Under the pieces are notes generated by a model. The model was given only the letters and a program-made list of their open reading frames with translations, was not told the DNA's origin and made no database searches. Shown one piece after another: positions 1-42,825 of a stretch of DNA of 42,825 bases. Made by a program: the position numbers and the translations under genes. Numbering within the stretch: position 1 is the stretch's first letter; every line of letters starts with the position of its first letter. This DNA comes from a virus: IMG/VR virus record IMGVR_UViG_3300045988_031260. The stretch is one strand, 5' to 3'.

Positions 1-99
1 ATCGAATTAATATCACAATATACTGTATTTTGCAAAGCGGCTTACGCCTTTTAAGCAGGGTGTCTGGGGTTCGAATCCCCAACGGGGCACCAAAAAAGC
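1..99. repeat. Left copy of an exact 99-bp terminal direct repeat. It implies a circular unit of 42,726 bp, or an att-flanked element cut at the repeat.
   Basis: Bases 1-99 are identical to 42727-42825, and the repeat runs to the last base of the window. Confidence 0.95.
46..92 (+). other. 3' portion of a tRNA-Lys(UUU) gene, probably the attP core
   Basis: Anticodon loop CTTTTAA, 3' anticodon stem GCAGG, variable loop GTGTC, T-arm TGGGG/TTCGAAT/CCCCA, acceptor 3' strand ACGGGGC, discriminator A and CCA. No complementary 5' acceptor (GCCCCGT) or D-arm upstream, so this is a fragment. Confidence 0.8.
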
Positions 100-135
100 C
101 TTGAAACTCAACGGTTTCAAGGCTTTTCTTTTTTA
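94..135. terminator. Bidirectional intrinsic terminator serving the tRNA fragment (+) and int (-)
   Basis: 10-bp stem GCCTTGAAAC (98-107) / GTTTCAAGGC (114-123), extendable through flanking A/T pairs. A-run upstream and T-run 124-135 downstream. Confidence 0.85.
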
Positions 136-136
136 T

Positions 137-1231
137 TTACTTTTTATTTGTTAGTAACGTGTTAGTAACAGCATCCACAAGTGTCTGCGCGTCGATGTGC
201 GTATATATGTTTGCGGTGGTGGAATAATCGGCGTGTCCGAGTATTTTTTGGAGCATTTCCGGGGGCAATCCCTCTTTTACCGCCCGGGACGCGTATGTGT
301 GGCGTGTGGCGTGCGGGGTCTTTCGCACAATACCCAGCCTGTCAAGGAGCGGGTAAAAATCACGCCTGCGGAAGTTTGCTGGGACTTTTTGCCCATCGTA
401 GCCGGATAACAGTAGCTCCCCCGTTGCTTGCTTCGCAAAGTAGGCAAAGTATTGTTTCCCCTCCGGTCGAATGGGGATAATTCGGTTTCTGCCTGCTTCG
501 GTTTTCTCCCCGCCTACAACATAGTCTCCGTGATAGTCTGCCAGAGGTAGGGAAAACAATTCCCCGATACGCATACCCGTTGCCAGCAGCATCAAGACAA
601 TTTTTGCCGAATCGCTGTTATCGGATTCCAATTTACGGATATCTTCCACCGTGAAGATGTCCTTTTCTTTTTTGACATTTTCCGGCAAGCGCACAAACTT
701 AGCAAAATTTGTCGTGCATATTTCCTCCCGGATGGCCCAGTTCGACATCTGCGTTATGAGCTGCTTGTACTTATTCACGGTGGAATGGCTCTTGCTCATG
801 TGCGGGTCAAGTGCGGCCTGAAAGTCTGCGGTGCGAAGGTCACGGAACTTTCTGCTATGCAATGGAGCAAATACCTTGTAAGCCGTGTTATAGGAATCAA
901 TCCCCTGCTTGCCGATCTCCTTGTAATGCTCCTCTTTCCACGCATCAAAGACTTCAGCAAAGGTCATGTTGTACCTATCCGTTAAACTCTTGCCGTTCAG
1001 CCGCTCCAAAGCGTCCAGAGCGTCTGTCTTGCGCTCATAGTACCCAATGACCACCTTGTTCTTTGCAGCCACCCACGGCTTTTTCCTGCGGCCTGACAGC
1101 TTGTATACCGTACCGGTTCCGTTCGCTCTTTTTAGTGCCTTGCGCTTTTCTGCCAACTGCTTTTTGCCGCACAAATGGCAGTAAATAGCATTTTCGGCAA
1201 GCTCTGCCCCGCATTTCATGCAATTTTCCAT
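137..1231 (-). CDS. int: Tyrosine recombinase / phage integrase with N-terminal zinc ribbon
   Basis: C-terminal HATRHTYAS...LGHADYSTTANIYTH matches the R..HxxR..Y catalytic signature. N-terminal CMKCG..CHLCG. Start placed at ATG 1231 with AAGGGG upstream; the ORF track extends to 1276. Confidence 0.92.
   Translation of the reverse strand: MENCMKCGAELAENAIYCHLCGKKQLAEKRKALKRANGTGTVYKLSGRRKKPWVAAKNKVVIGYYERKTDALDALERLNGKSLTDRYNMTFAEVFDAWKEEHYKEIGKQGIDSYNTAYKVFAPLHSRKFRDLRTADFQAALDPHMSKSHSTVNKYKQLITQMSNWAIREEICTTNFAKFVRLPENVKKEKDIFTVEDIRKLESDNSDSAKIVLMLLATGMRIGELFSLPLADYHGDYVVGGEKTEAGRNRIIPIRPEGKQYFAYFAKQATGELLLSGYDGQKVPANFRRRDFYPLLDRLGIVRKTPHATRHTYASRAVKEGLPPEMLQKILGHADYSTTANIYTHIDAQTLVDAVTNTLLTNKK
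147..169 (+). repeat. Two tandem GTTAGTAAC copies 11 bp apart; candidate integrase arm-type sites (P' arm)
   Basis: GTTAGTAAC at 150-158 and 161-169. TTTGTTAGTAAC at 147-158 recurs at 42650-42661 on the other side of the core. Confidence 0.45.
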
Positions 1232-1235
1232 TGTA

Positions 1236-1790
1236 TCACCCCTTCGATTTGCGAACCATAGAAACGAGAACAGCAAGTGTAATGGCGCTGCTGGCTATCA
1301 GCACCGCAATAAGCACCCATGCAAACACGCTTGCAACCCCACCACGAATCAGGCCCATATTTGCCGTTTTGAAGTCGAGAAACACATACACCGCCAGTAG
1401 AAGCATAACAATTACAAGGGCGGATATGGTAACATATATAACCCGCTGCTGTGATTTGATTCTCTTGTGCTGCAGGTCGATGGTCTGGGCCATGCTTTCC
1501 ACATTGCCCTCCAGATGTGCCGCCTTTAACTCCGCTTCTCTGTTTTGCTGCATTTCTTCAAGCCGCTTTTCTGCAGGAACATCTTCTTCGATCCCGAAAT
1601 ATCTATCCAGCGATACCCCCAGTACAGCACAAATGTCACCGGCGTTGTACACGCTGGGCGATTTGGACGCTGTGGCGAAGAAATTGTTGATGGTGGAAAT
1701 GGAGATTCCGGTTTCGTCAGATAGCTTTTGCGTGGTGATTCCCTTCCTGATTTTTGCGTCCTTGCAAATGTCGCGTAGTGTCGGATTCAT
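1236..1790 (-). CDS. Membrane-anchored XRE-family HTH protein
   Basis: N-terminal HTH (ITTQKLSDETGISISTINNF), central coiled segment and two C-terminal hydrophobic helices. ATG 1790 preceded by GGGGGA. Confidence 0.75.
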   Translation of the reverse strand: MNPTLRDICKDAKIRKGITTQKLSDETGISISTINNFFATASKSPSVYNAGDICAVLGVSLDRYFGIEEDVPAEKRLEEMQQNREAELKAAHLEGNVESMAQTIDLQHKRIKSQQRVIYVTISALVIVMLLLAVYVFLDFKTANMGLIRGGVASVFAWVLIAVLIASSAITLAVLVSMVRKSKG

Positions 1791-2123
1791 GCATAATCCC
1801 CCTATGTGGGCAATAAGTGCCCTGAATTTGCCGTGCAAAAAATGATTAAAACCCCTTTATGGGATTGCACTGCCCGATAAAATCTTGATATGCTCACATT
1901 GCAGACGATAAACCGTTAGGCGATGCGTAGGCAAACCCTCCCTATCCGGTGCGGGGATGGGGAGGGTTAGAACAAAATTTCTATTTTTCTATTTTTGTTG
2001 CATATACCCGGGCAACAAACCGCAATCCGGCGCGTATAAGTGAAAACACTTTACTGGAGGATAGCAAAATGACAGAACCGCAAGCCGCCGCTTACATAGC
2101 GCAGCTAACCTATGATGAGAAAC

Positions 2124-2495
2124 TTACGCTTTTCGAGATGCTAAAATCCCTTGAACAAAATCGTCAACCCGACGCAACTCGTCCGGGGTTAACAGGACAA
2201 GCCGTTTAATCAGACCGGCATCCAAAATGCGCTCATCGATCTTGTCGGTGGGCGCTTTTTTTATGCCCGGATCATCCGTTTCGCCCTTTAGCCACTCCAC
2301 GGATACATTGTAAATGTCGGCAATCTGATGGAGTTTCTTTGTATAGGAAACGCTTGCCCCGTTCTCCCACATAGAAACAATAGAGCCATCATTATATCCT
2401 ATGCTTTTGGCAAACTTTACCTTTGCCCCGTGAGCGTATTTCCCGTTCTTGCCTTTAGGGATAAGGCTTAATATTCTTTCCAGCACAATATCCAT
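2124..2495 (-). CDS. CI-like repressor (XRE/HTH_3 family)
   Basis: HTH FAKSIGYNDGSIVSMWENG. Divergent from the cro-like gene. ATG at 2495; the ORF track uses TTG 2501. Confidence 0.8.
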   Translation of the reverse strand: MDIVLERILSLIPKGKNGKYAHGAKVKFAKSIGYNDGSIVSMWENGASVSYTKKLHQIADIYNVSVEWLKGETDDPGIKKAPTDKIDERILDAGLIKRLVLLTPDELRRVDDFVQGILASRKA

Positions 2496-2537
2496 ATTCA
2501 AAACCTAAAATTTGTCAGATTTGCCGAAAGTTAAATT

Positions 2538-2567
2538 TCTTCAAGTTTACTATTGCAATCTTGAAGA
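2538..2567. promoter_or_regulatory. Candidate operator dyad overlapping weak -35/-10-like hexamers
   Basis: TCTTCAAG (2538-2545) and CTTGAAGA (2560-2567) form an 8-bp inverted repeat with a 14-bp spacer. TTTACT-17-TATGAG and TTGCAA-17-TATCTT overlap it on the + strand. Confidence 0.35.
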
Positions 2568-2743
2568 TTATGAGGTATCTTTATATCAGGCCCACCGGAA
2601 AAGGGTACAAAAACACCAGCCCCCACGAAAGCGGCTTTTAACAATTTCTTTTGGCGAAGGTATTGTACCGCAGTTTTTGTGGAGTGTCAAGTGTGAAACC
2701 TCATGAATATGAGTTTTCGGTGGGCGTTGACTGCGGCGGGGAT

Positions 2744-2776
2744 AGAAAAACCGTCTCGTGCGGTAACACGAGACGG
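2744..2776 (-). terminator. Intrinsic terminator, minus strand only
   Basis: 10-bp stem CCGTCTCGTG/CACGAGACGG (2751-2760/2767-2776) followed on the minus strand by TTTTT (2750-2746). Confidence 0.75.
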
Positions 2777-2861
2777 CGGGGTGCAGGAGTTTCCCCTCCC
2801 CACCTCCGCACCGGGCGGGGAGGGGATTTAACAGCAAGAATCGCTGTCTTTGCACTCCTGC
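2746..2861 (-). ncRNA. Candidate ~115-nt structured small RNA in the immunity region
   Basis: Bounded by the promoter above and the terminator below. A 9-bp helix (2782-2790/2854-2862) closes two hairpins: 2793-2801/2817-2825 and 2831-2835/2843-2847. No RBS-led ORF. Confidence 0.55.
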
Positions 2862-2867
2862 AAGGCG

Positions 2868-2897
2868 ATTATAGCACGAACGCCCCGCCGCAGTCAA
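2868..2897 (-). promoter_or_regulatory. Near-consensus sigma-70-type promoter firing leftward
   Basis: The minus strand reads TTGACT (2897-2892), an 18-nt spacer ending TGc, then TATAAT (2873-2868). This is an extended -10 configuration. Confidence 0.7.
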
Positions 2898-2928
2898 TGA
2901 AAACTCACACATAAGGAGGGAGCGCAAC

Positions 2929-3147
2929 TTGACATTGAGAGAAATGCGGGATAGAGCAAATCTTTCCTGCGTGCAGGTCGGCAAGAAGCTGTTTGTTGAC
3001 CAGTCCTGCGTAAGACATTGGGAATACGGAGACTGGGCGCCGGCACGGAAGTACTACAAGAAAATGGCGAAGCTGTACGGCGTGTCGGAGGAGGAGATCA
3101 AGGCTGCTGCGGAAGCTATCCGGGCAGCGAATAAGGAGGAACGATGA
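2929..3147 (+). CDS. Cro-like XRE-family HTH protein, first gene of the rightward early operon
   Basis: TTG start 8 nt after AAGGAGGG. HTH-like LSCVQVGKKLFVDQSCVRHWEYG. Confidence 0.75.
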   Translation: MTLREMRDRANLSCVQVGKKLFVDQSCVRHWEYGDWAPARKYYKKMAKLYGVSEEEIKAAAEAIRAANKEER

Positions 3148-3341
3148 TTAAGACGATGACGATGCAAGAGTGCATGGATCACCTTCGGGCGCATGGACTG
3201 AGCATTTCGCAAGACACGCTGTCGAACGGCCTGGAGCAGGGTGTGTACCCCTTCGGCGTGTGCATCAACGGAGGCAAGCGGCGGGTGTTTCAGATTTTCG
3301 CCCGGCTGCTGGACAAGTGGATCGAGGAGAGAGAGGAGTAA
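3144..3341 (+). CDS. Small DNA-binding protein, excisionase-like (putative)
   Basis: 65 aa, start overlaps the upstream stop, AGGAGGA RBS. Winged-helix-like pattern ending VFQIFARLLDKWIEE. Confidence 0.5.
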   Translation: MIKTMTMQECMDHLRAHGLSISQDTLSNGLEQGVYPFGVCINGGKRRVFQIFARLLDKWIEEREE

Positions 3342-3343
3342 AC

Positions 3344-3442
3344 ATGGGCGGATATACATTGACGCTGGTGATCATCGGCGCGGCTACGGTGGCGTGGATG
3401 TTCGTGAATCTGTTGGACAAGCTGGATAGACCAGGCAAGTAA
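3344..3442 (+). CDS. Small single-pass membrane protein (32 aa)
   Basis: ATG 3344 after GAGAGGAG. Hydrophobic core LTLVIIGAATVAWMFV. Confidence 0.4.
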   Translation: MGGYTLTLVIIGAATVAWMFVNLLDKLDRPGK

Positions 3443-3458
3443 ATAACAGGAGGGAAAG

Positions 3459-3860
3459 ATGATGAAAAGGTTTGCGGAAAACACATCAAGATCGGCGCAG
3501 AGATGCATGAAAGGTATTATCAACGCTGGCGTGCGCTTTGTAATGGAGCGTTGCGAGGACGCAACCGAGAAATATGCGTCCGGTGATAGTGGCAATGCGG
3601 CGGCGTCCGGTGTGAGGGGGGCAGCTGTCGCGTCCGGCTATCTCGGTTCTGCATCAGCGTCCGGCGACCAGTGCCTCGCGGTCGCATGGGGCATGGATAG
3701 CCGCGCCCGTGGCGCGATCGGATCGTACCTTGTCCTCTCCGAGTATGCCGAGGACGGCTCGATCGTCGACGCCCAGCTTGTTAAGGTTGATGGAGATCAG
3801 ATCAAGGCCGACACATGGTACAAGCTAAAAAACGGCGAGATTGTGGAGGTGGAGCGCTGA
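3459..3860 (+). CDS. Hypothetical protein with short A-S-G repeats
   Basis: AGGAGGGA RBS. Repeated ASG..A.ASG segments and a C-terminal beta-rich tail. Confidence 0.7.
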   Translation: MMKRFAENTSRSAQRCMKGIINAGVRFVMERCEDATEKYASGDSGNAAASGVRGAAVASGYLGSASASGDQCLAVAWGMDSRARGAIGSYLVLSEYAEDGSIVDAQLVKVDGDQIKADTWYKLKNGEIVEVER

Positions 3861-4078
3861 TGCGCGCGGAAGATTGGATCTCCGTCGAGGATGCCCTCCC
3901 CCCGTGCAGCGGGGAGTACCTCATCCTCACGCCGTCGCCGTGCATCCTGTACGTGGAGTACTCCGCCATCCATCAGGCTTTTAATGCCAGGGACGACGCC
4001 CCGGATACGCCCTACGCATTAAAGCCAACGCACTGGATGCCGATCGTCTTCCCCAAAGGAGGTTGCGGGGATGATTAA
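3860..4078 (+). CDS. DUF551-like phage protein (paralog 1)
   Basis: WISVEDALPP...THWMPIVFP pattern. ATGA start/stop overlap at 3858-3862. Confidence 0.7.
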   Translation: MRAEDWISVEDALPPCSGEYLILTPSPCILYVEYSAIHQAFNARDDAPDTPYALKPTHWMPIVFPKGGCGDD

Positions 4079-4409
4079 GTGCAAAAAATGCCGCTACGGC
4101 GGCGGCGCTGGCCGCCGGGATCGTCCGTGCGATCAGCAGAACGGAGGGTCGGCGATGAAATTCATCAAGAGCCGCCGGAAGGTGGAGCCGAAGGCGGGCT
4201 GGATCTCCGTGGAGGACGCGCTGCCGAAGGAATCCGGGCAGTATCTGGTGGTCACGAAATGGGGCAGTGTAACTGAAATGTATTTTTCGGCGAGGCATCA
4301 GCGTTTTAACTGTAGAGACTACTACGATTTCGGGGAGGTCGATGATGTGTCCATCCTCACCAACAGATATTGGATGCCGATGCCTGAGCCGCCGGAGGAA
4401 CTGCGATGA
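4071..4409 (+). CDS. DUF551-like phage protein (paralog 2)
   Basis: WISVEDALPKESGQYLVV...RYWMPMPEPP. AAGGAGG RBS. Confidence 0.75.
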   Translation: MIKCKKCRYGGGAGRRDRPCDQQNGGSAMKFIKSRRKVEPKAGWISVEDALPKESGQYLVVTKWGSVTEMYFSARHQRFNCRDYYDFGEVDDVSILTNRYWMPMPEPPEELR

Positions 4410-4813
4410 AGAAAGGCGACGACAAGTGCAGGACATGCCGCTATAACGCGATGCTGATGGGCTACAACTATCACAGGTGCGACTACGCAACAATGAACTG
4501 GCCGCGCGTGAAGCTAAAGGACTTCCCGGACGGGCCGTGGCGCGGGCCGCACTGCGCGGCATATGAGCCGATGGATCCGAAGAAGAAGCGCAAGAACCGG
4601 CGGGTCAGCGAGCCGATCGGGAAGGCCATGCAGACCGATCGCGCCGAATACAAGCGCAAGGCGGCGGCGCTCTGCGAACAGATGCGCGTGCTCTACGCAC
4701 AGGGCAAGAGCGACGCGGAGATCGGGCGCGAGATCGGGCGGAGCAAGTCAACCGTCCGGCGATGGCGGCAGAAGTCCTGTCTCCCGGCGCAGGAGCACGA
4801 GGGCACGACATGA
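4406..4813 (+). CDS. Cys-rich protein with C-terminal HTH
   Basis: N-terminal CRTCRY..HRCDY. C-terminal GKSDAEIGREIGRSKSTVRRWRQK resembles a resolvase/sigma-r4-type HTH. Confidence 0.7.
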   Translation: MKKGDDKCRTCRYNAMLMGYNYHRCDYATMNWPRVKLKDFPDGPWRGPHCAAYEPMDPKKKRKNRRVSEPIGKAMQTDRAEYKRKAAALCEQMRVLYAQGKSDAEIGREIGRSKSTVRRWRQKSCLPAQEHEGTT

Positions 4814-4986
4814 GGGTTTACCAGCTCGTGACGAAGGACAAGTACCGCCTGCCGATCGCGCAGGCGGACACGATACGGGAGCTGGCGGAGATGATCGGCA
4901 AGCCGTATCAGACGGTGCGCAAGGCCATTACGCGGGCCATGTGCGGACAGGCAAAGAACACCCGGTATACATGGGTGGACATATAA
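4810..4986 (+). CDS. Small hypothetical protein (58 aa)
   Basis: ATGA overlap with the upstream stop. HTH-like IRELAEMIGKPYQTVRKAI. Confidence 0.55.
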   Translation: MRVYQLVTKDKYRLPIAQADTIRELAEMIGKPYQTVRKAITRAMCGQAKNTRYTWVDI

Positions 4987-5001
4987 GGGAGGAAGCAGTA
5001 C

Positions 5002-5358
5002 ATGAACGAAGATCTCAGGAAATCCATCCTACAGATGTGCAACGGCGCATTTCAGGAGAGGGCGGACTACGCGATGGCGGCAATCGTGGAGAACATTCTC
5101 GACCCGAACACGACGGCGAAGGCAAAGCGCAAGGTGACAATCACGCTGGAGCTTTGCCCCGACGACAGCCGTCAGAACGTCGTTGTCAACTGCTCGGTGA
5201 CGACCAAGCTCGCACCGGCGAACCCCGTGACGACGATGCTGTATGTGGCGGATCGCGACACGGTGCTCGAGATGACGCCGCAGGTGCCGGGGCAGCTCTC
5301 CGTGGACTGCACGGAGCAGGGCGAACCGGCGGAACTCAAACTCATTAAATTTGCGTAA
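5002..5358 (+). CDS. Hypothetical early protein
   Basis: GGGAGGAAG RBS and good coding texture. No motif recognised. Confidence 0.7.
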   Translation: MNEDLRKSILQMCNGAFQERADYAMAAIVENILDPNTTAKAKRKVTITLELCPDDSRQNVVVNCSVTTKLAPANPVTTMLYVADRDTVLEMTPQVPGQLSVDCTEQGEPAELKLIKFA

Positions 5359-5372
5359 GGAGGAGAACGAAC

Positions 5373-6107
5373 ATGCTGAAGGCAGCTATCGAAAAGATCA
5401 TTGAGGTATCCGGGCCGAAGATCGTGACGGACAACGCGGGCGCTATGTACAGCGTCTCGAACGGTGGGATCGAGCAGATCCGCCCCGAACTGGACTACGT
5501 CAAGCCGATCAGTCTGAACAGTCTGGACGCGCTGGTGCAGATGGTGAAAAGCGAGGCCACACTGTTCGAGGGGAGCCGGATCTACCTATCCGTGCGCGAT
5601 CATCTGACGGTGTCCTGCTTCGGGCATCCCCGCAATGACCTCCGCCAGAAGCGCATCGTCTACTATGAGGCGCGGGCGAAGGACGTTCCCGGATGGGACA
5701 GCCAGACGAAGCTCCCGTTCGATCAGGCGGCGGTCGCCCTGCAGACGCGCTTTCAGGAGAGCGCAGACCGGACGTATACACTGACACTGCTGAGCCAGAT
5801 TACAACCGGCGCGAAGATCACCTACAACGACATCGGCGTGGCGACGACGGTCGTGACATCGAAGGGCGTCTCGCTCCAGCAGAACAGCACGATCCGCCCG
5901 CTGGTGAAACTGCGGCCTTACCGCACGTTTCAGGAGGTGGAGCAGCCGGAGGGGCTGTTCCTGATCCGCATCGACGAGCGCGGGATCACCTTTACGGAGG
6001 CGGACGGCGGCATGTGGAAGCTCGCAGCGCGGCAGACGATCAAGTCGTATCTGAGCGAAGCGCTGAAGGACGAGATCGAGAGGGATCTTGTAACGGTGAT
6101 GATGTAA
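5373..6107 (+). CDS. Hypothetical early protein (244 aa)
   Basis: AAGGAGGAG RBS. No motif recognised. Confidence 0.75.
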   Translation: MLKAAIEKIIEVSGPKIVTDNAGAMYSVSNGGIEQIRPELDYVKPISLNSLDALVQMVKSEATLFEGSRIYLSVRDHLTVSCFGHPRNDLRQKRIVYYEARAKDVPGWDSQTKLPFDQAAVALQTRFQESADRTYTLTLLSQITTGAKITYNDIGVATTVVTSKGVSLQQNSTIRPLVKLRPYRTFQEVEQPEGLFLIRIDERGITFTEADGGMWKLAARQTIKSYLSEALKDEIERDLVTVMM

Positions 6108-6114
6108 CGGACAT

Positions 6115-6142
6115 GCCACGGCGGGGACGGCCCCGCCGTGGC
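6115..6142 (+). other. Perfect 12-bp GC-rich hairpin without a U-tract
   Basis: GCCACGGCGGGG / ACGG / CCCCGCCGTGGC directly after the stop at 6107. Confidence 0.6.
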
Positions 6143-6157
6143 GCAAGGGAGGGTGCA

Positions 6158-6511
6158 ATGTACATCTGCGACAACTGCCAGAGTGTATTTGAGGAGTGGG
6201 ACGAGGTTACGGACGAGTCCGAGGAGTACGGGGACGGGACGATTATCCGGTGTCCGCACTGCGGCGAGGAGGTCGGAAACGGCTACGAGTACGAGGCGGA
6301 CGACTGCCCGGTGTGCCACGGGTGGAAGAACAAGAACGACCGGATCTGCCGCAAGTGCGCGCTGAGCGCGCGGGGGCGGTTTCTGGGGCATCTGCGGGAC
6401 GGCTACACGCTGGAGGAGCTGCGCTGGCTCACGGAGCAGCTTGAGGGTGACACGCTGGACGAGGCGATGCTTCGCGGGCGTTTCATCGGAGATGAGGTGT
6501 CAAATGAGTAG
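6158..6511 (+). CDS. Zinc-ribbon protein (four CxxC pairs)
   Basis: ATG 6158 after AGGGAGGG. CDNC, CPHC, CPVC and CRKC motifs. Confidence 0.7.
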   Translation: MYICDNCQSVFEEWDEVTDESEEYGDGTIIRCPHCGEEVGNGYEYEADDCPVCHGWKNKNDRICRKCALSARGRFLGHLRDGYTLEELRWLTEQLEGDTLDEAMLRGRFIGDEVSNE

Positions 6512-6725
6512 CGGCGTTAGCAAATACATCAAGGCCACGGCTACGATCTGGTTCCCGGACGGGCATATCTGCTGCGACCTATGCCCGATGCTGGAAACCT
6601 ATGCACGGCGGCAGTGCCGCCGCACGGGTGAATATCTGTTGGACACTAAGACAATCGGATATGATTGCCCGCTGACTTTTACGGATGAAGAATTTGAGGA
6701 GGTACAAGAGAGTGAAGAGATTTAG
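6504..6725 (+). CDS. Small Cys-rich hypothetical protein
   Basis: ATG 6504 overlaps the upstream stop, GGAGATGAGG RBS. Confidence 0.6.
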   Translation: MSSGVSKYIKATATIWFPDGHICCDLCPMLETYARRQCRRTGEYLLDTKTIGYDCPLTFTDEEFEEVQESEEI

Positions 6726-7428
6726 GCTGCTGCGACCGGATGAGATCGAGTGCCGGGTGCAGCGATGCACAGAAAAAGGCGTGAATTTGCTACTCTACAA
6801 AACAGCACGAACGGATGCTGATCTGCTGGACGAGACAGTAGGCGCAGACAAGTGGGAGAACGACTTTAAGCTGGTCGACGGCGTGCTCTACGGCGGACTT
6901 GGCGTAGATTACGGTAACGGCCTTGTGTGGAAGTGGGACGCCGGGACGGAGAGCAACACAGAAGCCGAGAAAGGCCGTGCGAGCGATGCTTTCAAGCGCG
7001 CAGGGTTCAAGCACGGCATTGGTCGAGAGCTTTACAGCGCCCCGTTTGTGTGGGTTCCCGCCGCGAACTGCGCCAAACTCAAGCAAGACCGGGGCGGGAG
7101 ATGGACATGCAATGACCGATTTGACGTGGCGTCCATTGAATATGATGCATCGGAGCATATTGTCGCTCTGACGATCACATCCGACGGGAATACGGTCTAC
7201 AGCTTCGGCGGTCGCGCAAAATCCGGACAAGCTACATCTGGGCGGAGCAAGCCGCAGGAGGAACCCGTTATCTGCGACGGCTGCAATACGCCGATTCGCC
7301 CCGCGAAAAAATCCGACGGAAGCGTTTGGAGCGTGAAAGATCTGCGCGAATACTCCAATCGGATGTACGGGCAGACGCTCTGTGCCAAATGCATTAACTC
7401 CATGCAGAGAGCTGAAGCCGCAGGATGA
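6712..7428 (+). CDS. Rad52/Sak-type single-strand annealing protein with C-terminal zinc ribbon
   Basis: EAEKGRASDAFKRAGFKHGIGRELYS motif typical of Rad52-like SSAPs. GTG 6712 lies 8 nt after GAGGAGG; the ORF track offers ATG 6685. Confidence 0.75.
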   Translation: MKRFRLLRPDEIECRVQRCTEKGVNLLLYKTARTDADLLDETVGADKWENDFKLVDGVLYGGLGVDYGNGLVWKWDAGTESNTEAEKGRASDAFKRAGFKHGIGRELYSAPFVWVPAANCAKLKQDRGGRWTCNDRFDVASIEYDASEHIVALTITSDGNTVYSFGGRAKSGQATSGRSKPQEEPVICDGCNTPIRPAKKSDGSVWSVKDLREYSNRMYGQTLCAKCINSMQRAEAAG

Positions 7429-7991
7429 TCCAGGTGGCTATCAAAAAGGGCGGCGCACGGTGGTACCAAGATCGCGAGGGGGCGTGGCTGTGCCTGCGGG
7501 TGCAGTCCCCCGCATCCGCCATGTCCGTGTGCGACGAAGTGAATCCGGACAAAGAGTATACCTTGCAGCTCAAGGGCAAGGGCAGAAGCCTTGATGCGAA
7601 CCGCTACATGTGGGAGCTTATCAACCAGCTATCTGCGAAAGTGCGCGTCCCACCAAATGAACTGTACCGGGAGTACATCAAGGATGTCGGAGGAAACTGT
7701 GAGATTGTCCCCGTCCGGGAAGATCGGATTGCCGCGTGGGATCGAGTGTGGTGCGCCGGGCATATTGGCAGGCTTACAGAGGATATGGGGCCGTGTCGGA
7801 ATATTCCCCGATACCACAACGTCAAATCCTATATATCCTCCAGCGACTACGATGTCGCGCAGATGTCTCGCTTGATCGACCTTGTTGTATTTGATTGCAA
7901 GGCCCAGGGTATCGAGACGATGACCCCGTGGCAGTTGGATGCGCTGAAATCCAGATGGGGCGCGGCACAGCCGATGGGAGGTGGCGCATGA
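7425..7991 (+). CDS. ninB: NinB/Orf-like recombination mediator
   Basis: RSLDANRYMWELINQLS and C-terminal QLDALKSRWG parallel lambda Orf (RSLDQNRKLWACLGDVS ... EWKARWG). Confidence 0.65.
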   Translation: MIQVAIKKGGARWYQDREGAWLCLRVQSPASAMSVCDEVNPDKEYTLQLKGKGRSLDANRYMWELINQLSAKVRVPPNELYREYIKDVGGNCEIVPVREDRIAAWDRVWCAGHIGRLTEDMGPCRNIPRYHNVKSYISSSDYDVAQMSRLIDLVVFDCKAQGIETMTPWQLDALKSRWGAAQPMGGGA

Positions 7992-8227
7992 GCAGATCTT
8001 ACGCATATACGCGCCCACCGACGCAGCCATGCTGGCACTGTCGCAATTATGCGGGCGGGTGCAGTTGGACGCGAAAAGAAAACAAGCCAGTTGACGGCTG
8101 GCGGGCTGTGCCGACGCGTAAATCTGTGGATAGCGGCAAGATTATGCATAGTTTTGAAATCCAATACTGCCCGGAATTCGTATCTGACGGAACGGAGGGA
8201 TATGGTGCAAAAACCGGAGAACTGTAG
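7988..8227 (+). CDS. Small Cys-containing hypothetical protein
   Basis: ATGA overlap, GGAGGTGG RBS. Confidence 0.6.
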   Translation: MSRSYAYTRPPTQPCWHCRNYAGGCSWTRKENKPVDGWRAVPTRKSVDSGKIMHSFEIQYCPEFVSDGTEGYGAKTGEL

Positions 8228-8528
8228 ATGTTTCCTGTGTGGGCGGAACGGGTCGGAGGATCCTTTGGACGGGCATCACGTATTTGGCGGATCATACCGC
8301 CGCAAAAGTGAAAAATACGGACTTGTGGTGTACCTGTGCCACAATAGATGCCACATCTTCGGCCCATCGTCCGTGCACCGCAGCGGCGCACAGATGCGCC
8401 GATTGCGGAGATACGGGCAGCTCAAATGCATGAGGGAGCAGGGATGGAGTGAAGAGCGCTTTATCCGGGAATTCGGGAAATCTTATTTAGGAGGTAACAA
8501 TGGAGAAGATCCTCTATACGAGAACTGA
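8202..8528 (+). CDS. HNH/His-Me-finger-like zinc protein (putative nuclease)
   Basis: CFLCG...LDGHHVFGG..RRKSEKYGLVVYLCHNRCH pattern. GGAGGGAT RBS. Confidence 0.5.
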   Translation: MVQKPENCRCFLCGRNGSEDPLDGHHVFGGSYRRKSEKYGLVVYLCHNRCHIFGPSSVHRSGAQMRRLRRYGQLKCMREQGWSEERFIREFGKSYLGGNNGEDPLYEN

Positions 8529-8685
8529 TGCGGCAAAGATGCTGAGCATCAGCCTCGATACGCTGGATGATTTGCGGCGGGATGGCCTGCTGCAGGGGTA
8601 TCAGATCGCCAAAGGGAACCCGCGAGTATACTTTAAAGCCGTGGAGCTGGCGCAGTTCGCGGAGCGGCTGGAGGTGGCAGAATGA
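8500..8685 (+). CDS. Small HTH DNA-binding protein (MerR/excisionase-type)
   Basis: YTRTDAAKMLSISLDTLDDLRRDGLL. Confidence 0.65.
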   Translation: MEKILYTRTDAAKMLSISLDTLDDLRRDGLLQGYQIAKGNPRVYFKAVELAQFAERLEVAE

Positions 8686-9092
8686 GCCTGAATCGTATTA
8701 CCATCATGGGCCGACTCACAAGAGATCCCGAGCTGCGCAGGACGCAGAGCGGGGCGCCCGTTACAAGCTTCACGATGGCCGTCGATCGAGACTTTAAGTC
8801 CCAGTCCGGCGACAAGGAGACGGATTTTATCGACGTGGTCGCGTGGCGTCAGACCGCTGAGTTTGTCGCCCGCTACTTCACGAAGGGCCGCATGGCCGTC
8901 GTGGAGGGCCGCCTGCAGATTCGCGACTGGCAGGACAACAACGGCAACAAGCGCCGCAGCGCGGAGGTTATCGCCGACAGCATCTATTTCGGCGACAGCA
9001 AGCCGCAGGACGCGCAGCCCGCAGTGCACGCCGTAAACGTGGATGCATCCGACTTCGATGAGATTGAAGATGATCCGGATTTCCCGTTCTGA
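8682..9092 (+). CDS. ssb: Single-stranded DNA-binding protein
   Basis: OB-fold consensus NRITIMGRLTRDPELR...FIDVVAWRQTAEF...GRLQIRDW and acidic tail DDPDFPF. Confidence 0.93.
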   Translation: MSLNRITIMGRLTRDPELRRTQSGAPVTSFTMAVDRDFKSQSGDKETDFIDVVAWRQTAEFVARYFTKGRMAVVEGRLQIRDWQDNNGNKRRSAEVIADSIYFGDSKPQDAQPAVHAVNVDASDFDEIEDDPDFPF

Positions 9093-9102
9093 GGTGTAAC
9101 GC

Positions 9103-9756
9103 ATGGCAGAGAGCAAGGAGTATGTCAAGCTCTGGATGAGCTACGACGACTATTTTTGCGAGTATGACGACGCGGCGGTGGGGGCGATTGTCCGGGCGAT
9201 GATCGCTTACCGCCGCGACGGTACAGCCCCGAGCTTCACGGGGCCGGAGAAGTTTATTTGGCCGGCGATTCGTCGAGACATCGACGAATCCATCCGTGCG
9301 CAGACGGAGTTATCTGCGCGCCGCCGCGAAAGCGGCCAGAAGGGCGGCACAGTCGCCGCAAGCAAAGGCAAGCAAAACCAAGCAAACGAAGCAAATGCTA
9401 CTTTTGCTAAGCAAAACGAGCAAGTGCTTGATGTCGACAGCAAATCAAGCTATGGACAAGGACAAGGACAAGGACAAGGTCAAGGACAAGGTCAGGGTGA
9501 TAAGGCGCGCGCGAAGCGCTTCACACCGCCCACGCTCGCAGAGGTTCAGTCCTATGTGGCCGAACGCCATTCGCCGGTAGATCCGCAGGAGTTCATCGAC
9601 TTCTACGCCTCGAAGGGCTGGATGGTCGGCAAGACCCCCATGAAAGACTGGAAAGCGGCTTGCAGGAATGCGGAGAAGTGGGACAGGTGGAGCCAGAAGG
9701 TCACGCAGTGCGGAGAAGCGACGCAAGAGGATCTTGACAAGTACATGAGGTGGTGA
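9103..9756 (+). CDS. Replisome-organizer-like two-domain protein with a low-complexity linker
   Basis: N-terminal domain, then a KQNQANEAN/(GQ)7 linker, then a C-terminal FTPPTLAEVQSYV...FIDFYASKGWMVG module. Confidence 0.6.
   Translation: MAESKEYVKLWMSYDDYFCEYDDAAVGAIVRAMIAYRRDGTAPSFTGPEKFIWPAIRRDIDESIRAQTELSARRRESGQKGGTVAASKGKQNQANEANATFAKQNEQVLDVDSKSSYGQGQGQGQGQGQGQGDKARAKRFTPPTLAEVQSYVAERHSPVDPQEFIDFYASKGWMVGKTPMKDWKAACRNAEKWDRWSQKVTQCGEATQEDLDKYMRW
9360..9415 (+). repeat. AAGCAAA iterons phased at ~10 bp; candidate origin
   Basis: AAGCAAA starts at 9360, 9370, 9380, 9389 and 9409, inside the linker-coding part of 9103-9756. Confidence 0.4.
9454..9498 (+). repeat. Hexanucleotide microsatellite (GGACAA/GGTCAA) x7.5 encoding (GQ)7
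   Basis: Read directly. Confidence 0.9.
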
Positions 9757-9758
9757 AT

Positions 9759-10154
9759 ATGGCGATTCAGATCACGATTCCGATCACACCAGTGACAAAG
9801 AAAAACCACCAGCAGATCATGCGATCCAGCAAAACCGGGAAACCGTTTGTCATGCCGTCTGCGGAGTATCGGCAGTACGAAGCACAGGCCGTCTGGCATT
9901 GCAAGCGCGCTGCGATCTCCGCCGGAGTACACAAGCCGATCGACACACCGTGCGAGGTTCGGTGTCTGTTCTACATGCCGTCCCGACGTCGCGTAGATCT
10001 GACAAATCTGCTGGAATCCGTGGACGATGCGCTCGTTGCCGCAGGTGTGCTGGCTGACGATAACAGCCAGATCATCGTATCGCACGACGGGAGCCGCGTG
10101 CTATACGACAAGGACAATCCCCGCACGGAGGTGAGCATAACCGCCTATGAATGA
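9759..10154 (+). CDS. rusA: RusA-family Holliday junction resolvase
   Basis: VDLTNLLESVDDALVAAGVLADDNSQI...DGSRV..D..NPRTEV. ATG 9759 follows GAGGTGG. Confidence 0.85.
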   Translation: MAIQITIPITPVTKKNHQQIMRSSKTGKPFVMPSAEYRQYEAQAVWHCKRAAISAGVHKPIDTPCEVRCLFYMPSRRRVDLTNLLESVDDALVAAGVLADDNSQIIVSHDGSRVLYDKDNPRTEVSITAYE

Positions 10155-10704
10155 TTTTGACTATGACATCGTGCAGAAAAAGCGTGTTGCAAGAGGGGCG
10201 TTTGCCCATGTGAACCGTAAGCGCGGGAAATGCAGATTGCCCAGTGATTACCTCACTGCAGCACAGAGGAAGGAGATGAACGAACCGGTGAAAACTTACA
10301 ACATTACGCGGCCTATGCCGTTGGAGGAATTCAAGGTGGTTCCGGACGATCTAAAGCGAGAATACCTGCGGAATATGCAGAGCTACGGAGCGGCGGCTAC
10401 ATACCTTGCAGACGAGATGGGCTGTTGCGGCGCAACCATCCGAGAATATGGAGAAAAGCTGGGAGTGCCGTTTGTGCGATGTGGTCGGAACTTTGATTTG
10501 TGGCAAAAGAAATTATCGGAGTGGCACACAGCCGAAGTGCCGGCAGAAGAAACGCCGGATAAGCAGACAGACGAAATTGAACCACCCGCAAGGGGTGCAG
10601 AGCTGCTACACGCACGGCTGACCATTCGGGGAGACCGGGAAAGTGCTTTGCAAAATCTGCGGCTGCTTATGCCGGAGGAATGCGAAATCACGGTTGAGTG
10701 GTGA
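10147..10704 (+). CDS. Hypothetical protein (185 aa)
   Basis: Coding texture and overlapping start. HTH-like TYLADEMGCCGATIREYGEKLG. Confidence 0.65.
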   Translation: MNDFDYDIVQKKRVARGAFAHVNRKRGKCRLPSDYLTAAQRKEMNEPVKTYNITRPMPLEEFKVVPDDLKREYLRNMQSYGAAATYLADEMGCCGATIREYGEKLGVPFVRCGRNFDLWQKKLSEWHTAEVPAEETPDKQTDEIEPPARGAELLHARLTIRGDRESALQNLRLLMPEECEITVEW

Positions 10705-10718
10705 GAAGCGAGGGCGGA

Positions 10719-10910
10719 ATGATGCTGACTGACGACCGCGCGTTTATGGGCGCAATGGCTGACGCGATCGGCGAAAAGCCGACGCGGGAGGGGCTTATTG
10801 CGATGCTGCGCGAATACGCGGAGTGGGCCGAGGCAAATATCTATGAGGTTCCGATTATGCTGCCGGATGACTTGCGGGCGGCGGCGGACATGTTGGAGAA
10901 GGGGGAATAA
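10719..10910 (+). CDS. Small hypothetical protein, module A copy (paralog of 15167-15358)
   Basis: About 95% identical at protein level to the 15167-15358 product. Confidence 0.7.
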   Translation: MMLTDDRAFMGAMADAIGEKPTREGLIAMLREYAEWAEANIYEVPIMLPDDLRAAADMLEKGE

Positions 10911-10912
10911 AC

Positions 10913-11278
10913 ATGGATGCGGTGAAGTTTTTGAGCGAAGCGAAGCGGATGTGCAGCAATGCAGGGCCTTGCAGCACATGCGATGCGAAACAATTTTGCG
11001 GCTTTATGGTGGACTTCCCGAGAGATTTCGGGGAAATCGATCAAATGCAGAAGATGGTAAAGATCGTTGAGAAGTGGGCGGAAGAGCATCCGAGCAAGAC
11101 GCGGCAGAGCGAGTTTTTGGCGCGGTGGCCCGCGGCAAAGATTGACAAACGCGGCGTGTTGGCTATTTTGCCGTGCCAAATGAATCCGATCCAGTACAGA
11201 ACGCCGGAAGGTACATGCGCAACGGGAATGATGTGCATGGACTGCCGTAAGAAGTTCTGGGGGCAGGAGGTGGAGTGA
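10913..11278 (+). CDS. Cys-rich hypothetical protein, module A copy (paralog of 15361-15720)
   Basis: N-terminal ~60 aa nearly identical to the paralog; the C-terminus diverges. Confidence 0.7.
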   Translation: MDAVKFLSEAKRMCSNAGPCSTCDAKQFCGFMVDFPRDFGEIDQMQKMVKIVEKWAEEHPSKTRQSEFLARWPAAKIDKRGVLAILPCQMNPIQYRTPEGTCATGMMCMDCRKKFWGQEVE

Positions 11279-11568
11279 TGGATCGGCAGGAGGTTTATCG
11301 GCAGGCGCGGGACGTGTTCGGCGCGCAGGCGCAGTTTGTGGTGGCGCTGGAGGAACTGAGCGAAACACAGAAGGAGATCTGCAAGTTCTTGCGCGGGAAG
11401 GGCGACCCGGAGCATCTCGCCGAGGAGATTGCTGACGTGCAGATCATGATTGAACAGGTAAAGATGCTCTGCGCGATCGACGAGAGCGCTGTGCAGGAGC
11501 AGATGGACAGCAAGATCGAGAGACTGCGTGAGCGGATTAAGGAGGCTCGGAATGGCGAGATGGGTTAA
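11278..11568 (+). CDS. MazG-like nucleotide pyrophosphohydrolase (small all-helical type)
   Basis: ALEELSETQKEICK...LAEEIADVQIMIEQV matches the EExxE...EExxD pattern. The ORF track starts at GTG 11275. Confidence 0.55.
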   Translation: MDRQEVYRQARDVFGAQAQFVVALEELSETQKEICKFLRGKGDPEHLAEEIADVQIMIEQVKMLCAIDESAVQEQMDSKIERLRERIKEARNGEMG

Positions 11569-11788
11569 GTGCAAAAACAGACTGCCGGAATTTCACGAAG
11601 ATGTTCTGATGCTGTTTGACAACGGGAACGAAATGAACATGGCGGTTGGTTTCTTGTGTGATATGGACGAGAATATCACATTATGGTGCGCATATTCCGA
11701 TTGCGGATGGTATGCAGATTGCGATGAATCGCCGTTGTATTGGATGCCGTTGCCAAAGCCGCCAAAGGGGGTGTCCGACAATGGCTGA
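11552..11788 (+). CDS. DUF551-like phage protein (paralog 3)
   Basis: WVKCKNRLPE...LYWMPLPKPP. AAGGAGG RBS. Confidence 0.7.
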   Translation: MARWVKCKNRLPEFHEDVLMLFDNGNEMNMAVGFLCDMDENITLWCAYSDCGWYADCDESPLYWMPLPKPPKGVSDNG

Positions 11789-12092
11789 ATACATCAAGAG
11801 AGCGGATGCGATGGAGGCGATCCGCAAGTGGTGCGGGGACTGTGGGAGCGCGATCGAGGCGGTGTTAAGTGTGCCTGCGGCCAGAGGATGGGAGCCGGAC
11901 GGTGCCACGAATCTGCCCGCCGCTGATGTTGCCCAGGTGGTGCATGGTGAATGGTTGCTGCGTCACGAAGGGCGCGGACATTACTGGGAGTGTTCAGTCT
12001 GTCACGAAAACCCGTGTATTTATGTGACAAAACACACGAAATTCTGCCCCAACTGCGGGGCGAAGATGGACGGTGATAGCGATGAAAGTTAA
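11781..12092 (+). CDS. Zinc-ribbon hypothetical protein, module A copy (paralog of 16174-16446)
   Basis: Shared IKRADA.EAIRKWCGDCGS.IEA and FCPNCG..MDGDSDES ends. Confidence 0.7.
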   Translation: MAEYIKRADAMEAIRKWCGDCGSAIEAVLSVPAARGWEPDGATNLPAADVAQVVHGEWLLRHEGRGHYWECSVCHENPCIYVTKHTKFCPNCGAKMDGDSDES

Positions 12093-12219
12093 CGGGAGGC
12101 CGCTGTCCAATAACCCTAAACAGGCTTACATGCCGGACAAGCTGCACGGCGCGCAAGGCACGATGGGTAACGTGGCGATGGTGCCGAAGGACGAGTGCGG
12201 CGTGGTGTTTGGAGGTTGA
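12082..12219 (+). pseudogene. Truncated 45-aa paralog of 16436-16720
   Basis: MKVNGRPLSNNPKQAY...GNVAMV matches the first ~35 aa of the 94-aa paralog, then diverges and stops 3 nt before the MTase ATG. Confidence 0.6.
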
Positions 12220-12222
12220 GAC

Positions 12223-13791
12223 ATGGTTCATTTGGGAGACATCTGCAAGATAAACGGTGCGGAGATTGAGCCGGTGTGGGCGGTGACGGGCGGCAGCCCG
12301 TGTCAGGATCTATCCATCGCTGGGAAACGCGCCGGTTTGGCGGGAGCGCGAAGCGGCCTGTTTATGGAGCAGGTGCGCATCGTAAAAGAAATGAGGGAGG
12401 AGGACAAACGGAATGGACGGACAGGTGACATGGTCCGACCTCGGTTTCTCGTTTGGGAGAACGTTGTCGGGGCATTCAGCAGCAACAGAGGAAAAGACTT
12501 CGCAGCCGTGCTGGAAGAAATTGCGCGTATCGCAGAACCAGGATTTTCTCTATTTGGACTGCCGGAAAAGTGGAAATGGACAAAAGCAGGATCCATTGAC
12601 GGTGATGGGTGGTCTATCGCTTGGCGAACTCACGACGCTAAGGACTGGGGAAAAACCATCCGAGACAGCCGTACAGGAGATGTTATCCGTCTGGGGACCC
12701 CACAGCGTCGCCGAAGAATCTCGGTTGTCGCAGATTTTGGAGGTGAATCCGCTGCCCAAATACAATTTGAGTGCGAAAGCGTGTCTGGGCATCTTGCGGA
12801 GAGCGGAACGGCGGGGGAAGGATTTGCCGAAGCTACTGAAAGCGGTTTTAATCCGGCAGTCAGGGACTGCATGACGGCTTGGGATTGCCAAAGCAAGCGT
12901 ATTTTTAACATAAACGGAAAATCCCACACACTGCAAGGCGGTGTTGGCGGTGGTGTGAACAATCCTGCCATATTTGTGGCTATCCCCATCAACGACAAAG
13001 CCACCAGATGGCAGGGCGGTGGCGAAAGTCGCAACCACGATGGCAGCGGCAATGGTCTTGGAATCGGCAAAGAGGGTGACCCGTCCCCCACGCTGACCGC
13101 TGGTGACCGCCACGGGGTGGTGGCGCTGGACATGACACACGCCTGCGACGTCATCCGCGAGTGCGGAGAGCAGGCACCGACGTTGCAGGCGCGAATGGGA
13201 ACAGGCGGCAATCAAGTGCCGCTGACATACGGTATCGGCAACGGCCAAGCCAACGAAGCCAGCATTATGGCGGAGGAAGTCAGCCAAACGTTAAACACCA
13301 TGCACGATGCTCAAGCGGTTATGTGTAGTTCCGTAGACTTCCGCAATTTCCGAGAGGGCGGAGAGGTAAACGGTACGCTGCAAGCAAAAGAAAGCGGCGG
13401 GCAAAGCCTGAACTTGAATAATACAGTCCGGCAGAACATGGTCGTGCGCCGCCTGACGCCGATGGAGTGCGAGCGGCTGCAAGGATTCCCCGATCACTGG
13501 ACGGATATCGGCGAGTGGACGGACGAAAAGGGAAAGAAGCACAAGGACGCGGACAGCCCACGGTACAAGGCACTGGGCAACTCCGTTGCCATGCCCTTCT
13601 GGGACTGGATGCTGCGGCGCATGGCGCGGTATCTGCCGGAGGGCGCAACGCTGGGGAGCTTGTTCGATGGCATCGCAGGTTTCCCACTGATCTGGGAGCG
13701 CATACACGGCAAAGGCACGGCGCGGTGGGCAAGCGAGATCGAGCCGTTTCCCATCGCCGTGACAAAGAAACATTTTCCGGAGGAGGAATGA
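12223..13791 (+). CDS. DNA (cytosine-5) methyltransferase with circularly permuted motif order
   Basis: GGSPCQDLS (motif IV), FLVWENV (VI), QRRRR (VIII), RRLTPMECERLQGFP (IX) and GNSVAMPF (X). These are followed at the C-terminus by LGSLFDGIAGF (motif I) and WASEIEPF (motif II). Confidence 0.85.
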   Translation: MVHLGDICKINGAEIEPVWAVTGGSPCQDLSIAGKRAGLAGARSGLFMEQVRIVKEMREEDKRNGRTGDMVRPRFLVWENVVGAFSSNRGKDFAAVLEEIARIAEPGFSLFGLPEKWKWTKAGSIDGDGWSIAWRTHDAKDWGKTIRDSRTGDVIRLGTPQRRRRISVVADFGGESAAQIQFECESVSGHLAESGTAGEGFAEATESGFNPAVRDCMTAWDCQSKRIFNINGKSHTLQGGVGGGVNNPAIFVAIPINDKATRWQGGGESRNHDGSGNGLGIGKEGDPSPTLTAGDRHGVVALDMTHACDVIRECGEQAPTLQARMGTGGNQVPLTYGIGNGQANEASIMAEEVSQTLNTMHDAQAVMCSSVDFRNFREGGEVNGTLQAKESGGQSLNLNNTVRQNMVVRRLTPMECERLQGFPDHWTDIGEWTDEKGKKHKDADSPRYKALGNSVAMPFWDWMLRRMARYLPEGATLGSLFDGIAGFPLIWERIHGKGTARWASEIEPFPIAVTKKHFPEEE

Positions 13792-13792
13792 C

Positions 13793-14240
13793 ATGGTGAA
13801 CGACGCTTTGTTTTCCAGCGATAAGAATTTCTGGGAAACGCCGCAAAAGCTGTTTGACGAACTGGACGCGGAGTTCCACTTCACGCTGGACGCTGCCGCC
13901 AGCGATGAAAACCACAAGTGTGCGCGGTATTTCACGCAAAGCGATGATGGTTTGCGGCAAAATTGGGGGGGGCGAAACGGTGTTTTGTAACCCGCCATAC
14001 GGGAGCAAAGAAACCGGATTGTGGACAGAAAAGTGCTGCCTGGAGGGACAGAAGCCGGGGACAACGGTTGTGCTGCTGATTCCGGCGCGGACAGACAGAG
14101 CCAGCTTTCACGACTATATTCCGGGCAAGGCGGAGATCCGCTTCCTGCGTGGTAGACTGAAATTCGAGCTGGGCGGAAAGCCGATGGGAACGGCACCGTT
14201 TCCCAGCATGGTTGCCATTTGGCGAGGAGGAATGACATGA
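13793..14240 (+). pseudogene. Phage Dam-type N6-adenine methyltransferase interrupted by a +1 frameshift in a G8 run
   Basis: N-terminal part FWETPQKLFDELDAEFHFTLDAAAS...NW runs in frame 13793-13990. NPPYG and LLIPARTD...FLRGRLKF continue in the next frame to 14240. G7 instead of G8 at 13965-13972 restores one ORF. Confidence 0.8.
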
Positions 14241-14277
14241 CAAGAGACGAGATCGTGGCGGTGTGAAGGGAGTAAAA

Positions 14278-15180
14278 ATGGATAAAGAACAGCAGGCAAT
14301 CAACCTTTTGCAGCTCGGCAGCCGAATGAGCCTGCACTACTACAAGCAGCCACTGCTTATCTGCAATTCCGGGGGCAAAGACAGCCTTGTGCTGCTGGAG
14401 CTTGCAAGGCGCGCGGGAATCCCTTACGAGGTGCAGCACTCGCACACGACGGCAGATGCGCCGGAAACCGTGCAGTATGTGCGCCAGCAGATGCACGAGT
14501 TGGAACTGGCAGGCGTGAAGTGCTATGTAAACATGCCGACGTACAAGGGCGAGCGGACGAGCATGTGGAAGTTGATCAGCGATAAAGGCTTGCCGACAAG
14601 GTTGCGGCGATTTTGCTGCGCGGTGCTCAAAGAGACGCACGGGGCAAACCGAGCTATCGCTACTGGCGTTCGCGCCGACGAGAGTTCGCAGCGAGCTTCT
14701 CGAGGGGAGCTTGAGACGCGCGGAAAGACCAAGGCGGACAGTTACAGGATCAACGCAGAAAACGCGGCGGAACTGTTTGAGGACGATGTGCGTCGCAGCC
14801 CCATCGAGCACGATGACAAGTTTATTTCTGCGTGCAAAGTGCGGGGCGCCACGATCGTAAACCCGATCATCCACTGGACAAATACCGACGTGTGGGAGTT
14901 TATCCGGGGCGAGAACCTTGCTTATAACCCCTGCTACGACATGGGATTTAACCGAGTGGGGTGCGTAGGCTGCCCGATGGGCGGCGCGTCCAGATCCCGT
15001 GAGTTCGCGCGTTGGCCAAAATATCAGGATGCGTATATGCGGGCGCTGCAGCACTATCTTGATAAGCACCCAAAGCAGGCCGCAAAGGGAGATATCATGT
15101 CATGGTGGCACTGGTGGATGGAGGATGGCATTATCAGCGGGCAGATGGATCTTTTAGGAGGCGGCGATGGGGCTAACTGA
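14278..15180 (+). CDS. PAPS-reductase / PP-loop ATP-pyrophosphatase family protein
   Basis: SGGKDS PP-loop motif and C-terminal GCVGCP cysteine pair. ATG 14278 follows GAAGGGAG. Confidence 0.8.
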   Translation: MDKEQQAINLLQLGSRMSLHYYKQPLLICNSGGKDSLVLLELARRAGIPYEVQHSHTTADAPETVQYVRQQMHELELAGVKCYVNMPTYKGERTSMWKLISDKGLPTRLRRFCCAVLKETHGANRAIATGVRADESSQRASRGELETRGKTKADSYRINAENAAELFEDDVRRSPIEHDDKFISACKVRGATIVNPIIHWTNTDVWEFIRGENLAYNPCYDMGFNRVGCVGCPMGGASRSREFARWPKYQDAYMRALQHYLDKHPKQAAKGDIMSWWHWWMEDGIISGQMDLLGGGDGAN

Positions 15181-15358
15181 CGACCGCACGTTTATGGGCG
15201 CAATGGCTGACGCGATCGCTGAAAAGCCGACGCGGGAGGGGCTTATTGCGATGCTGCGCGAATACGCGGAGTGGGCCGAGGCGAATATCTATGAAGTTCC
15301 GATTATGCTGCCGGATGACTTGCGGGCGGCGGCGGACATGCTGGAGAAGGGGGAATAA
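15167..15358 (+). CDS. Small hypothetical protein, module B copy
   Basis: Paralog of 10719-10910. Confidence 0.7.
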   Translation: MGLTDDRTFMGAMADAIAEKPTREGLIAMLREYAEWAEANIYEVPIMLPDDLRAAADMLEKGE

Positions 15359-15360
15359 AC

Positions 15361-15720
15361 ATGGATGCGGTGAAGTTTTTGAGCGAAGCGAAGCGGATGT
15401 GCAGCAATGCAGGGCCTTGCAGCACATGCGATGCGAACGAATTTTGCGGCTTTACGCCGGAGTTCCCGAGCGATTTTGGGGCAGTCGATCAAATGCAGAA
15501 GATGGTAAAACTCGTGGAGAAGTGGGCGGAGGAGCATCCGGGCAAGACGAGGCAGAGCGACTTCTTGAAGCAGTGGCCTAACGCCAAAATGAACCCGTTC
15601 ACCGGAACTGTTGACGTCCCGCCTTGCTCTCTTGATAAAAGCCTTTTGGATGAATGTCGTGAGCATGTGAGCAACTGTAACGACTGCCGCCGCAAGTATT
15701 GGCTGAAGGAGGTGGAGTGA
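15361..15720 (+). CDS. Cys-rich hypothetical protein, module B copy
   Basis: Paralog of 10913-11278. Confidence 0.7.
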   Translation: MDAVKFLSEAKRMCSNAGPCSTCDANEFCGFTPEFPSDFGAVDQMQKMVKLVEKWAEEHPGKTRQSDFLKQWPNAKMNPFTGTVDVPPCSLDKSLLDECREHVSNCNDCRRKYWLKEVE

Positions 15721-15968
15721 TGAACGACATCACGAAACAGCCGTATGCGGCATGGCTGGAAGAATCGCTGCAGGTCATCGCGGGGCTTGATCCCGTGTGC
15801 CTGTGCATCGCCGCAACATCGCCCGACGGCGACGTCTTTACGGGGTACTATGGGGCAGACGCAACGGACAAGGCCGTGTTTGCACACCACATCCAGAGCG
15901 ACGTGACGATGGATATTATCCGGGCAAATATCGACGAGATCAAGGGTATGCTGGGGGAGGCGGAATGA
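15720..15968 (+). CDS. Hypothetical protein (82 aa)
   Basis: ATG 15720 overlaps the upstream TGA, GGAGGTGGAG RBS. Confidence 0.6.
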   Translation: MNDITKQPYAAWLEESLQVIAGLDPVCLCIAATSPDGDVFTGYYGADATDKAVFAHHIQSDVTMDIIRANIDEIKGMLGEAE

Positions 15969-16177
15969 TGGATCGGCAGAAGGTTTATCGGCAGGCGCGG
16001 GACGTGGCAAAGGTGGTGCGCTGGAAGTGGAAGGTCTACCGGTATGCAACGGGAGAGATCGATCTGGTGTGCCCGTTTTGCTGCGCGCTGAACGCGCACG
16101 AAGATCTGCGGGAATTTGATCTGCGCGACTGGCATTATTGCCGGAGGTGCGGCACGAGACTGGAGGGAATCGTATGA
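15965..16177 (+). CDS. Zinc-ribbon protein whose first 13 codons match the MazG-like gene of module A
   Basis: MMDRQKVYRQARDV matches MMDRQEVYRQARDV at 11275-11568, then an unrelated CPFC...CRRCG sequence follows. Confidence 0.6.
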   Translation: MMDRQKVYRQARDVAKVVRWKWKVYRYATGEIDLVCPFCCALNAHEDLREFDLRDWHYCRRCGTRLEGIV

Positions 16178-16446
16178 TGGACGAACACATCAAGAGAGCG
16201 GACGCGCTGGAGGCGATCCGCAAGTGGTGCGGGGACTGTGGGAGCGGAATAGAGGCTATTTTAGCTGTTCCCACCGCCGATGTGGCTCCGGTGATGCATG
16301 GGCGGTGGATTGATGATCATGATTATCTCAAATGCCCGGAGTGCGGCGTGATGGTGAAGCGAGACTTTACATTTTTCAATGTTGGGGATTGGAACTATTG
16401 CCCCAACTGTGGGGTGGAAATGGACGGTGACAGCGATGAAAGTTAA
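16174..16446 (+). CDS. Zinc-ribbon hypothetical protein, module B copy
   Basis: Paralog of 11781-12092. Confidence 0.7.
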   Translation: MMDEHIKRADALEAIRKWCGDCGSGIEAILAVPTADVAPVMHGRWIDDHDYLKCPECGVMVKRDFTFFNVGDWNYCPNCGVEMDGDSDES

Positions 16447-16720
16447 CGGGAGACCGCTGCCCAATAACCCGAAACAGGCTTACATACTGGGCAAGTTGCA
16501 CGGCACGCAAGATACTATGGGCAACGTGGCGATGGTGCTGCTTGACAAGTGCGGTTGGCACATCAAAGAGCAGACGGCAGATGTGCACGATACCATGTCG
16601 ATCAGTTATCTGTACGAGTGCATTGTAGCACTTGCGGAAGAGATCAACGATGGCAGGATTAAGCGCAAGGACATAAAACAGGTGCTCGCAGAGGAGCATA
16701 ATGTAGCGTTCGGGGATTAG
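16436..16720 (+). CDS. Hypothetical protein (94 aa), full-length version of 12082-12219
   Basis: MKVNGRPLPNNPKQAY... start overlaps the upstream gene end. Confidence 0.65.
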   Translation: MKVNGRPLPNNPKQAYILGKLHGTQDTMGNVAMVLLDKCGWHIKEQTADVHDTMSISYLYECIVALAEEINDGRIKRKDIKQVLAEEHNVAFGD

Positions 16721-16728
16721 GGGGGTAC

Positions 16729-17190
16729 ATGAGCAAAAAATACACACTTCCTGCAGATGTGCGCCTTGAGTGCATCGCCTATGTCAGAGGCTATCCCCGG
16801 AGGGTAAAGGCATACAACGATGCGCGGAACGAGATTCTATACGGCAGCAAGAGTGCGGACGGTATGCCCCACTCCCCCGGCATTGGTAGGCCAGCAGAGG
16901 GCAAGGCGGAACAGCTTGCGGACATAGAAAACTGGGCGGAAACCAAGAAAATGCGGGCTGTAGAATACGCCATAGACCGCTGCGGGCGGGGTTTGGAGAG
17001 TGAGAGCATCCGTAAACAGCTTACACAGGGGATCATGCGCAACTGTCAGGGCAAGCACAAGTATTCCCGCAATAGGATTATCGTGCCGGGGATAAGCGAG
17101 CGGACATTCAGCCGGAGGAAAGAGCAATTTCTCTATGACATAGCCATATATTGTGGTTTTGCAGAGAAAGTTGGCACAAATTCCACCTAA
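16729..17190 (+). CDS. RinA/ArpU-like late-gene transcriptional regulator (putative)
   Basis: Position just upstream of the packaging module. C-terminal HTH-like GISERTFSRRKEQFLYDIAIYCG. Confidence 0.5.
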   Translation: MSKKYTLPADVRLECIAYVRGYPRRVKAYNDARNEILYGSKSADGMPHSPGIGRPAEGKAEQLADIENWAETKKMRAVEYAIDRCGRGLESESIRKQLTQGIMRNCQGKHKYSRNRIIVPGISERTFSRRKEQFLYDIAIYCGFAEKVGTNST

Positions 17191-17428
17191 TGATGTGCTA
17201 CAATAGGTACAGTGGATGATAAGGAATAGTCATCCACCCGTCTTTCCACTCAACCCGTTTCCTCCATCTTATGCGCCGCCGGTATTGGGCGCACCTTCTG
17301 GCACCGAAAGGTCATACCGGCACAAACAGCCTGTAGGGAAACCTATGGGCTGTTGTCATATGCCGTGCGCTCGTTGCACCCCACGATCAGGGGCGGGAGG
17401 TCGCACCTCCCACACGGCACCTATATAT

Positions 17429-17521
17429 GCAGGTGTAGCTCAGTCGGTAGAGCTTTATCGCACGAAGGGATATGCGATTGAATGCCCTTGGTCGCTGGTT
17501 CGAGTCCAGCCGCCTGCGCCA
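17429..17521 (+). tRNA. tRNA-like element with canonical acceptor, D and T arms and encoded CCA, but a non-canonical 40-nt central region (isotype undetermined)
   Basis: Acceptor GCAGGTG/CGCCTGC, D-arm GCTC-AGTCGGTA-GAGC, T-arm GCTGG-TTCGAGT-CCAGC and GCCA end. The region 17454-17493 does not fold as a 5-bp/7-nt anticodon arm. Confidence 0.6.
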
Positions 17522-17915
17522 AACTCTAAACGGAGTCACCAACGGAGTATAAACAAGTGGGGCAACCGTGGAAACCGGGCATATATGCGGCATAGGCGCC
17601 CCGTAAGGGGAGGACACAGCGAGTGACGGGGACTTTCCCCGAAGCGCTAAAGCAGGGCAGGACTGCAATGCCGCACCAACCACACAAGCGGGCGAGGAAG
17701 CGCGAGAAGTTAAGCGCACACAAGCTGTGGCCACAGCGACGGACAGTTAATCCGCAAAAACAGTGTGCGGCTGACGAAAAGGCGCAGCGCGGTGTGGTGC
17801 CGAAATAACTGTGTAACCCATGTTTGAGAGCTTCCAGAAGGCCGCATGGGAGGGGAAAGACTGTTACTGTAGCCAAGGGGTGGGGGCTGGTGACAAACAA
17901 GGAGGAAAAACGACT

Positions 17916-18362
17916 ATGGAAATCATCAAACCCGGTAAAATCAGGAGAGTAAAACTGAAATGTCCGGAATGCGGGTGTGAATTCGCCTGTTCTCCGGTAG
18001 AAATGGTACGCAGATACGGAACTGTGTTTGCTAAGTGTCCACAGGAGGGATGTGGCAAAAGCGTGGAAGTGCCAAACGGAATCCCCGAGTACATCGAGCC
18101 TGCAAACCATACTGCCATTGGAACGATCACTGTGGTGCTGTCAGGGGCAACCGTTACAGAAGAGCCTGTAGGCGATGAGCGGTATATCACAAGGGTGACG
18201 AATGTATCGAAGGAAGCTGCAGAGCATATCAAAGCACTGGGCGCAGATACCAGCATCTCCCTGATGATTGATGGCAAATACCCGGAGCGCTTCTACATGG
18301 GAAATACCGGGATGCTTATCGCCTACGAGGCCCACGATGGAAAACTCTACGAACAGGAGTGA
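17916..18362 (+). CDS. Zinc-ribbon hypothetical protein (148 aa)
   Basis: AAGGAGGAAAAA RBS. CPECG...CPQEGCG. Confidence 0.7.
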   Translation: MEIIKPGKIRRVKLKCPECGCEFACSPVEMVRRYGTVFAKCPQEGCGKSVEVPNGIPEYIEPANHTAIGTITVVLSGATVTEEPVGDERYITRVTNVSKEAAEHIKALGADTSISLMIDGKYPERFYMGNTGMLIAYEAHDGKLYEQE

Positions 18363-18368
18363 TACATA

Positions 18369-18938
18369 ATGGCTACAGAGAAACCTACCGCCATCGCAAA
18401 AACAAAGGATAACCGACCGGAGACCGGCAGAGGCGGCAAAAGAAACTTCCCTTCCAGCCTCCCTGACCTCAGCAGCGATGAAGATAGAGCACTTGTATCT
18501 CAACTCCTTACAGAGGTACTTGTAGAGTATAAACAACCAAAGGTAAAGAGTGACGAAGAACTCAAGGAGAGAATAAACGACTATTACGCACGCTGCGCAC
18601 AGACAGGCCAGACCCCTACAGTAGAGGAACTATTCCTGTCTACCGGCTACGCAATTAGCACGGTTAAGGACTGGGAATACGGGAGACGCAAGGGATTTAG
18701 CCCCGAAACAGCGGCCATAATTAAAAAAGCCAAGGGTTTTATGCAGACTTTTGACGCAAAACTTGTGGTTTCCGGGAAGCTGAATTTCCTTGCATATTGC
18801 TTCCGTGCCAAGAACTATTACGGCATGGTAGACAAGCAGGAGATGGTTTTGACCCCGAACCAGCCGCAGATTGAGGGCTTGACCCCTGAACAGCTCCAGC
18901 AGAAGTACATTGCAGCCAGCGACTTTGATGTAAAATGA
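18369..18938 (+). CDS. terS: Terminase small subunit
   Basis: INDYYARCAQTGQTPTVEELFLSTGYAISTVKDWEYG...FRAKNYYGMVDKQE resembles gp3-type small terminases. Sits at the head of the late region. Confidence 0.75.
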   Translation: MATEKPTAIAKTKDNRPETGRGGKRNFPSSLPDLSSDEDRALVSQLLTEVLVEYKQPKVKSDEELKERINDYYARCAQTGQTPTVEELFLSTGYAISTVKDWEYGRRKGFSPETAAIIKKAKGFMQTFDAKLVVSGKLNFLAYCFRAKNYYGMVDKQEMVLTPNQPQIEGLTPEQLQQKYIAASDFDVK

Positions 18939-19150
18939 GCCGAAACCGAGCGACTTTTACACGACTTTCCGTCAATTCTGGGAAAGTAGGCAAGTGAAAC
19001 CCCGCGTTTATACACGGAATTTTGTAAACGACTATGATTTTGGGGTAAAATGAGCGACTTTGGCGCAGACGCTTGCGACTTTCACAGCGACTATGCCAGC
19101 GACTTTTGCGACTTCCCCGGCGACTCTGGTAGCGACTTTGGCAGCGAGGT
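18918..19150 (+). repeat. Iteron array of at least 9 GCGACT(T/A/C)(T/A/C) copies, mostly at 12-bp spacing
   Basis: GCGACT starts at 18919, 18950, 19054, 19075, 19087, 19099, 19108, 19120 and 19132, plus ACGACT at 18961 and 19028. The first copy lies in the last codons of terS. Confidence 0.85.
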
Positions 19151-19428
19151 ACGCCACCCCCGGAATCCCTGGCCAGCATGGAGGGGTCCACACCACCAGC
19201 CACCGAGACCGCGCCACCGAGCAGGGGCCAGCCACCGACAAGGCCACAGGGGCAAAAGGGCGGCGGCAAGCTGGCAGCGCAAGCGGCAAGCCACGGCGCA
19301 CGGGGCAACGCCACGCCATACGCCAACAAACAAGGCGCACAGCGCGCGCAGAGCGGTAGCAATATAGGGACAGCGCCCAGAGTTAAAGCGCCTTATAGGT
19401 GCGTTAAAATAGCAAATAAGGCATACAG

Positions 19429-19455
19429 AAAAAAGCCCCCGGAATACACCGGGAG
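19429..19455 (-). terminator. Intrinsic terminator of the leftward island operon
   Basis: The minus strand reads CTCCCGG-TGTATT-CCGGGGG followed by CTTTTTT. Confidence 0.8.
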
Positions 19456-19456
19456 C

Positions 19457-19491
19457 AAAGGGAAACCCCGCACAGCTTGCGCCATGCGGGG
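19457..19491 (-). terminator. Upstream tandem hairpin, a weaker terminator
   Basis: 7-bp stem CCCCGCA/TGCGGGG (19466-19472/19485-19491) followed on the minus strand by TTTCCCTTTG. Confidence 0.45.
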
Positions 19492-19579
19492 CGGTGGTCA
19501 TTTCTGGAGTTTTGCCAGATCGAAAAGTAAAAGAATAGGCTGCAACAGAATATACAACAGAATCAAGGGCGGCACCTCC

Positions 19580-19849
19580 TTACAGCTCCGTGACAAAGAC
19601 GCACATATCTTCATCACGGACAAACTCGCCTGACTCGGCATCATACGTACAGCATGCGCCCTCCTCGTCTGCGCTGTTCGCCGCGTCGATGCAATAGTCA
19701 ACATTGTCTACGGTATATGTGTCCGTATCCTCGTTGTAGGGTAGCGCCCCGGCGGTAAAGTAGTCGTTGCTCCAGTCCGGATCGTAACCGCTGCCGTTCC
19801 AGCGCTGTATCCTGATTTCCACCGTTTTCTTGCCGTCTGTAATTTTCAT
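19580..19849 (-). CDS. Small acidic hypothetical protein (89 aa), island operon gene 4
   Basis: ATG 19849 after AGGGGGA. MKITDGKKTVEIRIQRWNGSGYDPDWSNDYF... Confidence 0.7.
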   Translation of the reverse strand: MKITDGKKTVEIRIQRWNGSGYDPDWSNDYFTAGALPYNEDTDTYTVDNVDYCIDAANSADEEGACCTYDAESGEFVRDEDMCVFVTEL

Positions 19850-19895
19850 TTTTTTGTCCCCCTTTTTTTGATTGTACCACATCCGCCGGAGCGGG

Positions 19896-20162
19896 TCAAG
19901 CGAAAGTAAACCGGCGGGCGGTTGTCGTTTTTGTGTATCGGGCTGCGATCTCTGGCAGTTCCTTTTTCAGGGCGGTTGTGTCCACCCTGGAGGATGTAAC
20001 CGCCTTATAAGTGGCTTTGTGTTCTGACCCCGCCAGGGATTCAACCCCGGCGGCGGTCATGCGCTCTTTAAGCTGGTCTTTGAGGCTTTCCACCATTGCG
20101 GCGGCCTCCTCCTGCATGCGGATATACTGGGCCAGTTCGGCCATGATGGTATCAATGTTCAT
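19896..20162 (-). CDS. Small hypothetical protein (88 aa), island operon gene 3
   Basis: GGGGGA RBS, helical N-terminus, basic C-terminus. Confidence 0.7.
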   Translation of the reverse strand: MNIDTIMAELAQYIRMQEEAAAMVESLKDQLKERMTAAGVESLAGSEHKATYKAVTSSRVDTTALKKELPEIAARYTKTTTARRFTFA

Positions 20163-20174
20163 TGTAAATCCCCC

Positions 20175-20402
20175 TTAAAATATGCGGAAAAGATTGCTAT
20201 TCCGCGCGGTGATGGCGTAATATTCGCCCGTTTCGGTGTTCTGGATAAGTCCGCCGTTAATGCCGTATGTGCCGGAGCTGTAGCCGACCTTCTCGCCGTG
20301 CTTCCATTGCTCCATAACTTCGGCGGTGCTTGCGTTGGTCAAATCGTGCGCCATGCCGGAGCGGACAAGGCTTTTCAGCTCGGAAAGTTTGTATTTTCTC
20401 AT
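20175..20402 (-). CDS. Small hypothetical protein (75 aa), island operon gene 2
   Basis: Start overlaps the gene 1 stop (ATGA). Confidence 0.7.
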   Translation of the reverse strand: MRKYKLSELKSLVRSGMAHDLTNASTAEVMEQWKHGEKVGYSSGTYGINGGLIQNTETGEYYAITARNSNLFRIF

Positions 20403-20818
20403 GCCTGCACCTCCTGCCGGGCGGCCCGGATCGCCGAATACACGCGGCGGAAAGCCTGACGCAGCGCCCGGGCTTGCACATCAAGCCATTCTTCTTGGCT
20501 GTTCGGCCTGCGCTCCCCGTTGCGGGTCTTTTTGAGTTCGGAGGGGGTGCAGAGGGCGGCGGCGATGTCCCCATCATACACAAGGGCCGAGCCGCCCCAG
20601 CTGTATTGCTCCCAGTCCTGCGCACCGTTTAGGGCTGCGGCCTCGGCGGTAGTCCATGTTGCGAGATCGTCGGCGGAGATATAACCGTCTTTGTAGTATT
20701 CCGTGATCTGCTGCAGCATATCCACGGCATAGGCTGTAACGCCCCGGCTCCATGCGCTGCGGTCCTTGCGCTGTTCCAGTGTCTGCGCTACCTTTGCAAG
20801 TATTGTTGTATAATCCAT
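20399..20818 (-). CDS. Hypothetical protein (139 aa), island operon gene 1
   Basis: GGGAGG RBS 7 nt upstream of ATG 20818. Confidence 0.75.
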   Translation of the reverse strand: MDYTTILAKVAQTLEQRKDRSAWSRGVTAYAVDMLQQITEYYKDGYISADDLATWTTAEAAALNGAQDWEQYSWGGSALVYDGDIAAALCTPSELKKTRNGERRPNSQEEWLDVQARALRQAFRRVYSAIRAARQEVQA

Positions 20819-20850
20819 TGTATTACCTCCCGGACTTATGGCCTAATCTC

Positions 20851-20879
20851 TTGCCAACGGCTGCCGGATGTGGTATACT
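20851..20879 (+). promoter_or_regulatory. Strong sigma-70-type promoter firing rightward
   Basis: TTGCCA, a 17-nt spacer ending TGg, then TATACT (extended -10). Confidence 0.6.
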
Positions 20880-20965
20880 CTCCGTGCTGGCCTGTTGGCT
20901 GGTGTGGGGGCGTTCCCGGGTTGCATTGGCTGGCTACCGGGTGCGCCCTCGTCCTATATGCTGAT

Positions 20966-20994
20966 ATTATACTGCCCAATAGCGTATACGTCAA
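20966..20994 (-). promoter_or_regulatory. Near-consensus sigma-70-type promoter firing leftward into the 4-gene operon
   Basis: The minus strand reads TTGACG (20994-20989), a 17-nt spacer, then TATAAT (20971-20966). Confidence 0.7.
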
Positions 20995-21001
20995 TATCTT
21001 T

Positions 21002-21018
21002 TGGGCAAATAATGCCCA
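21002..21018. promoter_or_regulatory. Perfect dyad TGGGCA-N5-TGCCCA, with more half-sites nearby
   Basis: Further TGCCCA copies at 20973-20978 (inside the leftward promoter spacer) and 21059-21064, and TGGGCA at 21251-21256. Confidence 0.5.
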
Positions 21019-21265
21019 TATAAGATATACAATAATGTTATTGTGACATTGTGCATTATGCCCATTGCGGTATACCTGTGTGGGACAAGTGGGGCAAGCT
21101 TCTGCGGCTCTCGATCTCCGGCGGGAATGACCGGGGGCGGGGGATATGCGGCGTCAGCCGGGGGCGGGGTAAGCCCCAAAAATCCCGCAAAAAATAAAAA
21201 GCCATTTTTGCCCCATGTTGTAAAATCCGGCAAAAACAAAAGGACTATTTTGGGCATAAAACATA

Positions 21266-21294
21266 TTGACACAAATTATGCTGTGTGCTACACT
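21266..21294 (+). promoter_or_regulatory. Promoter of the serine recombinase gene
   Basis: TTGACA, a 17-nt spacer ending TGc, then TACACT. Confidence 0.6.
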
Positions 21295-21327
21295 ACCCTT
21301 ACAAGATGCAGGAAGGGAGCGATGCAC

Positions 21328-21915
21328 ATGAAAGTCGGATATATCCGGGTGTCCACGGAGGAGCAGAACACAATCCGCCAAGAGGTAATTATGCAAGACC
21401 TTGGAGTTGAGCGTGTCTACATTGACAAGGCCAGCGGGAAAAGCCGTACAGGCAGGCCGCAGCTGGAGGCAATGATGGATTTCGTCCGAGAGGGCGATGT
21501 GGTCATTGTTGAGAGCATCAGCCGGTTTGCGAGAAGCACGAGGGACTTGTTGACGCTGGTAGAACAGCTTACAGACAAAGGTGTGGGTTTTGTATCGCAG
21601 AAGGAATCCATTGACACGAACACGCCACAGGGCAAGTTCATGCTTACGGTGTTTGGCGCAATGGCGGAGCTGGAACGGGAGCAGACCTTACAGCGGCAGA
21701 GAGAAGGAATTGCGGCTGCAAAAGCGGCTGGGAAGTACAAAGGCCGTCAGCCGATAGCAATCAGCGATGATCTGCTTAAAACGGTGCATGAGCAGTGGTA
21801 CAAGAACGAAATTACCACGGCCTATGCGGTTAAGCGGCTGGGTGTAAGCCGGAACACCTTTTACCGCCGGATGTGGGACTACGAGGATTCCGCAGGGATT
21901 CCGAGACGGCGCTGA
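21328..21915 (+). CDS. Small serine recombinase (resolvase/invertase family) with C-terminal HTH
   Basis: MKVGYIRVSTEEQ catalytic-serine motif, VIVESISRFARS, FGAMAELEREQ and C-terminal AVKRLGVSRNTFYRR. Confidence 0.92.
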   Translation: MKVGYIRVSTEEQNTIRQEVIMQDLGVERVYIDKASGKSRTGRPQLEAMMDFVREGDVVIVESISRFARSTRDLLTLVEQLTDKGVGFVSQKESIDTNTPQGKFMLTVFGAMAELEREQTLQRQREGIAAAKAAGKYKGRQPIAISDDLLKTVHEQWYKNEITTAYAVKRLGVSRNTFYRRMWDYEDSAGIPRRR

Positions 21916-21931
21916 GAGGGGGAAAATAGGA

Positions 21932-22666
21932 ATGAAAAAAGCGAATCCTGCCAAGCAGAAGAAAATGATAATCGTATTAGCCATTCTGCTAATCGTTACC
22001 CTTGCTGTTGCATACAGCAACAAAGATGAGAGCCCTGACACATCGGGAGAGTTTGATGTAAGCGGCAGTGAATCTGTGGAAGAACTGTCGGACATTGTAA
22101 GTGATGGGATTGCAGAAAGGCTTGTTTCTTTCGGCATGACAGAAGATGAGGCACAGGCCGGCCGAGATATTCTGCGTATGTGTGGGGTGGACTCCATTTC
22201 CGGATGTGAGCCAACAGACGCATCGGCATCGGTTGATGGACTTGTGGTATTCCGCGAAGTAGTGGACAAGGACAGAGTGTTCTGGTTCACGGTAGACCAC
22301 CGAGAGATTATTTATGTATCCCTGAATGGAACGGACCTATATGACAAAGACAAGGGCGGGTTCTTGATGACGATAGACGATGTACATGTGCCGGAATCCT
22401 CTGTGCCATACAATGTTTATCGACAGTTGCAATACATGACAGAGACTGTCCTTGACCGATACTTTGTAAGCGCAAAATACTACGACGCATGGGGCATTGG
22501 CCGCGCGGATGAAAAATACATGGTGCAGTGCGAGGTATATGCGTCAAACGCGCTCAAGGTGAAATTCTGGGTTCCGGCAAAGGTCTGGTATGAAGATCAA
22601 GGAAATGGCGAATTTGTTGTTACAGGCGTACAGATTGATGGCACGCAGTACGAAGTGAAGCCGTAA
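21932..22666 (+). CDS. Membrane-anchored (signal-anchor) protein with a ~200-aa external domain
   Basis: Basic N-terminus MKKANPAKQKK followed by MIIVLAILLIVTLAVA. No lipobox cysteine. Confidence 0.75.
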   Translation: MKKANPAKQKKMIIVLAILLIVTLAVAYSNKDESPDTSGEFDVSGSESVEELSDIVSDGIAERLVSFGMTEDEAQAGRDILRMCGVDSISGCEPTDASASVDGLVVFREVVDKDRVFWFTVDHREIIYVSLNGTDLYDKDKGGFLMTIDDVHVPESSVPYNVYRQLQYMTETVLDRYFVSAKYYDAWGIGRADEKYMVQCEVYASNALKVKFWVPAKVWYEDQGNGEFVVTGVQIDGTQYEVKP

Positions 22667-22689
22667 AGGTTCCGCAAAAACCAAATAGA

Positions 22690-22725
22690 ATGGACTACCG
22701 ATTATTCGGCAGTCCATTTTTTATT
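22690..22725 (+). terminator. Intrinsic terminator 13 nt upstream of the terL start
   Basis: 11-bp stem with one mismatch, ATGGACTACCG/CGGCAGTCCAT, followed by TTTTTATT. Confidence 0.75.
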
Positions 22726-22737
22726 GCAGGAGGACGA

Positions 22738-24390
22738 ATGGATTATCGGAAGATTGCGGAAAGCATCAAAAACCGCATAGAGAAAACGCATGACCGAGAA
22801 GCCTACAAGGATTTGCTGGCGTTGTGTATTGGGTACGAAGCGGAGGATTTTGCTGCGGCGCACCAGTTAAATTCAGAAGTCCGAAAGATGACATCCGAAG
22901 CGTTGCGTAACGGAAACCCGAAAGACGCGGAGCATTTCTACACGCTGCACAAGCAAGCTATGCTGTTTGACGCACCGCATGATTTCGATACCTTCCTGCT
23001 GTATGTGGAGATGGACAGAAAGCCGGAGAAGCGGTTTTATGCTCCACGCAGGCGGTATCTAAGACCTATTGTGCAGGGGTATCAAGATGTCCTTGACGGC
23101 AAGTTAAGGTTGCTGACCATTTCCTTGCCGAAAAGAGCCGGGAAAAGCCAGCTGGGGATAAATTTCATCAACATGATGTCCGGCAGAAACCCGGATAAAT
23201 CGTCCCTTATGGAAGGCACAGGCGATGACCTTGTGCGGAGCTTCTACAACGGATGTTTGGAGTATCTGCAAACGCCCAACGAGTATTTATTCTACGATGT
23301 GTTTCCGGATGCTCCCTTGGTGCAGACCAACGCAGACACGAAAATCATCAATCTGCGTTCAAAATCTCGATTCCCTACGGTCATGTGCCGGTCGATTGAC
23401 GCACGGCAGGTGGGTTTGTCGGAGGCAACCAATGTCCTGTACTTGGATGACTGCGTGGAGGGCAGAGAGGAAGCGAAAAACCGTCAACGGCTGGATGATA
23501 AGTGGGAAGTAATTTCCGGCGATATTTTAGGCCGTGCCATAGAGGGTACACCTATTGTGGCCACCGGGACGAGATACTCCCTATATGACCCCATAGGGCA
23601 TTTACAGGAAGAAGCACAAAAAGGCGGCTGGGCATGGAAAGCCATTGAAATCCCCGCCCTTGACCCAATTACAGACGAAAGCAATTATGAGTACGAGCGA
23701 GAGGGGAAAAAGGTTTTTACCACCGCTTATTTCCGTGAGCAAAGGGAGCTTCTGAGCGCGGAACAGTTTGAAAGCGAATTTCAGCAGCAGCCCTTTGAAG
23801 CAAAGGGGCTGCTTTTCAATAAGTCGGAGCTGAACTATTTCTTTGAACTGCCGGTAGATCGTGACCCGGATGCAATCATTGCCGTGGCAGACACCGCAGA
23901 AAGCGGAAAAGATAGCACGGCCATGCCTGTTGCGGCCTTATATGGAGAGGAAGTCTACATTGTGGATGTGGTGTACGATGATTCTCCCGCAGAGGTCACA
24001 AAGCCGGAATGCGCAAGGTGCCTGATTGATAACAAGGTGGGAGACGCACTGTTTGAATCCAATAACGCCGGTATGTATTTTGCGAGAGATGTTGCAGAAA
24101 TCGTCAAAAACGCCGGATTTAATACCAGCATACGGACAAAAAGGACGATTTCCAATAAGCAGACACGAATTGAGTTCGCATCGGATGGAATCAAGAAGAA
24201 TTTTTACTTCAAGCATCCGTCCACATACAAGCGAGGGTGTCAATACTGGGGATTCATGCAGGAAGTGACCACCTATGTAAGAAGCGGCAAAGTGGCGCAC
24301 GATGACGCGCCTGATTCCTTGTCGTTGCTGGAGAACGAAATCCGAAACCGCATCAGCGGCAAGATTGAGATATTCAAAAGACCGTTTTAA
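22738..24390 (+). CDS. terL: Terminase large subunit
   Basis: Walker A-like LPKRAGKS, Walker B VLYLDD, and nuclease-domain motifs AVADTAESGKDS and HDDAPDSL. Confidence 0.92.
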   Translation: MDYRKIAESIKNRIEKTHDREAYKDLLALCIGYEAEDFAAAHQLNSEVRKMTSEALRNGNPKDAEHFYTLHKQAMLFDAPHDFDTFLLYVEMDRKPEKRFYAPRRRYLRPIVQGYQDVLDGKLRLLTISLPKRAGKSQLGINFINMMSGRNPDKSSLMEGTGDDLVRSFYNGCLEYLQTPNEYLFYDVFPDAPLVQTNADTKIINLRSKSRFPTVMCRSIDARQVGLSEATNVLYLDDCVEGREEAKNRQRLDDKWEVISGDILGRAIEGTPIVATGTRYSLYDPIGHLQEEAQKGGWAWKAIEIPALDPITDESNYEYEREGKKVFTTAYFREQRELLSAEQFESEFQQQPFEAKGLLFNKSELNYFFELPVDRDPDAIIAVADTAESGKDSTAMPVAALYGEEVYIVDVVYDDSPAEVTKPECARCLIDNKVGDALFESNNAGMYFARDVAEIVKNAGFNTSIRTKRTISNKQTRIEFASDGIKKNFYFKHPSTYKRGCQYWGFMQEVTTYVRSGKVAHDDAPDSLSLLENEIRNRISGKIEIFKRPF

Positions 24391-24393
24391 GGG

Positions 24394-25851
24394 GTGACGC
24401 TATTGAGACAAATGTTTGGCAGAAAGGTCATTTATTCGGATGCTACCGAGGTAAACGAGGGTAATATTGCAAATATCCTGCAAAAGGCAATGGTTGTCCA
24501 CGCCGCCAACCGGACGGACATGGAATATTTATACAGGTACTATAAAGGCGACCAGCCTATCCTTGCCAGAGTAAAGGATGTGCGCCCGGAGATTAACAAC
24601 AAGATTGTCGAAAACCGGGCAAACGAGATCGTGTCCTTCAAGGTCGGCTACCTGATGGGAGAGCCTGTCCAGTATGTCAGCAGAATAGCCGATGAAAAAG
24701 CGGCTGAAATGGTCACAAAGCTGAACGATTATGTTTTGTCCGAGGACAAACCGGCAAAGGATAAGGAGCTGGCGGACTGGTTTCACATATGCGGCACGGC
24801 CTATCGCATGGTCATGCCGGACACCCCGGAAGATGAGGACGAAGCCCCGTTTGAGATTTATACCCTTGACCCACGGTTTTGCTTTGTGGTGTATTCCGTG
24901 CAGTTGGGTAATCCTCCCCTTATGGCGGTCAAGTATGTCAAGATGGAGGATGGGACAGTCGTTTTCAGCTGTTATACGAAAGACCATTTCTATGAAGTGA
25001 CCGACACATGGCGGATCGTTCGCAGTGAGCCGCAGATTTTGGGTATTCCCATCATCGAGTACCCGGCAAACCGTGCAAGACTGGGTGCATTTGAAATCGT
25101 CCTGAATCTGCTGGATGCAATCAACAATGTGGAATCCAACCGCATGGACGGCGTGGAGCAGTTCGTGCAGTCCTTGCTTCTGTTCCACAATGTGCGTATT
25201 TCCGAGGAACAGTATTCCGCATTGCGGCAAGACGGCGCAATTCAGTTTGAGGACATTGACCCGCAGAAGAAAGCGGAGATCAAGAACCTTGTTACGGAGC
25301 TGAATCAAACGCAGACACAGACCCTTGCAGACAACCTGTATAACACGGTGCTGACAATCTGCGGGATGCCCAACAGAAACGGCGGTTCTTCCACCTCTGA
25401 CACCGGCTCTGCAGTCATCATGCGTGACGGATGGTCTGCGGCAGAAGCAAGGGCAAAAGATTCCGAGTTGGTATTCAAGCGTTCCGAAAAAGAGTTTCTG
25501 AAAGTGCTTTTGCGGATTTGCAATGACTTGAGCGATTTGTCTTTGAAACTGTCCGCAATCGAGATCAGATTTACCCGTCGGAATTATGAGAACATTTCCG
25601 AAAAGGCGAATGTGCTGGTAACCATGCTGGGCAACGGCAAAATTGCGCCGCAGCTTGCATTTACACATTGCGGTCTATTCAGCGACCCGCAGCTTGCGTA
25701 CAAGATGAGCATGGAATATCTTGAGGAAAACGGAGGAAACAATGGAATTAACGCTGGAGATGGTACGGACGATCAACGAAATCCTCAAGAACCGCAACCA
25801 AGCGGAAGTGAAAGTGGAGAACGGGAAGATCGTAGTAATCGAAGTGCGTAG
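24394..25851 (+). CDS. Portal protein (SPP1 gp6-like)
   Basis: YYKGDQPIL...EINNKIVENRANEIVSFKVGYLMGEPVQY. Directly follows terL. Start uncertain among GTG 24394, TTG 24403 and ATG 24412. Confidence 0.88.
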   Translation: MTLLRQMFGRKVIYSDATEVNEGNIANILQKAMVVHAANRTDMEYLYRYYKGDQPILARVKDVRPEINNKIVENRANEIVSFKVGYLMGEPVQYVSRIADEKAAEMVTKLNDYVLSEDKPAKDKELADWFHICGTAYRMVMPDTPEDEDEAPFEIYTLDPRFCFVVYSVQLGNPPLMAVKYVKMEDGTVVFSCYTKDHFYEVTDTWRIVRSEPQILGIPIIEYPANRARLGAFEIVLNLLDAINNVESNRMDGVEQFVQSLLLFHNVRISEEQYSALRQDGAIQFEDIDPQKKAEIKNLVTELNQTQTQTLADNLYNTVLTICGMPNRNGGSSTSDTGSAVIMRDGWSAAEARAKDSELVFKRSEKEFLKVLLRICNDLSDLSLKLSAIEIRFTRRNYENISEKANVLVTMLGNGKIAPQLAFTHCGLFSDPQLAYKMSMEYLEENGGNNGINAGDGTDDQRNPQEPQPSGSESGEREDRSNRSA

Positions 25852-25867
25852 GAAAAAGAAATACTGA
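25742..25867 (+). CDS. Small basic ORF (41 aa) overlapping the portal 3' end out of frame
   Basis: GGAGGAAACA directly before ATG 25742. Sequence MELTLEMVRTINEILKNRNQAEVKVENGKIVVIEVRRKKKY. Confidence 0.4.
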   Translation: MELTLEMVRTINEILKNRNQAEVKVENGKIVVIEVRRKKKY

Positions 25868-25899
25868 GTGGGTCTGGCAAGGGCTTGACCGACAGCCGA

Positions 25900-25933
25900 G
25901 GGGCTATCCGAAAGGGTAGCCCCTTTATTTTTT
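25900..25933 (+). terminator. Strong intrinsic terminator between portal and scaffold genes
   Basis: 10-bp stem GGGGCTATCC / GAAA / GGGTAGCCCC followed by TTTATTTTTT. Confidence 0.8.
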
Positions 25934-26057
25934 CGATTTACCCGCCGCAAGGTGATAAATGGTCAGGGACGACCTAAAAACGCAAACGGGAGACAACCCG
26001 CAAAAACAGAGAATAGTGCTGAGTGAACAGCCTTGTTAAACGCAGGAGGTAATCAAA

Positions 26058-26630
26058 ATGGCAAAAATCGACACCAACCAGATCAAGGGCTATGCGGAAA
26101 TGTCTTTGGAGGACAAGCTGAAAGCGCTGGAAGCGTTTGAGTATAACGACAACGCATCCGAGCTTGAAAAGCAAAAAGCGGCAGTTTCCAAGGCGAATTC
26201 AGAAGCTGCAGAGTGGAAAAGGAAACACAATGCACTGCTAAGCGAGGACGAACAGAAGAAGCAGAAGCAGGAGGAGGACATTGCCGCCATGCAGAAGGAA
26301 CTTGACGAGCTGCGGCGTGACAAGACCGTTTCGCAGTTCACGGCCAAGTTTATTGCACAGGGCTATGATGAAAAGCTTGCTGCCGATACTGCCAAGGCAA
26401 TGGCTGACGGCAACACCGATAAAGTGTTCGCCAATCAGCAGGCGTTTTTGGAAGCATACGCAAAGCAGGTGAAAGCCAGCGCAATGCAAGGCACACCCAA
26501 GCCCGCTGCCGGTGCGGGTTCGGATGGTGCAGACTTTTCCAAGAAAGCTGCCGAAGCGCAGAACGCCGGCAATTTTGCGGAGGCGGCGTACTATACCCGC
26601 CTTATGAATCAGGACAACAATACACAGTAA
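26058..26630 (+). CDS. Scaffolding protein
   Basis: Helical, charged, coiled-coil-rich 190-aa protein directly upstream of the capsid gene. Confidence 0.7.
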   Translation: MAKIDTNQIKGYAEMSLEDKLKALEAFEYNDNASELEKQKAAVSKANSEAAEWKRKHNALLSEDEQKKQKQEEDIAAMQKELDELRRDKTVSQFTAKFIAQGYDEKLAADTAKAMADGNTDKVFANQQAFLEAYAKQVKASAMQGTPKPAAGAGSDGADFSKKAAEAQNAGNFAEAAYYTRLMNQDNNTQ

Positions 26631-26646
26631 AGGAGAATGAATCAAA

Positions 26647-27672
26647 ATGGCAGATACTTTTGCTACCAGCTTCGGAGTGCTGAATTACTCCGGTATGCTC
26701 TTCAACAAGGGCAACACCCGCACCCCTCTGTCTTCCATCATCGGAAGCCGGGCAAAAACCACCAACCATGTCGAGTTCGTCACAGGGCAGGAATACAGCT
26801 CTGCCGGCGGCACACAGCCCGCCATCAGCGAGACCGCGTCCCTGACTGCTCCTGATGCTTCCGTGGTGACCCGTACACAGAAAACCAATGTTACGCAGAT
26901 TTTTCAGGAGACCGTGGGCGTTTCCTACGCCAAGATGTCCAATATGGGCACTCTGTCCGGCGTAAATATCGAGAATCAGCAGGCCAACCCCATCAATGAA
27001 CTGGATTTCCAGGTGGGCGCAAAGATCCAGAAGATCGCCCGGGATATGGAGTTCACCTTCATCCAGGGCGCATACAACAAGGCCGCAGACGATTCCAAGA
27101 TCAACAAGACCCGTGGCCTGACCACCGCCATTACCACCAATGTTACCGCTATGGCATCCAAGCCCCTGGGCCTGTGGGATGTAGCCGACATGGTGAAGAA
27201 GATTTACGGAGCCAACGCTCCAACCAACGGTCTGGCACTGTGGTGCGATGCCGTGACCATGTTCCAGATCAATGCGGATGCCGTGCAGAACGGTCTTACT
27301 GTAGTTCCTGTTGCTCGTGAGATCAACGGCATTGCGCTGTCCAGCGTAATCACCCCTCTTGGAGTTGTTTACCTGTACCTTGGCGAGTGTTTGCCCGCCG
27401 GTACGGCCCTTCTGCTGAATCTGGATGTTATCGCCCCTGTGTACCAGCCCGTTCCCGGCAAGGGCAATTTCTTCCTGGAGCAGCTGTCCAAGACCGGAGC
27501 TGGCGAGAAGTGGCAGCTGTTCGGTCAGGTCGGTCTTGACCACGGGCCCGAATGGTATCACGGCAAGTTCACCGGTATTTCCACCGATTTCACTGCGCCT
27601 ACTTATAGCCGCAGCGTGTTTATTGCCAATGACGCAAGCAATCCTGTAAACACCAAGGCTGTTACCGGCTGA
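26647..27672 (+). CDS. Major capsid protein
   Basis: 341 aa, position after the scaffold gene, strong RBS. Confidence 0.8.
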   Translation: MADTFATSFGVLNYSGMLFNKGNTRTPLSSIIGSRAKTTNHVEFVTGQEYSSAGGTQPAISETASLTAPDASVVTRTQKTNVTQIFQETVGVSYAKMSNMGTLSGVNIENQQANPINELDFQVGAKIQKIARDMEFTFIQGAYNKAADDSKINKTRGLTTAITTNVTAMASKPLGLWDVADMVKKIYGANAPTNGLALWCDAVTMFQINADAVQNGLTVVPVAREINGIALSSVITPLGVVYLYLGECLPAGTALLLNLDVIAPVYQPVPGKGNFFLEQLSKTGAGEKWQLFGQVGLDHGPEWYHGKFTGISTDFTAPTYSRSVFIANDASNPVNTKAVTG

Positions 27673-27689
27673 TAAGGGGGGCGGAAAGC

Positions 27690-28001
27690 ATGACTGAAGC
27701 TGAAAAAATCGAAATTTTGTCTGCTATGACAGATCAGCAGGGTAGCGTGCTTTTCGCTTACCTTGCGATTGCCGAGGATAAGGTCTTGCGCAAGCTTTAT
27801 CCGTTCGATAACGAAAATAAAATGCTTCCTGAACGGTATCACATGACCCAGGTGGAGATTGCCGCATATCTGCTGAACAAGCGCGGCGCAGAGGGCGAAA
27901 CAGCGCACAGCGAGAATGGTATTTCCCGCTCCTATGAGGACGGAGATGTGCCGTCCTCTCTATTGCGCGACATTATCCCATATGCGGGAGTTGTGCGATG
28001 A
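27690..28001 (+). CDS. Head-tail connector (gp6-like)
   Basis: GAEGETAHSENGISRSYEDGDVPSSLL..IIPYA pattern. Confidence 0.7.
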   Translation: MTEAEKIEILSAMTDQQGSVLFAYLAIAEDKVLRKLYPFDNENKMLPERYHMTQVEIAAYLLNKRGAEGETAHSENGISRSYEDGDVPSSLLRDIIPYAGVVR

Positions 28002-28369
28002 GGTGCATGGAGCGGAATAAGACCGCATTTTGGTATATTCTGTACGATGGCAAGACCACGAATCTGTCCGATGATGGGTACGAAACTGGTCAAATGTCCG
28101 TGAAGTACAAAGACGCAGTGAAAATGCTGGCGAATATCTCCCCCGCATCCGGGACGGCGCAAGTGGAGCAATTCGGGCAATTTGTTTCCTATGACAAGGT
28201 CATCGTCACGGATGACATGAGCTGTCCTATCAGCGAGGATACTGTTCTCTTTGTAGACAAGGAACCGGAGTATGACGGTAAAAAGCCTCTGTATGACTAC
28301 GTCGTAAAGCGAGTGGCCAAGTCGCTCAATTCCATCTCCATTGCCATAAGCAAGGTGAATGTATCGTGA
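27998..28369 (+). CDS. Head-closure / head-tail joining protein (putative)
   Basis: Position and size only. Confidence 0.5.
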   Translation: MRCMERNKTAFWYILYDGKTTNLSDDGYETGQMSVKYKDAVKMLANISPASGTAQVEQFGQFVSYDKVIVTDDMSCPISEDTVLFVDKEPEYDGKKPLYDYVVKRVAKSLNSISIAISKVNVS

Positions 28370-28887
28370 AGCATAAGGTTGTTACTGCCATTTCTCCAAC
28401 CGGAGTACAGCAGATGATCGATTCCGTTCGGGAGTACCGGGAATGGATAAAAAGCGGCTGTGCAAGGCTTTTGGAGCGCCTTGCACAAGAGGGATACGAA
28501 GTGGCAAGCGCAGGCTTTGCGAGCGCCGAATATGACGGCACAAACGATGTAACCGTGTCTGTCGAAGATCGAGGAAAAATAAAGGCCGTTGTCGCCATTG
28601 GCGGCACGGTCTTATTTATTGAATTTGGCACAGGCGTAACATACCCGGATAATCACCCGGAAGCAAGGGACTTGGGAATGGAGCGCGGAGAATATGGCCA
28701 AGGACGCGGAAAACAATCCACATGGGGTTATTACGGAGAACCCGGTACAAACGGAACCGTTGTAGGAGAAAGAGCAAAGGGGACGCTTGTTCTTACACAT
28801 GGTAATCCGGCCAATATGCCCATGTATAACGCCGTAAAAGAATTGGAGTTGCGGCTTGGAGAAATCGTAAAGGAGGTGTTCGGATGA
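28366..28887 (+). CDS. HK97 gp10-like tail-completion protein (putative)
   Basis: Position. GTGA-coupled start. Confidence 0.5.
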   Translation: MKHKVVTAISPTGVQQMIDSVREYREWIKSGCARLLERLAQEGYEVASAGFASAEYDGTNDVTVSVEDRGKIKAVVAIGGTVLFIEFGTGVTYPDNHPEARDLGMERGEYGQGRGKQSTWGYYGEPGTNGTVVGERAKGTLVLTHGNPANMPMYNAVKELELRLGEIVKEVFG

Positions 28888-29285
28888 TTGATGTGGAGCG
28901 GATGATTTTTACCCCGATTGCAGAAGCCTTGCGAAAGAAGTTCAAGGGGATAGATGTTTCCGGGGCGTATATAAAATCTCCCCCCAAGTTTCCCCACGCA
29001 AGCATTGTAGAACAGGACAATTACATGACCACATCCAATCAGGACAGCTCTGACACGGAGCGGTTTGCGACCGTCATGTATGAGGTCAATGTCTACTCCA
29101 ACAAAACCGGCGAAAGCAAATCAGAGTGCCGCAGCATCCTGTCAGAAATCGACAAAATGCTGTATGCAATGAATTTCACGCGCATTTCCATGACCCCCGT
29201 CCCAAACATGGATAGTGCGTCAATCTATCGCTTAGTGGCGCGATACCGTGCCGAAACGGACGGAAAAACAGTTTTTAGGAGGTAA
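28884..29285 (+). CDS. Tail terminator / tail completion protein (putative)
   Basis: Position immediately upstream of the major tail gene. Confidence 0.5.
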   Translation: MIDVERMIFTPIAEALRKKFKGIDVSGAYIKSPPKFPHASIVEQDNYMTTSNQDSSDTERFATVMYEVNVYSNKTGESKSECRSILSEIDKMLYAMNFTRISMTPVPNMDSASIYRLVARYRAETDGKTVFRR

Positions 29286-29288
29286 ATT

Positions 29289-29723
29289 ATGGCAATCAGT
29301 ACCTATAAATGTTTCCTGATGCAGAAGGCATCTACCGGAAGTACATGGACAAAGCTGGTGGACATCAAGGAGTTCCCTGACCTTGGCGGTGACCCTGAAA
29401 TGCTGGAAACCACCACCCTGTCTGACAAGATGCAGACCTACATCGCCGGTATTCAGTCTATGGACGGCCTGAATTTCACGGCAAACTACACGCTGGCCGA
29501 TTACAAGACCCTGAAAGCAAAAGAGGGTACGGAAGCGGATTATGCCGTGTGGTTTGGCGGCACAGAGTCCGGTGGCTCTGTTACCCCCACCGGCTCTGAC
29601 GGCAAGTTCTCCTTCAAGGGGCAGCTTTCCGTGTATCCCACCGGCGGCGGCGTAAACGAAGTGGTCGGAATGAATATCACCATCGCGCCCACCTCGGTCA
29701 TCACTTTGGATGACGGCGAGTAA
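29289..29723 (+). CDS. Major tail protein (siphovirus type)
   Basis: 144 aa, followed by the chaperone pair and tape measure. No sheath gene present. Confidence 0.78.
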   Translation: MAISTYKCFLMQKASTGSTWTKLVDIKEFPDLGGDPEMLETTTLSDKMQTYIAGIQSMDGLNFTANYTLADYKTLKAKEGTEADYAVWFGGTESGGSVTPTGSDGKFSFKGQLSVYPTGGGVNEVVGMNITIAPTSVITLDDGE

Positions 29724-29732
29724 GGAGGAATT

Positions 29733-30059
29733 ATGGCAAAGACAATGACCATCGAGCACAACGATGTGAAATATGTGCTGGAATACACCAGAAAATCTGT
29801 GGAAATGATGGAGCGGCAGGGCTTCGAGATCGAGGAATTGCAGCGCAAGCCCATGACCTATCTGCCCGCCCTGTTTGCTGGCGCTTTTTTGGCGCATCAC
29901 CGCTATGTAAAGCGTGATGTTATCGACAAGATTTACGCCCAGCTGCCCAACAAGGGAGATATGCTGGGCAAGCTGGTGGAAATGTATAGCGACCCCATTG
30001 TAGCGCTCATGGATGATCCCGAAGCCGAGGGAAACGCCAGCTGGACGGTGGACTGGTAA
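29733..30059 (+). CDS. Tail assembly chaperone (G-like)
   Basis: Position upstream of the tape measure; slippery site near its 3' end. Confidence 0.75.
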   Translation: MAKTMTIEHNDVKYVLEYTRKSVEMMERQGFEIEELQRKPMTYLPALFAGAFLAHHRYVKRDVIDKIYAQLPNKGDMLGKLVEMYSDPIVALMDDPEAEGNASWTVDW

Positions 30060-30502
30060 GCGAACCGCCGCCCGATAAAGAGGGGGGCAATACCCCCCTC
30101 TATGCTTACACGGAAAAGTTCTATGAGGTTTTCCCTTATTACCTTGCAATAGGCATGACCTACGAGCAGTTCTGGGAAATGGATTGCGAGTTGGTCAAGT
30201 ACTACCGCAAGGCAGCGAAAATCAAGCAGGACTTGGACAACCAGCAAGCATGGCTACAGGGTGCGTATTTCTATGAAGCCTTGGCGGATGTATCGCCTAT
30301 TCTTCATGCGTTTGCAAAGAAAGGTACAAAGCCTATTCCGTATCGAGATTCCCCCTATCAGGTGGGTGAAAGCTATAATCCTGCGGAGAAAAAAGTGAAA
30401 GAGCAGAAGAATGATAGCCGTGCAAAAGCAATCATGGAAATGTTCATGATTGCAAATAACAAGAAATTCGAGCCGGGAGGTGAAAAGCATGGACAATCTT
30501 GA
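29733..30502 (+). CDS. Tail assembly chaperone G-T fusion made by a -1 programmed frameshift at 30029-30035
   Basis: The -1 frame is open from 30029 through the ORF listed as 30155-30502. Confidence 0.65.
30029..30035 (+). promoter_or_regulatory. Slippery heptamer G_GGA_AAC
   Basis: In the correct X_XXY_YYZ phase relative to 29733-30059. Lambda G/GT uses GGGAAAG. Confidence 0.65.
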
Positions 30503-33413
30503 AATTCGCGGACTTGAATTTCAAATCAAAGAGAACAGCGACAGCGCCGTTGCGTCTTTGGGACGGCTTGAAAAGGCGCTTTCCTCCCTAAAGTCGGCCA
30601 CTTCCGGCGGAGCGTCCGGCGTAAGAACTGCTGCAAAGCAGATTGCGGCGCTCAATACAGCGCTGTCTGGGGCCGGTGCAGTTGGGCAAAAACTTAAATC
30701 TATCGCTGCCGGTCTACAGGCAATATCCGATGTCGGAACCGTTAAGATTCCGAAATCTCTTGGAAACAATCTGCAGTCGCTTGGGACTGCGTTGTCTGGA
30801 ATTTCCGATGGAGATATAGACAGGCTCTACAATGTCGCAGATGCTTTGCGCCCGTTATCCGAGCTGGAAAGTGCGCACATGCGTTCGTACATTAACCAGC
30901 TCAGCGCTTTCCCTGATGTGGTGCGCGAACTCCGCGCCGCAGACATCGACGAGTTTTCAAACCAAATGACCCGGCTTGCAAATGCGCTGAGACCGTTTGC
31001 CACGGAAATGCAACATGTAGCCGATGGATTTAGTGCCATGCCGTCTCGAATTCAGCGGCTCATAACAACGACCGAGAGGTACAACAACACGGTAAACAGA
31101 GGATCCACCCAAACGAGCCGATTTGGGATTTCCCTCAAAAGCATAAAAACGGCAGGGGTTATGGCCGGAATTCGTATGATACGCCAAGAAATCAGCAAGG
31201 CAATCACTGAATCCAACGCATACCAAGAGGATTTGAACCTGTTTACCGTGGCTATGGGGCAATACGCAAAAGAAGCCCAAGAGTATGCGGAAAATGTTGG
31301 AGAAATAATGGGAATTGACCCCGCAAAATGGATGCGGAATCAGGGCGTATTTAACACTTTGCTGTCCGGATTCGGCTCTGTCGCAGACCGTTCTTACCTT
31401 ATGAGTAAGAACCTTACACAGCTCGGCTATGACATTTCCTCGTTCTTCAACACCTCCGTTGAAGATGCTATGCAAAAGCTGCAATCCGGCGTTTCTGGCG
31501 AATTGGAACCGTTGCGTAGATTGGGCTATGACCTGTCGCAAGCCAAACTGGAACAAACCGCATTGACGCTGGGAATCGAAAAGTCTGTTTCTGCCATGAC
31601 GCAGGCAGAAAAGGCGGAGCTGCGTTACTACGCCATTATGACACAGGTAACAACGGCGCAGGGCGACATGGCGAGAACCTTAGACGCGCCAGCTAACCAG
31701 TTGCGCATTTTCCAAGCGCAGTTGACACAGGCATCAAGAGCAATCGGTAATATCTTTATCCCCATTCTGCAAAAAATCCTACCCATTGCAATCGCTGTTC
31801 TTCGTGTTGTGCGTGAGGTTGCTGATGCCATTGCAAAACTGTTTAACTTCAAGCTCACGGACATTGACTATTCCGGCGTGGGAAATCTGGCCAGCGGCGC
31901 AGGGGATGCCGCAACAGGGCTTGAAGATGCCACCAGTGCAGCAAAGGAGCTAAAGAAGTCCGTTATGGGCTTTGATGAGCTTAACATTCTAAACGGCAAC
32001 ACTGCGTCTGGGTCTGGTTCTGCAGGTGTGTCCGGCGGCAGCGGTTTTGACTTTGAATTGCCTGAGTATGATTTTCTTGGCGATGCTGTAAGTAAGCAGA
32101 TTGATGAAGTCACGCAGAAGCTCAAAAATGCGCTCCCGTGGATTCTTGCCATTGGCGCCGGATTAGCGGCGTGGAAACTTGGCCCAAAACTCGGCCTTGA
32201 TTTGCAGAAAACCATTGGCTTGGCTGTCGGTATTTTTGGCGCACTTACGCTGGTGCAAAACATTCTCGATTCAATCGTAAACGGCGTTACAGAGGAGAAC
32301 ATGAACGGCATGATTTTCGGCATGACGCTTGCCATAACCGGTCTGTACGTCGCTCTTGGGCCGGTAGCCGGAGGAATTACAGCTATTGTTTCCGGGCTTG
32401 CTGTGCTGGCTGTTGCGTTTATTGACGCAGAGAAAAACGGATGGAATTTCCAGAATCAAATGCTGGCAATCGCAGGAATCCTTGCGACCGGTGTGGGTAT
32501 CGGCATTTTGACTGGATCCTTTATCCCGGCTCTTATCGGGATGATTGCGGCTCTGATTCTTAGCGTTACTACGGCTACCGGGCACGGAGAAGAGCTTATC
32601 AGTGGCGTAAAAGAAACACTCAAGGGGTTTATCGATTTCTTCGCCGGTATCTTTACGGGAGACACTGAGCGTACTGCCGCTGGCATTGCCGGGATTTTCG
32701 GCGGGCTGAAAGTCGCGATTGGATCTGTGATCGATGGCATAAGGGACTTTCTTAACGGGTTGTTGGACTGGATCGACCAGAAAACAAATGGAAAGCTTAA
32801 ACCAATTATTACCGGGATCAAGGCCATTGTAACCGCCGTTTTTGGCAACATCAAGCAGACCATCGGGAATGTAATTGACGAAATTAAGACGATTTTCTCC
32901 GGACTAATCAAGTTTATTTCCGGCGTTTTTTCTGGGGATTTTGATAAGGCCTGGGAGGGGGTCAAGGACATTTTCAAGGGCATCTGGAACACCATGATTG
33001 ATCTGCTTAACGGTGCAATCAATATCATCATCAAGGGTCTTAACTGGCTCATCAAGCAGATGAACAAGATTAGTTTCAATGTACCTTCATGGGTGCCGTT
33101 TGTAGGTGGAAAATCTATCGGAGTAAACATTTCCTATATCAGCGAGAATGTGCTCCCACGGCTCGCAAAGGGCGCAGTTATCCCCGCAAACGACGAGTTT
33201 CTTGCCGTGCTTGGTGACCAGTCCCACGGAAATAACATTGAAGCGCCGGAAGGACTTATCCGGAAAATTGTCCGCGAGGAATCCGGCGGTTCTGGTGAAG
33301 TTCATGTGACCATTGTCCTCGACAGCGTGACAGGGAAGAAACTGTTCGAGACAGTAGTCAGAGAAAACAACGCCGTTGTTCGTGCGACCGGGGCAAGCCC
33401 TCTTGTTACATAA
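30489..33413 (+). CDS. Tape measure protein
   Basis: 974 aa, helical N-terminal half, multiple hydrophobic segments. GGAGGTGAAAAGC RBS. Confidence 0.9.
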   Translation: MDNLEIRGLEFQIKENSDSAVASLGRLEKALSSLKSATSGGASGVRTAAKQIAALNTALSGAGAVGQKLKSIAAGLQAISDVGTVKIPKSLGNNLQSLGTALSGISDGDIDRLYNVADALRPLSELESAHMRSYINQLSAFPDVVRELRAADIDEFSNQMTRLANALRPFATEMQHVADGFSAMPSRIQRLITTTERYNNTVNRGSTQTSRFGISLKSIKTAGVMAGIRMIRQEISKAITESNAYQEDLNLFTVAMGQYAKEAQEYAENVGEIMGIDPAKWMRNQGVFNTLLSGFGSVADRSYLMSKNLTQLGYDISSFFNTSVEDAMQKLQSGVSGELEPLRRLGYDLSQAKLEQTALTLGIEKSVSAMTQAEKAELRYYAIMTQVTTAQGDMARTLDAPANQLRIFQAQLTQASRAIGNIFIPILQKILPIAIAVLRVVREVADAIAKLFNFKLTDIDYSGVGNLASGAGDAATGLEDATSAAKELKKSVMGFDELNILNGNTASGSGSAGVSGGSGFDFELPEYDFLGDAVSKQIDEVTQKLKNALPWILAIGAGLAAWKLGPKLGLDLQKTIGLAVGIFGALTLVQNILDSIVNGVTEENMNGMIFGMTLAITGLYVALGPVAGGITAIVSGLAVLAVAFIDAEKNGWNFQNQMLAIAGILATGVGIGILTGSFIPALIGMIAALILSVTTATGHGEELISGVKETLKGFIDFFAGIFTGDTERTAAGIAGIFGGLKVAIGSVIDGIRDFLNGLLDWIDQKTNGKLKPIITGIKAIVTAVFGNIKQTIGNVIDEIKTIFSGLIKFISGVFSGDFDKAWEGVKDIFKGIWNTMIDLLNGAINIIIKGLNWLIKQMNKISFNVPSWVPFVGGKSIGVNISYISENVLPRLAKGAVIPANDEFLAVLGDQSHGNNIEAPEGLIRKIVREESGGSGEVHVTIVLDSVTGKKLFETVVRENNAVVRATGASPLVT

Positions 33414-33422
33414 GGAGTCCAA

Positions 33423-33794
33423 ATGGCAATTTTTACCATTACAAAGGCAGACGGGACGAATGTCCCGCTGCCTGACCCCAGCGAATATTCGTGGGGATTG
33501 CAGGATGTTGATGCGGATGGAACGGGGCGAAACCAAAGCGGCGATTTGTTCCGCGACAGGGTGGGGAGGAAGCGAAAGCTAACTCTATCGTGGCCGCCCA
33601 TGAAAGCCGCTCCAATGGCCACACTGCTACAAGCGGTTGACGATGTGTTTTTCGATGTAAGCTATCCTGATGCCATGACCGGTACCACAAGGAAAATGAC
33701 TGCCTATGTTGGCGACCGAACGGCTCCAATGTACAGCCTTATTGATGGCGTATACCAATGGAATGGGCTATCTATGAATTTTATCGAGAGGTGA
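33423..33794 (+). CDS. Small tail-tip component (distal-tail-like, putative)
   Basis: Position directly after the tape measure. Confidence 0.5.
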   Translation: MAIFTITKADGTNVPLPDPSEYSWGLQDVDADGTGRNQSGDLFRDRVGRKRKLTLSWPPMKAAPMATLLQAVDDVFFDVSYPDAMTGTTRKMTAYVGDRTAPMYSLIDGVYQWNGLSMNFIER

Positions 33795-33797
33795 GCC

Positions 33798-35534
33798 ATG
33801 CACACTGTGACAAACGCATTTCACGATGCTTGCGCTGCTCCGGGGCGTGAAATTACCAGCAAGGTAAATTTCAACGGCACGACAGACCTACCAGCATCGG
33901 AGATACAGGAGATCGTTGTAACGGAGCAGTTCGGCTCCTCGGACGGCGTGACTATCGGTGCGGCGTTTTCGTCCAGTTGCAAGGTTACATTCTACAAGCA
34001 GGACAATCTTCCGCTGAACGGCGCGTATTTTATGCCATCTGTCGGCGTCATGGTGGGAGGTGAAGCGCAGTATGTACCGAAGGGCAAATACTACGTCCCC
34101 ACGGACGGCGTGGAGGATAGCGGGAAGCTGTGGGTAACTGTTACCGGCTATGACCGCATGGCGTCTCTGACAGCGGATTATATCCCGGCAATCACCCTTC
34201 CGGCCACGCCTGCGCAGATCCTCGCAGACGTATGCACACAAGCAAAGGTGACGGCACCCAATGTGACGCTCCCTGACATCCAGATTGAGACGGCGTATAG
34301 CGGCAGTCTGCGTGAGCAGCTGGGCTGGCTGGCCGGGTTGATTGGATGCAATGCGAAGTTCGACGCAACCGGGAATCTGGTGTTTTGCTGGTACGCCGAC
34401 AGCGGCCTGACGCTTGGGTGGGACGTGCAGCACCTCGACGGTCTGGAGCGTACCGCCGACGAGCCGTTTACAATCAACAGCCTGCTGACTGGAACGGAAG
34501 AAAATCCGATCTCGGTAGGATCTGGCATCGGCATCACAGCAATTAACCCGTATATGACCGCAGATATCGCAACCTCGGTGCTCGATCTTATCAAGAATAA
34601 GCCGATGACACCTTGCAAATGCAAGTGGCGCGGAGACCCGTCCACCGAAGCTGGGGATATCCTGACCGTCGTTGACCGTGACGGCGTGTCCGGCCTTTCG
34701 GTGTTTGTGATGGAACAGGAGCTGCACATCAGCGGCGGCATGAGCTGTGATACGACGTGCTACGAGGTGGAGGATGCGGATTACGCTGTAAAAAGCCCCA
34801 CCGCGCAGAAACTCCAGCGTATGTATAACGAGGTCATGGATTCCTTTCAGAACGCGACGGAGAAGATCATCGGCATGAAGGGCGGCTATTTTGCCATTAC
34901 CTATGACGAGGACGGTTTCCCTACGGGCTGGACACTCAAGGACACACCCACGGTGACGGACACGACCAAGATGTGGATTATGTCGATGGGCGGTCTCGGC
35001 TACTCCGAGGACGGCGGAAAGACGATCAGCAAAGTCGCAATCACAATGGACGGATATCTGAACGGTTCCGCACTCGCGGTAGGCTCTGTCTCGCAGGACA
35101 GCGTAGCGGGGTTGTCGCAGTCGCTGACACTCATTAACGGCCAGCTCGACGCAAAAATTAGCAAGGAGGATGCAGAAGCACAGCTGAACTCCCGTCTCAG
35201 CGTCATGGCGGATCAGATCCAGATCGACCTCTCCCGCGTGAGTAATCAGGTTGATGACCTGAGCGACAGTGTAAACAGCCGTATGTCGGACTACGATAAG
35301 TGGTTCCGGTTTACAGCGGACGGGCTGATGATCGGCGAGAATGGCAACGAATTGACCCTCCGCGTAGACAATGATCGGATTGCTTTTCTGCAATCGGGGT
35401 CAGAGGTGGCGTATTTCAGTAACCGACGCCTGTATGTAACTGACGCGCAGTTCCTCGTATCGGTACAGATCGGCAATTTTGCATTTGTTCCGCGCGCAAA
35501 CGGGAACCTGAGCTTTAAGAAAGTGGTGAGTTGA
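33798..35534 (+). CDS. Tail-tip / baseplate hub protein (prophage-tail endopeptidase-like)
   Basis: 578 aa; position. Confidence 0.6.
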   Translation: MHTVTNAFHDACAAPGREITSKVNFNGTTDLPASEIQEIVVTEQFGSSDGVTIGAAFSSSCKVTFYKQDNLPLNGAYFMPSVGVMVGGEAQYVPKGKYYVPTDGVEDSGKLWVTVTGYDRMASLTADYIPAITLPATPAQILADVCTQAKVTAPNVTLPDIQIETAYSGSLREQLGWLAGLIGCNAKFDATGNLVFCWYADSGLTLGWDVQHLDGLERTADEPFTINSLLTGTEENPISVGSGIGITAINPYMTADIATSVLDLIKNKPMTPCKCKWRGDPSTEAGDILTVVDRDGVSGLSVFVMEQELHISGGMSCDTTCYEVEDADYAVKSPTAQKLQRMYNEVMDSFQNATEKIIGMKGGYFAITYDEDGFPTGWTLKDTPTVTDTTKMWIMSMGGLGYSEDGGKTISKVAITMDGYLNGSALAVGSVSQDSVAGLSQSLTLINGQLDAKISKEDAEAQLNSRLSVMADQIQIDLSRVSNQVDDLSDSVNSRMSDYDKWFRFTADGLMIGENGNELTLRVDNDRIAFLQSGSEVAYFSNRRLYVTDAQFLVSVQIGNFAFVPRANGNLSFKKVVS

Positions 35535-37324
35535 TGGCTCTATCTGGTGCATTTACCGGCACGACCGGTAACCAGCATATCTTCCCTACAATCAAATGGA
35601 GCGCCGTGCAGAGCATCGACGGCAATTATTCCGACGTGACGGCGACGCTGTATTACAGCCGATCCAATAGCGGTTATACCACGAGCGGCACATGGTCGGG
35701 TGGTATCACGATCGACGGTCAGTGGACGGCAGGAAGCCGTTATATTGAGGTATCATATCAGTCGGAGACGCTTGCGATGAGCGCGACGGTACGCGTATAT
35801 CACGAAGCAGACGGGAGCCGCAACGTCACTATCTCCGCAACAGGCTATATCAGCGGTACAAGCCTGACCTCTACAGATATCTCGCAGACTGTGACGCTCG
35901 ACACGATCCCCCGCGCCACAACCGCCGTGGTCGGGAATCTTACCATGGGGGAATCTGGTACGATTACGCTCACTCCCGCAAGCCCCTCGTTTACACACAC
36001 GATCCGGTATTACTTTGGCGAAGCGTCCGGGGTAATTGCGACGAAAACATCATTCAAGTCCGTCAGCTGGACACCCCCAAAATCACTGGCCGAACAGATT
36101 CCGCGCGCAGCGGTAGGCATCGGCGCAATCCATTGCACGACGTATAACGGCAATACCGAGATAGGCACGATCTCCACCTCCGTAAAGATTACCGTATCTG
36201 ACGATATGATCCCCACAATTTCCGCCGTAACAATCGCAGAAACGGTTGCTGGGCTGGCCGATAAGTTTGGCGCGTATGTACAAAGCAAGTCAAGAGCGAA
36301 GGTAGATGTGACTGCAAGCGGGATCTATGGCAGCTCTATCGCGTCCTGCGAGGTAAGAGTTGCTGGCTTCCTCTATACCGGCACCTCCATTACATCGAAC
36401 ATGATTACGGCATCCGGTGACGTCCCCGTACAAGTCAAGGTGACAGACACCCGAGGGAGGTCTACAAGTAGCGCGAAAACCATCACGGTACTACCGTATA
36501 GTCCGCCGAAGATCAGCGAACTGTCTGCAAAGCGTATTGATACAACGGGTGCGGACAACGACGACGGTACACGCGTAGCCCTGACAATGGCCTATGCGAT
36601 TGCGTCGCTCGACGGAAAGAATGACCGCACCATCACCCTGTCGTATCGCAAAGAGACAGAAACAGAATTTGCGCAGATTTCCACCGGAACCGCCGAAATC
36701 AGCTATAACGATACGCTGCGACTGACGGACGCGCCGGAGATTTCCGCAGATGACGCGTATGTTATCCGCGTAGTCTTGCAGGATTACTTTACGTCCATTA
36801 CATCTGACGTGCGAGTGGAATCTACGTTTTCGCTGTTGGATTTTTACAAAGACGGTACGGGGGGTGCGGCAGGAAAAGCCGCTACACAGCCGAATTTGTT
36901 TGAGTTCGGTATGCCTGTAAGTTTCCAGCAGATCACCGTGAACGGAAAGACGCTGCTCGACTGGACGCATCCGGTAGGAAGCATCTATCAGTCCACAAAA
37001 TCGACCGATCCGGCTGATTTGTTCGGTGGAACATGGGAAGCCATTAATAACGTGTTTCTGCTGGCGGCTGGCACAATCTATCGCCCCGGTACGATTGGCG
37101 GTGAATCCGAGGTAACGCTGACAGCTGACGAAATCCCTGAGATCAAAATGAGCTATCAGTACACAGGCCAGAGCACCGTAATTGGTACGGACGCGATTCG
37201 GCTGTACGATGTCAACGGGCAACCGAATCAATACACTGGGCCACAAAGCAGCAACTGCGGTGGCAAGGCACACAACAACATGCCGCCGTATTTGGCTGTG
37301 TACACGTGGAAGCGCACAGCATGA
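35534..37324 (+). CDS. Tail fibre / receptor-binding protein
   Basis: C-terminal GGKAHNNMPPYLAVYTWKRT, typical of fibre C-termini. ATG 35534; the ORF track uses TTG 35531. Confidence 0.6.
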   Translation: MALSGAFTGTTGNQHIFPTIKWSAVQSIDGNYSDVTATLYYSRSNSGYTTSGTWSGGITIDGQWTAGSRYIEVSYQSETLAMSATVRVYHEADGSRNVTISATGYISGTSLTSTDISQTVTLDTIPRATTAVVGNLTMGESGTITLTPASPSFTHTIRYYFGEASGVIATKTSFKSVSWTPPKSLAEQIPRAAVGIGAIHCTTYNGNTEIGTISTSVKITVSDDMIPTISAVTIAETVAGLADKFGAYVQSKSRAKVDVTASGIYGSSIASCEVRVAGFLYTGTSITSNMITASGDVPVQVKVTDTRGRSTSSAKTITVLPYSPPKISELSAKRIDTTGADNDDGTRVALTMAYAIASLDGKNDRTITLSYRKETETEFAQISTGTAEISYNDTLRLTDAPEISADDAYVIRVVLQDYFTSITSDVRVESTFSLLDFYKDGTGGAAGKAATQPNLFEFGMPVSFQQITVNGKTLLDWTHPVGSIYQSTKSTDPADLFGGTWEAINNVFLLAAGTIYRPGTIGGESEVTLTADEIPEIKMSYQYTGQSTVIGTDAIRLYDVNGQPNQYTGPQSSNCGGKAHNNMPPYLAVYTWKRTA

Positions 37325-37336
37325 GGAGGGAACAAT

Positions 37337-38773
37337 ATGCCTGATATCAACATTACAGTGGCGCACAAGGTTGCGGTGTCTGATACGCAATCCATCGTAT
37401 GCGACAACAGCGATTACACGGTGCATTGGACGCTGGATGAGGACTGGAGCGCCTACGACACCAAAACCATGCGCACGATCTACATGGACGGCACGTTTAC
37501 GGATAAGGTGTTTAGCGGCGCGGAAGTCGAACTGCCCGTTTGCACCGTGCCGGGCGTGGTGCAGATCGGCCTGTTTGCGGGCGACATCCGCACGTCGCGC
37601 GTGGCAATCCTGCGCGCGCTGCCGTCCGTCCGGTCTGCGGCTGGCGCTCCTGACGATCCGCCCGAGAGCGTTTACGATCAGCTGATGGAGCGCATGGCGC
37701 AGTTGGAGACGTCTGACTGGGCGCAGAACGACCCGACCGCGAAGGACTATGTGCGGAACAGGACGCACTATGTATCACAGGAAAACGGTGTGATTGTGCC
37801 GGAGCAGGAAGTAACGACCGCTGTGCAAAATAATTTTAACCTCGCAGTGCTCACTGATGCTGATTTGGACGCTTTCCAGAAGCTGTACAATAGTAAGGCT
37901 GATACAACATTTGATGTTGTTTTTGATGGGAAATCGTATAAGTGTAAATGGCTCGAGCAAGGCGGGAACCGCATTCCTGTCTTTGGTAATTTAGCCATTT
38001 CTAATCCCGATATACCGGATACCGGAGAGCCGTTTTGTGTCACCCCCAATAAAAACCCCCATGGTGGCAATACCTTGTTGATTGGGTGCAAGGTTGCCGG
38101 GACGCATACGGTCGCGGTTAGTTATCAGCAGGACGTCGTGCATACGCTTGATCCTAAATATATCAAGGATATGTACCATGCGGAGATGCGAGAGTCCAAG
38201 GTTGGAACTGATATGAGTGGATGGTGGAACGTAACCAGCGGAGGCAGTAATCCCGTAATACCCAAAATGAGTGTCGGCGGAGTCGTGTACGAAAATCTTT
38301 CGCCAAGTAAAGTTGATGATATTGATTATTATTATACTGTCGGGGATTATACGTTCCGATTTCACGCGGCACAAGGCGAAGAATATCGTTATCTGGCCAT
38401 TACCCCATATTACGAGGGTGATTATGATGAGATCATTTTTTACACACTGATTGAGGATGTGATGCCAATCCCCGAAAAGTATATGCCAGATTTTGTAAGG
38501 AGCGGTTCTCTTGTCTCGCTGGTTACAGCAGTTGAACCAGGTCATTCTACCACAATCAATGCGCGCGGAGTTGACCGGAATACACTTGTGGTGTTTATGG
38601 TAACGACGGGTTCAGATATTGCGCCGCAAAGCAGCATAATTGATAGCAGTGGGACGAAATATCCGATATACTCAGCGCGAACCGGAGCTGAAATATCAGA
38701 CGCCGAGCACCCCCGTGGGGTTATGTTGCTGAAATACGCGTATGAGCGTTGGTGGTGTATTAATCCCGCATAA
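37337..38773 (+). CDS. Second tail fibre / host-specificity protein with a composition-shifted C-terminal two-thirds
   Basis: Position. Visible GC drop from about 37780. Confidence 0.55.
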   Translation: MPDINITVAHKVAVSDTQSIVCDNSDYTVHWTLDEDWSAYDTKTMRTIYMDGTFTDKVFSGAEVELPVCTVPGVVQIGLFAGDIRTSRVAILRALPSVRSAAGAPDDPPESVYDQLMERMAQLETSDWAQNDPTAKDYVRNRTHYVSQENGVIVPEQEVTTAVQNNFNLAVLTDADLDAFQKLYNSKADTTFDVVFDGKSYKCKWLEQGGNRIPVFGNLAISNPDIPDTGEPFCVTPNKNPHGGNTLLIGCKVAGTHTVAVSYQQDVVHTLDPKYIKDMYHAEMRESKVGTDMSGWWNVTSGGSNPVIPKMSVGGVVYENLSPSKVDDIDYYYTVGDYTFRFHAAQGEEYRYLAITPYYEGDYDEIIFYTLIEDVMPIPEKYMPDFVRSGSLVSLVTAVEPGHSTTINARGVDRNTLVVFMVTTGSDIAPQSSIIDSSGTKYPIYSARTGAEISDAEHPRGVMLLKYAYERWWCINPA

Positions 38774-38866
38774 TGAGGACTAGACCCGAGCTGAAACATG
38801 CCAACCACACATCCCAACGCCCTGACGGGCTTAATTTACATGCGCAATGCGCAGGAAGGAGAAATT

Positions 38867-39322
38867 ATGAAAGAAAACGCAATCAAGGCCGTGCTTGCGG
38901 CAGCGCTGGGGGCGCTGGCATCCTACGGCACGCAGCTCATCGTCCCGGCGATCATCCTCGTCGCGGTGATGGTGCTGGACTACATCACCGGCATGGCCAA
39001 GGCGTGGCAGGCCGGAGAGCTGAGCAGCCGCGTCGGCATCGGCGGTATCCTGAAAAAGGTCGGCTATCTGGTGATCGTCGCGGTGGCCTGCGTGCTGGAC
39101 TGGCTGGTGCGGTATGGTGCTGACCAGATGGGGCTGGACTGGAAACTGGATTTCCTGATCGCTTCGATCGTGGTGATCTGGCTGGTGATTAATGAGCTGA
39201 TTAGTATTTTGGAGAATGTGGCCGCGCTGGGCGCGCCGGTGCCGGGATTTTTGCAGAGCCTGATTAAGCGGCTGAAGGTGTCGGTGGAGGACAAGATTCC
39301 GGCGGGCAACGAGGAGGACTAA
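38867..39322 (+). CDS. Holin (multi-TM, phage_holin_4-like)
   Basis: Several hydrophobic helices, ...VINELISILEN... motif, directly upstream of the endolysin. Confidence 0.85.
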   Translation: MKENAIKAVLAAALGALASYGTQLIVPAIILVAVMVLDYITGMAKAWQAGELSSRVGIGGILKKVGYLVIVAVACVLDWLVRYGADQMGLDWKLDFLIASIVVIWLVINELISILENVAALGAPVPGFLQSLIKRLKVSVEDKIPAGNEED

Positions 39323-39323
39323 G

Positions 39324-40031
39324 ATGAACATCATCGAAAAAACCTACAAATGGGCAAAGCCGCTCAGCAAGCGGGGTACGACGGATCTGCTGATCCTGCA
39401 TCACTCCGGTACGACCACCTGCACGCCGGACGGCGTCCACAGCTGCCACGTCGGCAATGGCTGGGCGGGTATCGGCTACCACTATCTGGTGCGCAAGGAC
39501 GGCACGATCTATCGCGGACGCCCCGAAGATACGGTAGGCGCGCACGCTTACGGCGCGAACAGTCACAGCATCGGCGTATGCTTTGAAGGCAATTATCAGG
39601 TGGAGCCGACCATGCCCGCCGCGCAGCTGGCCGCCGGACAGGCTCTGGTAGCCGATATCAAGCGGCGCTGGGGCATCACCAAGGTGATCGGACACAAGGA
39701 CGTCGCCGGATCTACCACGGACTGCCCGGGCAAGTATTTCCCGCTTGAGGCCATCGTCTCCGGGACGTCGGAGACTCAGGACAACAACACAACAAAGGAG
39801 GACATTATCATGGTAGCAACTCAGATGATCGGAAGCGGCGACCGTGGAAACGCGGTACGCAGCATGCAGGGCGCGCTCATTGCGCAGGGCTACAATTGCG
39901 GCAGCTACGGCGCGGACGGCATCTGCGGCGCGGCAACCGTCGCGGCCATTAAGGCTTGTCAGGCGGCTAACGGCCTGACGGCGGACGGCATCTGCGGCGT
40001 TAAGACGTGGGGCGCACTGCTCAAAAAGTAA
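39324..40031 (+). CDS. Endolysin: N-acetylmuramoyl-L-alanine amidase with a C-terminal peptidoglycan-binding domain
   Basis: LILHHSG...GWAGIGYHYLV...GAHAYGANSHSIGVCFEGN...GHKDV..TDCPG, then a C-terminal GDRGNAVRSMQGAL...GLTADGICGVKTW. Confidence 0.92.
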   Translation: MNIIEKTYKWAKPLSKRGTTDLLILHHSGTTTCTPDGVHSCHVGNGWAGIGYHYLVRKDGTIYRGRPEDTVGAHAYGANSHSIGVCFEGNYQVEPTMPAAQLAAGQALVADIKRRWGITKVIGHKDVAGSTTDCPGKYFPLEAIVSGTSETQDNNTTKEDIIMVATQMIGSGDRGNAVRSMQGALIAQGYNCGSYGADGICGAATVAAIKACQAANGLTADGICGVKTWGALLKK

Positions 40032-40123
40032 AACCGGTTTGAATGGAGGGCGCAAAGGATAAGACTGCGCCGACCTTGCGCCCGTGCATAAGCATCCGCA
40101 CCTCCACGGCTATTGTTTTGCAT

Positions 40124-40369
40124 ATGAACAGCAACCATAAGGCCGTAAGAAATCTCTTGTCAAATCTGCCACCGAAACGAGCTATCGCCCTCGTGGAATC
40201 GTTTTTACTGCCAAATACCGAGGAGATGATAGTCATAGATTGCGACGTGCGCCGAAAAAGCTGCGTTCAGGTTGCTATGGATCAGAATATGTCCGTGGAA
40301 ACCGTAAAACGGTACAGATGCAGAGCATACCACAAAATTTCACAGGAGCTATTTGCCACCCTGCCTTAA
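40124..40369 (+). CDS. Small sigma-70 region-4-like / RinA-like HTH protein
   Basis: VQVAMDQNMSVETVKRYRCRAYHKI. Start uncertain (ATG 40043 or 40124, no clear RBS). Confidence 0.5.
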   Translation: MNSNHKAVRNLLSNLPPKRAIALVESFLLPNTEEMIVIDCDVRRKSCVQVAMDQNMSVETVKRYRCRAYHKISQELFATLP

Positions 40370-40393
40370 TTGGCGGGGTGGCTTTCTTTTTTT
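40355..40393 (+). terminator. Intrinsic terminator
   Basis: 11-bp stem GCCACCCTGCC/GGCGGGGTGGC, loop TTAATT, then TTTCTTTTTTT. Confidence 0.85.
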
Positions 40394-40402
40394 GACACTT
40401 TT

Positions 40403-40429
40403 CAGGCACTTTCTGGTGCCTGTTTTTTT
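40403..40429 (+). terminator. Second tandem intrinsic terminator
   Basis: CAGGCAC/GTGCCTG stem followed by TTTTTTT. Confidence 0.75.
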
Positions 40430-40459
40430 GTATCATAAAGGCAGGAAGAAGGTGGCAAA

Positions 40460-40597
40460 ATGTATGACCGGCTTATCGCCTGCGGTTACACGGAGCAAAT
40501 GGCGGAAAATATCCTGAAACTATTCACCGATCCGGAAGAATTGCGGATATATGTATATTTTGCTGAACTGTTTCGTAAAGAAAGGACGGTATGTTGA
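40460..40597 (+). CDS. Small hypothetical protein (45 aa), first gene of the terminal accessory operon
   Basis: GGAAGAAGGTGG RBS. Below the ORF-track size cutoff. Confidence 0.5.
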   Translation: MYDRLIACGYTEQMAENILKLFTDPEELRIYVYFAELFRKERTVC

Positions 40598-40989
40598 TGG
40601 CATTTAATCCTTACTATCAGAATCCGTATCAGCCGATGGGGTATAACGGCCAATACGGGAATTATGCCCCGCAGAGCGCCGCAGGAGCGCCGCAAGCGTT
40701 CGGGTGTCAAATTACAAGGGTAAACGGCAGAAACGGCGCAGAGGCGTTCAGGATGGCCCCTAACAGCTCTATTCTGCTGATGGATGAGAACGACCCTATT
40801 GTATGGATGAAGCAGACGGACGGCGCAGGATATGCAACGGTAACACCTTATACGGTTTCTCCGTATCAGGCCGCCCCGCCTGTGGACGTAAGTAGTCTGG
40901 AAGAACGGGTAAAGAGATTGGAGGACACAATCAATGGCAAATCCAATGATGCAAATGCTGATGGGAAGCGGAAGCCGAAAGCCGAATAA
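40591..40989 (+). CDS. Hypothetical protein with a Tyr/Pro/Gln/Asn-rich N-terminus
   Basis: AFNPYYQNPYQPMGYNGQYGNYAPQ, then a globular part and a coiled C-terminus. Confidence 0.65.
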   Translation: MLMAFNPYYQNPYQPMGYNGQYGNYAPQSAAGAPQAFGCQITRVNGRNGAEAFRMAPNSSILLMDENDPIVWMKQTDGAGYATVTPYTVSPYQAAPPVDVSSLEERVKRLEDTINGKSNDANADGKRKPKAE

Positions 40990-41152
40990 CCCGCTTGCGA
41001 TGTTGTCCGAGTTTCGGAGGTTTGCTACCAACATGACCCCGCAGAAAGCACAGCAAGAAATTAAACGGTTGCTGGCCTCCGGGCAAATGAGCAAGGAGCA
41101 GTTTGCTGATTTGCAGAAACAAGCAAAGGACTTCATGCAATTTTTGAAATAA
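40934..41152 (+). CDS. Small helical hypothetical protein (72 aa)
   Basis: GGAGGA RBS. Overlaps the upstream gene by 56 nt in another frame. Confidence 0.6.
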   Translation: MANPMMQMLMGSGSRKPNNPLAMLSEFRRFATNMTPQKAQQEIKRLLASGQMSKEQFADLQKQAKDFMQFLK

Positions 41153-41200
41153 GCCGGGTCGACACGGTTTATTTATAAATTTTTGAAAGGAGTTTACAAC

Positions 41201-41812
41201 ATGGATAACGGTATGTCCCTTAGCGATATTGCCGCTGTGACACGGGGAGCGAATGATGAGAACGGCTGGGGGTCCGGATGGTTCCTTATCGTAGTTCTGT
41301 TCCTGTTCATGTTCGGCTTCGGCGGAAATGGCTGGAATCGTCAGGGCGAGTTCGGGGAGTATGCCACCGCTGCAAGCCAGCAGGAGATCTTATTCGGCCA
41401 GCAGTTCGGCCAGGTCAACGACCGTCTGACCAACATCGGCAACGGCATCTGCAATCTTGGTTACGAGATGCAGGGCAACATCGGTCAGTTGGGCAAGGAG
41501 ATGGCTTTGGCGCAGAATGGCACCAACATGACCATCATGCAGACCGGCAACAGCATCCAGAGCCAGATGGCGCAGTGCTGCTGCGACACCAAGCGAGCCA
41601 TTGACGGCGTAAACGCCAACATCGACGCGAAGTTTGCGGCTCTGGAGAAGTCCCAGCTTGAGCAGCGCATTGCGGAGCAGTCTGCCCGCATTGCCAGCCT
41701 TGAGATGGATAACCGGATGTATGGCGTAGTCCGCTATCCCAACGGCTACACCTACAATGCCGGTAATTCCCCCTTCTGCGGCTGCAATAGCTGCTGCGGC
41801 GCAAACATCTGA
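41201..41812 (+). CDS. Membrane protein with a Gly/aromatic TM segment, Q/N-rich coiled region and Cys clusters
   Basis: GWGSGWFLIVVLFLFMFGFGGNGW, QCCCD and C-terminal FCGCNSCCGANI. AAAGGAG RBS. Confidence 0.7.
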   Translation: MDNGMSLSDIAAVTRGANDENGWGSGWFLIVVLFLFMFGFGGNGWNRQGEFGEYATAASQQEILFGQQFGQVNDRLTNIGNGICNLGYEMQGNIGQLGKEMALAQNGTNMTIMQTGNSIQSQMAQCCCDTKRAIDGVNANIDAKFAALEKSQLEQRIAEQSARIASLEMDNRMYGVVRYPNGYTYNAGNSPFCGCNSCCGANI

Positions 41813-41844
41813 CAAAAGCGAAAGGCCCCTCTTGGCCGGGTTAT

Positions 41845-41876
41845 GGGCGGGGCTGGTGTCCCGCCCTCTTTATTTT
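41845..41876 (+). terminator. Intra-operon intrinsic terminator / attenuator
   Basis: GGGCGGGG/TCCCGCCC stem followed by TCTTTATTTT. Confidence 0.7.
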
Positions 41877-41892
41877 GAAAGGAGATTTTATA

Positions 41893-42297
41893 ATGTCTTG
41901 CAAATCCGCTATTTACACTGCCATGCAGACCCCTACGGAAGTTACCGTAAATGGCGTTATCCCTCTGGGAAGTCTGATCCGCCGCTACGGCTGCGATATT
42001 TCCCTGAACGGGAATGCTGTAAACATCGTTGGCAAGGGCTATTATGATGTGGATGTTTCCGTCACCGCTGCGCCCTCCGCTGCCGGAACTGTCACCGCCA
42101 CGCTCATCAAGGACGGCGTTGTTGTCCCCGGCGCGACTGCATCCGCCACCGCTTCTGCGGCTGGCGATTCTGCAGTGCTGGCGTTCCCCGCGCTTGTGCG
42201 GCAGGCTTGCTGCGCTTCTGGCTCTGCTCTGTCTCTGGTTCTGACCGGCGCAGCATCCACCGTCAACAATGTCGCCATGCGTGTACAGCGCATTTGA
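41893..42297 (+). CDS. C1q/TNF-like jelly-roll protein resembling the BclA C-terminal (exosporium) domain
   Basis: The pattern NIVGKGYYDVDVSVTA...TATLIKDGVVVPGA...LSLVLTGAASTVNNVAMRVQRI parallels the BclA C-terminal domain. AAAGGAG RBS. Confidence 0.55.
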   Translation: MSCKSAIYTAMQTPTEVTVNGVIPLGSLIRRYGCDISLNGNAVNIVGKGYYDVDVSVTAAPSAAGTVTATLIKDGVVVPGATASATASAAGDSAVLAFPALVRQACCASGSALSLVLTGAASTVNNVAMRVQRI

Positions 42298-42305
42298 GGT
42301 ACGCC

Positions 42306-42614
42306 ATGAAACTGATCGAAAAGCTCTCTGAAATGGTCGAGGAGGAAATCGGCGATGCAAAGAAGTACGCAAAGTGCGCGCTGAAGTACAAAGACGCCGA
42401 CCCCACCCTTGCAAAGCTGTTTTATGACCTTTCCACGGAGGAAATGCGCCACATGGATTTGCTACACGGGGAAGTAATGCGGCAGATCGAGCAGTACCGA
42501 AAAACAAAAGGAGAGCCGCCCGAATCCATGCAGGCTGTTTATGATTACCTGCACGAGCGGCAGATCGAAGAAGCGAGAGAGGTTAAAACCTATCAGGCAA
42601 TGTATCGCGGTTGA
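42306..42614 (+). CDS. Small four-helix-bundle, ferritin/rubrerythrin-like protein
   Basis: EEEIGDAKKY and STEEMRHMDLLH (ExxH) motifs. GAGGT RBS. Confidence 0.5.
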   Translation: MKLIEKLSEMVEEEIGDAKKYAKCALKYKDADPTLAKLFYDLSTEEMRHMDLLHGEVMRQIEQYRKTKGEPPESMQAVYDYLHERQIEEAREVKTYQAMYRG

Positions 42615-42649
42615 TTTTGTGGACGAGCCTACTGGTAAAGTGATAGCAA

Positions 42650-42661
42650 TTTGTTAGTAAC
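42650..42661 (+). repeat. TTTGTTAGTAAC copy; candidate integrase arm-type site (P arm)
   Basis: 12/12 identical to 147-158, ~110 bp upstream of the tRNA-derived core. Confidence 0.45.
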
Positions 42662-42726
42662 CCAAACGATACAAAACGGTATATTGCAACATTTTACGGC
42701 ATAAACCGTAGCAAAAATTGTATAAT

Positions 42727-42825
42727 ATCGAATTAATATCACAATATACTGTATTTTGCAAAGCGGCTTACGCCTTTTAAGCAGGGTGTCTGGGGTTCGA
42801 ATCCCCAACGGGGCACCAAAAAAGC
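42727..42825. repeat. Right copy of the 99-bp terminal direct repeat
   Basis: Identical to 1-99. True repeat length cannot be judged because the window ends here. Confidence 0.95.
42772..42818 (+). other. Second copy of the tRNA-Lys(UUU) 3' fragment, inside the terminal repeat
   Basis: Same sequence as 46-92. Confidence 0.8.

Follow-up and report, generated by a model that had tools for sequence, protein, structure and literature searches.

The C1q/TNF jelly-roll is known from the exosporium of the B. cereus group, where the C-terminal domain of BclA and the proteins BxpB, ExsFA and ExsF have this fold (PF18573), and from the fibre heads of phages and giant viruses, such as collagen-like tail fibres and PRD1-type spikes. 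Coat and exosporium proteins are made in the mother cell without signal peptides. In phages of Gram-negative hosts, the i-spanin Rz, whose gene lies just after that of the endolysin, is anchored in the membrane at its N-terminus and has a coiled-coil ectodomain and conserved Cys. Morons are carried 3′ of prophage lysis genes, for example the toxin genes of streptococcal and staphylococcal prophages. In ENA fibres, CC motifs and Cys-rich N-termini covalently cross-link the subunits, and a CC motif and a C1q-headed tip fibrilla have been described for F-ENA (PMC12357932). The phage locus analysed here resembles each of these in part.

An accessory cassette of temperate gut phages

The window, that is, the whole stretch of 42,825 nucleotides that was analysed, is a circular phage contig, with bases 1–99 identical to 42727–42825 (99-nt ends). 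It is a temperate gut-phage genome carrying, at its end, a cassette at 40124–42614 between the lysis genes and att. All features described below are on the plus strand unless stated otherwise. A first-pass annotation had listed in this segment an HTH gene, two hairpins, six ORFs and an internal hairpin, and all of these are where it had placed them; the ORFs, g2 to g7, are tightly packed, with the internal hairpin separating genes 5 and 6 of the operon, g5 and g6. The att site that it had put beside the cassette stands in corrected form, as a tRNA 3′ fragment on a circular phage contig. This attP-like fragment (42787–42818, equal to 61–92), recognized by reading the sequence for a T-arm, GGTTCGAATCC, an acceptor end and CCA, adjoins g7 and lies between it and the integrase gene (137–1276, minus strand), which is reached across the circular junction; a bidirectional terminator separates the fragment from the integrase gene. 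ARAGORN and Rfam called no tRNA at 42787–42818, because only a tRNA fragment is present. The description of the cassette as a discrete accessory unit, post-lysis and att-proximal, is upheld; a regulator of its own belongs to it, and terminators flank it. Its insulation is supported in the window by upstream terminators and the internal hairpin, and in locus L003 by terminators on both sides.

The order HTH-g3-g4-g5-g6(-g7) was found again in about 120 fetched loci, at 26–100% identity, and the synteny g3-g4-g5-g6/g6alt-g7 is kept down to 26% identity across them, which is far beyond chance. The families co-occur elsewhere as an ordered cassette, and hundreds of phages carry it. Reduced versions exist: L025 retains g5 and g6 only, and L019 only g5, g6 and g7. 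The universal core is g5 plus g6. The conservation of g2 in close relatives only (a 46-aa ORF occupies the same place in the L117 group), together with the absence of g7 and upstream genes from some loci, might suggest unrelated small ORFs or morons that are merely adjacent and form no system. Against this, the order and adjacency of g3-g4-g5-g6 are kept to 26–40% identity amid unrelated structural modules, and two conserved features, the hairpin inside the cassette and the arrangement of repeats upstream of it, argue for one unit; the synteny data effectively refute such a reading.

Cassettes with 95% identical g5 adjoin different holin/endolysin types and different recombinases. In Lachnospiraceae-type phages, including L003, the cassette is located between head genes, away from att, and relatives in BFVD are labelled Sipho-, Myo- and Podoviridae. 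Given the varied lysis genes and recombinases and the head-gene site in L003, the cassette moves as a unit, independently of virion and lysis type. A recombinase gene lies within 4.5 kb downstream in 66 of 88 loci, and the integrases or recombinases of all carriers examined make these phages appear temperate. Their hosts are gut Clostridia of Oscillospiraceae and Lachnospiraceae lineages, which are monoderm. One MAG, labelled Dysosmobacter, carries a whole copy of the cassette on a contig of 202 kb; further carrier bins are labelled Lachnospira and Oribacterium.

The regulator and the control region

The first gene, g1 (40124–40369), encodes an 81-residue, stand-alone HTH protein of sigma-70 region-4 or LuxR type, as judged from Pfam, NCBIfam and its position. 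The Pfam match, to Sigma70_r4_2, has E=1.3e-3 and falls below the cut-off, and NCBIfam sigma-70 C-terminal families are matched too. Among 15 positional homologues, Sigma70_r4_2 is matched by eight (best E=1.1e-6), Sigma70_r4 by five and GerE by two. These matches bear out the sigma region-4 part of the earlier description, while its RinA-like part finds no support in family searches. As g1 is without a region 2, it is no sigma factor. A g1-type HTH gene is found immediately 5′ of the cassette in most loci, and g1 is likely a cassette-specific regulator.

A terminator-like hairpin (40355–40392), with an 11-bp stem containing nine G–C pairs and followed by a T-run, overlaps the g1 stop codon. 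A second hairpin, CAGGCAC...GTGCCTG (40403–40429), is followed by a run of seven Ts; the two together give a folding z of −4.7. The second hairpin and its T-run are kept across divergent loci, with varying stem sequence. This hairpin overlaps the second of two direct repeats, ACACTTTT (40395–40402) and GCACTTTC (40406–40413), which are 11 nt apart, lie at about the −35 of a putative cassette promoter, and are probably operator sites for the HTH of g1. Repeats with 11-nt phasing are present in 38 of 48 distinct HTH–cassette intergenic regions, and word pairs at offset 11 number 165, versus about 10 in shuffles. Directly 3′ of the T-run is a −10-like hexamer, TATCAT (40431–40436), which from its sequence is the putative promoter element; a Shine-Dalgarno purine run starts 6 nt downstream of it, and g2 has its ATG 23 nt downstream. 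Most loci have a similar hexamer (TACCAT, TACAAT, TATGCT or GATAAT) at or near the same spot after the T-run.

The position of g1 also bears on when the cassette would be expressed. In Oscillospiraceae-type phages the gene has the same orientation as, and is immediately 3′ of, the endolysin gene; in L003 a minor head gene takes the place of the endolysin gene. No canonical terminator separates g1 from either of these. Small region-4-type phage proteins, such as g1 appears to be, are usually activators, and the cassettes lie inside late gene blocks or at their end. These observations would suit a late-lytic function, which we regard as unlikely, in which g1 is made with the late/lysis transcript, the cassette is turned on at the end of infection, and the products act at or after lysis. 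Possible roles would be membrane remodelling, receptor masking on debris, or the formation of a matrix, hardened by oxidation, that protects released virions or makes them adhere. No signal peptide was detected in any cassette product, g6 included, and release by lysis only would be in keeping with this. In opposition, strong terminators shield the cassette from late transcription, and its own promoter-like element is a moron signature; the cassette is independent of lysis-gene and virion types, and it is found at the att-proximal end, where conversion genes typically lie.

The products of the cassette

The core protein g5 (41201–41812; 203 aa; phrog_16490) begins with a conserved SLSDIAAVT motif and has a single hydrophobic, presumably transmembrane, segment at residues 24–42, flanked by Gly and Trp. 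Its topology is ambiguous because both flanks of this segment are acidic. A Gln/Asn-rich coiled coil follows, bearing an invariant CC(C), and then a C-terminal cluster, GVVRYPNGYTYNAG-SPFCGC..CC. Cys are at positions 84, 126–128, 193, 195, 198 and 199. In the family alignment, the coiled-coil stalk differs in length through indels and the Cys are invariant. The Cys content is 3.9% in g5 and 3.0% in g6, versus about 1% in structural proteins. The g5 family comprises 3671 clusters at 90% identity and 619 at 50% identity; among the best 150 of these 619, relatives are 50–272 aa long and have no fused domains. At least 574 IMG/VR contigs encode a relative. Searches of PDB, Pfam, NCBIfam and PADLOC assigned g5 to no family, and the YjcZ-like segment noted in the first-pass annotation has no support in family searches, which leave g5 outside the YjcZ family.

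A membrane protein at a prophage end, with a dedicated regulator, could serve in superinfection exclusion or anti-phage defence, with g5 blocking entry or being an abortive-infection effector, and there is a weak coiled-coil-level similarity to ZorA (E=0.007–0.06). We consider this quite improbable. The ZorA match, like one to AhlC, is low-complexity coiled-coil noise, PADLOC gave no significant match for any cassette product, and five to seven structural-looking proteins without an enzyme or nuclease are unlike known exclusion and defence systems.

Between g5 and g6 there is a G+C-rich hairpin (41845–41866) with a T-rich tail, a feature spanning 41845–41876 and directly followed by the g6 Shine-Dalgarno site. 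A hairpin with a T/A-rich tail is present in 67 of 76 distinct g5–g6 spacers, and in the distant L003 as well; at least five of the nine remaining spacers have a hairpin without the tail. The g6 protein (41893–42297; 134 aa) is confidently a C1q/TNF-type jelly-roll, and a stand-alone one. It matches Pfam BclA_C at E=2.6e-4, with 21.3 bits against a gathering threshold of 38 and so below it, and 12 of 17 family members match BclA_C. The family profile finds BclA in PDB (E=4.6e-4). The AF2 model (pLDDT 82, pTM 0.77) retrieves with Foldseek the BclA C-terminal domain (E about 1e-9 to 1e-8), BxpB (TM 0.84) and ExsFA/ExsF (TM up to 0.85); BclA, BxpB, ExsFA/ExsF and F-BclA come first, and C1q/TNF proteins after them. 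The likeness to the BclA C-terminal domain that had been proposed is thus borne out, the nearest solved structures all being Bacillus exosporium proteins. Conserved Cys are at positions 3, 34 and 106–107, and variant heads have Cys-rich N-termini, for example MSCNSCNSCNSSCGSC in L020 and MACKNICQLC in g6alt.

The last product, g7 (42306–42614; 102 aa), is a truncated ferritin/rubrerythrin-like protein with an EEMRH motif, as first described; Pfam and a family-profile match in PDB agree on this. It matches Pfam Rubrerythrin at E=9e-4, just below threshold (20.0 versus 22.8 bits), from helix A into about helix C, and five of 12 family members match the same model. The family profile aligns to helices A–B of M. 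tuberculosis ferritin BfrB (E=1.7e-4). The helix A/B metal ligands are present (E14, Y21, E47-x-x-H50) and are kept in 10 of 11 homologues; all are lost together in L015.

The small g2 (40460–40597; 45 aa) has a Shine-Dalgarno site and is translationally coupled to g3, its stop overlapping the g3 start; family searches gave no matches. In g3 (40597–40989; 130 aa; phrog_21718, function unknown), a disordered Tyr/Pro/Gln/Asn-rich N-terminus (6 Tyr, 5 Pro, 5 Gln and 4 Asn in residues 1–33) precedes an α/β domain (38–88), a coiled-coil helix (98–112) and a charged tail. The AF2 pLDDT is about 88 for the small α/β domain and below 50 for residues 1–32, and Foldseek and PDB searches gave nothing significant. 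The Met/Gln-rich g4 (40934–41152; 72 aa; phrog_22984, E=2.7e-13, function unknown) reads as helical and has no PDB match; its 5′ end overlaps the 3′ end of g3 by 56 nt in a different frame, an overlap kept in L002, L017 and L117. No known relatives of g3, g4 or g5 were found: comparison of structures detected none for g3, and comparison of sequences none for g4 or g5, so that their roles are guesses.

A proposed split fibre and its closest relatives

The reading we prefer, at a probability of roughly 40%, is that temperate gut-Clostridia phages carry here an accessory cassette, autonomous and mobile, that makes a membrane-anchored, "split BclA-like" fibre or coat, outside the virion and lysis machinery. 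The data above establish the anatomy, conservation and mobility of the cassette, the g6 fold, the g7 ligands and the phased repeats; we infer a g5–g6 complex, a role for g1, and a time and site of assembly, as follows. Bound to the 11-bp phased repeats over the −35 region, g1 would gate a promoter just 3′ of the upstream terminator(s), giving a transcript that carries g(2)-g3-g4-g5, and the g5–g6 hairpin would attenuate expression of g6 and g7. The single N-terminal membrane segment of g5 would serve as the anchor for a stalk of variable length ending in the Cys cluster, and g6, with its CC loop and the Cys near its N-terminus, would form a C1q/TNF-fold trimer of BclA/BxpB/ExsF type. Stalk and head, as separate polypeptides, would be joined through Cys, by a disulfide or a shared metal, and the fibre would seed a coat-like layer on a face of a host membrane. 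Accessory or cross-linking roles may fall to g3, with its Tyr-rich sequence, to the small g4 and to the ferritin-like, metal-binding g7. As no product has a signal peptide, assembly would begin on the cytoplasmic face; candidate sites are the forespore or material exposed at lysis. Several points count against this reading: g6 has no export signal and g5 an ambiguous topology, attenuation between the two genes is odd if stalk and head form a 1:1 complex, the place of g1 at the tail of a late/lysis operon fits late-lytic expression equally with lysogenic conversion, and phage fibre tips have the C1q fold quite generally, as the BFVD matches show.

A special case of the split fibre is a lysogenic-conversion module that a sporulating lysogen would express in its mother cell and that would give the spore an added layer, exosporium- or coat-like, or a nap. 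The exclusively exosporium proteins at the top of the g6 structural matches, ahead of generic C1q/TNF proteins, point in this direction, as do the lack of signal peptides, as in proteins made in the mother cell, the temperate carriers and the Clostridia hosts. The Cys- and Tyr-rich composition and ferritin-fold partner parallel ExsY/CotY/CdeC and CotJC/CotF, and the small stand-alone HTH recalls GerE, whose family two homologues match. On the other side, no sigmaE/K/F/G-type −10/−35 was seen by eye in the conserved upstream regions, where the −10 looks sigmaA-like, and the L003 cassette sits inside a head-gene block. Of the features that define BclA, only the C-terminal domain is present. Lachnospira and Oribacterium, with which carrier bins are labelled, are not known to sporulate. 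The full cassette is in the Dysosmobacter-labelled MAG, and the type species, D. welbionis, is reported as non-spore-forming, and as monoderm in a review; the text of a survey of sporulation genes in gut phages names no such genes. Of the spore-coat combination first proposed, g6 is the only one of six products for which a link to spore-surface proteins can be demonstrated, and phage fibre heads commonly have its fold too. We therefore treat spore remodelling as a live option, though in our view an unlikely one, and not as a demonstrated reading.

Literature and family searches found no described system of this composition, and the cassette is apparently undescribed. Its g6 has the jelly-roll of BclA, BxpB, ExsFA and ExsF (Foldseek E about 1e-9 to 1e-7, TM 0.73–0.85), with profile-level sequence similarity to BclA (E=4.6e-4), and it consists, as BxpB and ExsFA do, of essentially this one domain. 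In contrast to BclA, g6 by sequence reading has neither collagen-like GXX repeats nor a motif for exosporium targeting at its N-terminus, and it has conserved Cys that are not typical of BclA; unlike all these proteins, it is encoded by Clostridia phages, always beside a membrane coiled-coil protein. Small β-sandwich proteins, Cys-rich N-terminal peptides and CC motifs are shared with Ena1A/B, L-BclA and ExsY/CotY; however, Pfam scans of the cassette proteins gave no DUF3992 or DUF4183 match, and g6alt is without detectable relatives.

Like morons and conversion cassettes behind the lysis genes of Gram-positive prophages, the cassette occupies the endolysin-to-attP/int position, has its own promoter-like element and flanking terminators, and moves between phages as a unit. 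It differs in being a structural-looking set of five to seven genes with a dedicated HTH, rather than a single secreted toxin or enzyme, in having no signal peptides, and in sometimes lying among head genes. With Rz, g5 shares the N-terminal anchor, coiled coil, conserved Cys and post-endolysin position, but this is a resemblance only: g5 has no partner lipoprotein, the hosts are monoderm, and the cassette is transcriptionally insulated from the lysis genes and sometimes distant from them. Helices A and B of g7 align with those of ferritin, bacterioferritin and rubrerythrin, with Glu, Tyr and Glu-x-x-His ligands at canonical spacing; in contrast to that superfamily, g7 has about 100 residues, covers the first ~100 of 137 rubrerythrin model positions, and has no ExxH beyond the helix-B motif. 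Finally, g6 shares its fold with the C1q/TNF heads of phage and giant-virus fibres, and many of its BFVD matches are fibre proteins with such a head at the C-terminus. Their trimeric stalk and globular head is the architecture proposed for g5 and g6, but in those fibres the head is fused to the stalk and attached to the virion, whereas the g6 head is a separate protein, the putative g5 stalk is membrane-anchored, and the cassette is independent of virion type.

Genome context and distribution of the cassette

The window represents the complete genome of a temperate phage of siphovirus type. PHROG matches place an integrase gene on the minus strand (137–1276), followed by the large terminase (22690–24390), the portal (24394–25851), the major head protein (26647–27672), the tape measure (30450–33413), tail proteins up to 37324, a holin (38798–39322) and an amidase endolysin (39324–40031). 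Its first 99 nt recur as an identical direct repeat at bp 42727–42825, so the window closes into a circular phage contig of 42,726 bp and is not a prophage flanked by host DNA. An attP-like tRNA 3′ fragment at 42787–42818 (the same as 61–92), comprising the T-arm GGTTCGAATCC, the acceptor end and CCA, separates the final cassette gene from that of the integrase. ARAGORN and Rfam make no tRNA call at 42787–42818 because only a fragment is present. The first-pass annotation had placed the operon next to att; given the circular contig, that att is the attP-like fragment. All the elements it listed were found where it had located them.

Several features lie outside the cassette. In the early region, three co-linear stretches (300, 102, and 163 nt, spanning about 1.5 kb in total at 10710–12200) recur at 15158–16554, about 4.4 kb downstream and with 83–94% identity, in what looks like a duplicated gene block. 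ARAGORN calls a tRNA-Val (CAC) at 17429–17521, the 93-nt length of which is unusual for a tRNA. Just 5′ of the terminase genes, an ORF at 21043–21915 matches an ad hoc serine-recombinase HMM (E = 2.8e-15); its product may resemble resolvases or invertases, or else be a packaging protein with an HTH. Within the endolysin gene, an exact 19-nt direct repeat (39912–39930 and 39981–39999, 69 nt apart) falls in the C-terminal region (residues 154–234) that matches phrog_2649 and other endolysin families.

The cassette, 40124–42614, is read entirely from the plus strand, as follows: an HTH gene, g1 (40124–40369); g2 (40460–40597); g3 (40597–40989); g4 (40934–41152); g5, for a membrane and coiled-coil protein (41201–41812); g6, for a C1q/TNF-type jelly-roll (41893–42297); and g7, for a ferritin-like protein (42306–42614). 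A tblastn search of GenBank phages with g5 matched 11 records, of which 10 are “Bacteriophage sp.” from human faeces without annotation, and the four that were read have the gene order of the window. A scan of one genome per species gave 28 loci. The closest relatives are mostly in MAGs labelled Oscillospiraceae, Clostridiales or Dysosmobacter and the distant ones mostly in MAGs labelled Lachnospiraceae, Lachnospira and similar, with a few bins labelled Bacteroidaceae, archaeon or Eggerthellaceae. This is a common cassette, with a g5 relative on at least 574 IMG/VR contigs. Clustered at 90% identity, the g5 relatives number 3671, and at 50% identity, 619; the best 150 of the 619 representatives, from a search of 1.84 billion, are 50–272 aa, none of them long enough to hold a fused domain that might hint at function.

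The families named in the first-pass annotation do co-occur elsewhere. Across about 120 fetched loci the genes run HTH-(g2)-g3-(g4)-g5-g6 or g6alt-(g7 or a longer g7L)-(small HExxH protein), where g6alt is a Cys-rich replacement of g6, and this order is retained at identities as low as 26–40%. The g2 gene is found only in close relatives, and g5 and g6 are adjacent in every case. Because two loci, L019 and L025, are reduced to g5-g6 (with g7 also in L019), the minimal core is g5 plus g6. The g4 gene starts 56 nt within the 3′ end of g3, in another frame (40934–40989); an overlap of about 53–56 nt is also seen in L002, L017, and L117, and one of only 4 nt in L003 and L004. An Oscillospiraceae-type subgroup (L117–L121) has an extra 69-aa ORF between g6 and g7 (L117 11754–11963) and an extra 100-aa ORF 3′ of g7 (L117 12264–12566), both without a recorded family match. 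In Lachnospiraceae-type cassettes (L003 7274–8269, L004 7238–8377, and L028–L031), a protein of 210–242 aa with a Tyr/Arg/Pro-rich charged region, RYYDQYRYANGRFAPKGKGKRRGY..., stands in place of g7; these cassettes also carry the small HExxH protein, which has weak DUF2268/SprT-like matches.

Mobility and insulation

Near-identical cassettes (g5 95% identical) have different lysis genes beside them: a phrog_199 holin and a 235-aa amidase in the window, a Dp-1-type holin and an Amidase_2+CW_7 enzyme in L033–35, and a CHAP endolysin in L117–121. The neighbouring recombinase is likewise either a tyrosine integrase or a large serine recombinase. In 66 of the 88 loci with enough flank, an opposite-strand recombinase gene starts within 4.5 kb downstream (median 1.2 kb). 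MT835516 (L003), a distant phage, has its cassette within the head genes: those for minor head proteins come on one side, and those for the scaffold and major head protein on the other. Terminators flank this cassette on both sides (5204 and 8600), and the internal hairpin is kept at 6796. In L004, the cassette is 3′ of a weak head-tail-adaptor match and a gene for an XhlA-like (haemolysin) protein. Both the L003 and L004 records encode a recombinase. Relatives of g6 in BFVD come from genomes labelled Sipho-, Myo-, and Podoviridae, and no paralogue of a cassette protein was found elsewhere in the window; g6, for example, does not match the tail-fibre genes.

The marks of a moron are flanking factor-independent terminators, a variable context and a promoter of its own. 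Terminators are present upstream of the cassette in the window (40355–40392 and 40403–40429) and on both sides in L003, and the context varies in the lysis genes, the recombinases and the L003 head-gene site. As for a promoter, a −10-like hexamer (TATCAT, 40431–40436) follows a T-run and phased repeats occupy the −35 position, while a generic sigma-70 scan gave no full match on the plus strand. The variety of neighbours, the L003 location, the terminators, the spread of virion labels and the lack of paralogues together fit a moron, a unit both mobile and insulated, and speak against a role in the virion or in lysis. A virion decoration or tail-tip structure was ruled out, as the cassette is independent of the virion module and includes a membrane protein. 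A role late in the lytic cycle is a serious rival, given the place of g1 at the end of late or lysis operons; the same mobility and insulation weigh against it.

Regulation of the cassette

An HTH protein of 65–116 aa is encoded directly 5′ of the cassette in most loci. Among 15 such proteins, eight match Sigma70_r4_2 (best E = 1.1e-6), five Sigma70_r4 and two GerE; the g1 product itself matches the sigma-70 region 4 HTH at E = 1.3e-3. Sigma-70 region 2, for core binding and −10 recognition, is absent, and only the C-terminal positions of the models are matched. The sigma-region-4-like HTH of the first-pass annotation is borne out in g1 and its positional homologues; the RinA likeness also proposed there is not, as no RinA or ArpU model in Pfam, NCBIfam or PHROGs matches g1.

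The spacer that leads from the HTH gene into the cassette differs in sequence from locus to locus but keeps one layout: a hairpin and T-run, directly followed by a −10-like hexamer (TATCAT, TACCAT, TACAAT and similar) and, a few bases on, a Shine-Dalgarno sequence. The two upstream hairpins of the window fold far better than shuffled sequence (z = −4.7). In 38 of the 48 distinct spacers there are direct repeats phased at 11 nt. Offset 11 yields 165 seven-mer pairs and offset 22 yields 48, whereas shuffled sequence and other offsets give about 10. These counts do not amount to a P-value, because the loci are related, but each lineage has repeat units of its own. The window carries ACACTTTT (40395) and GCACTTTC (40406), with the unit RCACTTT, at about the −35 position, and within 40390–40440 these repeats overlap a terminator-like hairpin; in L009 (4049–4075) there are three tandem copies of TGACCAAACGA, the third partial. 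We infer from the sequence that g1 binds these repeats and gates the putative cassette promoter, as an activator or a repressor, between which the sequence does not discriminate.

A second hairpin, at 41845–41876 in the window, separates g5 from g6. A G+C-rich hairpin with a T/A-rich tail is found at this position in 67 of 76 distinct spacers, and at least five of the remaining nine have a hairpin without the tail. The stems vary in sequence and the tails are often weak, which suggests a conserved attenuator or RNA-stability element, not a full terminator, that probably attenuates g6-g7 expression. Rfam gave only sub-threshold matches in the cassette region, reflecting the terminator hairpins.

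Cassette products and a possible two-piece fibre

The AF2 model of g6 (pLDDT 82, pTM 0.77) confirms the C1q/TNF jelly-roll resembling the BclA C-terminal domain that had been recognised from the sequence. Foldseek against the PDB finds the BclA C-terminal domain (E = 3.7e-9 to 3.9e-8, TM 0.73–0.75), BxpB (TM 0.84), ExsFA/ExsF (TM up to 0.85) and F-BclA, and after these C1q, cerebellin and TNF ligands. A family profile of 17 divergent homologues reaches BclA by sequence (E = 4.6e-4). Pfam BclA_C (PF18573) matches g6 at 21.3 bits (E = 2.6e-4), below the gathering threshold of 38 bits, and 12 of the 17 divergent members at E < 0.01 (best 3.6e-6); many close homologues have a precomputed PF18573 match. 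We read g6 as a distant member of the superfamily. Its conserved cysteines are Cys3, Cys34, and a CC or CxC loop. The substitute g6alt (L001 6699–7109, L004 6874–7314, L030 1849–2253, L032 6743–7129) is a Cys-rich protein of 128–146 aa, MACKNICQLC..., with a further conserved Cys cluster that reads NRCCAQ in two of the four; hhalign detects no relationship with g6, and neither PDB nor Pfam gives a match.

The g5 product has a single hydrophobic segment (residues 24–42) and a conserved N-terminal motif. Its coiled coil is rich in Gln and Asn and differs in length owing to indels; a CC(C) is invariant, and a cluster of Cys at the C-terminus is conserved. It matches no family in Pfam, NCBIfam, PDB or PADLOC. 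The YjcZ likeness suggested for it is not upheld: no YjcZ or tiny-TM model appears among the Pfam or NCBIfam matches at E ≤ 1, and the protein is 203 aa with a large coiled-coil domain. A double-glycine leader, which SL[SA]DIAAVTGG at the N-terminus resembles, was dropped because the GG is not conserved, and matches to AhlC and ZorA were dismissed as coiled-coil noise. An exclusion or defence role for the cassette is the less likely, as no PADLOC family is found and the matches pointing that way, to ZorA (E = 0.059) and, on a variant protein, AbiEi (E = 0.01), are at noise level.

In the g3 protein, a disordered N-terminus rich in Tyr, Pro, Gln and Asn precedes a small α/β domain, modelled with confidence, and then come a short helix and a charged tail; Foldseek finds no structural relative (best E = 0.16). 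The g4 protein is small, Met/Gln-rich and read as helical, without relatives of known function in PHROGs or the PDB. Neither single sequences nor family profiles of g3, g4, or g5 gave anything significant against the PDB. The ferritin/rubrerythrin likeness of g7 holds for helices A and B, which its family profile aligns with those of M. tuberculosis ferritin BfrB (E = 1.7e-4). The ligands Glu, Tyr and Glu-x-x-His (E14, Y21, E47-x-x-H50) have canonical spacing, are conserved in 10 of 11 homologues and are lost together in one. Unlike the ferritin-like superfamily, g7 lacks a complete four-helix bundle and the second Glu/Glu-x-x-His pair of helices C and D: its Pfam match covers model positions 4–103 of 137, and the protein ends at residue 102, after about three helices, with no second ExxH. 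No signal peptide or lipobox is found in any cassette product. The host bins are Clostridia, which are monoderm. A two-component spanin, which calls for an outer-membrane lipoprotein partner and a diderm host, is ruled out by the lack of a lipoprotein partner and by these monoderm hosts; a review describes Dysosmobacter welbionis, too, as monoderm.

The most economical reading of the cassette, drawn from sequence features, is a structural assembly: a BclA/C1q-type fibre split over two polypeptides, because g5 and g6 are neighbours throughout, with g5 resembling a membrane stalk that ends in Cys and g6 a trimer-forming head. That is, g5 would be a membrane-anchored stalk of variable length with Cys at its end, g6 a trimer-forming head with an N-terminal Cys, and the Tyr-rich g3, the small g4 and the metal-binding g7 may be accessory or cross-linking parts. 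We give about one chance in five to the full proposal, in which a self-regulated mobile cassette of temperate phages of gut Clostridia builds a BclA-like fibre or coat in two pieces, anchored in the membrane. Cys, Tyr or metal chemistry involving g3 and g7 would harden this structure, which would re-surface lysogen spores or cell-derived material. If true, the re-surfaced material would be changed in transmission, in adhesion, or in how the immune system or other phages recognise it.

The first-pass annotation suggested a prophage module that remodels the spore or cell surface. The exosporium-like fold of g6 stands, and the absence of signal peptides, the Cys and Tyr richness, the apparently temperate carriers and the clostridial hosts are compatible with such a module. 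The spore version is weakened by four observations: no convincing sigmaE/K/F/G-type promoter was seen when the upstream regions were read by eye; the cassette lies among head genes in some phages; a full cassette is present on a 202-kb contig labelled Dysosmobacter, the type species of which is reported to be non-spore-forming (PMC13599835); and the C1q fold is generic among phage fibres.

If the cassette builds a surface structure, it would mean phage-driven spore or cell-surface remodelling in some of the most abundant human gut anaerobes, with a bearing on between-host transmission, oxygen survival and immune recognition, and a new example of a C1q-fold fibre made from separate stalk and head proteins. 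If the cassette instead acts late in lysis, it would represent a new class of post-lysis phage function. Either way, the region-4-only HTH protein, the 11-bp phased putative operators and the conserved internal putative attenuator make a compact, directly testable regulatory unit.

We rate the cassette as not assignable to a known kind of system, since PHROGs labels the three core families g3, g4, and g5 “unknown function” and no description of it was found in full-text searches on prophage, exosporium and BclA, on gut-phage sporulation genes and on BclA_C, nor in a survey of sporulation genes in gut phages or the recent F-ENA paper. Database names are “hypothetical” or the automated “BclA protein” and “zipper dimerization domain”. 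The first-pass annotation named no described system of this composition, and these searches found none.

The comparison with known systems is as follows. Some g6 homologues (L020 5909–6379, L015 6890–7324, L013 6688–7134, L023 5046–5501) have Cys-rich N-terminal extensions, e.g., MSCNSCNSCNSSCGSCNRRNTC, which recall the N-terminal connectors, likewise rich in Cys, of endospore appendage subunits, although g6, g6alt, and the L003 homologue have no DUF3992 or DUF4183 match in Pfam at E ≤ 1. With BclA, g6 shares the C-terminal C1q/TNF-like trimerisation domain (E = 3.7e-9, TM 0.74) but not the collagen-like GXX repeat region or the LIGPTLPPIPP-type exosporium-targeting motif: its N-terminus is MSCKSAIYTAMQ, and the whole 134-aa protein is jelly-roll. 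The exosporium basal-layer proteins BxpB and ExsFA are stand-alone TNF-like domains, to which g6 is similar in structure (TM 0.77–0.85), while the sequence profile reaches them at no better than E = 0.13–0.27.
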